In this document: positions 1 to 64,000 of the stretch, in pieces
Layout of the letters: every line of letters starts with the position of its first letter
Position numbering within the stretch: position 1 is the first letter of the stretch
Source of the DNA: Paecilomyces variotii
Lineage: Eukaryota
Assembly: GCA_004022145.1 (NCBI GenBank)
Contig: RCNU01000001.1
Strand: one strand, 5' to 3'
Length of the DNA: 64,000 nt
Notes under the pieces: model-generated
What the model saw: the letters and a program-made list of their open reading frames with translations, nothing else
What the model was told of the DNA's origin: nothing
The model's database searches: none
Made by a program: the position numbers and the translations under genes

Positions 1-600
1 TCTCTTAGCTAAGACTTTTTTATTTTAATTAATAATTAAGCTATAGGCTTTATTTTTATTATAAGCTTATTAAGCCCTAAAATTATTAAGATTTTACTAG
101 TTAACTTTACTCTTATACTAAGCGTAAATATTACTTAAATCTCGCCTATACTTAACTAAGCAGCTTATTTAAGTAGCTTAGCTAAGCACTTATAAACCTA
201 GCTTAAAAAGCTTACAGCCTTAGGCGGATTTAAACTTAGGGCTTTAACTAGGAGGTATAGTTATTCTGTTAAAGACTTAGCTAGCTCTAGGTTATATAAA
301 CTAAATCTTTTAACTACTCAGCTAAAAAAACTATAATAACTACGCCTTTTAGTTAAAGCCCTAAGTTTAAATCTGCCTGAGGCTATAAGCTTTTTAAGCT
401 AAATTCGCGAGTACTTAGCTAAGCTGCTTAAATAGGCTGCTTAGTTAAGTATAAGTAGGATTTAAGCAATATTTACACTTAGTATAGGGGTAAAGTTAAC
501 TAGTAAAATTCTAGTAATTTTAGGGCCTAATAAGCTTATAGCAAGAATAAAGCCTATAGCTTAATTATTAGTTAGGGTAAAAAAATCCTAGCTAAGGGGA
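1..600. repeat. Long degenerate inverted repeat (arms ~1-263 and ~337-600)
   Basis: gctttaactaggaggtatagtta (241-263) matches the reverse complement of taactacgccttttagttaaagc (337-359); tctcttagctaag at the start pairs with cctagctaagggga near 600. Mismatches are mostly C/T or G/A. Confidence 0.85.
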
Positions 601-677
601 GTTAAATAGATCTAGGTATATACTATAGTAGTATACTAGCTAAATAGTTTAAGGGCGAGCTTAATTTAGGGGAGAGA

Positions 678-852
678 TATTATAAGATATAGAGCCTTAG
701 CAGTGCCCTATAAACCCCCGGGAATCCCTAACTATTAGGCTATATAGTTTAGTGCTAGCTTAACTACGCTTAAGTATAGTTATTATAGTCTTTTTAGCTA
801 AGTAATTAAAGAATCTAGTTTATATAACCTAGAGCTAGCTAAGTCCTTAATA
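678..852 (+). mobile_element. Putative RIP-mutated LTR (~175 bp); partial inverted copy at ~267-345
   Basis: Purine tract aggggagaga (668-677) precedes tatta (RIP form of TGTTA); the unit ends in taata (RIP form of TAACA). The inverted copy keeps an intact TGTTA terminus at 267-271. Confidence 0.45.
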
Positions 853-2695
853 ATATTAAAGAAATAATATAAGAAATAAGTAATAGTAAGTTATAACTAA
901 TAGCTTAAATAAATATAGATAAAGACTTAAATAATCTCTTAATAATAATCTAAGTAGTATTTAAATATATTACTTAAAGAATTATCCCTTTAAAATTATT
1001 ATATCTAGGTTTTTTAGTAAATATTTAGTTTCTATATATCTTACTATATAATTAATATATAAAGCTATATTACTATATTAATATTATAATATATAATATA
1101 TTATTATTTAAAACTTATTTACTTAACTATATTATACTATTTAATACTAGTATTATTTTATTAATATAACTATAACTTCTTCTATAATAAAGAGTATTAT
1201 TATCTTTAAAATCTAGTAATATAATAATAAACTAAGTAAGAAGCTAATTTCTATATTAGAGTATTTTAATATAAATATATTTAATATATAGAAGCTAGTA
1301 AATATATTTTAAGACTTAATTATTTATAGCTATTTACTAGAATATATTAAGCTATATAATATATAGGTTTATATTATTATTAAAACTATATTATTAGCTA
1401 AATATATTACTAAATAACTATATAACTTTATAGCCTAAGAGTATATATATTATATTAAAATCTTAGCTAGTTTAATAGTTTAATTAATAAGAAATAATAT
1501 AATCTTTTTTTTAGTCTATAATATATATTATACTCTCTATAGATTATTATATTAATATATAAGAACTTAATTATTAAGCTTAGAATAATATATAGCTTAA
1601 AACTTTATCTTCTTATTTAATTCTATATTTATCCCTTAGTTTATATATATAAATATCTTAATATTAATATATATACCTTTAATAATAGCTCTAAGTAAAC
1701 TATATATTATTTATTAAAGAGATTTATAGTAATATAAGCTAGAATAAAAGGTAAAAAACTATAATATTTATATTAATATACTATTTAAAATATAGAAATA
1801 AGAGAAAGGCTAAGAGTAGCTAATATTATAAACTAAATATATATAGCTATTATTATAAAGAACTATTAATATTATAAATAATAATACTAAGAATAATAAG
1901 AATATAAAAGATATTAGAAAATAAAATAATAAGGATAATAAAAGTAAGTAATATTAAGAGTATTTAAATAATAATAAAGAGAGTATTAATAGCTTTAAAT
2001 AATATATAGATACTAATAGAAGTAATAATATAAAATATAAACTACTCTAATAGTATACTTATTTAACCTTACTTTAAATATTAATATTAATAGCTACTCT
2101 TATAGAATAATTAGTAGAATTTTTAAATATTATTAATAATATTAAGGCAGCAGAAATATAGTATTAGAGATATATTCTTAATATCTAAATATAAATATAT
2201 AGTTTACTATCTATAATAAATAAAATAAAGTAAATAATATTAATATCTATTTTCTTATCTATATTAAATATTATACTTCTACTTAAAGTTAAGATAGCGC
2301 TAAACTAAGTAATAATAAATATATAATATATATTAATAGAGATATATAGTAAATAAAATAAGAATATCTGCTTTAAAAAAAAAGAGCATCTTAATATAAA
2401 TCTATATCTAGCTTAGCATATAGTATAAAGAGTTAGTTAATATAAGACAGTAAATACTTAATTATCTTTATATATTTAGTAAGAGCAGTTCTTAGAAATA
2501 AGAGAATAACTTCTTTCTCTCTAAAGTTATCTCTAGCTTTAAAACCCTAGGTTTACTATTAAGTAATAATAAGCTTTAATTAAATAAATAAAGTATATAT
2601 AATCTAAGTAAAAATTATTAGAGAATTTTTAAGAAATTATAATACTAAATATATATAAAGCTACTTATAAACTTATACTTAGAAAAAAAGAATAA

Positions 2696-2954
2696 TATAA
2701 TAAGCTATACTTAGTTAAAAAGCTTTAATAATCTTTAGCTAAATATTATTATAATAAATTTATTTTAATATTTTACTAAAGTAAAATCTATTTAAACTTA
2801 ATATTACTTATCTTAAGCCTTTTAATAGGACTAATTACTATTTAAGGACTTTCCTAGATACTCTTCCTTTCCTCTTCTTCTTTCTTTCCTTAAGATTTAG
2901 TATATTTATACTTGACCCCTAGCTAGTTGAACAAACTGCCTCAGGACCGTTACA
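2696..2954 (+). mobile_element. Putative 3' LTR of an LTR retrotransposon (~259 bp)
   Basis: Ends ccgttaca at 2954. Starts tataataa, the RIP product of tgtaacgg (reverse complement of the end). Preceded by purine tract agaaaaaaagaa (2681-2692); contains a TATA-like and a CT-rich segment. Confidence 0.55.
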
Positions 2955-3070
2955 ATAACTTTTTAAAGTACGCACTCGTTTGTATTACAGTAAAGATACA
3001 GTATATCTACTGTAATCTAGCCCCGGCAAAATCTGGTACGGTTTGCTAAGGGGATAACTAAACACAGTAG

Positions 3071-3741
3071 CTATTTGCGAATGCGAGCCATCGAGGCAAT
3101 CTCTTCGCCAGGATTGCTATAATCCACAAACCCAAACTTCGCGTATAAAGCTGCGCCGTCCTTACTAGCATCGACATACGCCTGGACACCCTCAGCATCG
3201 GCAAGTTCACAGCCCCAGTTAACAAGCAAGGAGCCGGCCCCTCGCCGCTGGTAGTCGGGGTGTGTAGCGACCGTATCCAGGTCTCCAGACAATTAGTCAA
3301 TGAGTTATTATTATTCAGTCAACAAAGAATCGGGATAGAATAGCCCATACAAATATGCTTAGTATCTCCCATGACACGCTTTCTATTAACCTCCTCTTTG
3401 CTGAAAAATTCATCACAAATCTCAGCGGGCATTTCTTCATGCCATGGGGGATAGCGTCGCCCTCGTTCTTCAGGCATGGACAGATCCCATTTAGCATATG
3501 CGGCTATCCGCGGGCGGCCCTGGGCATCTTTCGTTTCGGTGTCTATCACTTTGATGTACCGCTGAAAAGGCTTATTGAGGAGATCGTGGGCATTGGCATC
3601 TTCGAGCCATTTGTGCACGCCTGGCGTGTTTGGGAACACGCGTTGTAGGTCCGGGTCGGTAAAGGCCGCGAACCATAAGTCGGTGATGGCTGGGATGTCC
3701 TCAAGGATAACGGGCTGTAATTCGAGGGTGGAAGTGACCAT
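3071..3741 (-). CDS. GNAT-family N-acetyltransferase (2 exons)
   Basis: ORFs 3319-3741 and 3071-3292 joined by an intron near 3285-3350; acetyl-CoA motif A LDTVATHPDYQRRGAGS and C-terminal LYAKFGF. Confidence 0.88.
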
Positions 3742-4126
3742 CTTGTGGGAAATGTATTGAGGCCTAATGGCACAAGTTATATATGATTGAAATAATCGAT
3801 ACAGGAAAAAAACATCTTTATCAGATCCTTCATATTTAAAAAACCCCCCTCCCTTTAGTTTGGGACTCGATACAACAACCAGTTAATTAAATATTCATAT
3901 AAGTACATAGAAGCTCAGCCTCAATAATGACGCGACGGAGATAAGCTTGGCAGCCCAGAACTCCGCCACCGCGTCGAAGTCTGATTCGCTGCCATATTAT
4001 TGTATCCCGCCCGCCATTGCTATGCGGGGCATCCAAAGACACGATCTCTCTCTCTCTCTCTCTTTTTTTTTTTTGAACGTTTTCACGGTCGAGTCACTAC
4101 AGGGTATTGTGGGGGAACATTCTGGT

Positions 4127-5803
4127 ATGGGTCAGGGACAGTCGACAAGTCAACAAGGGGGTGCAACCAATGAGGCTCCGGAGAGTAAAACGGATTACTA
4201 CAAGCTCTTGGATGTAGAACAAAGTGCTTCAGACGAGGAGTAAGAGGGCATATAATTATTCGTCCTATGCTAAAATATACTGACACAATATCTCGCCAGG
4301 ATCAAAAAGGCTTACAGAAAGAAGGCTCTTCAGCTTCACCCGGACCGCAATCACGGAAATGTCGAAACTGCCACCAAGTTATTCGCGGAGGTTCAGGTGG
4401 CTTATGAAGTCCTGTCTGATCCCCAAGAGCGAGCATGGTACGACTCACATCGAGATGCGATCCTGAGGGGAGAGAACGCCTCGGAATCTGACAATCAATA
4501 CTATTATGATACCCGAATGACAACCGCGGACGATGTGCTCGCTTTATTTTCAAAATTCAGTCCGCGAATGGAGTTTTCCGATGCGTCCTCGGGATTCTAC
4601 GGCGGTCTACGAGAAATATTCGAGAGGATCTCTCGTCAAGAGGAGATGGCCTGTCGCTGGGAAAATCTCGAACCTGTTGACTATCCGTCATTTGGAAATC
4701 GAGATGATGACTTCGATACGGTTGTGCGCCCTTTCTATGCCGCATGGGCTGGATTTGCCACCAAAAAAACATTTGCATGGAAGGATGTCTATCGATACAG
4801 TGAGGCACCTGACCGACGGGTTCGCAGGCTTATGGAGAAAGAGAATCGACGTCTCAGGGATGAAGGTATCCGCGAATTTAATGATGCCGTGAGGTCACTC
4901 GTTGCTTTTGCAAAGAAACGCGATCCTCGCTATAAAGCGAACGCTGTCAATGAAGCCCAACGACAACAGATGCTTCGAGAATCCGCCGCCGCTCAAGCGG
5001 CCAGATCGCGGGCAGCGAATGAGGCTAGGTTGAAGGATCACATTGTTCCCGACTGGGCAATGACAGAGGAGCAAGAACAAGAAGAGGACGATAGCGATCA
5101 GTCACTTTCCGAAGAGGAACAGTATGAGTGCGTGGTCTGTCGGAAAAGTTTTAAGAGCGAAAAACAGTTCCAGGCCCACGAGCGCAGTAAGAAGCACATC
5201 AAGGCTGTCAAGCAACTTCGCTGGGAGATGAGAAACGAGGACAGGGAACTGGAACTGGGGCCCACTGAAGCCATAGACGAGCCAGTGGAGGATGTACATC
5301 CAGGGTCTCCTAGTGATGAGGTCGATTCCAAAATCGATAATCCTATCGATGACAATGATCAAACTAGTGATAGAGATACCAATATTTCAAGTGACAAGAC
5401 TCAGCCACTCACGGATACAGAATTACATGATGACCATGGAGACGATTCTGGCACTGACGAAGATTATGCCCCTCGCCGGACCGTTGAAAACCGCCTGCGG
5501 TCAGAGCTCCTATCCAGCCAGGAGGTCGAGGCAGACGAGGCAGAGGCACTTTCAAAGCAGTTTGCAGAAGCCGGGCTGGAAGATTCAACTAAATCAGCGC
5601 CCCCAAAGATCGGGAAGGCGAAACTGAAGAGAGCAAAGAAAGCTGCTGCCCAGAAGGAGAACGAGCAGTTAAAGCTAACATGCGCAAATTGCGCTGCTTC
5701 GTTTAGCTCTAGGACTCAGTTATTCGATCATATCAGGGCACTCAACCACGCACAGCCTGTGCAGAGCTCTTCTAAGACTGCTAAAAAGGGTCGAAAACGA
5801 TGA
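4127..5803 (+). CDS. JJJ1: J-domain/C2H2 zinc-finger co-chaperone (Jjj1/DNAJC21-like)
   Basis: Exon 1 MGQGQS...DYYKLL; intron ~4239-4299; HPD motif (LHPDRN); two C2H2 fingers (CVVC..HERSKKH, CANC..HIRALNH). Confidence 0.9.
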
Positions 5804-6083
5804 ACGTGCAAGATAGCTTGCCATCATATTCTGGTACAAGGGAAGTATGACGACTTCTCCCTGCTCGATAATAGAAATGAATGTCCCTGGATCTCTTCTG
5901 ACATCAATTTTTTTATCGAAGTGTATGTGCCTACTTGTATTCCTACTATCTCCGTGATTCGATGCCCGACGGCTTCGATCGTTCGGCCAAGGGATACACA
6001 ACAACGACGTCTTGGATATGTCCAATGCATTGACAGTTAACTCTATCAGGATATTCTAGTAACATTAGGCATAACTTGCCATA

Positions 6084-8262
6084 TTATCCTAGCCCGGTTC
6101 TAGAATTCTTAACAACATGGGCGACGGGATGCAGTATGCCCTTGTTATTCTGTGCCCCCAAGGCGGTCCCGCTACTCCAGCCCATTTTCTCGAGCATTGC
6201 CCTGCCCTTGTTCTCCGCACCGATTTCCGGCGCAGACGCGCCCACAATATCGCCATCCGCGTAGGAGGCTGCTGCGTTGGGTCGACCCCTTTTGCTCGAT
6301 GGCTGAGTGCCTTTGCCACCCGCATGACCTCTTGGGCGTCCTCCTCTGGAGAAAGCCTTGTCAATGTTGGGAATATCCCTCTGCGTGAATTTCGGCGTCC
6401 GAGACGTCTTATAGAGCACTGGAAATCTGGAGGGGCCATTTCCTCGTGATTGAGACTTCAGTGACACTGCGTTCGCGATCTCATGTACCAATTTTCTGTA
6501 TTCCTTACCCATCGGTGGCAGGGGAAGACTGTGACATAAGTTAGTTACGAACGTAGAAATCAAATTAGAGGGGGTAAAAACAATACCTCTCCGCTGATGA
6601 CAGGAGAAAGGACCTTATCTCCGACCTTACGTTGTCAATGCTGATGCCCTTGGAGTACTTGGCTTTCATATCGAGCTTCCCGGGTTTGCGGCCTAGCAAC
6701 CCTTGGGAACGAAGTTCCTCCCTTTGCTGCTTCTTGATCTTCTTCCTTTCCCGGTCGTTTCGCCATGCCCTTTCTAGTTGTTCTTCGGTTTCACTGTCGG
6801 ATAGCTCAAAATTGATGCCCCGACGCCTTCCCTTCGGCTTCTTCCTGAGACTGGGCCTATCAAAATCCATGATATCAAAGCCATGGTAAGGATCCTCGTC
6901 GAGGGCATCCGCCAAAGCCGACGCCGACACGAACATGCTTTCTCTCGAGGCTTTGTTCTTCTGTCTTGACCGTCCATCAGATTTCCCGGGTTTGGGGTTT
7001 GAGACTCGCGACATCCTAGGGTTCGATATCGAGTCGAACAGTACTATTTCATCGAGCGTAACTCCTAGTCCTTCTTGCATCTGGAGGGCACGTGCGAGTT
7101 GTTCGTCGCTGTAATCCTCGGATTCTTCTCCAGCCAGACTTTGCTCATCACGTTCAGAAGGCATGTCGTCGCCCTCGAGTTCAGAACTTGAGTAACTCAT
7201 TGACTCGTCACCGGAGGACACGATGTCTGATTTCCTGCTTCCTTTGGATTTCCGTTCTTGTTTGCCAACAATGACCTCGGAAGCCTGGCCGTCTGGTAGT
7301 TGACCTTCATCATCCGAGTCCGATGAATCAAGCGCATTATCTGTGTTCCATCCCTCGCGATCCTGATCGGACCCAGCACCCAGGTATTCGGGATCTATAT
7401 TCTCGATGTAATCCGCAAGGATATCAACCTGCTTGAATTCTATAATTCCTGTTTCCGCTCTTTTTGAAGTGATTCCAGGTTCGCCGGTCGTGCTGTGCGC
7501 ATGGAGTTGTGAGCTCTGCCCGACAGAATCTGATCCAGTATCGATGGCGGAAGATGTACCGTGGCCAGGATCAGCACGCTCGGTATCTAATTGCTTCTGA
7601 TCCACGGGCTTGACATTTCCACTGACTGCTGGAGACAAAAAATTGCCAACATCGTCGTCATACTTGCGGACACCCTCTCGAGACTTCTCACGAGAACTAG
7701 GATGCCCTTCGCTACGGGCATTTCTGCCGGGAAAGACAACCTCGTCCTCACTGGAATCCTCCGCACTCGAGAGTTCTAGCCGGGCGACCGGGTCGAGGAG
7801 CCCAGTCGTGGCAGGCTTATCACCAAGACTATCGACGAAAAATAGCGTGTTCCCAGTGTCCTCTGCTCCATCGATGGTATCTGTTGCTGTTTCGTGTTTA
7901 GGCTGTGTCTCTGCGTCCGTCTCCCGGGACTCCTGCTGTGGTTCTGCTGTTTCTTCGTTAAGCTTGTCCAAGTACATACTGCCGGCCTTCACAAAGTTGA
8001 CTTTGTTGAAGCGCAGTTGGGAGGTCTCCCAGGAAACACTGTGTCTTCCTGTGTTATGTGCCTCCTGCTGCATGGTAAGTTGGGATTCGGTATCGTCTGC
8101 GCAAGCCCTCATGTCAGTATCTCGTTGGTTGTAGTCGGGAAGGCACAGCTCACTATGCGTGGATGGGTGCGGTGACCCAGCCCAGTGTGAATTGACGCGA
8201 GAAGTCATCGCAGCAAACCCAGAGCGTCTGGAGCGTGCCTTTGCCTTCCCGGAACGAGCCAT
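6084..8262 (-). CDS. SQS1: R3H and G-patch domain protein (Sqs1-like)
   Basis: C-terminal R3H (RKLVHEIA) and G-patch (NKGRAMLEKMGWSSGTALG) domains with a long acidic middle. Start taken at MARSGKAKAR; probably two introns. Confidence 0.82.
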
Positions 8263-9109
8263 GGTTTTTTTGCTTGGGAACAATCCAGGTCCGGCAGTGG
8301 GTGGCAGCAAAAAATCTGTCCCCCTAGCAGACCCAATGTGGCGACTGCGTCGAGGTGCTCTCGGTCCAGCCAGGAGCCGGGACGTGTCAAACTTGTCCAG
8401 CTCCGGGGAACAGTGACATTGCTGTTGTGCCAGGCTCGACCTGGTTGTGCTGTTCTGCGTGGTCTGGGTGCTGTTGACAGTGGTCAGAAGAAACCGGGGG
8501 GTCAAGAAAGTCGGTATGGCCGGGAAGTGATTCTTCAAGTTGGTTGATTATTATTATTATCGGGGCTGACAGGCGCAGGTGGGGCGAAGGTCCAAGGCAG
8601 CGCTGAGGCAGCCATTCACTCCCCCACCCGTGATCATGGCGGCATGACTTGCTCCTGTGAGTTGTAGATACAACTTCTTGTATTTATTGATTTGTTTTAT
8701 TTTCCTATACTGGACTTGTACTCCTGGCACAGATAGATCGCGTTTTCTCTGTAAAAGAGCTTTGGAGGCAGTTTGTTGATACGCTCTCTCAGCTCTTGCG
8801 GGGTCGGGAATGACGTCCTGTCCCTTGATTTGATCACCCTTGCTATCTTTGCATGACTGCATGCGACTTCCTGTGCCTCTGAGGCGGCAGTTTTAAGTGA
8901 TCTTGTTTCCTATCTCTTGTCTAGCTCACATTGTTTGGTATTGGAGGTCTGTTTCTGGTGAGTTATATTTTCTTGGGGCGACAATGCTGCAGCATGTGCT
9001 CGCTACCATGCATCCGCAAATATATATATATATATATATTTACATGTACTGTATGCATGCCCAGTGAACCTCACGAGTATCCAACATCCATCCACCACAC
9101 ACTCCAGAC

Positions 9110-10637
9110 ATGAACAACGTCGACCTGGGCAGCTACAAGCGCATAGTACAATATTTCTGGGACCCGGAGCCAAAAAACGACGATGAGACCGGTTCATCCA
9201 TATGGTGCCTCGGCCGGGAATATGCCTCACCGTCACCTCCAGCCAAGAAAGCTGTGATCGCGAACGACTCAACGGGCAACGGTACCGCACCCACGTCCGG
9301 CCCTCAATATCCTACAGAGTCCGAAATCCCGGCCCCTGTATGCAAGATCAGCGACAGGCCCGAGGATGCTCACACCGGCGCAAGATCCGACGAGGGAAGA
9401 GACAACGGCTGGCCAGATGCCTTTCTCGATGACATGGAGTCGCGTATCTGGCTCACGTACCGCTCCAACTTTCCCATCATCCCGAAATCCGAGGATCCAA
9501 ATGCCCTATCCTCGCTGACACTGGGCGTGCGCCTGCGGAGCCAGCTCATGGAGTCACAGGGGTTTACATCTGACACTGGATGGGGTTGCATGATACGATC
9601 CGGCCAGAGCCTTCTCGCAAACGCATTGTCACTCCTGTGGCTGGGACGCGGTAAAAGACACACTCACTATTGCTATTATACTCATTGACTGACATACTAA
9701 CGATTACCCAGACTGGCGTCGGGGTTCTCGATCCCAAGAGGAGAGTAGACTACTATCGCTCTTTGCAGACCATCCCAGCGCACCCTTCTCGATACATCGC
9801 TTCGTACAGCAGGGCGCCTCCTCATGCGGCAAATACCCAGGAGAGTGGTTCGGACCCTCTGCAACTGCGAGGTGCATACAGTATGAGATCACCAAAAACC
9901 CCGATACTATCCCGCATGGAAGCTCACAGATAGCAGGGCATTGTCAAGGGAATGTCATGACGCTGGCTTGAACGTCTATGTCACAAGTGATACCTCAGAT
10001 GTATACGAAGATAAATTCAGAGCAATCGCACGAGGGGACTCTGGGAATATCACCCCGACACTGATCCTACTAGGTCTTAGACTGGGCATTGATCGCGTTA
10101 CCCCTGCATATTGGGAAGGGCTCAAAGCCATCCTGCAATATCCGCAATCGGTAGGCATAGCAGGGTAGGTTCCAAAGATAGTATTTCCTGATCGTCCATT
10201 ACCCACTCACTGACCATACTATCCAAAGGGGCCGACCCTCAGCATCTCATTACTTCGTTGGAGTCCAGGGGGATTACTTCTTCTACCTGGATCCCCATCA
10301 TACTCGTCCTGCCCTTCCATATCATGGGAATGATACAGCCTACAACAAAGAAGAACTAGACACTTACCACACCCGCCGATTGAGAAGACTGCATATCAAA
10401 GACATGGACCCGAGCATGCTGATTGGATTCCTTATCAAGGACGAGGAAGACTGGGCTGACTGGACCAAACGCGTCTCATCTGTCCAAGGAAAGCCCATAG
10501 TTCACATCTACGATAGTGAAGCAGTGTCGAATCACCCCTATGAACGAGAGGGCGCGTTGGACGAGGTCGAGACACTCGACGAGGATGACGAGGATGAAGA
10601 GGATCATTCGCAAGACGGAGATCCGGTCCCAACTTGA
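9110..10637 (+). CDS. ATG4: Autophagy cysteine protease Atg4 (4 exons)
   Basis: [13 protein letters not shown] catalytic Cys motif, IAGGRP, YLDPH and MDPSMLIGF motifs. Confidence 0.95.
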
Positions 10638-10987
10638 AGGGCTAGATATCAGGCGCAGGCGGATCAAGAAATGCAGTAAAACAGAAATACCCAAATATTT
10701 GCAGTAGCCAATTCAACAATTGATTTCATGTCCAGAATACATAAATCGTGCACTAAAGTGAGTTTGATTTGGAGCTCTAGAAAGGCAGAACAGAGGACCC
10801 TAGTTATGTTACACCCTGTCCACCTTTAAAATTGCACCCATAAAGACATTCGGCCCATGAAATAACAGCCGTCCCATGACACATTAGAGATCCCACTAAC
10901 ACCCGGTAACCAACCGCATAGCCACGGCAGACCATAAAGGCAAAAGAACAAAACAAGACAACCCTGGGAATAAAAAGACAAAGCAGC

Positions 10988-11572
10988 CTATTTGGCGGAA
11001 GAAGAGTACTTGGTGACAGCCTTGGTGCCTTCCGACACAGCGTGCTTGGCAAGTTCACCGGGGAGGATGAGCCTCACAGAGGTCTGGATCTCTCGGGAAG
11101 AAATGGTGGACTTCTTGTTGTAGGCAGCGAGCTTGGAAGCCTCGGTCGCAACACGCTCGAAGATGTCTAAAAGACGCGTCATTAGCATTCGAAGGCTCGA
11201 CCATCAGATGGTTAAGATGGAAAAAACAAACATACCGTTGACGAAAGAGTTCAGGATGGACATGGCACGAGTGGAGATACCAGTGTCAGGGTGGACCTGC
11301 TTGAGGACTGGAATTCGAATTCATGTTAGCGATGCTGAAACGCGAAGTGCAGATACGATGGACGCGTTAAGACGCGTCCATTGTTGATGGAACTCACCCT
11401 TGTAGATGTAGGAAGAGTAGGTCTCCTTGCGGGTCTTTCCACGCTTCTTCTTGTCGCCAGAGGCGGCGGTGGCAGTCTTCTTGCCAGCTTCCTTCTTCTC
11501 AGCAGGAGCCTTGCCAGCGGCGGGAGCCTTTCCGCCGGTGGAGGGCTTCTTCTCAGCGGCCTTGGGGGGCAT
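10988..11572 (-). CDS. HTB1: Histone H2B (spliced)
   Basis: [10 protein letters not shown]...[11 protein letters not shown] and [13 protein letters not shown]...[10 protein letters not shown]. Confidence 0.97.
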
Positions 11573-12297
11573 TTTGTCTGAAATTTGACGGGAGATTAAA
11601 TTTGGCGAAATTAGTGGATGTAAAGCTGAGAGTTATCACGTCGAGGTGAAGCGTGAGTTGATGATGGAAGATGGATGGATAAGTGGAAGAAACAGAACTC
11701 GCGGTGGATGAGGGGGGTGGCGTACTTATAGAGGTCGGCGAAAGAGCCGGTTGATCCTAGGTGTGCAAAAGCGACGGAATTTCAATACGGTAACAGGGTG
11801 GTATGATCTGTATGATTAGCAATGCGCGGACGCGTCAGACGACGTGTGGCAGGCGGCGCACCACAACAAGCGCGACGAAAGGGCGGGTAACGGATTACAA
11901 TACGGCGCCTACCCTGATCGGGAGCCAACCCTGCACTGGCAGCAGCAGCAAGAATCCTCTAATCCAGCCGGCTAGCGCGCGTTGGCCGCCGCCGACACGG
12001 CTAGCCTGGCACATTCTCCCAGAGACGCCAGCCTCTGCCCACCCGCCAGAACGTCTGATCCGCCTGCTGATTGGCCCGCCCGACTAAGCGAGAGGGTGAT
12101 CTGGAGGCATGCTCCTGGGCCCAACGTCACCCTCGCGCTGGTCTTATAAATGTCCTCTACGCCTCCACACTGCCCTCTCACACACCTGCATTCTGTTCCT
12201 CCGACTATTACTCTTCGGCCTGCCTGTCTAGCACTGTCTCTGACAACCATCTATCACCAAAACCAAAAACCCATTTTCACCCATCCCCTAAATCAAA
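11573..12297. promoter_or_regulatory. Divergent H2B/H2A promoter
   Basis: Head-to-head histone pair; TATA-like sites near 11727 and 12144; ACGCGT (MCB-like) near 11830. Confidence 0.6.
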
Positions 12298-13085
<788 letters not shown>

Positions 13086-13161
13086 TAGAGCATCTATGGT
13101 GGATAGCTCACGCCTGGAATGTCACCCTTTTTATGAATCATACTTGATATTATACTCCGTA

Positions 13162-13164
<3 letters not shown>

Positions 13165-13197
<33 letters not shown>
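13165..13197. repeat. (AT)n microsatellite
   Basis: Perfect AT dinucleotide run downstream of H2A. Confidence 0.9.
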
Positions 13198-13198
<1 letters not shown>

Positions 13199-13418
13199 GT
13201 AGCTGTTTATTTTACTTTCGCTGCTTAGTTTATAGTCTCGTATGATTGGCTATTAAACACCCCAACTCGACCAGAGTAAACGCGCCTCAATCTAGCGTTT
13301 GGTATAGATTTTATCGAGGAAAACATAATTTGAACATTCAATTCCCACGCTCAACCGCCAATGTACACCCTTTTTCTTCAGATGGTTACTATCGAGTAAA
13401 TTCCTCGTCGCAGGAAAT

Positions 13419-13969
13419 CTAATGGGCATGTCTCTCCGCATCTATAGGTCATGTTAAAACAGGGAAGCCACATAGGGCAACGGGGACGAATTAAACATAC
13501 AAGGCAATTCGCGAGCAGGAAGGTTTCTCTCGTATTTCGAACCTGGAGGAAATGTCAGCAGCACAGAATAGACGCTGTGAATATCAGATGATTGGGTGTA
13601 CATACCACCAGGTGCAGTGGGTGCTCTGTACGGGTCAGGGTGCTTCCAGCCCTCTAGCAACTTCTCCGTCTCTCTGAAAAGAACCTTTTATATTCCAGGG
13701 GTATCAGCCATGTTGTCGCATAAGAGCAGGGGGGAAGATGCGCACCTTCTGCTGACGCGGATCCCGAACATTTCTGTTGGCTTCGAAGAGGGATCGAATA
13801 TAGACGGCCTGGCCACGCCAGATGTGTCTGTGGACAGCCCAATCAAGCGCCAGCTTCAAGCTCCGTCGATAGAGAGACCTAATTGACCGCATTAGACGTC
13901 AATCGCGCACAGATAGGTCTCAAAACTATAAGCCAAGACGATCACATACGCTGCCTGGTTGAATGACAT
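13419..13969 (-). CDS. NDUFB9: Complex I LYR-family subunit B22 (NDUFB9-like), multi-exon
   Basis: SLYRRSLKLALDW LYR motif, WKHPDPYRAPTAPGG and SKYERNLP; exons bounded by GT-AG introns. Confidence 0.85.
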
Positions 13970-14576
13970 GATGGGAAGGAGTGTGTGAACGACAGGGCTT
14001 GGATGCGAGTTTATCTTCTGAAGCCACCAGGACAGCACTTCTCGTTCGTTTCCGCGCACGATATATCCGGCGCCCAGACCGTAGACTTGGGGAATTGGGT
14101 ATGGCGTCGAATTGTCCTTGCCGGTTAGAACCGTCGATGGGAAAGCTGGATGTCCGATGAGGAGCACAAGAGAAGAAGTGCGCAGGAGTGTTATCTTGTT
14201 CGCCGTAGAGCGTCGTTTACGGAGTAGCGTACTGGTAAATGTAATCCCGCGTAATAATGCTGAGTCGGGATTCGTGTGATTTGCCGGGCGCATGGAAGAG
14301 CATCATTCTCTGAGGGAAGTCCCGGTTCGCTCGGCCCGCCCCAGCTCGTTCGTCACTTAGTCCAGCTCTTCGATCTCTTCTCTTAGATTCCGGTCACCAC
14401 CGTTCTTTCATCACAACCAGCCTGAAGCGCGAGGAGACTCCTCTGGTTCTAATATACTTTCGCAGTATATAATCTGACCATTGGACGCGAAGCTTTATCA
14501 CATTATCTCATCAGGCCTTGCAGTTTCCATTGGTCGAGCCTACGGTCCAGTTTCTTCCACCAGCTATAAAAACACC

Positions 14577-16515
14577 ATGGCGTCTCGTTTACCGCTTTAC
14601 CGCTTGCAGGAGCAACAATTAATGACTGCTGCGCGTCTGGCGCAGAGGTCTCGCAGTCTTCATGTCGGAGCCTCGAGATCTCTGTCGTCCCTTGCCCTGC
14701 AGGGACGCGGTGCTGCTGTCCGCCCGGTCTCCAAGCCTATGCGTTCTGCGCTGCTGAGGTAAGGAAAGAATATATGGATAATGCAGCTCTGTCGATGTGC
14801 TTGACTGATGCTGGAAACAGCGGTTCTAAAGCAAACCTCGAGTCGAACTTGTTCTCTCTGGGCGGCACCCAGGTCCGCACCTACGGTAAAGCCATCTTCC
14901 GATAAACAGAAAAACACGCCTGTTCGCTGCGACTGACATAGTGGACACAGCCGATACCATTGTCAAGGTCCCCTCGATGGCTGAGTCGATTACGGAAGGC
15001 ACACTGAAGCAATTCTCCAAGCGTACGTTCCCCACATTTTTAAATATATCTGGAGGTGGTAGCCTGACGTGGTTCTAGAGATTGGCGATTACGTCGAGCG
15101 GGATGAGGAGATCGCTACCATCGAAACAGATAAGGTGAGCAGTCATGGATTGAGCGGTCAAAACGGTCGTATAGAAGACTTATACACTTCTAGATCGATG
15201 TTTCCGTCAATGCTCCCGAGTCGGGTACGATAAAGGAATTCTTGGTGAACGAGGAAGACACCGTCACGGTTGGCCAGGAAATTATCAGACTGGAACTTGG
15301 AGGCGAGCCGGCGCCGCCAAAGAAGGAGGAGGCTGGGGAAGGCCAGAAGCAGCCAGCTGAACCGAAGGCCCCCAAGGAGGAGCCCAAGCCAGAGCAGAAG
15401 ACCGAAGCTCCCAAGCCCGCTGAGGAGAAGCCCAAGGCCCCATCCGCACCGAAGCCCGAGCCCCCTGCACAGAAGCAGCAGCAGCAGCCTGAGACTACCC
15501 AGCAGCCCCAGCCCGGAAGCCGTGAGGAGCGTAGAGTGAGTGACCATTGAGCATCGCTCTTTTATTTTCCCTCCGCTTCTTGCTAATGCACCTTTAGGTT
15601 AAAATGAACCGCATGCGCCTGAGAATCGCCGAACGTCTCAAGCAGTCCCAAAACACCGCCGCTTCTCTGACCACCTTCAACGAGGTCGATATGTCTTCGT
15701 TGATGGAATTCCGCAAGCTGTACAAGGACGATGTTCTGAAGAAGACGGGTGTCAAGCTCGGCTTCATGAGTGCCTTCTCTCGTGCCAGTGTTCTCGCCAT
15801 GAGGGAAATCCCTGCCGTGAATGCCTCGATTGAGGGCCCGAACGGAGGTGACACCATTGTGTACAGGGACTATGTTGATATCAGCGTGGCAGTTGCGACG
15901 GAAAAGGGTCTTGTTACACCTGTTGTCCGCAACGCTGAGACAATGGACCTTGTGGGCATTGAGCAGGCTATTGCTAACCTCGGTAAAAAGGTAATGAGAG
16001 GTACTCAGCTTCATCCGTGATTGATCACTGACTTCTGGTTGTAGGCGCGCGACAACAAGTTGACCATTGAGGATATGGCCGGTGGTACTTTCACTATCAG
16101 CAATGGCGGTGTCTTCGGATCCCTCATGGGAACCCCCATTATCAACCTTCCCCAGACAGGTGAGATCGCATCCTTTATAGTACGTCCGGTAGTATTTGTA
16201 TTGACCCGGTTTAGCTGTTCTCGGTCTCCATGCGATCAAGGAGAAGCCCGTCGCCATCAACGGAAAAGTGGAAATCCGACCTGTACGTCCTATACTCGCT
16301 GGTGTATACTATAGTAGATTGGCATCGCTAACTTCTGGGCAGATGATGTACCTTGCTTTGACCTACGACCACCGTCTTCTGGACGGACGGGAAGCCGTTA
16401 CCTTCCTTGTTAAGGTTCGTTTTTTATTCCTGGGTCGCAGAATCCGTCCCACTAACCTTCTATTCAGATCAAGGAATACATTGAAGATCCTCGCAGGATG
16501 CTGCTTGGCGTCTAA
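14577..16515 (+). CDS. KGD2: 2-oxoglutarate dehydrogenase E2, dihydrolipoamide succinyltransferase
   Basis: Lipoyl domain ([13 protein letters not shown]), Pro/Glu/Lys-rich linker, [13 protein letters not shown] and catalytic YDHRLLDG. Confidence 0.96.
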
Positions 16516-16740
16516 GTGTTTGGACATACATCTGCCGTCTCTCGGTGCCGGTTCGGTTTTCATCACCAGGGACTACCTCTTCTGTAGACTATTATTCAAT
16601 TTCAGGGGAGTCATATTGTCTTCTATCTGTGAGAGCGCTGCATATTTCAATGTGACCAATATAAGCCTGCTAGCTTCGTATCACGCATGACCTTTCATTA
16701 GCGACTCGGTAACTTTCCCCTGTTATACTCTCACGGCTAT

Positions 16741-18377
16741 CTAGTGCGACTTCTTGACCAATTCCTGGATTATTTGCCTGTGTGCCAGTTTCTTAATCCA
16801 CGCACGAACCGCAGGACCGTAATCGTGCCTCCTCCCACTGGCATAGTCATCTTCCTCTTGGTGAGACTGTAGTTCCCCGTTGATAGACTGTCTTATGCTC
16901 TGTTGCAGGGAGACGAGTGTTTGTCGATGGAGGAGGAGGTTTTCTGCCGAGGCCAATTCATACTCCTCAGCTTCCGCAGCGGGTATTGTGGCATTGTCTA
17001 TGTCGGCTTCCGTGAGGCGGAGAGACGCGTCAGGTCCAAGGATAACGTTCGGTTGGCTATCATGGGATCCTGGCTCTGAACCGCGCTCGGCCAGCTTCGT
17101 GTCTATCCTCTGAAGGGCTTTCACGTTCTGTGCTAACTGAGCTATGTAGTCGACCAGAGGATCCCGAACGACACCGAGAATAGAGAACTCGATTTGGTCC
17201 TCCTCATACTCTAACATCCTGGAGAGGATCATCGGCTTTACTAGGTCCATCCAGTCCTCTTCGGAGCATAGCCCTTGGGAATGTTAGCCACCGGGAGATA
17301 TGCATGCAGGGTATTCAAAACATACCCAATGCCTGCGGCTGCCGTTCTAGTCCGTCGAGTTTCCACACCTTCCCCATAGCCGGTACAAAGGCAATGAAGT
17401 GGAACCCAGCCTCGAAGTCTGCAGAGGCATTACCCTTCTTTGACCCTCTCGATCTTTTGAAAGTCGATTCATTTTTAAGTTGTAGGTCAGAGTTGAGCAT
17501 ATCCATCTTCCTATCTAGGCATCAGTGTTCGTTACTCTTTATTTGCATTCAACATGGGTAGGAAACACACCGTGCGAAAGAATTATGTATCCTCTTAACG
17601 AACTCAAAGTTATTTATGGCATCACCTCGCAGTGCTGGGGTGAAATCCATCGTAAAATCTTTGAATCTCTGCAACTTCTCTCCCAGATCGAGAGAATCTA
17701 TGTTATTGACGATGTTTAGCAGAGCAACACTGGCACAGGCATTGTGTGTGGTCTGCTAGATGTCAGTGAGGGGGCCAAGGTACTTGGGGGTTAAAAAACG
17801 AACTTGATTCGCGAACCAGAGACCATCTGGACAGCTTGCTTCTTGCTTATCTGCTTCCTCTTCTCGCCAGCGGAATAGAAAAATCAATCCGTAAACAGGT
17901 TTGCTGTGAACCGGTTGTTAGATCGGGATATATGGTTGACCAAGGGGGGTTGGGGCTCCCGTGACGCACTGTAGAGACGCTATGATTTCTTCGTCGAGTG
18001 AGATGACTTCTTGCACTTTGATGCCTGACACTCCGAACTCGCGGAGCATGACACTGAATAGAGCCTGTATGTGTGTAAGCATGAGATCTGGTGGGTGTGT
18101 CTTCTGGGGTTGATGCAGGAAGTATAGACATATACATATCCATATCCATTGTCCTGCGCATGAATATATATATATCTCTCTCTCTCACCACCCCCATCAG
18201 ACTCGCAAGGGGTCACCCTACCGGCTCAGATTCTATTTCACAAAACCCATTCCATCGATCCTTGACCTCATCACTAATAGGAACAAGCGGATCTTTAGGA
18301 TAGATCCTCTCATCGAGACCAGACGTCGTCTTCGACGAAGCTCCCACGCGTCTTCTCTTAGCGCGCGGCGGAGCCAT
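16741..18377 (-). CDS. Ubiquitin C-terminal hydrolase, UCH37/UCHL5-like (multi-exon)
   Basis: Exons read by eye: WNGFCEIESEP, VYGLIFLFRW, FANQ, NACASVALLN (catalytic Cys), FHFIAFV..KLDGL, and C-terminal RRHDYGP. Confidence 0.88.
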
Positions 18378-18690
18378 GGTGATGAGTGTTCGAAGACGAA
18401 GAGTGGCGACGGATTGACAGGAAGACCGAAGAATGAAGGAAATCCTCGTCTTCCTTCTCTATGGTACAATTGAAAATGGCCGGGGTTATATTTGTATGTT
18501 GTACATAGAGTGTTGGTTGACCGTATTGAGAAGTAGCTTGCTATTGGACAGCTGGTCGGCTGATACTGGCGCAGCAACCGCAAGCGATGAATTGGATGTT
18601 TGCCAATGGCAATATGAAATTGATATTTGTGTATCAGTTAATCTGAATGGCCTCTCCTTAAAAAGATAAGTTAAAATAACATAATAATAA

Positions 18691-18693
<3 letters not shown>

Positions 18694-18735
<42 letters not shown>
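18694..18735. repeat. (AT)n microsatellite
   Basis: About 20 AT units. Confidence 0.9.
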
Positions 18736-18741
<6 letters not shown>

Positions 18742-19002
18742 TAAGGCAAAGAAAAGGGGGTATCAAATTTTTAAATAAAAAACAGCTAAAAACAGCTAAA
18801 AATAATTAAAACATTTAAATATTAAATTATAACCATCGAGAAGCTAAAGAATATACTTTCTCACTTAAAATTTATATCTAAACAGGAAAATAGATGACTA
18901 GATTAATAAGTGAAGCTAGAATCAGATAAAGACTGCATATTAGAATAGGAAATGGTAAGCGCCAAGCGGGCGGGCTGCCGTGCTTAGTTAGCGCTATACT
19001 TA

Positions 19003-20875
19003 ACGTAATTCCCGACCGACCTGATTACCCGCCCGACCTGATTACCCTATGAGCTTCCTTCGCGATTATTAAATCAGTTTTATTCAACTACTTACTATAC
19101 TACTAAAAAAGCTTATTTTATTAAAAAATCATATTAAATAGGAGGAGAGAATCTTATTAGCAATTAAAGCTTTAAAAAAAGATTAAATTCTCTCTATATA
19201 AAAGGCAGCGTTAATTTTTAATATTTTATATATAACCCTTTAAATAAGACTTTAAGGATATTAATTTTGCTATAATATACCTAATAATATATTTAAATTA
19301 AATAAAGTATAATAGAAATTACTTATATAATAAATATTATTTATAGATTTATAGAGATTAAGTCTTTAGCCTATATAAATCTAAGAGATAGATAATTTTT
19401 TTATAGATTAAGATAGCGGGGTTTAGTTAAGGAAGAACTAGGCATCTATATTTATTAAATATTGCCCTAAATTAAAAAATATTTATTTTAGATAATATAC
19501 CTATTAATAAGCTAAATATAAAAATCTAAAAATTATAAAACTCTATTTTAATAGTATTTAAATAACTAAAATAAAATATAAGATTACAGATAAAGATATC
19601 TATAACTTTAATAAAACTAGATATATAATAGGCTTTATTACTACTGCTAAGATAGTAATATAAGCTAAATATTATAAAAGATATTAAGTTATCTAACTAG
19701 AGAATTATAAATAGATTATATTAATTAAATATATTAACTCTATAGGCTAAGTAATACTGCTATATATTATCTTTAAAGATAAAACCTATATTTAAGGCTA
19801 GTATAAGGATCCTAATATATTAAAAAACTAAAGAATTAAAGTTAATAATAATAGTTAGACTATAGACTAGATTAAATTATACTAGCTTAAAAAAGTTTTT
19901 ATACCTTAAGTAGCTTGCTAGAAGACTAGATAATATTTACTTTTTATTCTAGACAGGTATAGCAGTTATTTAATCTTAAAATTTAATAAGATATATAGTA
20001 AATATAATATTATTTTAGTCTATATATTAATATACTTATTAGCTTTCTATTAACCTTTAAATATTAGCTGCTTTAAACCTTTAAAAGAAGCATATAATTA
20101 TTTAGTTTAAGATAAGCATTAGTAAGGGTTTAATTATATCAATAAGCTTAACTTTCTAAGCATTTATCTTAAAGCTTATATCTAAATATTTATTTTAAAT
20201 ATAATTAAAAGCAGATTTAAAGCAACTAGTTTAATCTCTTTTAACTTAGACAAAGTGCTTAAATAGTTTATTATTTAATTAAATACTCTTATATTATTAG
20301 AAAGCCGGTTAACTGCTTCTATAATTTCTTTATCTAAAATATTATAGAATTATAAAGATTTAGAGAAATATAGAACTATACTTTAAGGCTTACTTAAAAA
20401 ATAAATCTAAAATCCTCTATCTTCTAATTAGCTAGTTCTAAATTATTTTATTTAATAATATAAATACTTAATAAGTGAGAAAATCTTTATAATATATAAG
20501 AATTAAAATCTATACTTAGCTAATAAAGAACTCTAGCAAAAAAAATAATAATCTAATTATTAAATAAGTACTATATAGGATTTAAATATTAAAGAAGATT
20601 AAACTCTTATATAAAAGAATAATAAAGCCAGCAAAGCTCTTACTAGCACTATAGAGCAAATAGGCAATTTAATTATATAGCCGCGCCAGCGGGCGCTGCT
20701 AATATATTTAAATTATAATATTAGGGGCCATACTAGAGTTAGATATCCTAATTAATATAGCAATAGGATATTGTTAAATTATACTACTATTTTGGTAGTA
20801 AAATCGGACAGTATTTCATCTACATGTTTGGGGTGATCAGGTCGGGCGGGTGATCAGGTCGGTCGGGAAATATGT
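19003..20875 (+). mobile_element. Fot1/Pogo-type (Tc1-mariner superfamily) DNA transposon, RIP-inactivated, ~1.87 kb
   Basis: ~45-bp TIRs (acgtaattcccgaccgacctgattaccc... and ...gggtgatcaggtcggtcgggaaatatgt) flanked by TA on both sides. Transposase relics: EERILLAIKAL, DIYNFNKT (from DIYNFDET), ILDRYSSY (from ILDGHxSH), PLNISCFKPLK (from PLDVGCFxPLK). Confidence 0.92.
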
Positions 20876-21239
20876 TATGATAGCTTTGGCGACGGGCAGC
20901 TCCCGGCCTAGACAGGTTTTGTTTAGCCGCTTAGCGCGACTTTTTGTCCAGTATCGAATTGAAGCAGCGCCTGTTCTCCCACGATTCTGTCTATTCGTTA
21001 ATTGCACAAAGAGGTTGCAATTGCTGCATCCGCTGGCTCCTTGTGCAAGAGTCGAAGCCGACTCCAGGAGTCCCCCTTATTCCCGCCCGCTATCCATGAA
21101 AAAGTCTGGTGCGTACATAACCTACACAGCACCGCTTCAACGCAACGCGTTAATGTTTCTCAAAGGCCCAAAGTAGCTGACCCTTCGCAGCTTGATACAA
21201 CACAATCACGCAGACTAGACCCGGGACTCGAAGCATGCG

Positions 21240-24200
21240 ATGAGCGCAACCCCGCGACTCAGGTCTGCCTTTCCACAGACCCCCCAAACGCGTCGAAAGA
21301 GACAAGATGACGACACTCCGGTTAAAGCTGTGGCGCGTCCGGTGAAGGAGCTAAAATCGCTTCCAACGCCCTCCTCACATAAGGATGCTCCTCTAATACC
21401 GTTCGAGGTCATCGATGCTCCTTCGCAGAGACTTTATGTGGTAGCGATCTATGTGGCATTGAATGCCTGGCGGCTGATCGAGGGCAGTCGCGCAGTCGAT
21501 GAATTGGATTCGACATGGCTCTTCTTGAAATGGATCTTCGTTGACGGACTCTTCCTCTTCGGCCTTCAGATACTGAGGATACCTTGGTTGGAATGGGCAT
21601 TCCCGACGACGTTAGCGGTCTTTCTGCTCCATGCTGCTGCTAATGTGTTTCTGATGTTTCGGATACCGGTAAGTTTGGACAGCTGCTTTCTCTTAGCCAT
21701 GTGTTACAATTATCTGACTTGATCTCAAACAGCTTCCGCTGGGAACATGGATTGCTGGCATGGTAAAAGTGGCATACGACAGGGAATTATCGATCTCGGA
21801 GCGGAAAGTCAAACCAGCAGACATTCTGCATAATGCATCTCTGATTCTGGGAAAGCAGATCGTTCACATTCTACCTGAGGGGTGAGTCCGGTGGAACGGT
21901 AGTCTAGGTCCTAGCTAATATCATCAGGTCTGCTTCACTAAATCCAGATCGAATTCCACTGTGCATTGACTCTGCACGATCCTCTGTCACCTTGCCCATC
22001 CGGATCAATCAGACCAATCCCATTGCTATCGAGCTCTTGCGTTTTGACCTCTCAACCGGCGAAAATGAGACCGTGGTTATTCCGTCGAAGCAACTAAAGC
22101 AACTAAAACGTCAGGCAGACAAGAGGCGCACTGCTTCGGATGCGGAAACACATCGCGACCTCCTTCTTCCGGTCAAGAAAACCGGCATCTATCGCCTGCA
22201 GAAAGTTGTGGATGAATCAAAGCTCGAAGTGCGAACTCGGTCTTTGAATTCTCTAGTGGCCTCGTGTCCCAAAGCCCATATTAAAAACACGCAAACACAC
22301 AAGTGCAGGGGAGAGCTCTCGGACCTCATGTTAGAGGTGGAGGGGATTCCTCCGCTGAAAATCAAATATAGTCGGAAAGTGAACCAACTTGATCGCGGTT
22401 TCTCTTTCCAAAGTATCCAGCCGGAGAATTCACACTCGTCAGTGGTCAAATCGGAAGACACCCCTACGCAGCATCCTGTGCTCGATTTGTCCTGGGCTCA
22501 CAGTCAGAAAATTGAGGTGCCTCTGAATGAATCGCTCAATGTGTACGGTCAATGGTTCTACGCAATTGAAGAAGTCCACGACGCCTACGGAAACGTTGCG
22601 AATTACTCGCATCTAGATGAAGCGGATAGACCCCTGACCAAGACAGCCCCCCAGTGGCATCAATTTTCTGTCCACGAGAGACCACGCATTTCACTTCATG
22701 GGTGCAACGAGCAGCGTCCTCTGGAGGTCGCGAAGGATGAGACCGTAGAGCTTCCTATCCAGTTTCATGCGTCTGGCGAAGCCTATGGACAGGACGCGCC
22801 TTTCACTCTGGCATATTCTTTCAATCAGGCTGATGCTGAAAACGATGAACAACCTACAAAAAGTCGACAGGTATCATTGCGGAATCTTGCACACAAGCCT
22901 CGCATAAGGGACCCGGGCTGGTACAGCCTCAAGGCAATTTCTAGCCAATTCTGCTCTGGAGAAGTCCTCGAACCGTCGTCCTGTCTGCTGCACAACCCTC
23001 CTGAACCAGAGCTAACAGTTAGACACGAGAAGGTTTTTGACAAATGTGCGAATAATGCTGTCGGAATAGTCGCTGATTTGGATCTGGTTGGATCTCCACC
23101 ATTCCGCCTTCGGTATAATATCGAATCTTCAAAGGGAGTAGAGACGCGCTTGCAGACTATCGACTCACTGAGGGGTCGGCTCGAGCTTACGCCCTCCGAA
23201 GCTGGCCATTACAAGTACCGCTTTTTGGATATCGCAGACAGTGTTTATGAGCCTCGATCCTTGAAAGACAAAGTTCCTGTATTGGAACAGGACGTGAAGC
23301 CTCCTGCGTCTGCTCATATTGTTGGATCAAAGCAAGTGCGCAAGGCATGTTTCGGAGAGCCGATCTCTGTTGACGTCTCATTCATCGGCGAGTCACCCTG
23401 GAATCTCGAGTATGAAGTTGTCCACAACGGTCGAAAGACAAAACATGTCCTCAAGAGTGAAAGTGAAATGGCGACGATCGTGACCGACAAGCTTGTTAGT
23501 GGTGGAGCCTATACTCTCGCGCTGACAAGCGTCAAGGACAAGTCCAATTGCAAGCGAGTCCTCAAGGACGAAATTAAAATCGAGGCTCGCTCGAAGAAAC
23601 CACACGTTGCTTTTGGCCAGATCGATAGGGCGAGGAATGTCCAAGCGCTAGAAGACGCGACTGTCGAACTTCCCGTCAGACTCGGTGGTGAAGGGCCCTG
23701 GCATATCAAATACAAGAATATAGCCGCGGAGTCCTCACCGGTCATTGAGAAGACACTGTGGAACGAGAACAGCGTCATTTCCGTTCGGGAAGAAGGTCGC
23801 TATGAACTCCTTGAGGTAATGGATGCTTCATGCACCGGTACAGTCGAACAGTCAGCAAAGGTGTTCGACGTGTCTTGGATTCCTCGACCTAGCATTACCG
23901 CTGTCGATGGTTCTCCTGCGCATGATGGTCCGATCGCAAAACGTGATGTTTGTGAGGGTGACACTGACGCTCTTGAACTGAGGTTTTCTGGTTCACCGCC
24001 ATACAGTCTCCGTTATGAACAACAACGGAAGAGCCAAGCTGGCGGAAGCTCTGCCCGTGTTAAGACATTAAGATCTGCTCTCAATCTGGCAACCGTGGAG
24101 CTAGACACTAAGGAAGCTGGATCTTATACATACAAATTCGCGGAGATCAGCGATAGCCTGTATGACCAGGGCAAAAAGGGACGGGACCCTCTTGTTGTCA

Positions 24201-25176
24201 CACAGCGAGTCAATCCTCTTCCTTCTGCGCGCTTTGAATCGCCTGGTCATATTTATGGCTTCTGTAAGGAAGAGGCAGACGGGGAGGAATCAATCCCTGT
24301 CATCCTGGAAGGCACCCCTCCGTTCTCGATGGAGATCTTGATCAAGCACCATTCAAGTGCGAAGCCGGAAGTCGTGTCTATTGCTAACATCAACTCAAAC
24401 CGACACAATCTTCCTATACCACGTCGCCACCTTGACCTGGGCCAGCATGTTGTCAGCATTCACAAGGTCCGGGACGCACGTGGATGTCAGCGTATCACCG
24501 AATTTGATGCCTCCTCAGTTAGGGTTGCCGTGTCTGATGTACCCACGATTATCCCGCTCGAGTCACAAGTTGATTACTGTGTTGGAGAACGCATCTCTTT
24601 CTCCCTCTCTGGCCACGCACCATTTGAGGTGTTTTACACCTTTGACGGAGCTCAGAAGAAGGCCACCTCTCACTCGACCAATTTCCGTCGGATAGCTGAG
24701 AAGCCAGGTCAATTCACCGTAACTGCAGTAAGTGATGGGGCTAGCGGCAAGTGCAAAGCACACAAGAATATCACCAAGGTCATACACGAAATGCCCAGTG
24801 TCAGGATAAGCAAGGGCCGAGTTTCTGTGATCGATATCCATGAAGGCGGAGAAGCCGATCTTAACTTTGAGTTTTGGGGAACGCCGCCATTTGAATTCAC
24901 GTAAGTTTTCTTCCAGAGCTCGTGGACAAAGTGTTCTTATACTGACATTCTACTCTCAGTTATACAAGGAGTTCAAATCCTCAAAGAGGAAAGAAATCGC
25001 AAATCTTGGATATCAAACACGATATCTCCTACGAACACACAAAGACAATCAAAGCCTCTGACGAAGGCACGTACGAGGTTGTGGCCATCAAGGACAAGTT
25101 CTGCTCCTTTTCTAAACAAGAAGGGGCAGGGAAGCCCGGATGGGGAGGGAAACAATTGCAGAAATCGAAGAAATAA
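21240..25176 (+). CDS. POM152: Nuclear pore membrane protein Pom152 (4 exons)
   Basis: N-terminal DAPSQRLY and transmembrane segment, followed by repeated Ig-like units with G.PPF motifs in the 970-aa ORF. Confidence 0.93.
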
Positions 25177-25286
25177 TGGAATAGGCGGAAAGAAAGAATT
25201 CCCTGTTTTGAAATCTATTTTGTCTAGCATGTACATGGCGTTATGATGAATGATTGATTACAATTATCCGAAGAAATAATCACCGT

Positions 25287-28200
25287 CTATGCACCACCGT
25301 TTTGAACATAGATCGTCCGTACCAAACCCTCGCCAAGCCTGGCAATCTCGTTCAAAATGCCAGAAGTGTTAATCGTCACATTGCCTTCAGGATCATCATC
25401 GTTTGACTTATCTGGCATTGTCGAATATGCCAGCTTCAATGCCAAGCCTCTCGGTTTCTTCATCTGCGGATTCCAAAGGCCCGCTATACGGCGGCAATGG
25501 CCATCGCCGTGAAACAACAGCATATTATTCCCGAAAGATGCCCGGATCTCTTGCACGAAAGACATAATGGCCGCCGACGACTTATGACTCTCACTGTTGC
25601 CAAGCTCCTGCAGATTCTTGAACTTAACCAAGCCGCCGGACCGGTCGTTGGCGGCACGTTTGGGATCGAGCTCCACAACGAAATCATACGGTGCAAGGGA
25701 TGGACGAAACAGCTCAGTCACATCGAGATCTGACCCCTTTTCCCTGATTAACGTCACTGCGGCCTTTGCAAGGGCTGATATGCGCGCCGCGACGACTTTC
25801 GAGGGCATTTCGTACTGCGTCCAGGTTATACCATCGCGATCGATATCGGAAGCTGCAAAGAAGACGACCGAGTTCATCGCAGGGTCGACCTTCCTCCAAG
25901 CAGCGAATCGAGTTCTGATAGATTCCAAGGTTTCCGCGGTAAGGGATTCGTTCACATCCACGATAAGCGGTTCCTGTTTCCAGTTCCATCGAGAAAGGAA
26001 ATGAAGCGTTCGTAGAAATCCGGCCATGACGCTTGAGGGCGTCTCCCACGGATACGGGTGGAGGAAGGCCCGTGTGGTCAGGAGTTCGATGAATTCCTCG
26101 TTTATGTGAGGGACGAGCAGGTGAGAGCTGAACCAATGTTTCATGACGCGAATGGTAGGGGAAAGCGCAGGAATTCGGGTGCAAAGAGTATGGAGCGCTT
26201 GTGTGAGTCGGGGGCCCTGGATGAATAACCGCTTGTATGCAGCTAGTGCATCTGCAGTTTCCTCCTTGACGCGGGCAGAAAGAGTCTTATTTTTCAGTTG
26301 ACCCTCAAGCAGTGCTTGTTCGCGATCATGGTGGATGCGAAGACGGAAAGTGACGTGAGACTTGTGGACGATATCGAGGAATCCGTTGTTGAGGAGCTTG
26401 GTGGATTCATTTTCCAAGCCTGTCCGGCATGAGGTGGCCTCCCCAGAAGACTCCAGGTAATCGCCTATTTTCACAAGGAAAGCGAGCTTTGTCATCTGAG
26501 TAGCGGCGAGGTCATCGGGCCAGCGTGTAGAGCTTTCGAACTGTAGAACAACATCGACAACTCCACTGTTCGCGCCACCATCAGGTCTCATTTCCAGCGC
26601 TGTATGACGAAGTAGAGGACTGGCTGGTAAGAGTTGTTTTATCGTGAGCGGAACATCTACCATATCCCTGAGAGATCGTTCAAGAGAATTGAAAGCATCG
26701 AGAACAAGTTGGAACAGTTTGCTTGAAGACGTGAGACTGCCTCCCCAATTGTCAAGTATCCTGTCGTACTCATCCCCAATATAGGTGAGGGATTCTTCAG
26801 ATATTCCAAAGTGACGCTGCAGAATGTAGGCCAATATCTGATGAACAATGGACGGTGCTGATGGGTGGTCTGACCACACCAAAGTCTCGACAATGCTGCC
26901 GTCTTTGAAACGTCTTAGCTCGGACTTTTCTCCCCAGAATGCCTGGAATGATGCAGCTTCGTCCTTTTGTTCAGCGGAGGGACCTTGGTCGATCACTCTA
27001 TTGGCATTTTTAGACTCAAGCAGGAGTCCAACCTGGACAACCTTCTTGGAGTTGTTCTTTGGGGAAGAGCCAATAGCCCATGGTTCCGAATCCCTGCTGG
27101 ACAGAGCTATGAGATTTGCTCTGTCACCGAGCGCTCTGGACAGGACCTGGAAGAGAAGCGATTGATACTGGAGGGACGCGAGGATTCCACTTGTCTTCGG
27201 TGGCAATGGAAGAGACAGGACACGGTCGAATCTGAGCATGGGCTCGTGTACTTTGACGATAAAGACATTACCAAAGTTGTCGTAGCGTGACTCATTCAAC
27301 ATTGCCAGAGTGAGACGGGCTTCGTGACGGAGCAGGTTATAGGACCAGGGTGTCATCTTGTAAAGAATATTGAGCCCTCTATTACCGTCGTAAATCACAG
27401 GGCCTTCCGAAGGTATGGACATAGGAGCAGCGGACAGTATGATGGGCTGTGTCAAGTCCCTGTTGGAGAAGAACTGCATCATTGCCTTGAAGATCTGGTA
27501 GCTACTGTACGATGGCAGTAGGACGGGTTTCCCGTTGGGTCCGCCGCTCTCCATCAGTATAGCGACGATCACAGCCCATTCAAACGTTCCCAAACCACCT
27601 GCTTGAGGGGATGGACCGAAACCTCTCTGTCGAAGCCAAGTGTGCCCGAGAATACAGGCATCTCTGAACGAGTCACTTTTTTGAATAGCCGCATGCAGAT
27701 ATTTCAGGTACGGCGTCACCGTAGCTTCGGAACGGAGGGCCGCATTATAGTACGGTGTAGGCTCTCCAGAGCTCTCGTTCGACTCGCGATTAGTATCCCC
27801 TTTCCGTATATTATTTTTAGCTGGCAGAGTCTTCGAGATCGGAAAGACTGTCTGGTTGATTGCAGTTATAATTCGGATGCGCGGCGTCGGGGCAACAGCC
27901 TGGTTGGTCGCCTTGTGAGGATGTTCCAGAACGATTACAGGACGCAGACTATCTCCATCCTGATACTCGAACTTCACAGACAAATCCAAACCCTTAGCGG
28001 ATTGAAGCCCTGCTGCAATGCACGCCACATAATAAGCCCTCTTGTGGAAATATCTGTAGTTCACATAGTCCTTTTCTTGAAAAAGCTCATCGGGCATTGT
28101 AACTGCGAGATCGATAGTGTACGGGTTTGCCGTCTTCACTCCGGTTCGGAGGGCAAAGCTGCCTACCACATTGATATTGGCAGGCTTCGCATATGCCATC

Positions 28201-28628
28201 GTATATTTGGTCTCTTTCCCCGGACGAGGTTCGGGAAATGGAACGACGACGCCATGGGAGCTTCTGATCTCTTTCTCAGCTTCCTTCACAGACTTCGCGG
28301 GGCGTTCCGGGATCTCTTCGATGATCTTCTTGATCTTGGAGAGTGTTTCCTGCATCCGCGACACCTCTCTGTCATAGTCAAGTCTGAGATCGGCAAGCAG
28401 ATCGTCCATTTGCAGTTTGAAGACATTGGACTTGTATAGCCCGCTGGACAGAGCCAGCTCAGCTGAACGATCCTTCTGTACCCGTTTTACACCCGCATGC
28501 GACGACGTAGAGGGGCCATTGTGCTGTGCCTTGCGACCGTTCGAGAGGCTATTTTTGTTGTCGCCGGAGTCCGATTCATCGCTATCGGATGGACTGAGCT
28601 TTCGTCTCTTTGCGCTGTGGGCCGACAT
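25287..28628 (-). CDS. UTP22: U3 snoRNP-associated Nrap protein Utp22
   Basis: Intronless ~1113 aa; FQEKDYVNYRYFHKRAYY, FWGEKSELRRFKDGSI, QFESSTRWPDDL. Confidence 0.93.
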   Translation of the reverse strand: MSAHSAKRRKLSPSDSDESDSGDNKNSLSNGRKAQHNGPSTSSHAGVKRVQKDRSAELALSSGLYKSNVFKLQMDDLLADLRLDYDREVSRMQETLSKIKKIIEEIPERPAKSVKEAEKEIRSSHGVVVPFPEPRPGKETKYTMAYAKPANINVVGSFALRTGVKTANPYTIDLAVTMPDELFQEKDYVNYRYFHKRAYYVACIAAGLQSAKGLDLSVKFEYQDGDSLRPVIVLEHPHKATNQAVAPTPRIRIITAINQTVFPISKTLPAKNNIRKGDTNRESNESSGEPTPYYNAALRSEATVTPYLKYLHAAIQKSDSFRDACILGHTWLRQRGFGPSPQAGGLGTFEWAVIVAILMESGGPNGKPVLLPSYSSYQIFKAMMQFFSNRDLTQPIILSAAPMSIPSEGPVIYDGNRGLNILYKMTPWSYNLLRHEARLTLAMLNESRYDNFGNVFIVKVHEPMLRFDRVLSLPLPPKTSGILASLQYQSLLFQVLSRALGDRANLIALSSRDSEPWAIGSSPKNNSKKVVQVGLLLESKNANRVIDQGPSAEQKDEAASFQAFWGEKSELRRFKDGSIVETLVWSDHPSAPSIVHQILAYILQRHFGISEESLTYIGDEYDRILDNWGGSLTSSSKLFQLVLDAFNSLERSLRDMVDVPLTIKQLLPASPLLRHTALEMRPDGGANSGVVDVVLQFESSTRWPDDLAATQMTKLAFLVKIGDYLESSGEATSCRTGLENESTKLLNNGFLDIVHKSHVTFRLRIHHDREQALLEGQLKNKTLSARVKEETADALAAYKRLFIQGPRLTQALHTLCTRIPALSPTIRVMKHWFSSHLLVPHINEEFIELLTTRAFLHPYPWETPSSVMAGFLRTLHFLSRWNWKQEPLIVDVNESLTAETLESIRTRFAAWRKVDPAMNSVVFFAASDIDRDGITWTQYEMPSKVVAARISALAKAAVTLIREKGSDLDVTELFRPSLAPYDFVVELDPKRAANDRSGGLVKFKNLQELGNSESHKSSAAIMSFVQEIRASFGNNMLLFHGDGHCRRIAGLWNPQMKKPRGLALKLAYSTMPDKSNDDDPEGNVTINTSGILNEIARLGEGLVRTIYVQNGGA

Positions 28629-29301
28629 GGTGATCGTATATGGAACGCTGGTCCAGCGTTCCTCTGGCTTCTTGAGAGGCCCGTTGAGAAGCACGGGCGA
28701 GCAATCAATGTGAGGGTTGTTGATTTTCGGCGATAATGCTCTGCTCGACCGTTGCTGCTACAAAAAAAATTCGGTACTGGACCCGACGGTAATAATTATC
28801 GGACTAACAAACGAATCAAAGCTTAGGGAAGTTTAACCGGTCATAATGAGTCACGTGACCACTTACTCTATGCATGACAGCTCGCTCTGATTTGATTATT
28901 ATTGTTATTGTCAATAGATATGTTGCAATTGTCCTTGTGCAGAGTTAAAATACAGGAGATAGATTCTGACACCGAGAGTGTCTAGTATGGAGACAACTGA
29001 CTCCCTCTGAATAATTGGTTGTAAGGAGGAAGAGTGAAAGGAACAGCCTCTTTCATTTCTCTCGAATTTGGATATCAAATTTGGAACGATAACTTGGCTT
29101 ACGGGACTTGATTTTGCCCGATAATGGTGCCATAAGTCCGGACAGCCTGACCTGCTCAAGGCCAATAATCCTCAACCGGGCTGTTTCATATAGGCATTCA
29201 TCCATGTCGACATAACAAAGTGTTTTCTTTTTGGGCGGTCAGTTTTCAGTTAGGCTGATGCGCTTGGCGACCCGTGAGAAGGTTGTTAGAAGTTCAGACG
29301 C

Positions 29302-29659
29302 CTAGTCTCCAGAAATGTAGAGAACTTTCTCCAGGTCAGCATCATATTATCAAGTAATCCAAGCGACCTGACACTAACCATTATTCCCTCGTACAAAGGC
29401 ATCTCCATAGCTACGCCTCAATTTTCCATCGACGTACTCTTCAGTCTTCTCGAGAGCAATGTTCATATATCCGTCGACAGATTGGAGCTCCCCTAGGAGA
29501 TATATATCAGTATCCATCAAGGACGACGACAGACACGCGGGGTAAGTTGGTACCTTTATAGACGACACCGGAATTGAGCTTAACTGTTACCGGAGCGCCG
29601 ATAATCTCCGACAGGAAAGCGGAGGGGTCCTTGCCCTCGGATGAAGAACCGTTCTCCAT
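29302..29659 (-). CDS. LSM6: U6 snRNA-associated Sm-like protein Lsm6 (3 exons)
   Basis: PSAFLSEIIGAPVTVKLNSGVVYK, LQSVDGYMNIALE, YGDAFVRGNN, VLYIS. Confidence 0.92.
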
Positions 29660-30282
29660 GCTTGGAGATCTCAGGAGCCTTGAGTTATGGTGGTCAGAAC
29701 TGGGCGCGCTCTCGCGAGTAACGATGGTCGATCGATCGATCGATTTCGGTTCGAGCTTCAAGGATGACATAAGCGGATGGCAGTTGCAGTCTGACTCAGC
29801 AGGGTTCCAATGTCTTTTTTCAGTTTAGCGCGGGAAAAAGAAAAAAGACGCGGGGCAGACAAAAAGAGGAGAGCAAAGCAAGAGATTCATCATGATAGTG
29901 TAGTTTGCAACTGAGTATGAGCACAACAGTAGCAGTCAAAATAGACAATAGAATAGATAGACTGATATACCATTGTCTTACATGCTGAACACTTCCAGCT
30001 AGGCCCGCTAAATTATTATGGTACTGGGAAGCCTCAACAATCGCGGAGTAAGGTAGAGTATCATACATTACTAGTGTAGATGCTCCGAGATCGCAGGGCC
30101 GGAAATGACTAATAATCGATAGGATAGGATAACTAGTTACACTGACAGGGACAACTGCTGCTCGTGTTGTTCACATTCAGTCAATAACTATCTTGTGATT
30201 CTGTGCTGGACTTGCTGGATCTTATCCCAATCGCTTCAAGGAAGATTGGCCCTCACATCCTGTTCTCCTTCGTCCGTCCCAA

Positions 30283-32412
30283 ATGCTTCAAGCGCTGGGA
30301 GGGCCAGTCCCTCCGAACACTGACCATGTACGTGCCCAATGCCGAGCGTGACTTGTGTGTCGCATGCTTCTTCGCTGTCCCCCTTCTCTGGGGCTGTAGC
30401 ACATAGTTACAGGAGTTCTCTGCTTGATCCGGCTTCATGACGACTACTCAGCTCTTTAATCGCTATGCTCCAGGAAGAGTGGAGAGCTAACCTCTGGAAC
30501 AGGCAGTCAGTGTCTCTCTGCCGACATGGCAGGCCAACATCGGTTACGAGGAGGGCCAAGAATGGGTAGTCAGTAAGATGCAGTGTGGCTATCCCAGATT
30601 CTTCGTGCATCCCAGCATCAAGAAACTAGCGGAGGAGGTTATACGCCGCCACGGGGACGTGGAGGTTGACTCAGCGACACTCTTTCCCACCAAGAGGACG
30701 GCAAAGGTGTGCTACTCCTTTATGGCGGCCAAAATACCTCAGGAGGATGTGCCAAAAGTGCGAGTTCTGAACTTCGTGCCAGCGCGGGGTGCGGATCCCA
30801 GTTCGCTTGTGTCCTCCTTGTCCTGCGTCCTCTACCCAAAGCAGTATGCGCCGGTCGCCAAGCAAGTCTGGCAGCATTCAGGCAATGGTATCTCCAGTCG
30901 TCGAAGCGAATTCCTCCTCACCGCGCTGCAGGATGGCTATCTGGTCGAGGAACATGCGCCCAGTGCGCAGGCGCAGGAGGTGAAATCCAGAAGGGTGCAC
31001 AAAGGTCCAAGGAGATACCAGACGAAAGATTCGTTCGATGGAACATCTACAAAAGAAGCAGGCTCGCCGCCGCCAACAAACGATGCCCGAGACGGGAAAG
31101 AATACGCCCAATTTATCGAAGAACGCTTTGGCCGTAATCTCAATCTTTCCTTGGCCGATAGAGCGAAACTGGCCGTTCGAAGGCGGATCGCTGGGTCATT
31201 GACTGCCGACGTTGATCTGTCCGAGGCCCTCGAGAAGACTTCGTCTGATGGCCGAATCGCAGGCTTAAGCGAAGATGACGTTTTTCTGTTCCCGACCGGC
31301 ATGAGTTCCATTTTCAACGTTCACCAGATCCTGCTGAACACCATTGGCCAAAGGAAGAGCATCTGTTTCGGATTTCCCTACATTGATACCCTGAAGATCC
31401 TTGAGAAATGGGGACCTGGTTGTTTGTTTTATGGTCATGGATCGGCCGAAGACATCGACGATATAGAGCGACGGTTACGGGAAGGTGAAAGATTCCTGGC
31501 GCTTTTCACCGAGTTCCCTGGGAACCCACTGTTGAAGTCAGCAGATCTGAGACGTATACGCGCGCTTGCGGATGAATTCAACTTTGCAGTTGTGGTGGAC
31601 GAAACCGTCGGCAATTTCATCAATGTCAACGTCCTTCCTTACGCGGATGTCGTTGTCAGCAGTCTAACCAAAGTCTTCAGCGGAGACAGCAATGTCATGG
31701 GTGGGAGCGCCGTACTCAACCCGCATGGCCCCTTCTACAGAAGTCTCAAGGACACGTTCGCGGCAGAATATGAAGACATCGTTTGGGCCGAAGATGCTGT
31801 CTTCCTTGAAAGGAACAGCCGTGACTTTATTTCGAGAATAGAGAAGATAAACGCCACAACTGAAGCGGTCACCGATGTTTTGAAATCCTCTCCTATCGGT
31901 ACGTATCTCTAGCAACGAAGCGAAAGGCTTAGCTTGTCTAATACGGAGTATAGTGAAGGAAGTTTACTACCCTAAGTATAGCCCTACGAAGCCGCTATAT
32001 GACAGCTTTAAAAATCCGCGCGGTGGATACGGTGGTCTATTTTCTGTCACATTTCATTCGACTGCTCAGGCCGTGGCTTTTTTTGACACGCTTGAAGTTT
32101 TGAAAGGACCAAGTCTCGGAACGAATTTCACGCTCAGGTACGTCGAACCCACTGATTCACTGCCTCCATGTCACTGACGAATTTCTAGTTGCCCCTATAC
32201 GCTTATCGCCCACTATGGAGAACTGGACTGGGTAAGATGCTCTTCGAGGCTTGCCATTAGCACCTTTGTCACTGACTGTAGTATAGGCACGCTCTTTTAA
32301 CGTCGATCCTGACTTGGTGCGGATCAGTGTTGGGCTTGAGGACTCTGCAGATCTCAGTGAGAGATTTAAGCGAGCCCTAGCTGCGGCGCAAGACGCGTCC
32401 TCTCAGGAGTAA
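30283..32412 (+). CDS. Cystathionine gamma-synthase (Str2/MetB-like, PLP-dependent)
   Basis: AVSVSLPTW, GYPRFFVH, EFPGNPLL, PLP-lysine motif SLTKVFSG, KGPSLGTNFTL, VRISVG. Confidence 0.9.
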
Positions 32413-32940
32413 GGTAGATCAGGCTGTGTTTGACAGGCAGGCGATTCAGCTGCTGTTATATTTCGAGACTCTTATAGGCTCTTGCCCAACGCACTGTCCG
32501 TAATAGTCCCGCAAAAAGAACCTGGCACAAAATGGGTTGGGGAATTGAGCTGGCATTCCATTCCCGCGAGCAGTCGTGCAGAGTGGTTGTCAATTACTCC
32601 TGTACACAATAACCCGCCCGGAAGATGCATCTGTCGCCAACAACTATCAGTAAGCCGCTATATCAAGACGTGTAGGAGGAAGTTGGATCTTACCATACAC
32701 TTGCACACGAGTGCTTAATGCACTCTGTGGAAGGCTAGATACCCTGGATGTGTAGAGTGAGAGTGGTACCATGCAGTAACCTGCTCACAGTAGAATGAAC
32801 TAGATTTCAAGGGTACAATGTGCACATATCGAGAGCACAACACCACCTCCAAAGATATACGACCAGAATGAAGAGAGCTGTCGGCAATAGAGTCACATGG
32901 TGCTGAGAAAGTAGTTTAAAGTAGATCTTCCCCAAGGGTA

Positions 32941-34110
32941 TCATTTGATGGGACGATCATACCCTCCCTCGTCATTCTCCGCCATACTTAGAGCCCGACT
33001 CCTGATCCCGCTCAGATCACCGCTTCCGGTTCTCCTCAAGGCTTGTCGCATTGTCTCAACATTGACCTCTCCCCCGAAATTCCCGGATAGTGGACTATGC
33101 GGACTATGCGGAATCGGTAAAGGACTCGTAATGCCGCGACTTGCACGGTTAGGTGATGTTTCCTGACCTTTGAGTGACGGCGATAAGCTAGTTGGAGGCG
33201 ATGTACCGAACCCACGAGAGGAGACGGGAGAACGTGCAGGGGATGGAGAGCCATTCTGGGCGGCCAGGGCAGCTGATGCATTGCTCAACCCTACGATACG
33301 CGATGCATCCGAATTGCCAAATTGCTCATTATTTTCAGCCTGTTCAGCATTGACAACGTCGGCAAAGGAAATGAAACTCAGGCGTTTAACATCGCTAGAG
33401 TCGAGTGCTCCATAAATGGATGCGGTATCTGCGGCTTCACCGGGACGTTGGCCTGCATCTTCATGCCAGGAGGAAGCAAGAGATTGGTCTGCAGTAGATG
33501 CTCCTGCGACAGCTAGAGCTGCTGGCTGGTGAGCATTGTGTGTAATAATCTCGACGGAATCCGGATCGAGGCGTTTGTCCGTAATTGCAACGGAAGAGGC
33601 TTCCAGGATGGGCGGTATATGGTTCTCAGTCATAATATGTGAAGGGATCCCGGGAGAAGTTTGAGCTGGCATTATGTCTTCCTGAACATTACGTTCAAAG
33701 ATCTGCGAGGCAGGTGAACGAAGGCGGGGAGATTTTGGTTCCATAGAGCGCCCCGGAGATGATGGGTGTGCATATGGATATCGAACTCGACTTGGCGAGG
33801 CAGATGAGCGGACAGGATCCAAGCGGCCAGAAGGTGAAGCAGGGATCATGTTATGAACCGATGAATTCGTGTCTGTCGTATATTGACCCTCGCTACCTGG
33901 TCGCTTCTCATCGCCTGTGTCACTAGGGCTTTGAGGATACGACTCTGTTCTTGAGCCAGTATCACGGTCACTGGCTTGCTTGTTTCCCGCAGAGAGTATC
34001 CCCTGACTCAATAGTGATTGTTTGGGAAGTGCTCGTTCTGAAGGGTGCATGGGGCTGGCCGTCGCAAGGGCCGAGGACTGCGTATCGTGCTGCTCCTCAA
34101 CGGCTGACAT
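32941..34110 (-). CDS. Hypothetical Ser/Pro-rich protein, 389 aa
   Basis: Long ATG-initiated intronless ORF; mostly low complexity with ordered-looking islands (SQIFERNVQE, KRLSFISFADVV, ETMRQALRRT). Confidence 0.8.
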   Translation of the reverse strand: MSAVEEQHDTQSSALATASPMHPSERALPKQSLLSQGILSAGNKQASDRDTGSRTESYPQSPSDTGDEKRPGSEGQYTTDTNSSVHNMIPASPSGRLDPVRSSASPSRVRYPYAHPSSPGRSMEPKSPRLRSPASQIFERNVQEDIMPAQTSPGIPSHIMTENHIPPILEASSVAITDKRLDPDSVEIITHNAHQPAALAVAGASTADQSLASSWHEDAGQRPGEAADTASIYGALDSSDVKRLSFISFADVVNAEQAENNEQFGNSDASRIVGLSNASAALAAQNGSPSPARSPVSSRGFGTSPPTSLSPSLKGQETSPNRASRGITSPLPIPHSPHSPLSGNFGGEVNVETMRQALRRTGSGDLSGIRSRALSMAENDEGGYDRPIK

Positions 34111-35562
34111 GCTGAATTCGTGCTCCCGAGAGGTTAACTCGAGATTCGCGATAAAAGGCCTGTAGTTTCCTGCCTCGTGAACCTGTCAGCATCACGCTGT
34201 TCTTCCACATTGTCGCATGGGAGCCATATTTGTACAAGGGCGAAAATGACAGCCACGAAGACTTGAAGGGACAATTTACCAATATTCGCTGCAAAAAGGG
34301 GGTTACTTGTTGAACTCTGGCTGGTGCTGGTTAGCAGCTAGGTCTTGTATGAAGATACTGGATCGAGTGCTTAGACTCGGCTGATCCTAAGCCGACTAAT
34401 AGATAAGGCGGGGTTGAGGGTATTCCACAAGGGACGCAAAACCCGATAAACTGCAGTTTGCTAATACAACAATGATGATACAGGTAAGATCAATATTAAT
34501 AGGAATCTGTTTCTGAGCGAGCTGGGAAGGGCGGAGTGTCTGCCCGATCGAAAAGGAGGCAGCGCGGATGTGATCATGGGGAGCGGCAAAGCGGGACCAC
34601 GGAAAAGTAGATAAATCCAGGCAACCAGGAGCGCAATTATTCGAACTGACAGGGGTAAACCATGCGCTCTCCTCTCTAGACGGGATGGTCTGCTTATCGA
34701 GATTCCAGAGATATCTGCGCAGTTCGTGCTATAGTTAATTTTCTTAAAAAAAATAAATAATAATAATAGTGGCTGCCGTACTTCTAAGAGAGCTTCGACT
34801 GCATGCGGAACCAACTCTGCGATGACAACCGGAACGTTCTACGAGCCCAAGCAAGCCACTGTGGGTTATCCAGAGAAGATCTCGGTTTAGATACAACGGC
34901 AGGTACGTCACTTGGGAACGAATGCCTTAAAGATCAGCGCAGATCCTCCAGAAATCAGGAGAGGAACTCGAAACAAGAACTGGTTAATAGTAGTAGTAGT
35001 ACGATGTAGTACATAACTTACTGGTTGGCGGCAGTCAATAACAGCCTGTAATAACAATATACAGTAATATATTACATCCATGATTATTATTAGCCAGCAA
35101 CCTGCACTAATAATAATGATAACAAACAAATAATACATAAATACTGTATCCATTACCGCGAGACGCGTATTGGGCACGTGATCACAAGGCGGTCTGGGCA
35201 GTCAACGGACCTTTTGCTTCCGTGCTCCGTCTCGCGGAAAACTCCTGGGCTTTGCTCGTCCAGAAGTGCCTCATAGTCGCCGATTCGACGACACAAGTCA
35301 CTTGCACGTCCGCAGGTAACGTCGAATCTGATCCGAATTGGAGTTCTGGGACCCATCATCTTCTCTGATCTCCTCTTTGGTAAGGAAATCGGATGATGGA
35401 AAGTCATTGTTGCGACCCTTCCATCTGACCACCTGCATTGTTTCCATATTTTCTCCCAGCTCAAGGACAGAAGGACGAACCGGTCTTCTTGCGACGTCTC
35501 TGCCATATCTCTTTAACAGCCTTTCGATCTTTTCCAATTAACGGCATCTTAATTCTCTCATC

Positions 35563-36168
35563 ATGTCTACCTGCGCTGCGGCCCCGAAGCGGTCCTTTCT
35601 GAGACTATCATTCCTTCTGCCTTCATGGAGCGAATCGAGCCCTCTGGTGTTCCGCCGGAATCAATCTTCCTACAGGCGGACTAAAGCGCGACTCCGCGTG
35701 AAGCCAGATGCCTCCTTTGGCCCTTCGCAGGCTCAGCTGCATGAGCACGTCATCTATAATCCCCCGTCGAGCGCGCCATCGGTCTACCAAACACCTACAA
35801 AATTTCTGCCCGCAGATGATATTCGCAGAACTCTCCGTGCTGCCTCTCCCGTAGCAGAAACCAGAGAGACGGATCTACCACCGGTCTTCAAGGAGACCCC
35901 GGAGAAGAAGTACCACCTCACTCCCGCCGACATCGAAGAGATTCGGAAACTCCGTGCTAGCGACCCGATGACGTGGAGCAGATGGAAGCTTGCTCGACGC
36001 TTCGACTGCTCCCCGCTCTTCATTGCGATGGTGTGCGAAGCCAGCCCTCAGAAGAAGGAGATCCAGAAGCAGGTACTGCAAGCAGTACAGTCGCGGTGGG
36101 GTACGAAGCGGCGGATTGCAAGAGAAGACCGAGAGTTGCGCAAGGAAACCTGGGGAAGGGATGAATAA
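35563..36168 (+). CDS. MRPL20: Mitochondrial large-subunit ribosomal protein mL58/MrpL20-like
   Basis: Presequence-like N-terminus; NPPSSAPS..TPTKFLP..D.RR; KYHLTPADIEEIRKLR..DP..W...KLA. Confidence 0.82.
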   Translation: MSTCAAAPKRSFLRLSFLLPSWSESSPLVFRRNQSSYRRTKARLRVKPDASFGPSQAQLHEHVIYNPPSSAPSVYQTPTKFLPADDIRRTLRAASPVAETRETDLPPVFKETPEKKYHLTPADIEEIRKLRASDPMTWSRWKLARRFDCSPLFIAMVCEASPQKKEIQKQVLQAVQSRWGTKRRIAREDRELRKETWGRDE

Positions 36169-36880
36169 CGGTGAAATGACCAATGTTGGTTGCGTCTTCT
36201 CCAATTCATTTTCGGTGCTGTGCATCAGGATGCGAGACGGTTGCCAAGGCGTATGTGTCGACCTGGATTCTCTGCATGATTACGCTGGCCGGACGGGGTG
36301 GACCACGGCACACGCGAATGGAATGGACATGTATCTGAATCAATTCATGGCTATACAGCATTGTACACTATTATATTTCCTCATCCTCTTTCTCACTGTA
36401 TTAGAAGAGCCTTGTGTGTTTAGAACCAAAAACAAAAAATCAAATCATGTCTATGAATACGTTGATAGTTAATACCCGACTTGCTCGAAATTTTATGTAG
36501 AACAAATACTATAGTATGATTACGTGGGATTGTAACCAACCAACTAAACTAACTAGTGGTACGTTGTATCTCTGGCTCGCGTGTTGTACGGCGCAACCGT
36601 CGGGAATCGCGATGCAACTCTAGGAATTAACGTAATAAGTAGTCGCCCAAAGAAAAGGCCCTCTTCTTATTCGCCCAAATCTGCGACCCCTCTATCGGTA
36701 TCTATTCCAATGCTCCCCGCTCTGTCCCTCCGTCGCATTTCAGCATCGTTTCCTAGGTGCAGACAAATTTCTTCGTCTTCACCTACACCTGGGCTTCCTT
36801 GCGTGTTGAAGTCTTTCATTCCCAGATCGTCTCAGACAACCCCTCGTCGATTCTTCTACGGACATATTGACGACCGCAAA

Positions 36881-38582
36881 ATGGCGCCGCAGTTGGAGCC
36901 TTTTTTCAAGGAGTAAGCAAGCTCTCTGTGCTTCTGGGAGCCAGTCAGAACTTCAGAAACTGACCCTGGTGTGCTTTCGTTTAGGGTGGACCAGCAGTCT
37001 GAGTCTTTTATTGACCGTATGTACCTTTTCCATGGCCTGTTTGTGCTCTTTTGGGCTTTTGAAGAGTGAAACTGAGCTTCTGCTGCGATCAAGGTCTTCG
37101 CAAGGCTGTTGCGATTCCATCCGTCTCTGCTCAGGATGAGAACCGAAAGGATGTCTTCAAGGTGAGTTCCATCTGGTTGCCGATTTTAAGCTGCAGTCGT
37201 CTGATGTGGTTGCTACTTTAGATGGCCGATTTCCTCGCTTCTGAGCTGGAAGCTCTCGGAGCTGAAGTGCACAAAAGACCACTAGGAAAGCAGCCCGGTA
37301 AGGAGCATCTCGATCTGCCGCCTGTTGTCATTGCCCGATATGGAAACGACAAGAACAAGCGGACGATCTTGGTGTACGGCCACTATGACGTCCAACCGGC
37401 TTTGAAGGAAGATGGATGGGCTACTGAGCCTTTCACCCTTAGCATTGACGATAAGGGAAGAATGTACGGTCGTGGTGCTACGGATGACAAGGGACCTGTC
37501 CTGGGCTGGTTGAACGTTATCGAAGCTCACAAGAAGGCTGGCGTCGAGTTCCCTGTGAACTTGCTATGCTGCTTTGAGGGAATGGAGGAATACGGCTCCG
37601 AAGGGTTGGACGAGTTCATCCAGGCTGAGAGCAAGGGATTCTTCAAGGACGCAGATGCCGTCTGTATCTCCGACAACTACTGGCTGGGAACTGAAAAGCC
37701 CTGCCTAACCTATGGTCTGCGAGGCTGCAACTACTACTCTGTCAGCGTCTCTGGTCCTGCTCAGGATTTGCACAGCGGTGTATTCGGTGGATCTGCACAC
37801 GAACCCATGACAGACCTGGTCAACATTCTGTCAAAGTTGGTCGATTCTCAGGGAAACATCTTGATTCCAGGTCTCATGGATCTTGTTGCCCCTCTGACAG
37901 AGGAGGAGAAGACGCTCTACGGTGGAATCAGCTACAAAATGGAAGACCTTCACGAGTCGCTGGGCAGTGAAACCAGCATTCATCCCACCAAGGAGAGGAC
38001 TCTGATGGCTCGATGGAGATATCCTTCTCTGTCTATTCACGGTATCGAAGGTGCATACTCCGCACCTGGTGCCAAAACAGTTATTCCGGCCAAGGTTATC
38101 GGCAAGTTTTCCATCAGAACCGTGCCCAACATGGAGAGCGCGGATGTGAACAAATTGGTGTTCGATTATATCAAGGCAGAATTTGCCAAGCTGAACACGA
38201 AGAACAAGCTGGATGTCTGGCTCCAGCACGACGGCAAGTGGTGGGTTGCTAGCCCGAAGCACTGGAACTTTACAGCTGCCAGTAAGGCTGTGAAGCAAGT
38301 TTTCGGAGTCGAGCCCGATATGACTCGTGAGGGTGGAAGGTTTGTAGCCTACTGAATCCTTTGTGCAAAGGACTAAAGAAAGCTAACTGTGGTGATAGTA
38401 TTCCTGTCACATTGACTTTCGAGCAGGCAACGGGCAAGAACGTGTTGCTTTTGCCGATGGGCAGCTCCACGGATGCTGCTCACTCTATCAACGAGAAGCT
38501 CGACAAGCGAAACTATATCGAGGGAACGAAGCTGCTGGGAGCTTATCTTCACTATGTCGCGGAGGAGCCCATTGTTAACTAA
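36881..38582 (+). CDS. DUG1: Cys-Gly metallodipeptidase, M20 family (Dug1/CNDP2-like)
   Basis: [43 protein letters not shown]. An in-frame upstream ATG lies at 36710. Confidence 0.93.
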
Positions 38583-39211
38583 GAGAATCTCGAAGAGGGG
38601 CGTTTATTCAAGCGCTTCAAGCAAGTCAGCGTCGTACAACTGCAAGCACGGCTTTGATGATTTCTCTCAGTGCTGTTCCTTCTCCATCCTAAGAAGTCGT
38701 GGAACTTATTATCGGAGACAGAGATATTCGTAATACATAAAAGGATATCGGAGAAGAAACACGTCGAGTTCACTAGGAGTGTATCAAGGATCATGTGGTG
38801 CACGAAATTAGCCAAATATCCACTTGGGTACTCTCATATGGGTAGTTATGGTATTATCTATGTCAATGAACAGAGAAAAATAAACCTCTATCCGTGCTCC
38901 ATCGTGATATGATGATTGTAACGGGGGTTAGCTGTATTCTGCTTACTGGTCTGAAGAGGATCGATAGCGGTAGTACAGTACCTAGTATGTAATAATTATT
39001 CACTACCAGATCACTACCGTAATAGGCAATAATTAAACTGTTCGCGGTGGTGGAGTCGCGCCAAGATTCGGGTCGCTTGCCCTACCGGCGACGCGCTACA
39101 ACGCGCCGACAATAATGTGTCTGTCGATGCGGTTCAACGACACATGAGATATTACTTTTTTCAAAGTGTTCTATTTCCCCTCACGTGTTAAATCGACGAT
39201 GCGATTATGCG

Positions 39212-42200
39212 ATGGCTCCTACCAAGCGTTCACGGGCCCTGTCGGATTCTGCAGAGTCAGATGAAGAAACCAGCACACCCGCTGGTATAGAATCAGTGCG
39301 TACGACCGATGCGACGTGGCATACTACTTTCTGACTTATACAGAGAAAACGAAGCAGAATTTCAGACACCAGTGATACCGCGCGCGTCGACTCCGATGAA
39401 AGCGATCAAGGCTGGCAAGAGCAGACCGATTCGTACATTACCGAGGCCCTCGACAACGAAAACGAACTTGAAGTACGAGCGACACAGATCATCCAGGAGA
39501 AATATGCCTTCGCCAGCGACGAGCCCAATGTGCCCGCTGATCATGGCATACTTGAACGCGTCGAGTGCTATAATTTCATGTGTCATGAACATTTCTATGT
39601 CGAACTTGGACCCCTTATCAATTTCATTGTCGGAAAAAACGGAAGCGGCAAAAGCGCAGTACTTACAGCCATCACGCTTTGTCTGGGAGGAAAAGCGTCT
39701 GCCACGAATCGAGGTCAAAGCTTGAAGAGCTTCATAAAAGAAGGAAAGGAGTGAGTGTCACTGACTGTCTTCCTCAGGATGGAGTTTTGGGGTTCTGACA
39801 AGTATGCTATAAAAGATCAGCGACCATCATCGTTCGAATCAAAAACCAGGGCGATGGTGCCTATATGCCCCAAGAGTATGGAAAGTCTATCATAGTCGAA
39901 CGGCACTTCACACGAAGTGGAACAAGCGGCTTCAAGCTGAAGAGCGACAGCGGACGGATAGTGTCGACGAAAAAGATCGAACTAGACGCAATAACGGACT
40001 TCTTCAATCTGCAGATCGATAATCCTATGAATGTGCTGTCTCAGGATATGGCTCGGCAGTTCCTTAGCACGTCTAGCCCCGCTGATAAATACAAGTTCTT
40101 TGTGAAGGGAGTTCAGCTACAACAACTGGATCAGGACTATCGGCTGATCGAGGAATCGATCGATCAAATTGAGGATAAACTGCGCAGTCGCCTGGATGAT
40201 ATCAAAATTCTCGAGCAGAGGAGAGATGTGGCGAAACGGCGACTAGAGATGTCTGATCAACATGCTTCTCTCAGGGATCGAGTCAGGGTGCTCCGAAGGC
40301 AGATGGCGTGGGCCCAAGTTGAGGAGCAAGAGAGGGTGAGGCACAGATCAACCTGTCTGTTCATGAACGTAATCCTGACCACAATTGCAGATTCGGGATT
40401 CTATCGACGAGCAGCTCGTTCAAGCCGACCAAAAGATCTCAGCAGCTGAGACGGATGTATCCCGCGCGGATGCTCTGTTTCAAGAAGCAGAGAGAGAGTC
40501 GGAAGTTGCTGCCGAAGTCGTTAGACAAGCCCAAGGCGAAGTTGAGCGGGTGCAGGACGAGAAAAAGGAGACAAAATCTCGCCTTGATGAAGAAATGAGG
40601 GAGCGCTATGACTTACAAGTTTGTTCTGCCCATCCTAAAGTGATAGTTGTCAGACCTCTAACTACGATCTCTTAGGCCCAACAACGCACAATACGTGAAT
40701 ATGTCAAGACGACAGAGTCTAGAATAAAGCAGCTCAACGAGGATATTGCCAAGGAGAATCAGCGACTCGCGGACATCAGTGGAGGGAGTTACACGCGCAT
40801 GCAAACTGAACTGGAGCAGAAACAGGAAGAGGCTTCCGAAGCCCGCAAGCAATACGAGGAGCACCAGAAAGACACAAATCGCGTAAAAGATAACATAAAA
40901 AAGGCTGAAGAAGACCACAATTCCAAGATCGCACCCGTTGAGAAGGTAAAATCGGATATTGAGCAAGCAGAAAATGTACTGCGCAGTCTAACAAAGGACC
41001 GCGGCACACAAGACGCTGGATTCGATCCAAAGTTGCCGATGCTTCTCAGAGCAATCCGGAACGACAATTCTTTTAGCAAACAGCCAGTGGGACCAATTGG
41101 CCACCATGTGAGACTACTAAAGCCAAAATGGTCATCGATCTTGGAAACGTCTTTTGGCGCTACGTTGACTAGTTTTGTGGTTACGTCCAAGCGTGACATG
41201 AATATCCTTTCGAACATCATGAAGAGGGTCAAATGGTATGTGCACCTTTTGTTTCCATCAACAAAGCTTCCTTCTTTCTCACGAGAGTCCAGTGAACTTC
41301 CCATATTCATCGGGAGTGAAGGTTATATCGACACCTCAGAACATGAACCGGATGCGCAGTTCGATACGGCTCTTAGGGTTCTTGAAGTATGTTGTGCATG
41401 ATGTCCATATAGTATCTGGGCCGACTGACGTTAGTACTAGATTGACAACGACCTGGTCCGCAGACAGCTGATTATCAACCACGGTATAGAGCAAATGCTG
41501 CTCATTGAGAAGCTGGAGGAGGCTTCCTCAGTGCTTTTCGATGGCCAGCGGCCAAAAAATGTTAAGCGATGTTACTGTATTGATCCAAACGACAGGAGAC
41601 GTGGAATTCATCTCTCGTATAGTCGATCAGGAGACCCCAGCCAGACACCCGTTGCAGCCTATACGGGACGATCACGAATGAGAACAGACAGTGAGACACA
41701 AATCAGGTGCGCTCTCATTACCCTTGCCCCCCGCGGTCGATCATACTTTAATTAACAAGCTGTAGGATGCAAAAGGAAATCATTGATGATCTTAAGCGCC
41801 AGCTATCAGATCTCCAAAACCATGCTCGTGCTGCGCGGTCTCATCTTGAAAGCTGCAAGCAGGCTCTGGTGAGGCATGAGAGGAAGGAAAAAGACCTTCA
41901 GATTGCTATTCAGAGACTCGAGGACCAGGTTGAAGAGCTTCGAGATGACCTCGAAAGGGAGGCGGTCGACGCTCCTCGTCTGGACGTCCTTAAAGGCGAG
42001 CTTGAAGAGGCGGAGGAAGAGAAACAACTGAACGAGGGGTCGTATGCTGATAGTGTCAAAGCTATGGATGCGATCATGGACAAACTAAAAAAGACGAGGA
42101 GAGAGATAAACGCCAAGGACGCTGAAATCGCCAGCCTGGAAGAGCAGCTTCGCATTGCCCAGAGTGAGGAGGCGAAGGTGCAAGACAAACGCAGACGTGC

Positions 42201-43366
42201 TCTTGGGGATAAAAATGCTGCAATTGGACGGGTCGAGGACGCAAAGCAAGACAAAGCCAGGATTCAACACAAGAGAGAACAAATCGAGGCTCGAATCATT
42301 GATTATAATGAGAAAGCCAGTATGGTGTCTCCGCGAGTTCCGGTTGATGAAGGCGAGACTCCGAACAGTCTTGACGAGAAACTTGACCGACTCTACAAGG
42401 ATCTCCAGCGTTTTAATGACCAGTAAGTCCATCATGATCACCAGCTTTTCTTGTTCTGACATAGTCTAGGATGGGCGCTTCCCGGGAGGAGATTGCTGCG
42501 GAAGCTATGAAGGCAAACAACGCCTACGATCAAGCCAAGCGCCAGGTTACCGAATTCAGGACACTTGCAGATGTAAGCGAAGATGATTCTGCGCATCTTC
42601 AATGCGAATCAACTGACTTAGAGCCTTGTTTAGATCTTCAAGAACACCCTTCGACATCGTAAGAAGAGATGGGCGCTATTCCGGGCACATATTTCATCGC
42701 GGGCTAAAGCGCAGTTCACATATCTTCTGAGTGAGAGGAGTTTCCGTGGACGGCTCTTGGCAGATCATGAAGGAAAGCTTCTGGACCTCCAAGTAAGCAA
42801 TATGGGCTGTAGAACCTGTCCATCCTGGATGCAGTTTCTGACAACTTCATAGGTCGAGCCAGATATCACGAAAGACAGCGCTGGAAGAGGCGCGAAGACT
42901 CTTTCCGGCGGTGAGAAATCATTTTCTCAGGTCTGCCTTCTGCTATCGCTGTGGGAAGCAATGGGATCACCCATCCGTTGCCTTGATGAGTTGTATGTAC
43001 TAATGGACCGGGCGATGGTATCCTTATGCTAATTGCTGGTAGTGACGTGTACATGGATTCGGTTAACCGGAAAATGGCCATCGATATGCTTGTATGTCTT
43101 CCTAACTTGAGTCCGCAATGTGCTACTGGCTAACGAAGGCGTGACTAGATGCTGGCCGCGAGAAGGTCGATTGGACGACAGTTTATCCTCATCACACCAG
43201 GTTCAAGAGCTGAGATCAGTCTTGCTCCCGATGTACGCGTGAAAGAGTAAGCCTTTAATCCTACCCCAGTGACACTTAATAAGCCAGGAGTCTGTTATCT
43301 AACTGTTGTCATAGACTCGCAGAACCGCAGAGAGGCCAGAGGACCTTGTCGTTTCGCCAGAACTGA
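39212..43366 (+). CDS. SMC6: Structural maintenance of chromosomes protein Smc6 (many introns)
   Basis: NFMCH, Walker A GKNGSGKS, LSQDMARQFL, coiled coils, hinge PVGPIG, signature LSGGEKSF, Walker B CLDEF. Confidence 0.95.
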
Positions 43367-44472
43367 GTAATTTATTGTACTGTACAAAGATAATACTTAG
43401 TCGATGTAACATATGTTCATGATTTATGGGTTCATCAATGCCAGTGTCATTGAATGTATGCTTTAGAGGGATATCTAGGAAACAAAGAAGAAGGAGAAGC
43501 GGCACTAATCTTCTATGACTAGGTAGGTAGGCACTTGAGAGGGTTGTTGAGGCTCTGCGTTGGCGGCTGAGATATGTATGTACTGTATATAGAAATCGAA
43601 GCCAGCCAGATCAGCCAGCTGAAAAAATGATTTTGAATTACATGTTCACTCTTTCTATTGCTACCATATTAGCAAACTGTTAATCAACTGATATATTATT
43701 ATTGAGACATTGATATTATTACTATTTGATCACACCATGAAGCCCTAAGGGCAAGCTGGAGCCTGCTGGATTACCTCAGCCAGACCCGCTGGGTCACGCC
43801 GCATGGGCAGGTAAAAGCGGCAAGAGTTCCCGACTGGGACCCATCCGACCTTACACAGTAACTATTCGTTATTCCAACCCGACGACCTGCCATCGACCAT
43901 TATTGTCTTTCACGCTCGCCTCGCTCATATCCTCACACAAACCAGCAGCTGCGCGCTGATACATTATCCGAATCGACGTTTTTACGACAGCGCTCGATCT
44001 TCATAAACCTCTTTTCCCACCCTTCTACTCCACCCAGCCTTTTTCTCTCAAGACTGGCAACGAAGTCCTCTCTCCCTTCTATCTTATTCACCCCTTGATA
44101 CTTGGAGCATCTCTCGACTTCTCGAGTCTTCTCTGCACCCACTTGGACTACACTGGAAACCGGGATCATTTCTTTGAAGTTTCACTCGGTTGCTTCCTAC
44201 CAGACTCTGGTTGACCGGTCGAGGGTGAGCGTTTTTCCCGACCCAGGCGACAAGGCCGATTTATTCACATATATATCAGAAATTCTACTCATCTAACGCC
44301 ACCGGAATACTCCTTTACGCGACTTGTCTCTGTGGACGTATTTTTACATATCCTCGTCCAGATATTCACTAGCTAGCTCAACTGGCCTCCCGGCAACCAT
44401 CCGATATAACGCTATAAAGACCTTTTGAAACTTGCCTTCCTCACTCGTCTTGCTGCCAGCCAGCTTTTCACA

Positions 44473-46176
44473 ATGACCGACGCACTTGCCTCACAACTCG
44501 GCAACACAAAGCTAGGGTTTGTGGACTCCGCTCACCGCGAAGTGTGGAATCAGCCATGGACTCACATCGTTCTACAGAGATTCCAACATGGACTCCGCTT
44601 GGAGAGAGAAATTAAATGTTCCCCCTAAAGACAACAGAACTCAGACCGAGGTACATCACACTATGTCCTAGGATATGAGCGGCGAAGATGCTGATTTGAA
44701 TTACAGGATGTCACGGCCACTAAAGGACTCGAATTTGAAGACTTTTATATCAAGCGCGAGTTGATGATGGGCATATTCGAGGCAGGATTTGAGAAGCCCT
44801 CTCCCATCCAAGAAGAGACGATACCTGTTGCCCTTACAGGCAGAGATATCCTCGCGCGAGCAAAGAACGGTACAGGAAAGACCGCTGCCTTTGTCATCCC
44901 TACACTAGAACGAATCAACCCCAAGAGCACCAAGACCCAGGCACTCATCCTGGTCCCGACAAGAGAGCTGGCGCTTCAGACCTCCCAAGTTTGCAAGACT
45001 CTCGGCAAGCACCTAGGCGTCAATGTCATGGTTACCACAGGTGGTACTGGCCTGATGGACGACATCATCCGTCTGAATGATCCCGTGCACATCATTGTTG
45101 GTACTCCAGGACGAGTCCTCGATCTTGCGAGCAAAGGAGTCGCCGACCTGTCTGAGTGCCACACGTTTGTCATGGATGAAGCCGATAAGCTCCTGTCGCC
45201 TGAATTTACCCCTGTTATTGAGCAGCTGCTGTCGTTCCACCCGAAGGACCGCCAGATTATGCTTTTCAGCGCCACATTCCCTCTAATTGTGAAGTCTTTT
45301 AAGGTAGGGCGCACCGCCTGAGCTTGGCTTACTAGTGATTAACCAGTGATATAGGACAAGCACATGCGCAACCCTTACGAAATCAACCTGATGGACGAAC
45401 TTACGCTCAGAGGAATCACGCAGTATTATGCTTTTGTCGAGGAAAAGCAGAAGGTCCACTGTCTCAACACTCTCTTCTCCAAGCTGCAGATCAACCAGTC
45501 CATTATCTTCTGTAACTCCACGAACCGCGTGGAGCTGTTGGCCAAGAAGATCACAGAGCTGGGATACTCTTGCTTCTATTCACATGCGCGCATGCTCCAG
45601 CACAACCGTAACCGTGTTTTCCACGATTTCCGGAATGGAGTCTGTCGAAACCTTGTCTGCTCTGACCTGCTCACCAGAGGTATCGATATCCAAGCGGTTA
45701 ACGTGGTCATCAACTTCGACTTCCCAAAGAACGCTGAGACCTACCTGCACCGAATTGGCCGATCCGGACGTTTTGGACATCTGGGTCTGGCGATCAACCT
45801 CATCAACTGGGATGACCGTTTCAATCTCTACAAGATTGAGCAGGAGCTCGGCACAGAGATCCAGCCTATTCCTCAGTCTATCGACAAGAAACTCTATGTC
45901 TACGAGTCCCCGGATACCATTCCACGACCTATTTCTAGTTTGCCCCAAAACCAGCCCCGGCAGCTCACACAGGGCCAGCCCGGGAGCAACGGAGAACCTC
46001 ATCAACGTCGCAACAACCACCACACGAACGGCGGCCACTACAACTCGAACCGGGGGCGTGGTTCCTATCGTGGAGGTCGGGGTCAAGGCCAGCGCCGCGG
46101 CGGACAATATGACGGAAACAAGTCTGGCGTGCCGCCCCAGGCTGGTGGAAAGTCCCAGCCCTTGCCGGCGTCCTAG
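44473..46176 (+). CDS. DHH1: DEAD-box RNA helicase Dhh1/DDX6
   Basis: [30 protein letters not shown] and [10 protein letters not shown] motifs; RGG-rich tail. Confidence 0.97.
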
Positions 46177-47618
46177 GTCTCCTAAACGACAGAAGAGGCG
46201 CATCTCTGTCCTCCTCGATGCGCCTAAGATTGATGTATGCATGCTTTCTTCACGTTCACATTTCCTGTTCCCTGGGAATTCCCCACGCTTTTCTCGATGT
46301 GCCCGGAATCGTGCGGCGCATCCATGAAGTCTGACAACCTAGTCTTTTCTATTTGCGCTATGTTGTTTCCCTTGTATTCTGCCTAGTGGTTCTTATGATA
46401 GCCGTGCGATGACAGTGCTACCAGCCATGTATCATAATTCGTTTACGCGACGGTTTCATTTGCTTTGGGTTGAATACTCGGTTCGAAGTTCGTTTGCTTT
46501 CGAAAGTCATGGTGCACTACACGAGCCCGAGCCCCATGTCAGTCCGGCTAGGCCTGAAATACCCTTCCTTCTGTTGAATGTTCTAATATTATGGAAGGTT
46601 TTTGATTCTGTTTTTCTTTTTCTTTTTTTCTTTTTCTGATACTGTCCTACAGACACCAAAGGTTGGGGATCTGTCATCGCACCATAAGTTCTGTGGATGT
46701 CCTCCATGAATTATTAACTCTGGACTGGGAAATGGCGCAGGGGTATGAACGGGGATCCTGCGTGAGAAAGATTTTTGGCAGTCAGTGATATCACTCTGTT
46801 TTCAGCCTGACTGAGCAATTCATAACATGCATGCTTCGTCTTCAATCCCTTTCGGTTATTCCTTTTTCTCTCCATATTGTTTAGTTACAGGCTCATTGCC
46901 AAGTCTAGGGACTGCGTCTCGGACTATAAAGTCATAGGTAATATGTGTTGCTGATGGCCTAAGCGTTATGCTTGCGCCTGTTGCGGGGGTGCAGGTCGTC
47001 CTCGACTCTTTAGCAGCTGTCATTCTCAAGATGATGATGTCCTTCTGATCGAGTCCTCGAACTTAGTCAGAAGTTCTAGTTAGTCTGGAAGATGGTCTGC
47101 AAGGACGAGTAAATGAAAGATCCGTGATGGGGGGAATGGGATGACCATGATAAGAAATTAGGTTTATCCTAGTTGTTGTTTTCATGTCTAAAAGAAAAGA
47201 CAAAGAAACTGAACGAAGCGCGCAGCCACTGGGATGGGATAAGCGCACTGGACCCTGTATCACCCATTCCTACGCTAAATCTTCAAAGGTTTGGTGTACA
47301 AAGACCTGCAAACCCAATATAGAGTGGTCGAATACGGGGGATAGTCAGATATTCATGTTCCTAAGAATTGTTGCGGTTTGAACCGGACAGGCTGTGTTTA
47401 GATCAAAATTGGGGCTGTGGATCTACATATGTAGTAGAGTACGTCCCCTACATAAACTAAGCATAAAGTTCGCTACTGATCCAGTTAAACCTCCCCATAC
47501 TTAATAATAATGTGCCTGCGAGCATGTTTAACCGCTCTCCCCACCTTAGAGGCTAAATGGCTCCTATAAATACTAACTTACCCTTCTACTTACTCGGTCA
47601 GGTTCTTAACGGCAGATC

Positions 47619-49232
47619 ATGATGGCCTCCCGCCGGGCGTTTGCGTGGCCAGCGGTGCTGGTGCTGGCCCTTGTTGTCGCAGGCACGTCAATGTTGAGCA
47701 CGGCACGAGTATATATGATCGAGCAGGCATTATGTCGTACATATTACTCCACTGTTTCTCCTGACAAGATATTACCGAGCGGCAGTGTCCCTGAGCAAGA
47801 GTGTAAGTTAGATCAAATTCAAGCAGATGTCGCACTTTTATCGGGATGCTTTCATGTCAGCAGTTTGGTCCCAGGTGAGATTGCTCTTCTGTTTTGCCAG
47901 TTTGGTCTTGTTGTTTCTCACAGAAATCTAGGGTTGATTGCTGCACCTCTGTATACACGTCTTGCCTCCATCCTTGGTAGTAGGACAGTCCTCCTTGTGA
48001 GTGTCTGTAGTTTTACGCTCGGAATCTGCTGTTTTGACTTAATCTGTATGTCAATCTCAATCAACTACAAGAGATCAATTGACTAATCCTAACTGAGGCT
48101 ACTTCTACGGGGTCTTCAACATTTGGATGATTCTGTTTACCAACCTGTTCGACCTGATCGGAGGAGGCACGACGCTGCAAAAAATCCTGCTCTACACTTA
48201 TATTGCGCAAAGCACCGATCAAGACTTACTGTATACATCTTTGGCTCTGTTCGTCATCTGATATATGACTAATATAAGGGATATAGGAGCAACCGGTTGT
48301 ATTTTGTCAGCGTGCTACTTCTGGGGACGTCGTTCTTCGCATCTTTCTTCGGTTCACAAACAATGAAAGCTAGCGCATGGTTGCCCCTGATGATTGGCAC
48401 ATTTCTCTGCAGCCTTACCATTCCGTGTGTCCTCTGCCTCCGTAGACAGGCGAGGGAGAAACCAAAATACGATGAACTCCCTATGGACGATGTGAGTGGA
48501 ACACCTGATGAACCGGACAATGATGAACACGAACACGACGAGAAGTCTCCGGGGCTATGGAGTACCATATTTCGGGCTATGACGGTGGACCTTCCACTGT
48601 CATTGTCCCCAGTCGCCGAAGCACTAAAAGACCCATTGGCAAGAGTGATGATGCTTATTTTTCTCATAATCGATATCAGTATGGCGGTGCTGGTCACGTT
48701 CACTCAGTTTGCATCAGCACTCTCTCATTGGAGTCTCGCGGACGTCAATGCTGTTACATCTTTCCACTTGGTAGTGAGCACCACAGCCCTCTTTGCCCTG
48801 CCAGTCCTGTCCAACTGGCTGGTTAGAATACTGCATTCTACCAAACAGCGGGTAGACCTGTGGACCGCGTCATGGAGTACAGTTGCAAAGATCATCGGGA
48901 TGGTTGGTATTGGACTTGCACCGACGCAATGGACCTGCTTCACGTCATTGATGATATATGCCCTTGGATATGGACTTCCAGACGCCCTTCGTTCGTTGGC
49001 AACCTGCGGGCTTGAGGACGAGAGATCGATCCAGAGCCTGTATATGGGGATAGGTCTGGCGCAGGAAGTGGCAGGCCTTGTAGGAAGTCCCATTTGGACC
49101 ACTATATTTTATGCCACTCTTGATGGCGATATTCCGCTGCCAAAGGGATCACATTTCTTGGCCGCTGCGTCCTTGTTAGGTATTGCTCTAGCTATAATAA
49201 TTAGGGTACTGGCGAAACGTCTCAAGACGTGA
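47619..49232 (+). CDS. MFS transporter, UstT-like (4 exons, ~482 aa)
   Basis: Exons 47619-47874, 47932-48045, 48098-48230 and 48287-49232 keep frame. Many hydrophobic helices, a luminal loop IEQALCRTYY...CKLDQIQ, LIGGG and a central acidic loop. Confidence 0.82.
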
Positions 49233-50361
49233 AAATATAGGATGCTTGTACTTGGGGCGAAGCTACTGCACATTAGAACATATATGATTCACACGGCTTT
49301 GCTGACTTCGCTCGGTTTACAATAAACGATCGACCGAGCAGGTGTTTACTCCTGCAATCAGAAGGGTTCAAAATTCGGGTTTCTGGAATCGGAATGTCCA
49401 TAGCAAGACGTCATCAGCCTCTACGTAGATTAAAGATACTCCTCGTCGATTTTTCGCTTCAAGCTTCACCGCTATTTTGCCACGTTTATCCACCCTGATT
49501 CGGTGTATCTTGAAGACTTAAAGAAAGAGGTCATTAAAAGGTTCGGCTCGTATGCGGAACTCAGATGTTCGAAACTGGAGAAGATATCAATCAAGTCAAA
49601 GCGTGGGCTATCGTTTGAGTGGTAGAAGGTGGTGCAAAGGATTGAGTGGCTAGCTGAGGGTATACGAAGCATTGCAGCTTGCAGGGCCACCACGTGGAGC
49701 AAAATGGCATCACACTGCACTTTAGTGCGAGTAACATACCATCACCTGGAAGAGTCTCGGTGCTGGTTTTGTGACATGTAGTACGCTACCTAAGGTAGGT
49801 CCAGACTTAGAGCGAGTTGGAGTTACTTGGCCCCTCCTGAACAACTTCCCCAACAGACTGTCGGGTATAACCATGGCAGGCATTAAAGATCTGCTCGCAA
49901 GCGTTCCGTAAATTTGGCGCAGATCTGTTTGTGGCGGAGGATGGATGGCAAATCGTGTTCGAACGACCATATGGAGTTCAATCTGGACTTCAGCAACATC
50001 CCGGACAATATGATCATTGTATCGCTTTCTTTTCTCTTTTCTTCTTCCCAAAAACCCGCCAGCGTCCAAGTAATTAGTATGAGAAAGCAGGAATGAAAAA
50101 TGTGACCAAAAATACCTTTCCAACGCGGTTGGGAAATATCGTCTGAGCTATATCAAAACTGTAGATCAGCTGCTGCCCATTGGTAGAGCCTACTGTAATA
50201 CTTTCGTATAAGCTGCCGATCAAGCTAATTCTATATCTGAGTCGATTGTAGATGTCTAAAATAGCTGGTTCAAGACAGAAATGGAAAAGAGAACAACTTC
50301 TACGGTCGACATTCGAATCATTCGAGACTGAGCAACTCCTGCAGGATTCAATGGAACCCCC

Positions 50362-51117
50362 CTAGTAAGTCTCCTTCCCCATCATAGTTCCATGATCATG
50401 ATGATCGTGCCCATGAGCTTTGGCAATCACAGTGCGATCAGAATGGAGCGCTACCCCAGCCTCAGTTACGATCTTATCCAACGGATCCCTCTTCAAAAAC
50501 ATCATCTCGCAGTGATCCAAATGTGCCAGATTATTATACCGATGTTCAATGGTCGTCCCCTTTTCTGGAGCAAGAAACATCTTTTTCCAATAATAAGCAC
50601 AATGAACCAGATGCCAATGATGCGTGGTGAAGAAATGCCCTCCCGTCTCGGGAAGCATGGCGACTTCGTGAAGAGTCATCGTCTTGGTTTTATTCTTGTC
50701 TGCGTAATATGGCCAGCTTCCATCAGGATTTGGGCCTGATTTCTCGAACTTGGCGATGAGATCGTCGTTTCGACAAGCGGGAGGTAGCCACGCCGCAGCG
50801 ATAGAGTCGTATTTGCAGTTGTTCGAGAGGGCCTCGACTATGGTGTCGCCGCAATTGCAGGAGACTGTCCTTCGCGATTGGATCAAGGTATATGTTCTGA
50901 ATCCCAGGTCAACGAAGCCGAAGGTCGCGAGGGAAACGAGCAGGAGTATTTTGATCCGCGAAGCAAAGGACTTTCTGGGAGGATTGAATTGATTGTGCCC
51001 CATTTCAGTATTGCAGTCGGTCTTGTGAGATTCTAGGCTCAGCTCAATGCTGTCCCTTTGGTGAAGATGCTCATACTTCATGGTGTCTTGTTTTTGGAAG
51101 AGCCATTTTGTCAACAT
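50362..51117 (-). CDS. UstYa/DUF3328-like oxidase with two HxxHC motifs (divergent subtype)
   Basis: One N-terminal TM helix, CNCG...EA...C.YD....WLP..C, HLVHC and HLDHC, and a His-rich tail. Alternative start ATG at 51081. Confidence 0.75.
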   Translation of the reverse strand: MLTKWLFQKQDTMKYEHLHQRDSIELSLESHKTDCNTEMGHNQFNPPRKSFASRIKILLLVSLATFGFVDLGFRTYTLIQSRRTVSCNCGDTIVEALSNNCKYDSIAAAWLPPACRNDDLIAKFEKSGPNPDGSWPYYADKNKTKTMTLHEVAMLPETGGHFFTTHHWHLVHCAYYWKKMFLAPEKGTTIEHRYNNLAHLDHCEMMFLKRDPLDKIVTEAGVALHSDRTVIAKAHGHDHHDHGTMMGKETY

Positions 51118-52303
51118 AGCTGCTTATTATTTGATGGTTGGTGTATCACAGTTGAGATGGGAGTACTCGGTGCTACTACAACGACCCTACGGCAGAAATT
51201 TATCACAGCATAGATTTGCCCTTTGGCTAGCTGAGGCCTCACCTCCCCTTCGTTTCACCTGGTTGATGTAAAATAAACTCACCAAGATGCGCATGCTGAT
51301 CTTTTCACCGATATAATGATGATACCTTGCATGAACAGGTTCATGCTGCATCCCGCACGCCATGCAGCCATAATGCAAAAGCCCAAAAGTTCATTGTACT
51401 ACGTAGTGACCACAAACATGGCTGGCTGAGAGTGGAGAGTTGTGGCTCCTATACAGAAGAGCTATATCGTGCAGAATACGCTAGTTAAATACCTACTCTA
51501 ATGCTGTTCACGCTAATGCAACTAATAATACATGTCGGCAAGGGCTCTACTACTGTACGTACTACGTAGATGTAAACACTATAATAACCAACCCCGAAAT
51601 ATTGCCGCCCAGATCCCAATATATAAGCTCTCTACTACGATGCCTAATAGAGTGCAGGCCGGATTGAGGGGAAAGCGGTTATATACTATTGGCGCGAGGC
51701 TATTCGAGCAGAGGGGAGAATCCTCCTGTTTGGTCATGTCTGGATCTGGCATACTAAGAACTAAACTAAATTACGTATAGCTTCAAATCATTTAGCGACA
51801 GTAAATGCGTGCCCACTGCAAATCATTTCTATCCTACTTCACGCTAAAAATCCCTCGATGAGCTGGTGCCACCGAGAAAGTTACCAGCAATATTGTTGGT
51901 CAGCTTCTTCAGTCAACAGCTCCAAGTTTCAGTGGCCTTTCGTATGTGCGGGGTTATACAAATTGAAACTACGCATATTTCAGTACAAAATGAGACGTTC
52001 ATGGCTAGTACGTGATCCGTAATTGTAACTATAACAGAGTTTTCCTATTCTTGTATGTCATCGTAGACTAACTATGTGCATACTTCGTCATAATCTGAAA
52101 AGATCAACTCGATTATCTCTGCTTTCCCATGGAGAACCCCACATCTAGGAAGGGCATACAAGCTGAGAGCTCCATATGCTAAAGTCAAGCAGAGATAAGA
52201 CTAGGAAGCGGAGAAAGCAAGAGCACCAATTTCACGATCAGTCACATCGGCACAGGCATTCCTTGAAGAAATGCAGCTCGAGCCAATCTGTCTCTCCATC
52301 CGT

Positions 52304-52830
52304 TTAGGGGTAGAACGGAATGGCCTCGTCGTCAGCGCTGCGCTTTGGGTAGAACGGAATGGCTTCGTCGTCTGCGCTGCGCTTAGGATAGAACGGAATG
52401 GCCTCATCGTCAGCACTGCGCTTTGGGTAGAATGGAATGGCCTCGTCGTCCGCACTGCGCTTTGGGTAGAATGGAATAGCTTCATCGTCTGCGCTGCGCT
52501 TAGGATAGAACGGAATGGCTTCGTCGTCCGCACTGCGCTTTGGGTAGAACGGAATAGCTTCGTCGTCAGCGCTGCGCTTTGGGTAGAACGGAATGGCCTC
52601 GTCATCTGCACTGCGCTTAGGATAGAATGGAATAGCTTCATCGTCTGCGCTGCGCTTTGGGTAGAACGGGATGGCTTCGTCGTCTGCGCTAGCTACAAAT
52701 TCGATATTATTTTGTCAGTATCAGGCATAGCAAATACGTCCTTGGAAGCAGAGCTGGCCATACCGATAGGAGCCGCCGAGATCAATGGAAGACCAACGGC
52801 CAGCAGGGAAAGTACAAATTTGAGCTGCAT
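52304..52830 (-). CDS. Kex2-processed repeat precursor peptide (candidate RiPP precursor), 151 aa, 2 exons
   Basis: Exon 1 52830-52764; intron 52763-52693 (GTATGG..CTGAC..TAG); exon 2 52692-52304. Translation: MQLKFVLSLLAVGLPLISAAPIA-(SADDEAIPFYPKR)x9-SADDEAIPFYP*. Confidence 0.93.
52307..52690 (-). repeat. 10 tandem 39-bp coding repeats (last unit lacks KR)
   Basis: Unit agc gca gac gac gaa gcc atc ccg ttc tac cca aag cgc; all variation is at third codon positions. Confidence 0.95.
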
Positions 52831-53952
52831 TTTGCACTAAATACTTTCAAATGTTGAAAGATACGGCGTCAAGTAGTTCTGGGCTTAGGTACGGAATGGA
52901 CAAAAAGAACAATGTGATGGTGTTACTGTTCAAGGATCTGTAGCTGATTTTATAGTTCTACAGGTATAGATGCAACTCTTTCAGTTCTTCATATCGACCA
53001 AGTCAGCATACGGCTCCATTGGTGGTACACTAGGAAATGCCCACAGCGACGGCTAGCTGAGAAAACTCGGTGAACGACGAGGCGTAGCCAGTTCTGGTCA
53101 ATGTGCCTACATATCCTGCATATGTAGTACAAACTTGGATTCCATTCACAACTGTCCAATGATAGCAATTATGGAACACGCTCGGTGTCGCCATCTGTAA
53201 GGGAAACAGGCAAGACTTGGATTTCGTGCAAAACCTGCATATTCATTGAAGATCGAATGCTCTAGGATGTGGATCTGCTGCTGTTGAAGCACTCGATTTA
53301 CCAATGTGTTCATGTCCAGACAGTACTGTGCTGTATCAGCTACACTGATATGTATCATGCCCATGCTCGGATGCTTGATATTGAGTGAGGAAATGATCCA
53401 TAAAGGTAAATATGAGGCTGGAAGCAAACTTGAACTGGCCTTAAATTATGAGGGTTTGGGATTCAAGAACCACGATGTTCTCCATTTGAGGTTCTGTGGA
53501 AAGACCAGCAGCTTTTGTTTACGCCCCATCTGGCCTACATACATAGAGTTTAAGCCAATGATGCATCCGCGCACGATCTGCGGCGATCTGTGAACTATCT
53601 AAAGATCTATTCATCTACTTCAGTGGTCCTCACAGCAAGCCACAGCCGGCTGCACGTTGGGAAACCCTTCAGCTGATACCAGTCGCTCTGATATACATAG
53701 GGACAGGAAGCGGCCTCTCTTCTAAGTCTGTCACCCCGCCTTTTCTCATACCCCTTGCTTTCGGCGAGCAACCCCTCAATCGGTATCAATTCAATCTAGC
53801 TATGCTGTGAATACTGAATACTAATTATACGTTACCTGAGCCGGTGACGTTGGGAGCGTGGCATTTCCTGCTAACCGCGAAACCTTGAATAAAAAAAGCT
53901 CTCTGCCAGACTATTCTTTGCAGATTATTCAAGTGAATCGTCTGAGCTTAAG

Positions 53953-54961
53953 ATGATGGCCCTGGGCGAATCTCAATATCCTCAGGCCCCGGATGACAGA
54001 TCTGGTAATTGGCGTGAGAGTATGGATGAGAAGGAGCCAGAGCAACCTTTACTGACTGTCCCCGGCAATTCGGTACACGACACAGAGCATGGCCCTACAG
54101 GCTGTGTGCAATGGCAGAGGCGCAGCTGGGGACTCTGGCTCACTATCTTGAATATCTCGGTCTGGCTGGTAACGATTTTCTTCATTTTCTCGCCGTTTGC
54201 TAGCCGTGCTTGCCTCCGACACCTGAGTGACCAAGAGAAATGGAAAGCCGTCTCTTATTATGGTAAGACCACTGAATATTATATATCTATATATATTCTT
54301 CAATAATAGAAAATCATCTAACGACGATTCAGCCCCCGTTTTTGACCGTTTCGAGATCCCTCGCATAGTCCAAACGACCAACGGGTCACTATATGATACA
54401 TACCCACCCTCGATCCTGCGAGTTCCCAAGGGACCTGAGGCAGACGCAGAATGGTTTCGGATAGGAACTGGTGTTTTCCCACTCATAATCTCATCAACTG
54501 AGATCCGCAAACTGGGAAAAGACCCCTCTGTGGCTGTGAAAATTCCACCAGAACACGGATACGGCGATGATGCGTACCTGGCGCAAACTGAAGTGTTCCA
54601 CCTTCTCCATTGTCTCGATATGCTTCGCAAGGAGATCTCCTACGAACATTATTACTTCCCGAAGTTCGGAAACAATCCCGATGCTCAGCACCAGGCTCAT
54701 ATCGGACATTGCATAGACTTGCTTGCACAGTCGATTAAGTGTTCAAGTAGCGTCGATGTCATCTTGTTCAACTGGGTCGAGGGCTGGAATCAGCCATTTC
54801 CAGACTTTAAAAACAGGCATGTTTGTCGGGACTTCGAGGCACTTCTTGACTATGTCAATGACCATTCTGTTCCGGTGGAAGTGTTTCAAGCCATGAAGGA
54901 ACCGCCCGAAGGTTATGTTCGTTTACCAGAGCCAGCTCCCGTGAACAGGGAGGGTGCATAA
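53953..54961 (+). CDS. UstYa-family (DUF3328) oxidase, 2 exons, ~312 aa
   Basis: Exons 53953-54262 and 54333-54961 (GTAAG..CTAAC..CAG). TM helix, EADAEW, VFHLLHCLDMLRK, HIGHCIDLLAQSIKC and H.CRDFE. Confidence 0.92.
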
Positions 54962-55496
54962 TCGATGAGGATCAACTCAGCTGGCTTACTCACTTCTAAT
55001 AGATATGGACAAGAACTTCGGATAACTTAGCTTTCATCGTAAATATGTAAAGGGACGTCCTCAGGTCAGTTATTGCTGTCTGTCGGGAAGATACAGTGCC
55101 CTGCCACTACTCCCAACTCCCAGGACTATATTCCACTACAAGATATACTAGTAGTTATCTTCAGTTAAGTAGGTATGTGGGTTGCAAATGGCCTCACTCT
55201 ATCTCCGTCCGTCCCAAATATTAAGCAATCAGCACTGCAGGAGCCGGTTACAATATCATATAGATTGAACGGCTTTGAGGAAAAGAAGAAGAATGTTGAT
55301 TTCCCTAGCATAAGGATTTGTAGGATTCTACATGTTGACAACCTGTGAATTTCAATTGTCGGCGGGTTTGGATGCACAAGCAGGGGTTGCCGACTGCCGT
55401 AATAAATTGTTGCCGACAATCGGCGTTTCCACTGTCGAGCTTCTGTCATAGACAACATCGTCCCGCTCATCGAGTGCAGGGAGGGCGTCTACAGCA

Positions 55497-56945
55497 ATGG
55501 CCACTGCTGAGAAAAGGGAGACAAAACCCAAGGTTTGCTTCAATCTCGAACACATCGATTGGTGCCCTTCTAATTGTCTTCGCAGCCTAGCAGCTTGCGG
55601 TCCATCATCGCTGGCTCTACTGCCGGAGCTATCGAGATTGGTATGATCATCCAGGCCCAATAGAAACTGGACGAGATGCAACAATGACCAGCGGCTGACC
55701 AAAACCAACAACAGCGATCACATACCCAGCAGAGTGTACGGACAAGAATTCCTCCTCTCCAGTTCTATCCCGCGACCACTGACCAGCCAAAACCTCAGTC
55801 GCAAAGACCCGGTCACAGCTCAACCGAAGGTTACCGGACGGGAAGAAACTCCCATGGCCACCTTTCGGTAAACAGTGGTATGCCGGATGCACGACTCTGA
55901 TCGTGGGAAATTCCCTTAAAGCAGGAATCCGTGAGTTGTCTGCCCCGCTTCGCCGCTGTCATATCGTTCAAAGCTCCATGTATGGACGTATACTGTCTTC
56001 CGAATACCCGCTGATGTTTGCGGACTTTGACAGGCTTCGTTGCCTTCGATACCTACAAATCGTTGCTCCAGGATGAAAATGGGCACATTTCTGGCCCCCG
56101 GACAGTCATTGCTGGATTTGGTGCCGGTTTCACTGAATCTCTTTTGGCGGTCACTCCGTTCGAGAGTATTAAGACGCAGCTGTTAGTACACCTGCTTTTC
56201 TCGTTATATTTGGTCTTCGTTTAGACAAGAATGCTGACTGGGGCGTTCTGTTACATCCAGGATCGATGATCGCAAGTCTGCCAAACCTCGTTTGAACGGA
56301 TTCCTGCACGGCAGTAAAGTCATCTTCCAGGAAAGAGGTATTCGAGGCTTTTTCCAAGGCTTTGTTCCGACAACGGCCAGACAAGCAGCCAACTCGGCGA
56401 CGAGATTTGGCAGCTACACGACGTTGAAGCAGTTTGTTCAAGGCTACGTCGCTCCGGGAGAGAAGCTGGGCACAATGAGCACTTTCGCTATTGGAGGCAT
56501 GGCGGGTTTAATCACTGTGTATGTCTACATCGAAACTCATGCGCACGATATCTTGGATGATTCGGTGTGGCTGATCTTTCCCATACTATTCTAGCTACGT
56601 TACGCAACCTCTCGACACGGTGAAGACTAGGTAAGCTGGTTTATAGAGATAATGCTGGAATAGATGCTAACTCGAGCAGAATGCAATCATTGGAAGCGAG
56701 CAAGAATTACAAGAACAGCTTTGTGTGTGCTGCGAAGATCTTCAAAGATGAAGGCCCTCTGACCTTGTGGTCTGGCGCTGTCCCACGTCTGGCAAGACTG
56801 ATCATGAGTGGAGGAATTGTGTTTACGATGTGCGTATAATGATTGCATAATATCATATCGAAAAAAGACTAGCTGACTTTTAAACAGGTACGAGAAGACG
56901 ATCGAGGCAATGGATAAGTTCGACCCGCAAGGAAAATATATATGA
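55497..56945 (+). CDS. CTP1: Mitochondrial citrate/tricarboxylate carrier (many introns)
   Basis: Carrier signatures TYPAE.AKTR, TPFESIKTQ and QPLDTVKTR; RQAANSATRF. Confidence 0.9.
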
Positions 56946-57175
56946 TGTGACGGTTGCGGCCTGTATTGTACACTACTGGTATCTAAAGTGCCCCAGCTTA
57001 GACATGAGAGCTATTGTCATCAATGACATACTATACAACATGCATCAGTTCAGTAAAGGGAATACTGAGTGTTCCGACTCGAATTATATCCGCAAGTTTA
57101 TTGCCCGTGGTACATTGCGGGCCATGCAGAGGACCCTCGAACATGGAACGGCTGTTTCCAGAGTGGGCTGTCCTT

Positions 57176-58606
57176 CTATGCCTTCTTCTGGCCCTTCCCC
57201 TTTGCCTCCTTCAGTTCATCTTCGGCAATCATTGTCTCAACCTCACGGTCAGCGAGCCACCCTTGTACGCTCTCCATGACCGCTTCGAGACCATCACCGC
57301 CATCGAGAACATTCCCTAGGTTGTGGATTGTGATACCACTACGATGATCGGTACATCGACTCTGATTGTAGTTATACGTGCGGATCTTGTCACCACGACC
57401 CATTTTCGCAACACCCCCCATTGCGCCTCGTCGAAGTTTCACTAGCTCCTCTTCGCGAGCTTCTCGTCTCGCGTCTGCCAGCTTGGCTCGCAAAATTTGC
57501 CATGCTCTTTTGCGATTTGCGTGCTGGGACCGTGACTCTTGCATGGAGACGACAATTCCAGTGGGGATATGTGTCAGGCGGATAGCCGACTCAGTCTTGT
57601 TGACGTGCTGTCCACCGGCGCCGCTCGCTCTCATTTTCTCTGAGCGAACATCCTGGGGATCGATATAGTAGTCGCTGTTCGGATCCTCGAAATTCAGCGG
57701 ACTGTCCTCACCTAACCCTGGCTCCGGGAAACTAGGAAGGACCATCACGCTGACAGCACTTGTATGTATACGTCCCTTGGCCTCCGTAGCTGGAACCCTC
57801 TGGACTCTATGCACGCCGGCCTCCGTCCTAAGAACATTATAACTGCCATCAGTCTCGACCTCCATGACAGCCTCCGTGAGACGATCATCCGCAGTTCCGT
57901 CTTCCGCATCTAGCTTGATTATACCCGTGCGAAATCCCTTTCGAGAACAGAACGCGATGTACATTCTTAGCAGTTCGTACGCGAAGAGGCCTGCCTCGTC
58001 GCCGCCTGCACCGGGTCGGATTTCGATCAAACAAGGAAGATCCGCAAAGGGGTGACGGGGAATAAGTGATTTCTTTAACTGATCCGAAATCGCGGGTAGG
58101 TTGGTATTGCTACTTTCGAGATCCTCAATGGCTAGGGATCGTAATTCCTCGTCTGTCTGGGGGTCTTTTAGAAGTGAATTGAGCTCTGATATGGACTGCG
58201 GTAGTCGATCAGTCAGTAAATGCGAGTCTGAGAGGAGATGAAATCGTGTGTCATTGGGCGTACCTCATTTGCTTTATCCCATTCTGCCAAAGCATTGACG
58301 ATCGGAGTAAGTTCGCCAACGCGCTTCGCAACTTTCGCATCGAAGGACTCGGCGAGACGGGTAGAAAGAGATGCATGCTCGGCTGCGATCGATCGCGCAC
58401 GATTAAGAAGAGCCGACGATAGGAGTCCGTTTGAAGCTATGTTATCTGTAAATAACTGCTTTTGCTGGAAGTGAGGTCGAATAAGCAGGAGATAACGTAC
58501 CTGTGGTTTGACTCCGTCGCTGCACGGGCACGGGCAAGCCCTGTCTCCATGAGGCTCTCAAAGATCGAGAGAGACATCTTGAGCATACCCAGGGGATATT
58601 GAACAT
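57176..58606 (-). CDS. MRF1: Mitochondrial peptide chain release factor 1
   Basis: IEIRPGAGGDEA, GVHRVQRVPATE, ASGAGGQHVN (GGQ), IRTYNY; presequence-like first exon MFNIPWVCSRCL. Confidence 0.92.
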
Positions 58607-59085
58607 ATTCCAGAGAGAATATGGGCTGCCAATGCTCTTGGACCCCACTGCCAGTATCTATTCACAAAGCGTTCTATTTCTTTCAGATCTTGAGATATCC
58701 GACACCGCATCACGTGCAGATATGTTCTGCTTACATCGATGATGTTCCAGTATTGTAAAATACGTAATATTACGCATTTTGGTAACCAATCACTCAAAGA
58801 CAGAGCGTAACGGTACGGAATAAAACGGTAAAGGCCAGACTTGCAGGAGCCATAGCACGGAGGGACGTTTGAGCTCATCTTGTCTACTTTACTCTATTCC
58901 TGCTTCATGCTCTGAACAAGAACAGTAATGTAACTGCGCCATCTTCTTGAACTCTCGCACACATCGTCTCAGTACTGGTCGACGGTTTTCGCGGACACCC
59001 AGGCTGCTGGGTCTTCGTCAGTCGCCTTCTAATCTTAATACCTACACTGTCGCTATAGTTCATTCGTTACGACCGAGCTCTCGCC

Positions 59086-60728
59086 ATGATACTCTCTCTG
59101 TATTCTCTGACGGTCCTCCTGGCCTGTCTTTCGACTTCCAGTGCCCTTCAAGAGCCTATCGCATCAGACACGCCGCTGTCGTCTCTAATCTCCTCGGCCA
59201 AGGCTCATCTCAGTAATGGCTCTCCCCGGGAGGCACTGACTTATTTCGATGCTGCAGTGGCGCGCGATCCAACGAACTACTTGGCGCTTTTCCAGCGCGG
59301 AGCCACCTATCTCTCCCTGGGAAGAAATTCACAAGCTGTGGAGGATTTCGATCGTGTACTGAAACTAAAGCCGGACTTTGAGGGCGCCCTTATCCAGAGG
59401 GCTCGTGTCAAGACCAAGACAGCAGACTGGACTGGAGCCAAGCGTGATCTGGAGACAGCTGGAAAGAAAAAGTCACCGGAATATGAGGAACTGGAGGAGG
59501 CACAGGCGGCAACACTGCTAGCAGAGGAGGCTGAGAGAAAGAGCAACTGGGACAGCTGTGTGGAGCAGGCCAATGTTGCTATCATGAAGGCGAGCTTGGC
59601 TCCCAGTCTTCGTCAGACCCGAGCGCACTGCCGCTTTGAAAGAGGGGAGATTCGAGAGGCTCTCAGTGATCTTGGTCATTATCTGCAGCTCGCTCCCGGC
59701 TCGGTGGAACCGCATCTCCAGATCTCGAAGACGTTATTCTACGCTCTCGGAGAAACAGACCCTGGCGTTTCCCAAGTGCGGAAATGTTTGCATTCTGATC
59801 CAGATTCGAAACCATGTTCGCGACTATTCCGCAGAGAGAAGCAGTTGGTGAAACGACTAGACAAGCTGCAGGATGCGATGGAGAAGCGGAAGTTCAACAA
59901 TGCTGCGAACCTGATCGTCGGAACTAGTGGTGAAAGCGGTCTCCTTGAGGACGTAAAGGAGGATGTCAAGGAAGCGAGGGAAGCTGGCCATATTCATCCC
60001 AAGGCTCCCAGCAATCTCTACATGTCGCTCGTCCAAAGTGCCTGTGAAGCTTATCGTGCGGTATGTTATCCAACGTTTGATTTTCCAAACTATACCGATT
60101 TGCATTTAACTGACCCTTTTTATTATAGATGCACCAGACCAAGAAAGCGAAGCCCTATTGCTCTGAATCTTTGGGTCTTGATCCTCAATCTCTCCACGGG
60201 CTGTTGTTCAAGGCTGAGACGGAGCTGGACGAGGAAAGCTTTGAAGACGCGATTAGAACGCTAAACAAGGCCAAGGAACACCATCCAGGTTCAAATGAGG
60301 TACAAAGCTTGTTACAGAAGGCACATACTCTGCTCAAGAGATCGAAGTCAAAGGACTACTACAAGGTTCTCGGAGTCAGTCGAGATGCCGATGAGCGAAC
60401 TATCAAGCGTGCCTACCGCCAGCTGACGAAGGAGCATCACCCTGATAAGGCCAAGTCTAAAGGTGTTACCAAGGAGGAAGCGGAGAAGAAGATGGCTGCT
60501 ATCAACGAAGCGTATGAAGTGCTGTCTAACCCCGAACTGAAAGCCCGGTTCGACAACGGCGACGATCCTAACGACCCCGAATCGGGAAGGCAAAACCCCT
60601 TCCAACAGGGAAATCCCTTTGCTGGAGGAGGACGCCAGCAGTTCTTCTTTCAGCAAGGGCATGGTGGACCCCAATTCAAGTTCTCAGGCCAGGGGTTCAA
60701 CTTCCCCGGAGGTTTTCCCTTCGGCTAG
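59086..60728 (+). CDS. ER TPR and J-domain co-chaperone (DNAJC3/P58IPK-like), 2 exons
   Basis: Signal peptide, TPR repeats, CLHSDPD, C-terminal J domain (DYYKVLG..HHPDK) and G/F-rich tail. Confidence 0.92.
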
Positions 60729-61221
60729 TTATTTACATGCTGCTTTGGTCCTTTTTTCGTGCATTTTCTCACCCATGCTCCCACAAGCATTCTTTTGCTG
60801 GTAATCTTCTGTTTCGGTTCGATGTATCTTTTTGGGGTATTGGTATTTTCCAGGTGAAATCGGATCAGGAGTGCTGAGGCGTAGTGTACTTCCTAACTTC
60901 TTCCTCGAGAAGAAGCTCACTTGAAGGATATTATCAATTTAGAACGTTTCTTTATAGGTATTCTAATGGAGAATGCTATCAAACCTGCAATTTTACCTAA
61001 GTAAGTTCTACTCGAATATAGTACCTCCAGCGTGAGGACAAAGATTTTCGTGTGCATTTAGAGTTGTAAAGACGTTCATGCTTCAGGATATTATGCTTTT
61101 ACCCATTCGACGAGCGAGGAGAGACTCAACTCAATACCCATCGCAGAAGACTATGTAAACACAAACGCCGATCAACTCCCGGAAAACATGGGAGTCGGGA
61201 TAAATAAAAAGCATGACCCAT

Positions 61222-62067
61222 TCATCTTGGAGGCGCATCAGTAAGTGGCACATAGCTAACCGCAAAGACCTTCTCCTTATGTACGGAGCCATCAGCCTTC
61301 TTATCTACGACCCAGATATACTGACCACCGCCCAAACCGAGGGCACTCAGCGCCGCTCCACCACCTTCCTCTGACTCTACAGGAATGAACAGGCGTCCCG
61401 GAGCACGCAACTGCTCCACGAGAACAGGATGGAGCTTATCAGCCGCGGCCCCAACATGGATAGCATCGTAAGGCGCGTCTTCCGGCCAACCTTTGCGTCC
61501 GTCTCCGGTGACGAACTTGACTTTTCCCGACTCGAGCATTTTACGGCCCTCGGGGGATTTGCTCATGTTCTTCTTCGCGAGGTCGACGAGTTCTTGGATG
61601 TGATCGATTCCAACGACGTAGCCGTCCTTGCCGGTAGATGGGCCATCGATCAGATTTGCGAATACGTGAGTGAGGTAGCCTGATCCGGAGCCAATGTCCA
61701 GGACACGAGAGCCGGGATGGAGGAAATCGATGAGATACTCGCAGGCATGGCCATGCATATGGGGAGCGGAGATGGTGGCGCTGTATCCGATCGGCTGAGG
61801 GGAGTCGGAGTATGGGGCGGAGGGCGCATAATGAGCGCGGTCGACCTTGGAAATTGGACGATTAGCTTGATTGGTACTGGGAAGTGAAGTTCTGTGATAG
61901 CTTTACAACCTGAACTGGGGCCCAAGGATGTAAAGTATAATGACAGCGGTGAAAGAAATACTTACGCCTAGCATGGCATTCTTTACTCGTTCATTCTTGA
62001 TGAGACCTGCCTCGAACAGGTTCTCGATCAGTTCGCTGTTTGTTTGTCCAGAACAATACCACGCCAT
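61222..62067 (-). CDS. Protein-L-isoaspartate O-methyltransferase (2 exons)
   Basis: MAWYCSG, TISAPHMH, VLDIGSGSGY, YDAIHVGAA, YVPLTD. In-frame upstream ATGs at 62175 and 62292. Confidence 0.92.
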
Positions 62068-62501
62068 TGATAGCAGTCTTGTTGGAACCCTGATCTGATG
62101 ACGATGACAGCTTTTGGAAAGTGTTCTCGACAGTAGAGATGCTGGTCGGTTAAACGTGGAGGGGTTGATTGTCATAAGATGATCAGCAGCTACAGAGGAA
62201 GAAAATGGAGCAAGATGAGCAGCACAGCGCAGCGGGATACGATTATAGGATAGACCAGACGACCTGGACTTTATGCGAGACAGGAGAAGCATGAGCTATT
62301 ATCTCTTCTAAGCGCCGGACATCCCGACAAGCAACTGATCGCATTGCAATCGCGGGGATACACTCGGATGACGCCAGAGTCACGAAGACCCACGTGACAT
62401 TCTAGTTCACGTACGGAGGATATCATTTCTCCAAAGCTAGAGTTCGTTAAATCGTTATAGTACACGCCTGCACCCGTGTCGGATGCTGCTGCAGAAAAGC
62501 A

Positions 62502-64000
<1,499 letters not shown>

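Follow-up and report, generated by a model that had tools for sequence, protein, structure and literature searches.

A four-gene locus of Paecilomyces variotii, situated in a window of 64,000 nucleotides (the whole stretch of DNA that was analysed), is a genuine, expressed and minimal dikaritin-like RiPP cluster whose core is new and whose second oxidase is divergent. It comprises genes for a putative transporter (A), a single-pass membrane protein with two HxxHC motifs (B), a Kex2-repeat precursor (C) and a canonical UstYa/DUF3328 oxidase (D), and with a probability of roughly 70% it is a transcribed ustiloxin-type cluster that makes a modified peptide based on (A)IPFY(P). The initial annotation had described four adjacent, intact genes (47619-54961) and read them as a minimal RiPP cluster of a Kex2-repeat precursor with UstYa-type enzymes; the genes and, in the main, the reading have been upheld (Table 1), the latter by the intactness of the genes, the selection on the precursor repeats, the splicing and polyadenylation of the transcripts, and the conservation of the precursor and gene B as a pair in other fungi. 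The flanking genes on both sides are housekeeping genes according to a Pfam scan, and the cluster interrupts them as a unit. As had been anticipated, the same scan detected neither a tyrosinase nor a P450, and no Zn2Cys6 regulator or tailoring enzyme close by, among 42 ORFs across the 64-kb window (75 stop-to-stop ORFs of at least 120 aa, less 25 that overlap longer ORFs and 8 inside the cluster, most of which were Pfam-scanned separately).

Table 1. Features of the cluster and their positions in the window
Feature	Position	Strand	Basis
Gene A, polytopic membrane protein, 481 aa, three introns	47619-49232	plus	exon model
Gene A exons	47622-47874, 47932-48045, 48098-48230, 48287-49232	plus	
Gene B, single-pass membrane protein, 251 aa, no intron	50362-51117	minus	single ORF
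Gene C, precursor peptide, 151 aa	52304-52830	minus	translation and splice model
Gene C exon 1	52764-52830	minus	
Gene C intron, 71 nt	52693-52763	minus	predicted, same joint in RNA contigs
Gene C exon 2, stop included	52304-52692	minus	
Tandem repeat array, 39-nt period, encoding ten core units	52308-52690	minus	TRF
Gene D, UstYa/DUF3328 oxidase, 312 aa, one intron	53953-54961	plus	PF11807
Gene D intron, 70 nt, GT..AG	54263-54332	plus	spliced joint in RNA contigs

The precursor has a signal-like N-terminus, with a hydrophobic segment at residues 5-23 (Kyte-Doolittle value 2.17) that qualifies as a signal peptide on hydropathy, followed by ten identical SADDEAIPFYP units with nine KR sites between them; it reads MQLKFVLSLLAVGLPLISA, the N-terminal sequence and then the repeats. 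The array (9.8 copies with 85% DNA matches in TRF) is far above chance expectation. Its ten copies vary in 10 nucleotide columns, all of them third codon positions and all synonymous, with a mean pairwise difference of 4.6 nt per 33 nt, and the encoded unit is under selection. Translation, splice model and RNA joint all bear out the earlier proposal of a KR-delimited repeat precursor with a signal-like N-terminus. The core had been given as AIPFYP or IPFYP, and AIPFYP is indeed found in all ten units, but a cross-species comparison suggests that what is conserved is (A)IP[F/Y]Y, with a variable Pro behind it. In five precursors 31 units were matched; Tyr is kept in 28 of them, and the position preceding it is always aromatic. 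A literature search yielded no paper naming such a core, in line with the claim that it is not recognised from ustiloxin, phomopsin or asperipin-2a.

Evidence for transcription comes from the contigs of two metatranscriptome runs (X4 and X5) of a single study on food-fermentation samples. The splice joints of the precursor and of gene D are present in RNA contigs of both runs. Precursor contigs terminate in poly(A) at 52016-52025 and 52093, those of gene D at 55025. Gene B is spanned by unspliced RNA contigs (poly(A) end at ~50209), and gene A is partly covered by short ones. The evidence for co-expression is confined to this one study's contigs, which cannot rank or correlate expression. No promoter word common to the cluster genes was found.

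Gene D is a clear member of PF11807, which it matches at an E-value of 2.5e-53 and 181.6 bits against a gathering cutoff of 25; an N-terminal TM segment (residues 61-79) serves as its anchor, and HLLHC and HIGHC, 33 residues apart when counted by eye, make up its HxxHC(x)nHxxHC motif. Its start lies 1.1 kb from that of the precursor, from which it is transcribed divergently, and a PF11807 gene within ~10 kb of the precursor is what is expected of an ustiloxin-type RiPP. It is very improbable that C is a plain repeat protein from which Kex2 releases unmodified signalling or pheromone-like peptides, and that its neighbours are unrelated to it. The spacer does end in Glu-Ala just before the core, as the spacers of yeast alpha-factor do. 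The published KEP catalogue counts 1758 KEPs, of which 78% have no DUF3328 neighbour, pheromone-type KEPs among them, and 22% do, with numerous uncharacterised KEP and DUF3328 clusters (PMC7329392). Against unmodified peptides stand the transcribed PF11807 gene next to the precursor, the insertion of the four genes as one island among housekeeping genes, and the company that relatives of gene B keep in other fungi and in metagenomes (see below).

Gene B had been labelled a second UstYa/DUF3328 oxidase, and here the initial annotation holds only in part: in an HMM search of both proteins against PF11807, gene D gave the score quoted above whereas gene B matched no Pfam family at E<=10, its two HxxHC motifs notwithstanding (HLVHC at residues 169-173 and HLDHC at 199-203, 30 residues apart). 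Among 54 relatives, five gave sub-threshold matches to PF11807 (best E 0.0098). Comparison of the family profile with hhalign returned a probability of 10.5% (E 0.003) against gene D and of 3.7% against a crude UstYa profile. With no Pfam match gene B is not a PF11807 member, and the profile comparison, at an hhalign probability of at most 10.5%, could not show homology to UstYa. None of 59 relatives has a Pfam domain on record, and 53 of the 59 family members carry both motifs, exactly 30 residues apart in 48 of these. The AF2 model (pLDDT 84) predicts a TM helix at residues 51-82 preceded by a stretch of low pLDDT (residues 1-50), and places the two motifs on consecutive helices (166-186 and 197-208), which is the build of DUF3328 proteins in the wider sense (disordered N-terminus, single TM helix and HxxHC(x)nHxxHC on two helices); a solved structure for comparison of the fold does not exist. 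Judged by sequence and model, gene B is the founder of an unnamed Pezizomycotina family that is predicted to have this UstYa-like build.

Relatives of gene B accompany AIP[FY]Y precursors in two more genera, and in metagenome contigs they occur beside KR-repeat precursors of other kinds. In Polytolypa, the precursor AJ80_09370 (IPFY cores) has a locus tag adjacent to that of the B homologue AJ80_09371, and in Aspergillus steynii six AIPYYPKR units and a B homologue are fused in one gene model (P0039). Two further AIPFY precursors (P0068 and P0102) were noted, 15 of the 144 matches of the precursor search having been inspected. In a quick tree, the three B proteins whose partner is a known AIP[FY]Y precursor share one clade of 37 rows, outside of which fall those of the metagenome loci L004 and L008, which have other cores. 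B relatives occur at 43 metagenome loci in 29 groups, 12 of which have at least 3 kb of flanking sequence; a UstYa relative lies 0.9-4.6 kb from the B relative in seven of these 12 groups and none was seen in the other five. Matches to PF11807 exceed the cutoff for two genes of L008 and also in L020 and L030. KR-repeat precursors adjoin B relatives in L004 and L007-10, a clear one being present in only one of the 12 well-flanked groups.

Protein B may instead be an accessory rather than an enzyme in its own right, pairing with D as a heterodimer, delivering copper or holding the substrate, an option that is rather unlikely and still carries some weight. UstYa and UstYb are both reported to be needed for the first ustiloxin intermediate (PMC6514808), DUF3328 enzymes are described as acting as dimers (PMC12435403), and canonical UstYa genes are often found near B relatives, as the seven groups above attest. 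The C-terminal tail of B is moreover rich in His, and its relatives carry long His repeats of the MHP[DE]S type. An accessory role sits less well with the five well-flanked groups in which no UstYa gene was seen nearby, and with the motif itself: its four His and two Cys are each at least 90% conserved in the family, which suggests that B has a metal site of its own.

Gene A is probably a divergent MFS-type exporter, and is best called putative. Its exon model is identical at 470 of 481 positions to a 'hypothetical protein' of Paecilomyces variotii (P0063), which matches no Pfam family at full length. The earlier label of MFS transporter was unconfirmed by any HMM or fold: MFS_1 gave no match above threshold (E 1.1 and 8.5 bits on exon 1 against a cutoff of 33.4), the AF2 single-sequence model is unusable (pLDDT 42.5), and a crude hydropathy scan counts nine segments where an MFS fold would have two six-helix bundles, 12 TM helices in all. 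The one pointer to the label is similarity in a language model (atlas feature similarity 0.99, with 235 of 256 features common to clusters with 82-90% MFS_1 members), which serves as a lead only.

The closest known clusters are those of asperipin-2a and epichloëcyclin. The asperipin-2a cluster of Aspergillus flavus, as described, consists of the four genes aprA, aprY, aprT and aprR with the core FYYTGY, lists no tyrosinase and has the DUF3328 oxidase AprY as its only cyclase (PMC6514808). Compared by published description, the two clusters share the number of genes, a secreted KR-repeat precursor, a DUF3328 oxidase, a transporter (putative here), the lack of a tyrosinase and an aromatic-rich core (PMC6514808). 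The Paecilomyces cluster differs in having no reductase, a second HxxHC protein outside PF11807 and a core, (A)IP[F/Y]Y(P), in which one Tyr alone is invariant. The epichloëcyclin cluster (gigA, gigB, gigC and kexB) likewise pairs a repeat precursor processed at KR sites with a DUF3328 protein reported to be required for cyclisation, and its cores INFKIPYT and IGFKLPYR, with an aliphatic residue or Pro on the N-terminal side and Pro-Tyr near the C-terminus, have the same polarity as I-P-F-Y (PMC10540207). Unlike it, the Paecilomyces cluster has neither a SET-domain methyltransferase nor a dedicated Kex protease, its core is shorter and free of Lys, and it includes the additional gene B family. 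The ustiloxin and phomopsin clusters also combine a signal peptide and KR-delimited repeats with DUF3328 proteins (UstYa/UstYb and PhomY) described as essential to cyclisation, but are reported to need a tyrosinase, to carry many further tailoring genes and to have a Y-x-I core with a Tyr-Ile ether bridge. Neither the tyrosinase gene nor the Y-x-I core of that subtype was found in the 42-ORF scan of the window or in the precursor, whose core is A-I-P-F-Y-P; the order of residues is reversed.

DUF3328 proteins are described as binuclear copper enzymes dependent on O2, in which the HxxHC(x)nHxxHC motif sits on two helices and is preceded by a disordered N-terminus in the cytosol and a single TM helix (PMC12435403). 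The copper- and O2-dependent AprY, the asperipin cyclase, and ApnU are reported to behave alike (PMC12435403). A member of the superfamily in the wider sense is expected to work as a disulfide-linked dimer. With CctR, ApnU and AprY, both B and D share the disordered N-terminus, the TM helix, a lumenal domain and the paired motif, and are predicted to use copper, but B escapes the PF11807 model. In the proposed pathway, the 151-aa precursor would enter the secretory pathway by way of its signal peptide, and its ten identical units would be oxidised in the lumen of the ER or Golgi by the membrane-anchored, lumen-facing copper enzymes D (DUF3328) and B (UstYa-like). Most likely, O2- and Cu-dependent activation of a beta C-H bond would cross-link the invariant Tyr to the upstream Ile or Pro and produce a cyclophane-type macrocycle; the second enzyme would oxidise the peptide further or introduce a second link. 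Kex2 would then cleave after each KR, and exopeptidases would remove the KR together with the acidic spacer SADDE(A), releasing up to ten copies per precursor molecule of a small, modified (A)IPFY(P)-based peptide, which protein A would probably export.

A linear product of the same cluster and precursor, in which the oxidases hydroxylate, desaturate, halogenate or isomerise the (A)IPFY(P) peptide and form no macrocycle, is unlikely. Halogenation, hydroxylation and isomerisation are all reported for DUF3328 enzymes alongside macrocyclisation (PMC12435403), the core does not have the Y-x-I pattern of the ether-bridged dikaritins, and the cluster has neither a reductase nor a tyrosinase. It is nevertheless to the cyclisation of Tyr that published accounts tie the DUF3328 partners of KR-repeat precursors in ustiloxin, phomopsin, asperipin-2a and the epichloëcyclins, and the near-invariant Tyr with its aromatic predecessor favours a macrocycle as well.

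Plant cyclopeptide alkaloids are made by copper BURP cyclases. A more far-reaching and tentative idea, possible though on balance doubtful, is that the gene B family is an unrecognised, Pezizomycotina-wide sister of the DUF3328 copper enzymes, with neither a Pfam model nor a solved fold, and a class-defining partner for some Kex2-repeat precursors, whose clusters are missed or mis-scored by Pfam-based mining. Together with D it would make from (A)IP[F/Y]Y a cyclophane of reverse polarity (N-terminal Ile or Pro to C-terminal Tyr), a fungal counterpart of those alkaloids, and conservation of the peptide would extend beyond Paecilomyces and Aspergillus into Onygenales.

Ustiloxin-type fungal RiPPs include potent tubulin binders, and to our knowledge only a handful of their products have been characterised. 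Made up of one precursor gene, two genes of oxidase type and one for a putative pump, the Paecilomyces cluster is about as small as clusters of this type come; being small and transcribed in food-fermentation samples, it is a convenient test case for the action of DUF3328-type copper enzymes on a short peptide of Pro and aromatic residues. The precursor-oxidase chimera of A. steynii and similar gene models show that such precursors are mis-annotated. The HxxHC family of gene B escapes PF11807 and yet recurs beside repeat precursors and canonical UstYa genes, and if it is catalytic, the rules for mining fungal genomes for RiPPs should cover it.

The precursor gene C bears out the KR-repeat precursor that had been proposed for this stretch: it is an intact, spliced gene whose 151 aa product begins with MQLKFVLSLLAVGLPLISA... 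and continues with ten identical SADDEAIPFYP units, with nine KR pairs between them. TRF gives the array a 39-nt period, 9.8 copies and 85% DNA identity, and the units differ by a mean of 4.6 nucleotides per 33 nt (45 unit pairs). Since all ten variable nucleotide columns are third codon positions and alter 0 residues, selection on the full 13-residue unit, including the spacer, is strongly purifying.

Features of the gene A-D cluster, its surroundings and the metagenome loci compared with it
Feature	Position	Strand	Description	Basis
Gene A	47619-49232	+	putative MFS-type membrane protein	
Gene B	50362-51117	-	HxxHC membrane protein	
Gene B poly(A)	~50209		3' end	X4/X5
Gene C exon 1	ATG at 52830	-	67 nt	splice model and RNA joint
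Gene C intron	52693-52763	-	71 nt, GTATGG...CTGAC...TAG	
Gene C repeat exon	stop at 52304-52306	-		translation
Gene C poly(A)	52016-52025 and 52093		3' ends	X4/X5
Gene D exons	53953-54262, 54333-54961	+	312 aa; PF11807 UstYa, E 2.5e-53	
Gene D poly(A)	55025		3' end	X4/X5
Peptidase M20, nearest to island	37222-38352		beyond housekeeping genes	Pfam scan
Dhh1-type DEAD-box helicase	44695-46176		gene A side of island	Pfam scan
ORF pieces, mitochondrial carrier-like	~55.8-56.9 kb		downstream of island	by eye
Mitochondrial RF1	57179-58264		downstream of island	Pfam scan
Methyltransferase PCMT, nearest to island	61225-61902		beyond housekeeping genes	Pfam scan
First AT-rich block	1-3300		GC 0.23	
Second AT-rich block	18200-20800		GC 0.26	
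L008 (also L007, L009, L010)	2054-9354		UstYa, precursor, gene B relative, second UstYa, Zn2Cys6 factor, in order	
L004 secreted precursor	77-565	-	seven (G/D)AALNAVKP(D/E)SEKR units	
L004 gene B relative	1946-2551	+	~1.4 kb from precursor, divergent; short contig with no room for other genes	
L020 signal-peptide protein	5452-5928	+	four TLVTKQLGPVAEEDIGPIDARS(I/V)(Q/K)AR units	
L032 signal-peptide protein	5455-5931	+	four units as in L020	

A full phmmer search with gene C returned 144 hits, most of which are long acidic repeat proteins, and the 15 inspected were picked for high identity or short length. Relatives of gene C are the database proteins P0068 (seven AIPFY-K(K)R units), P0102 (AIPFYPKR units), P0003 from Polytolypa hystricis (EVIPFYEKR, EAIPFYPKR and EAIPFCPKR) and P0039 from Aspergillus steynii, which has a signal peptide and six AIPYYPKR units. 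A word-based search yielded 1 relative, the Polytolypa protein, and missed P0068, which lies inside its length range (P0039 lies outside and P0102 just below); as full phmmer recovered P0068, the near-empty word-based result is uninformative. In the five precursors Glu-Ala usually stands before the core and the residue after the Tyr is P, E, M or none. Because this residue varies while IP[FY]Y is kept in 28 units, the conserved core reads as (A)IP[F/Y]Y.

The P0039 gene model is chimeric, its AIPYYPKR units being fused directly to a gene B homologue represented by its C-terminal two thirds, which places precursor and gene B homologue next to each other on the same strand in A. steynii; the fusion itself is an annotation error concealing the precursor gene. 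In Polytolypa the precursor and the gene B homologue carry consecutive locus tags. A quick tree of 64 gene B-family rows puts the three B proteins with known AIP[FY]Y partners in one short-branched, 37-row Eurotiomycete clade (SH-aLRT 85, nested in a clade with 97) and, outside it on long branches, the metagenome loci L004 and L008, whose cores differ.

Of the two UstYa/DUF3328 oxidases in the initial annotation, gene D stands, with its PF11807 match, a transmembrane segment at residues 61-79 and the motifs HLLHC and HIGHC, whereas gene B, a protein of 251 aa, matches no Pfam family even up to E<=10. Among 251 candidates scored, 59 are relatives of gene B, with hosts in Aspergillus, Onygenales, Leotiomycetes, Sordariomycetes, Dothideomycetes, Chaetothyriales and a lichen fungus; all 59 are annotated 'hypothetical' and none (0/59) has a Pfam domain on record. 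Two HxxHC motifs occur in 53 of the 59, spaced by exactly 30 residues in 48, and conservation in the family is 90% or more at the motif His and Cys and at four other Cys. In the AlphaFold model of gene B (from 54 sequences; pLDDT 84) the N-terminus is disordered, the transmembrane segment falls within a helix at 51-82, and the HxxHC motifs sit on consecutive helices, 166-186 and 197-208. Part of PMC12435403 describes the DUF3328 enzyme CctR as membrane-anchored, lumen-facing, homodimeric, binuclear-copper and O2-dependent, with HxxHC(x)nHxxHC on paired helices, and AprY, the asperipin cyclase, and ApnU, a halogenase, as similar in behaviour. The predicted architecture of gene B is the one described for these enzymes. 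Many gene B relatives have His-rich C-terminal tails; gene B itself ends in HGHDHHDHG, and long MHP(D/E)(S/N) histidine repeats terminate some relatives (L001:8622-9032; P0050, P0059). These tails may serve in metal gathering.

The possibility that gene B is a PF11807 homologue was pursued at several levels. Aligned by hhalign, the gene B family and D have both motifs in register at E 0.003 and a probability of 10.5%; against a crude UstYa profile, assembled from metagenomic ORF fragments, the values are E 0.012 and 3.7%. Sub-threshold Pfam hits occur in 5 of 54 gene B relatives, and in the Atlas of language-model protein-feature clusters the first Pfam-named neighbour of gene B is a UstYa cluster, at rank 18 with a score of 0.85. 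Foldseek with the gene B model gave 0 matches in the PDB at E<=0.001, a wide VIA search matched the transmembrane helix alone (Z < 5), sequence searches of the PDB with the gene B family and D gave nothing meaningful, and no solved structure of either the gene B family or PF11807 turned up for comparison in PDB fold and sequence searches. The profile and Atlas scores are treated as leads only. As profiles, Pfam, Atlas and structures leave that homology undemonstrated, gene B is filed as UstYa-like in predicted architecture and not as a PF11807 member.

Relatives of gene B were located at 43 loci in metagenome contigs, forming 29 distinct groups, 12 of them with at least 3 kb of flank. A D-like gene lies 0.9-4.6 kb from the gene B relative in seven of these 12 groups; UstYa was not seen in the other five, and most of the 12 lack a recognisable precursor. 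A Pfam search of 86 ORFs from 11 loci gave above-cutoff PF11807 matches for two genes of L008 and in L020 and L030. Clear secreted KR-repeat precursors adjoin the gene B relative in L004 (core AALNAVKP) and in L007-L010 (core YGAKWA), the L008 precursor having seven AEDGADEYGAKWAKR units. L008 carries a cluster parallel to the gene A-D cluster. Looser repeat ORFs occur in L020/L032 and L026; the L020/L032 protein, in which the cut sites are of AR type, not KR, has a PF11807 gene on one side and two gene B-like matches on the other, amid ankyrin and HET genes.

Transcripts of the island were found in contigs of X4 and X5, two cDNA metatranscriptome runs from one food-fermentation study. The RNA joint of gene C coincides exactly with the predicted 71 nt, that of gene D removes 70 nt (GT..AG), contigs over gene B have no joint and those over gene A are short pieces, and poly(A) tracts mark 3' ends of B, C and D. 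The contigs establish the four as genuine genes with transcripts in the same samples, but give no measure of co-regulation. Spacer bins are without cover and gene C contigs have far higher word depth than those of B or D, values unusable for ranking genes or proving absence. One low-depth X5 contig (47670-48054, depth 3.4) retains the first two introns predicted for gene A, so that splicing of this gene is backed by homology to the database protein P0063 and not by RNA. In runs X2 and X3, from a second study, genes and spacers are covered alike, with many SNPs and no splice joints; these runs look like DNA carry-over or another strain and for these reasons were not counted as expression. Their contigs, with many SNPs across the island, lack 34 nt at 49883-49918, and their source appears to be a second strain, or else a close relative, likewise carrying the cluster.

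The exon model of gene A is intact (481 aa, three introns), and its product is 97% identical to P0063, a 'hypothetical protein' of Paecilomyces variotii and the sole relative among the matches listed in a word-based search of 8000 candidates. This identity points to that species or close kin as the source of the window. Gene A reached no family in Pfam and had no match in a PDB sequence search, and its single-sequence AF2 model is unusable. The MFS transporter named at the outset is therefore retained as putative: the only tie is an Atlas language-model similarity of 0.99, to clusters in which 82-90% of members have MFS_1, while Pfam fails.

The island has the order A> <B <C D> and is flanked by housekeeping genes. 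In a Pfam scan of 42 of the window's 75 stop-to-stop ORFs of at least 120 aa, tyrosinase, P450, Zn2Cys6 factor and other tailoring enzymes were absent near the island, in agreement with the initial annotation, which had also seen no peptidase or methyltransferase nearby; the nearest of these lie beyond the housekeeping genes. Promoter words of 8-10 nt common to the upstream regions of A, B and C/D numbered 0, against a null mean of 0.7. The window is fungal: introns in its genes are short, with GT..AG ends, and outside the two AT-rich blocks GC lies at ~0.49. In these blocks TpA/ApT is 1.51 and 1.24 (0.58-0.73 in genic regions) and (CpA+TpG)/(ApC+GpT) is 0.30 and 0.75 (1.23-1.32 in genic regions); with such RIP-like indices they are probably RIP-degraded repeats.

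In the pathway proposed by analogy with characterised systems, the gene C precursor would be translocated into the secretory lumen and oxidised there by D and B, Kex2 would cleave after KR, the KR and acidic spacer would be trimmed, and a small peptide product would be exported, with A as a possible exporter. The invariant Tyr, the preceding aromatic residue, the invariant Ile-Pro and precedents in known systems suggest a Tyr-centred cross-link in the core, and all cross-link chemistry for this core is inference. Tyr-to-beta-carbon ethers are described for ustiloxin, phomopsin and asperipin-2a in parts of PMC7329392 and PMC6514808, and Tyr cyclisation for the ...IPY... cores of epichloëcyclin in a portion of PMC10540207.

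Having a signal peptide and KR repeats in its precursor and a DUF3328 gene alongside, the cluster falls by sequence within the operational definition of the ustiloxin-type (dikaritin) class. It lies outside the ustiloxin/phomopsin subtype because tyrosinase and a Y-x-I core are both absent, and the nearest known systems are the four-gene asperipin-2a cluster and the epichloëcyclin cluster. In the initial annotation the core was not recognised from ustiloxin, phomopsin or asperipin-2a, and no paper naming it was found; MIBiG may contain it, as may the supplements of Ding 2016 and Nagano 2016. Among the matches listed from the main texts searched, no fungal peptide paper carried IPFYP, IP[F/Y]Y or the gene B motifs; the literature outside supplements and sequence catalogues gave no name for the gene B family; and no paper among the matches listed combined Paecilomyces variotii with RiPP terms. 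'IPFY' is absent from the supplements of PMC7329392 examined, which give KEPs (Kex2-processed repeat proteins) by accession only. Clusters of KEP and DUF3328 type are common in genomes according to part of PMC7329392, so that a new core by itself counts as a modest finding, somewhat raised here by an unnamed HxxHC family beside repeat precursors, the conservation of AIP[FY]Y across orders and direct RNA evidence.

Follow-up and report, generated by a model that had tools for sequence, protein, structure and literature searches.

A spliced Paecilomyces variotii gene with ten KR-bounded SADDEAIPFYP units, probably the precursor gene of a small UstYa-type RiPP cassette

What is made from a fungal gene that consists largely of ten copies of one short peptide, and whose reading frame does not appear in a list of open reading frames? 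We addressed this question for positions 52304..52830 (minus strand) of a 64,000-nucleotide stretch of Paecilomyces variotii DNA, hereafter referred to as the window. The initial annotation had placed here a precursor gene in which a 71-nt phase-1 intron separates an exon with the ATG and a signal peptide from a repeat exon, and the coordinates and the phase proved to be exactly as described. The start codon is the ATG at 52830. Exon 1 (52764..52830, minus strand) is 67 nt long and comprises 22 codons plus one base of an Ala codon whose other two bases lie in exon 2, which makes the intron one of phase 1. The intron (52693..52763, minus strand; 71 nt) starts with GTATGG, contains the branch-type motif CTGAC and ends with TAG. 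Exon 2 (52304..52692, minus strand) stays open until the TAA at 52304-52306. When the exons are joined by their coordinates, the spliced coding sequence is 456 nt long, or 151 codons and the stop, as had been claimed. The default, bacterial-style list of open reading frames contains two shadow frames, 52201-52641 (minus strand) and 52271-52840 (plus strand), as well as the read-through of exon 1, 52693-52830 (minus strand, 45 aa). The true repeat frame is absent from the list, again in line with the earlier reading, because it has no start codon.

The peptide encoded by the 22 codons of exon 1, MQLKFVLSLLAVGLPLISAAPI, forms a hydrophobic N-terminus, as had been noted: 9-residue Kyte-Doolittle windows score 2.0-2.7 over residues 3-12, and S-A-A follows. 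Its hydropathy and its conservation among relatives (see below) point to a signal-type sequence. The repeat array (52307..52690, minus strand) is composed of ten 39-nt units, each encoding SADDEAIPFYP, with a period of 13 residues. All ten units are identical in amino acid sequence; KR follows nine of them and the stop codon directly follows the last, so that the translation agrees with the proposed series of units ending in Pro-stop. Tandem Repeats Finder described exon 2 as an array with a period of 39, 9.8 copies, 85% matches, no indels and a score of 556, and no other array in the 64-kb window scored 100 or more. On average, two of the ten DNA copies differ by 4.6 of 39 nt (45 pairs). Ten of the 39 columns are variable, all of them third codon positions, and none of the differences changes a residue. 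Confinement of the variation to third codon positions identifies the reading frame and excludes a chance or shadow frame. It also shows strong purifying selection on each copy, with drift at the synonymous sites. We also observed a higher-order periodicity of 117 nt, or three units, at 52308-52690 (89% matches, versus 85% at 39 nt), which suggests that the repeat may have grown by duplication of unit triplets.

RNA across the intron 52693-52763 had been proposed as a check of the gene structure. A run search for the stretch gave 24 runs (18 matching part of it, 10 recorded as RNA; 8 studies), and four of them, X1-X4, were compared over 51800-55200. Run X1 and the DNA runs share one species label, and X1 is classed as RNA only by guess; run X4 is a food-fermentation metatranscriptome (cDNA) from a different study. 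The joint 52692>52764, which skips exactly 71 nt, was found in contigs of these two of the four runs, and hence in two studies (X1, depth 14746, side 34; X4, depth 344.1, side 52). The CT..AC found on the plus strand at this joint corresponds to the GT..AG ends of an intron in a minus-strand transcript, so the predicted joint is present and a minus-strand spliced transcript exists. Runs X2 and X3, RNA libraries of another study, gave contigs of low depth (13-24) that are unspliced through the introns of both the precursor and the neighbouring UstYa gene and have many differences from the window sequence; these contigs may represent DNA carry-over or pre-mRNA of another strain. A further joint with CT..AC ends, 52986-53045 (58 nt), was seen upstream of the precursor promoter in one X1 contig at a depth of 4.2, and may derive from a minor minus-strand spliced transcript.

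The ends of the precursor mRNA could also be placed. Contigs of X1 extend up to 52914, and TATAAA is at 52954-52949, giving a 5′ untranslated region and core promoter at 52831..52954 (minus strand). Contigs of X4 have loose poly-T ends before 52016, 52023 and 52093, one contig per site, which we read as the poly(A) tails of the minus-strand precursor mRNA. The 3′ untranslated region thus lies within 52016..52303 (minus strand), with poly(A) sites near 52093, 52023 and 52016 and a length of ~210-290 nt. In X1, the contig depth was 7268-14746 for the precursor and 964.6 for the UstYa gene, and in X4 the corresponding values were 968.8 and 44.8; these depths may hint at high expression of the precursor, although contigs cannot rank genes. 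The segment 51800-55200 was near-identical in X2-X6, which are food-fermentation metatranscriptomes of at least two studies and represent two strain variants. From these near-identical transcripts we conclude that the fungus and the precursor transcript occur in food fermentations. One difference between strains, T to C at 52472, falls in the repeat and changes CCA to CCG, both of which encode Pro. Taken together, the results establish the precursor as a real, expressed and spliced fungal gene.

The gene has the layout of a KEP, with a hydrophobic N-terminal signal sequence, as indicated by hydropathy and conservation, and ten tandem units with nine dibasic KR sites between them, where at least three such units define the type. 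Of 7878 KEPs, 22% lie within 15 genes of a DUF3328 gene, a neighbour that pheromone KEPs almost never have (PMC7329392). The Paecilomyces precursor has such a neighbour. A UstYa/DUF3328 gene lies at 53953..54961 (plus strand), with exons 53953-54262 and 54333-54961, a 70-nt intron and a product of 312 aa. It is divergent from the precursor, the two start codons being 1122 nt apart. Its intron splice joint and a poly(A) site near 55025 were seen in both X1 and X4. The open reading frame 54227-54961 matched Pfam PF11807 with an E value of 2.5e-53 and 181.6 bits (cut-off 25). By eye, the protein has an N-terminal hydrophobic stretch, presumed to be a transmembrane helix. Its HxxHC motifs are at residues 125-129 and 158-162 of the open reading frame, and across 29 relatives the His and Cys of these motifs do not vary. 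Altogether, 61 of 89 candidates were UstYa relatives, the best being a Paecilomyces variotii protein with 99% identity. The locus therefore combines what is expected of a UstYa-dependent RiPP: a DUF3328 gene near the precursor, two HxxHC motifs and a Tyr in the repeated core.

Two HxxHC motifs in one frame were found only in the two genes that flank the precursor, among the 865 stop-to-stop open reading frames of at least 40 aa in the window. The initial annotation was right to read the gene as a KR-repeat precursor, and left the divergent UstYa gene and the second HxxHC gene unmentioned. The two flanking genes argue for a biosynthetic precursor, beyond a mere Kex2-processed repeat protein. 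As a separate observation, an open reading frame at 15586-16308 (minus strand, 241 aa) has a single HxxHC motif and matches no Pfam family at E <= 1e-5.

The second gene with two HxxHC motifs, at 50362..51117 (minus strand), lies on the downstream side of the precursor, in the same orientation, and encodes a conserved membrane protein of 251 aa with a long transmembrane helix. Public data include an annotated copy with 100% identity (P0064). Pfam gave no family for it at E <= 10, and it is below the PF11807 gathering cut-off. Among 30 of its relatives, three gave weak PF11807 matches (best E value, 0.015) and six matched DinB_2 (best E value, 2.2e-4). BLASTP aligned it with UstYa over both motifs (E value, 0.033), and hhalign, applied to the 30 relatives of the HxxHC protein and the 29 of UstYa, aligned both motifs over 91 columns with a probability of 20% and an E value of 0.0011. 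When HMMs of the two families were run on 264 proteins, a background made up mostly of unrelated repeat proteins, the first eight non-family matches of each belonged to the other family, at 4-9 bits. In view of the weak PF11807, hhalign and BLASTP support, we keep the protein outside PF11807. It is a candidate second oxidase, and its kinship to UstYa is suggestive but weak. Its relatives are Ascomycota membrane proteins of ~240-300 aa, with invariant S-C-N-C-G and W-L-P-P-x-C-R motifs.

We compared predicted structures of the two proteins. The AlphaFold2 model of the HxxHC protein (pLDDT 81.3) has strands at 149-152 and 203-207 and helices at 153-173 and 184-195, and that of UstYa exon 2 (pLDDT 71.6) has strands at 81-83 and 145-148 and helices at 86-101 and 117-136. 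In both models, the two HxxHC motifs are on consecutive helices with strands at the flanks. The known DUF3328 enzymes depend on O2 and binuclear copper; they are type II membrane proteins of the Golgi, endosome and vacuole, in which each HxxHC lies on one helix of a coiled coil, two coppers are bound and C(sp3)-H bonds are attacked (PMC12435403). The predicted layout of the motifs matches this published picture. None of the 38 rows of a Foldseek search of the HxxHC-protein model against the PDB had E <= 0.001, and VIA-align against 48,161 chains gave none with Z >= 5, the top rows covering the transmembrane helix only. Prediction of a complex between the lumenal parts of UstYa and the HxxHC protein (alignments unused; score 0.00, mark 0.34) spoke neither for nor against a heterodimer.

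Relatives of the precursor were sought in protein collections. A word-indexed search, in which 8000 candidates were scored, gave two precursor matches and no Paecilomyces variotii copy at 70-224 aa. A search of 5.8 billion protein clusters contained both neighbours from Paecilomyces variotii and no precursor in the same size range. The precursor gene thus seems to be unannotated, and it exemplifies how intron-split short precursors escape RiPP mining based on open reading frames or gene models. An exhaustive profile search with the precursor gave 144 matches at E <= 0.001; inspection of 23 of them identified four true relatives and, in addition, P0203, the other 18 being unrelated repeat proteins. 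The four are AJ80_09370 of Polytolypa hystricis (P0001), a fragment from a metagenome (P0002), a gene model of Aspergillus steynii (P0099) and P0129, a model whose N-terminus looks wrong. In P0203, the KR-bounded units are 13 residues long and contain L-I-P-F-I-Y. The exon-1 peptide is identical to the N-terminus of P0001 at 15 of 22 residues and to that of P0099 at 14 of 22. Among 30 units collected with a loose pattern from five precursors, 27 have A-I-P-[F/Y]-Y exactly. The four residues before a conserved Glu-Ala vary across precursors yet are acidic.

Relatives elsewhere in the Eurotiomycetes retain the neighbouring genes as well as the A-I-P-[F/Y]-Y core. In Polytolypa hystricis, three consecutive locus tags, AJ80_09369, AJ80_09370 and AJ80_09371, denote relatives of UstYa (72%), the precursor and the HxxHC protein, respectively. 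P0099 consists of a signal peptide, six KR-bounded units and the C-terminal two-thirds of an HxxHC protein, and is probably a chimeric gene call that bridges two neighbouring genes; such a fusion would place the precursor and HxxHC genes adjacent and co-oriented in Aspergillus steynii. In six further species, locus tags, an indirect sign of adjacency, differ by one to three between the UstYa and HxxHC relatives: Emydomyces testavorans, A. tanneri, A. arachidicola, A. bombycis, Knufia fluminis and Colletotrichum truncatum. In the metagenome scan, close UstYa relatives were on short contigs only (locus L001, 100% identity, 1535 nt; locus L004, 77%, 1205 nt), and no orthologous precursor locus was found. 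UstYa genes of lower identity (53% and 32-34%) had precursors of other kinds beside them: KR-repeat precursors with four units containing W-Y-D-I-T-Y in L002 (4772-5023, plus strand) and L003 (430-681), and with four units containing M-Y-Y-K-G in L005 (2853-3233, minus strand) and L007 (2806-3402, minus strand). These loci illustrate what looks like a general pairing of UstYa genes with KR-repeat precursors of their own.

We consider it probable that, in Paecilomyces variotii or a close relative, the gene encodes the substrate of a small RiPP cassette of the UstYa (dikaritin-like) type. Non-ribosomal and polyketide pathways use DUF3328 enzymes as well (PMC12048977), so adjacency to UstYa is by itself no proof of a substrate role, and 78% of the KEPs have no DUF3328 neighbour, many of them being thought to remain unmodified (PMC7329392). 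The gene could thus encode a Kex2-processed repeat protein whose ten peptides act unmodified, as linear signals or antimicrobials, next to a UstYa that serves another pathway. This explanation seems unlikely to us: no NRPS or PKS gene was found among the open reading frames scanned in the window, the order of precursor, UstYa and HxxHC genes recurs in Polytolypa and the adjacency of precursor and HxxHC genes in A. steynii, and the distant UstYa genes of L002/L003 and L005/L007 each adjoin a KR-repeat precursor of their own. A precursor of an alpha-factor-type mating pheromone would have the same general layout of a signal peptide and KR-separated repeats (PMC9233826). We regard it as very improbable, in that Pfam MF_alpha did not match the precursor at E <= 1 (the sole match was DUF7493, below its cut-off), pheromone KEPs, three exceptions apart, lack DUF3328 genes (PMC7329392), and the precursor is expressed in vegetative and fermentation samples. 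Long shadow open reading frames cover the repeat on both strands, as they might in an uncleaved secreted or wall-bound repeat protein or in a non-coding tandem repeat with chance frames, but this is the least credible explanation of all, given the dibasic site at each unit boundary that is absent only after the last unit, the variation restricted to third codon positions of a single frame, and the splicing by which an ATG and a hydrophobic N-terminus are joined to this frame; the non-coding version is refuted.

The UstYa-type cassette appears to be small. On one side it is bordered by a DEAD-box helicase gene at 44.7-46.2 kb, and on the other, from ~56.2 kb, by genes for a mitochondrial carrier, an RF-1-type release factor, a TPR/DnaJ protein and PCMT; the remainder of the window contains housekeeping genes. 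Within these borders, a multi-exon candidate for an MFS-like transporter gene lies at 47610..49232 (plus strand; open reading frames 47610-48086 and 48273-49232). It obtained a language-model Atlas feature score of 0.98 to MFS clusters, and Pfam gave no match for the two open reading frames. As the assignment comes from language-model features alone, we treat the putative MFS transporter as a lead only. No tyrosinase, tailoring methyltransferase or cluster peptidase was found among the open reading frames scanned at 39.8-63.2 kb, a scan that can miss small or heavily spliced genes. The sole methyltransferase in this interval is the PCMT protein-repair enzyme (61222-61902), which lies beyond several housekeeping genes. 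Pfam searches near the precursor gave no SET-domain methyltransferase and no S8 kexin or peptidase, and those on the precursor, the shadow frames and small intergenic open reading frames gave nothing above the cut-off.

How does this cassette compare with the known systems? Dikaritin precursors have an ER signal peptide and repeated cores that are cleaved by Golgi Kex2, and DUF3328 enzymes with two HxxHC motifs define the class (PMC12048977, PMC9233826, PMC7329392). Judged by gene layout, the cassette is nearest to the minimal asperipin-2a type. The asperipin-2a clusters of Aspergillus flavus consist of a precursor, the single DUF3328 cyclase AprY, which is copper- and O2-dependent (PMC12435403), a reductase (described in PMC12048977) and a transporter. 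They share with the present locus a KR-repeat precursor with a core Tyr, a UstYa-family enzyme and a transporter (a candidate here), and neither has a tyrosinase or methyltransferase. They differ in that no reductase-like gene was found here, a double-HxxHC protein with no Pfam family being present instead, and in that the core is A-I-P-F-Y.

The ustiloxin and phomopsin systems resemble the Paecilomyces locus in the signal peptide, the Kex2-separated cores, the acidic residues before the core and the enzymes of the UstYa/UstYb type, and are known for the ether link between the side chains of Tyr and Ile (PMC9233826, PMC6339444). In their cores, however, Tyr is N-terminal to Ile, whereas Ile precedes Tyr here, and the tyrosinase, methyltransferase and often peptidase of their clusters (PMC12048977) were not found among the scanned open reading frames of the window. 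The epichloecyclins depend on the precursor GigA, the DUF3328 protein GigB, the SET methyltransferase GigC and KexB, the DUF3328 enzyme being required for cyclisation (PMC10540207). Their cores are INFKIPYT and IGFKLPYR, with a downstream Tyr that comes after Pro and is joined to the N-terminal Ile or Pro (PMC10540207), an Ile...Pro...Tyr order shared by the Paecilomyces precursor. Unlike them, the present core has no Lys, the only Lys of the unit being that of KR, the cassette has no SET-domain or kexin gene, and the units are of 13 residues instead of 27-mers with a follower peptide. None of the 61 UstYa relatives found was a protein from Epichloe or Ophiocordyceps. The KEPs, including yeast alpha-factor, share the signal peptide and the tandem short KR-bounded units (PMC7329392, PMC6339444); the DUF3328 neighbour sets the Paecilomyces precursor apart from those of the pheromone type. 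In summary of these comparisons, the locus has the tested features of KEPs and of UstYa-dependent RiPPs, and lacks the defining features of the ustiloxin/phomopsin, epichloecyclin and alpha-factor systems.

A pathway can be proposed for the UstYa-type cassette. The hydrophobic N-terminus would direct import into the ER and then be cleaved off. A Golgi kexin would cleave after every KR, and a Kex1-type carboxypeptidase would strip Lys and Arg to yield ten 11-mers, the last copy needing no trimming. The membrane-anchored, copper- and O2-dependent UstYa would then act in the lumen to form an oxidative link between the side chain of Tyr and a C-H of a nearby core residue, possibly joined in this cross-linking by the second HxxHC protein. 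Exopeptidases would trim the variable acidic N-terminal spacer, and a small cyclic peptide would be secreted. The Pro-stop of the last unit had been taken to fix the C-terminus of the released peptide. This holds for the intermediate left by Kex2 and the carboxypeptidase. In relatives, A-I-P-[F/Y]-Y is constant but the residue following Tyr is P, K, E or M, so the final product may not end in ...FYP. The side chains of Tyr and Ile are linked in ustiloxins and phomopsins, where this is the norm, and also in epichloecyclins (PMC9233826, PMC10540207). By analogy, Ile is our best guess for the partner of Tyr in the core, and a tentative one, with something over a third of our belief at most.

A wider reading, which we find possible and rather doubtful as a whole, is that the precursor, UstYa and the double-HxxHC protein with no Pfam family constitute a widely conserved, uncharacterised RiPP family of Eurotiales, Onygenales and, by locus tags, Chaetothyriales and Colletotrichum. 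The second enzyme would then be a new, highly diverged branch of binuclear-copper HxxHC oxidases, and the product a new small A-I-P-[F/Y]-Y cyclic peptide in which Tyr is linked to Ile or Pro, oriented as in epichloecyclins, and which Paecilomyces would make in food fermentations. In the literature we found no fungal RiPP with an IPFYP, AIPFY, AIPYY or IPYYP core, with the proviso that supplementary KEP tables may list this unit type, and no RiPP of Paecilomyces variotii in the titles and the beginnings of abstracts among the papers listed. Nagano et al. 2016 reportedly catalogued UstYa-linked precursors of Aspergillus, and a unit of the SADDEAIPFYP type may be among them.

Among the fungal RiPPs of the UstYa type are potent antimitotic mycotoxins, and to our knowledge only a handful of products of this type have been described. 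As a natural-product lead the precursor is a good one, of a kind already known. It defines a specific peptide as a target: the computed [M+H]+ is 1224.5419 for the 11-mer and 836.4189, 707.3763, 610.3235 and 636.3392 for forms trimmed at the N- and C-terminus, each lowered by 2.0157 for every oxidative cross-link. The minimal cassette of three or four genes is suited to heterologous expression, with the 50362-51117 protein as a candidate new partner enzyme. The presence of transcripts in food-fermentation metatranscriptomes means that the product may occur in food, which is a reason to identify it. Finally, two AT-rich blocks of the window, 1-3000 and 19001-21000, have a GC content of 0.14-0.28, TpA/ApT ratios of 1.3-2.05 and (CpA+TpG)/(ApC+GpT) ratios of 0-0.78, and look like remnants of RIP-mutated repeats.
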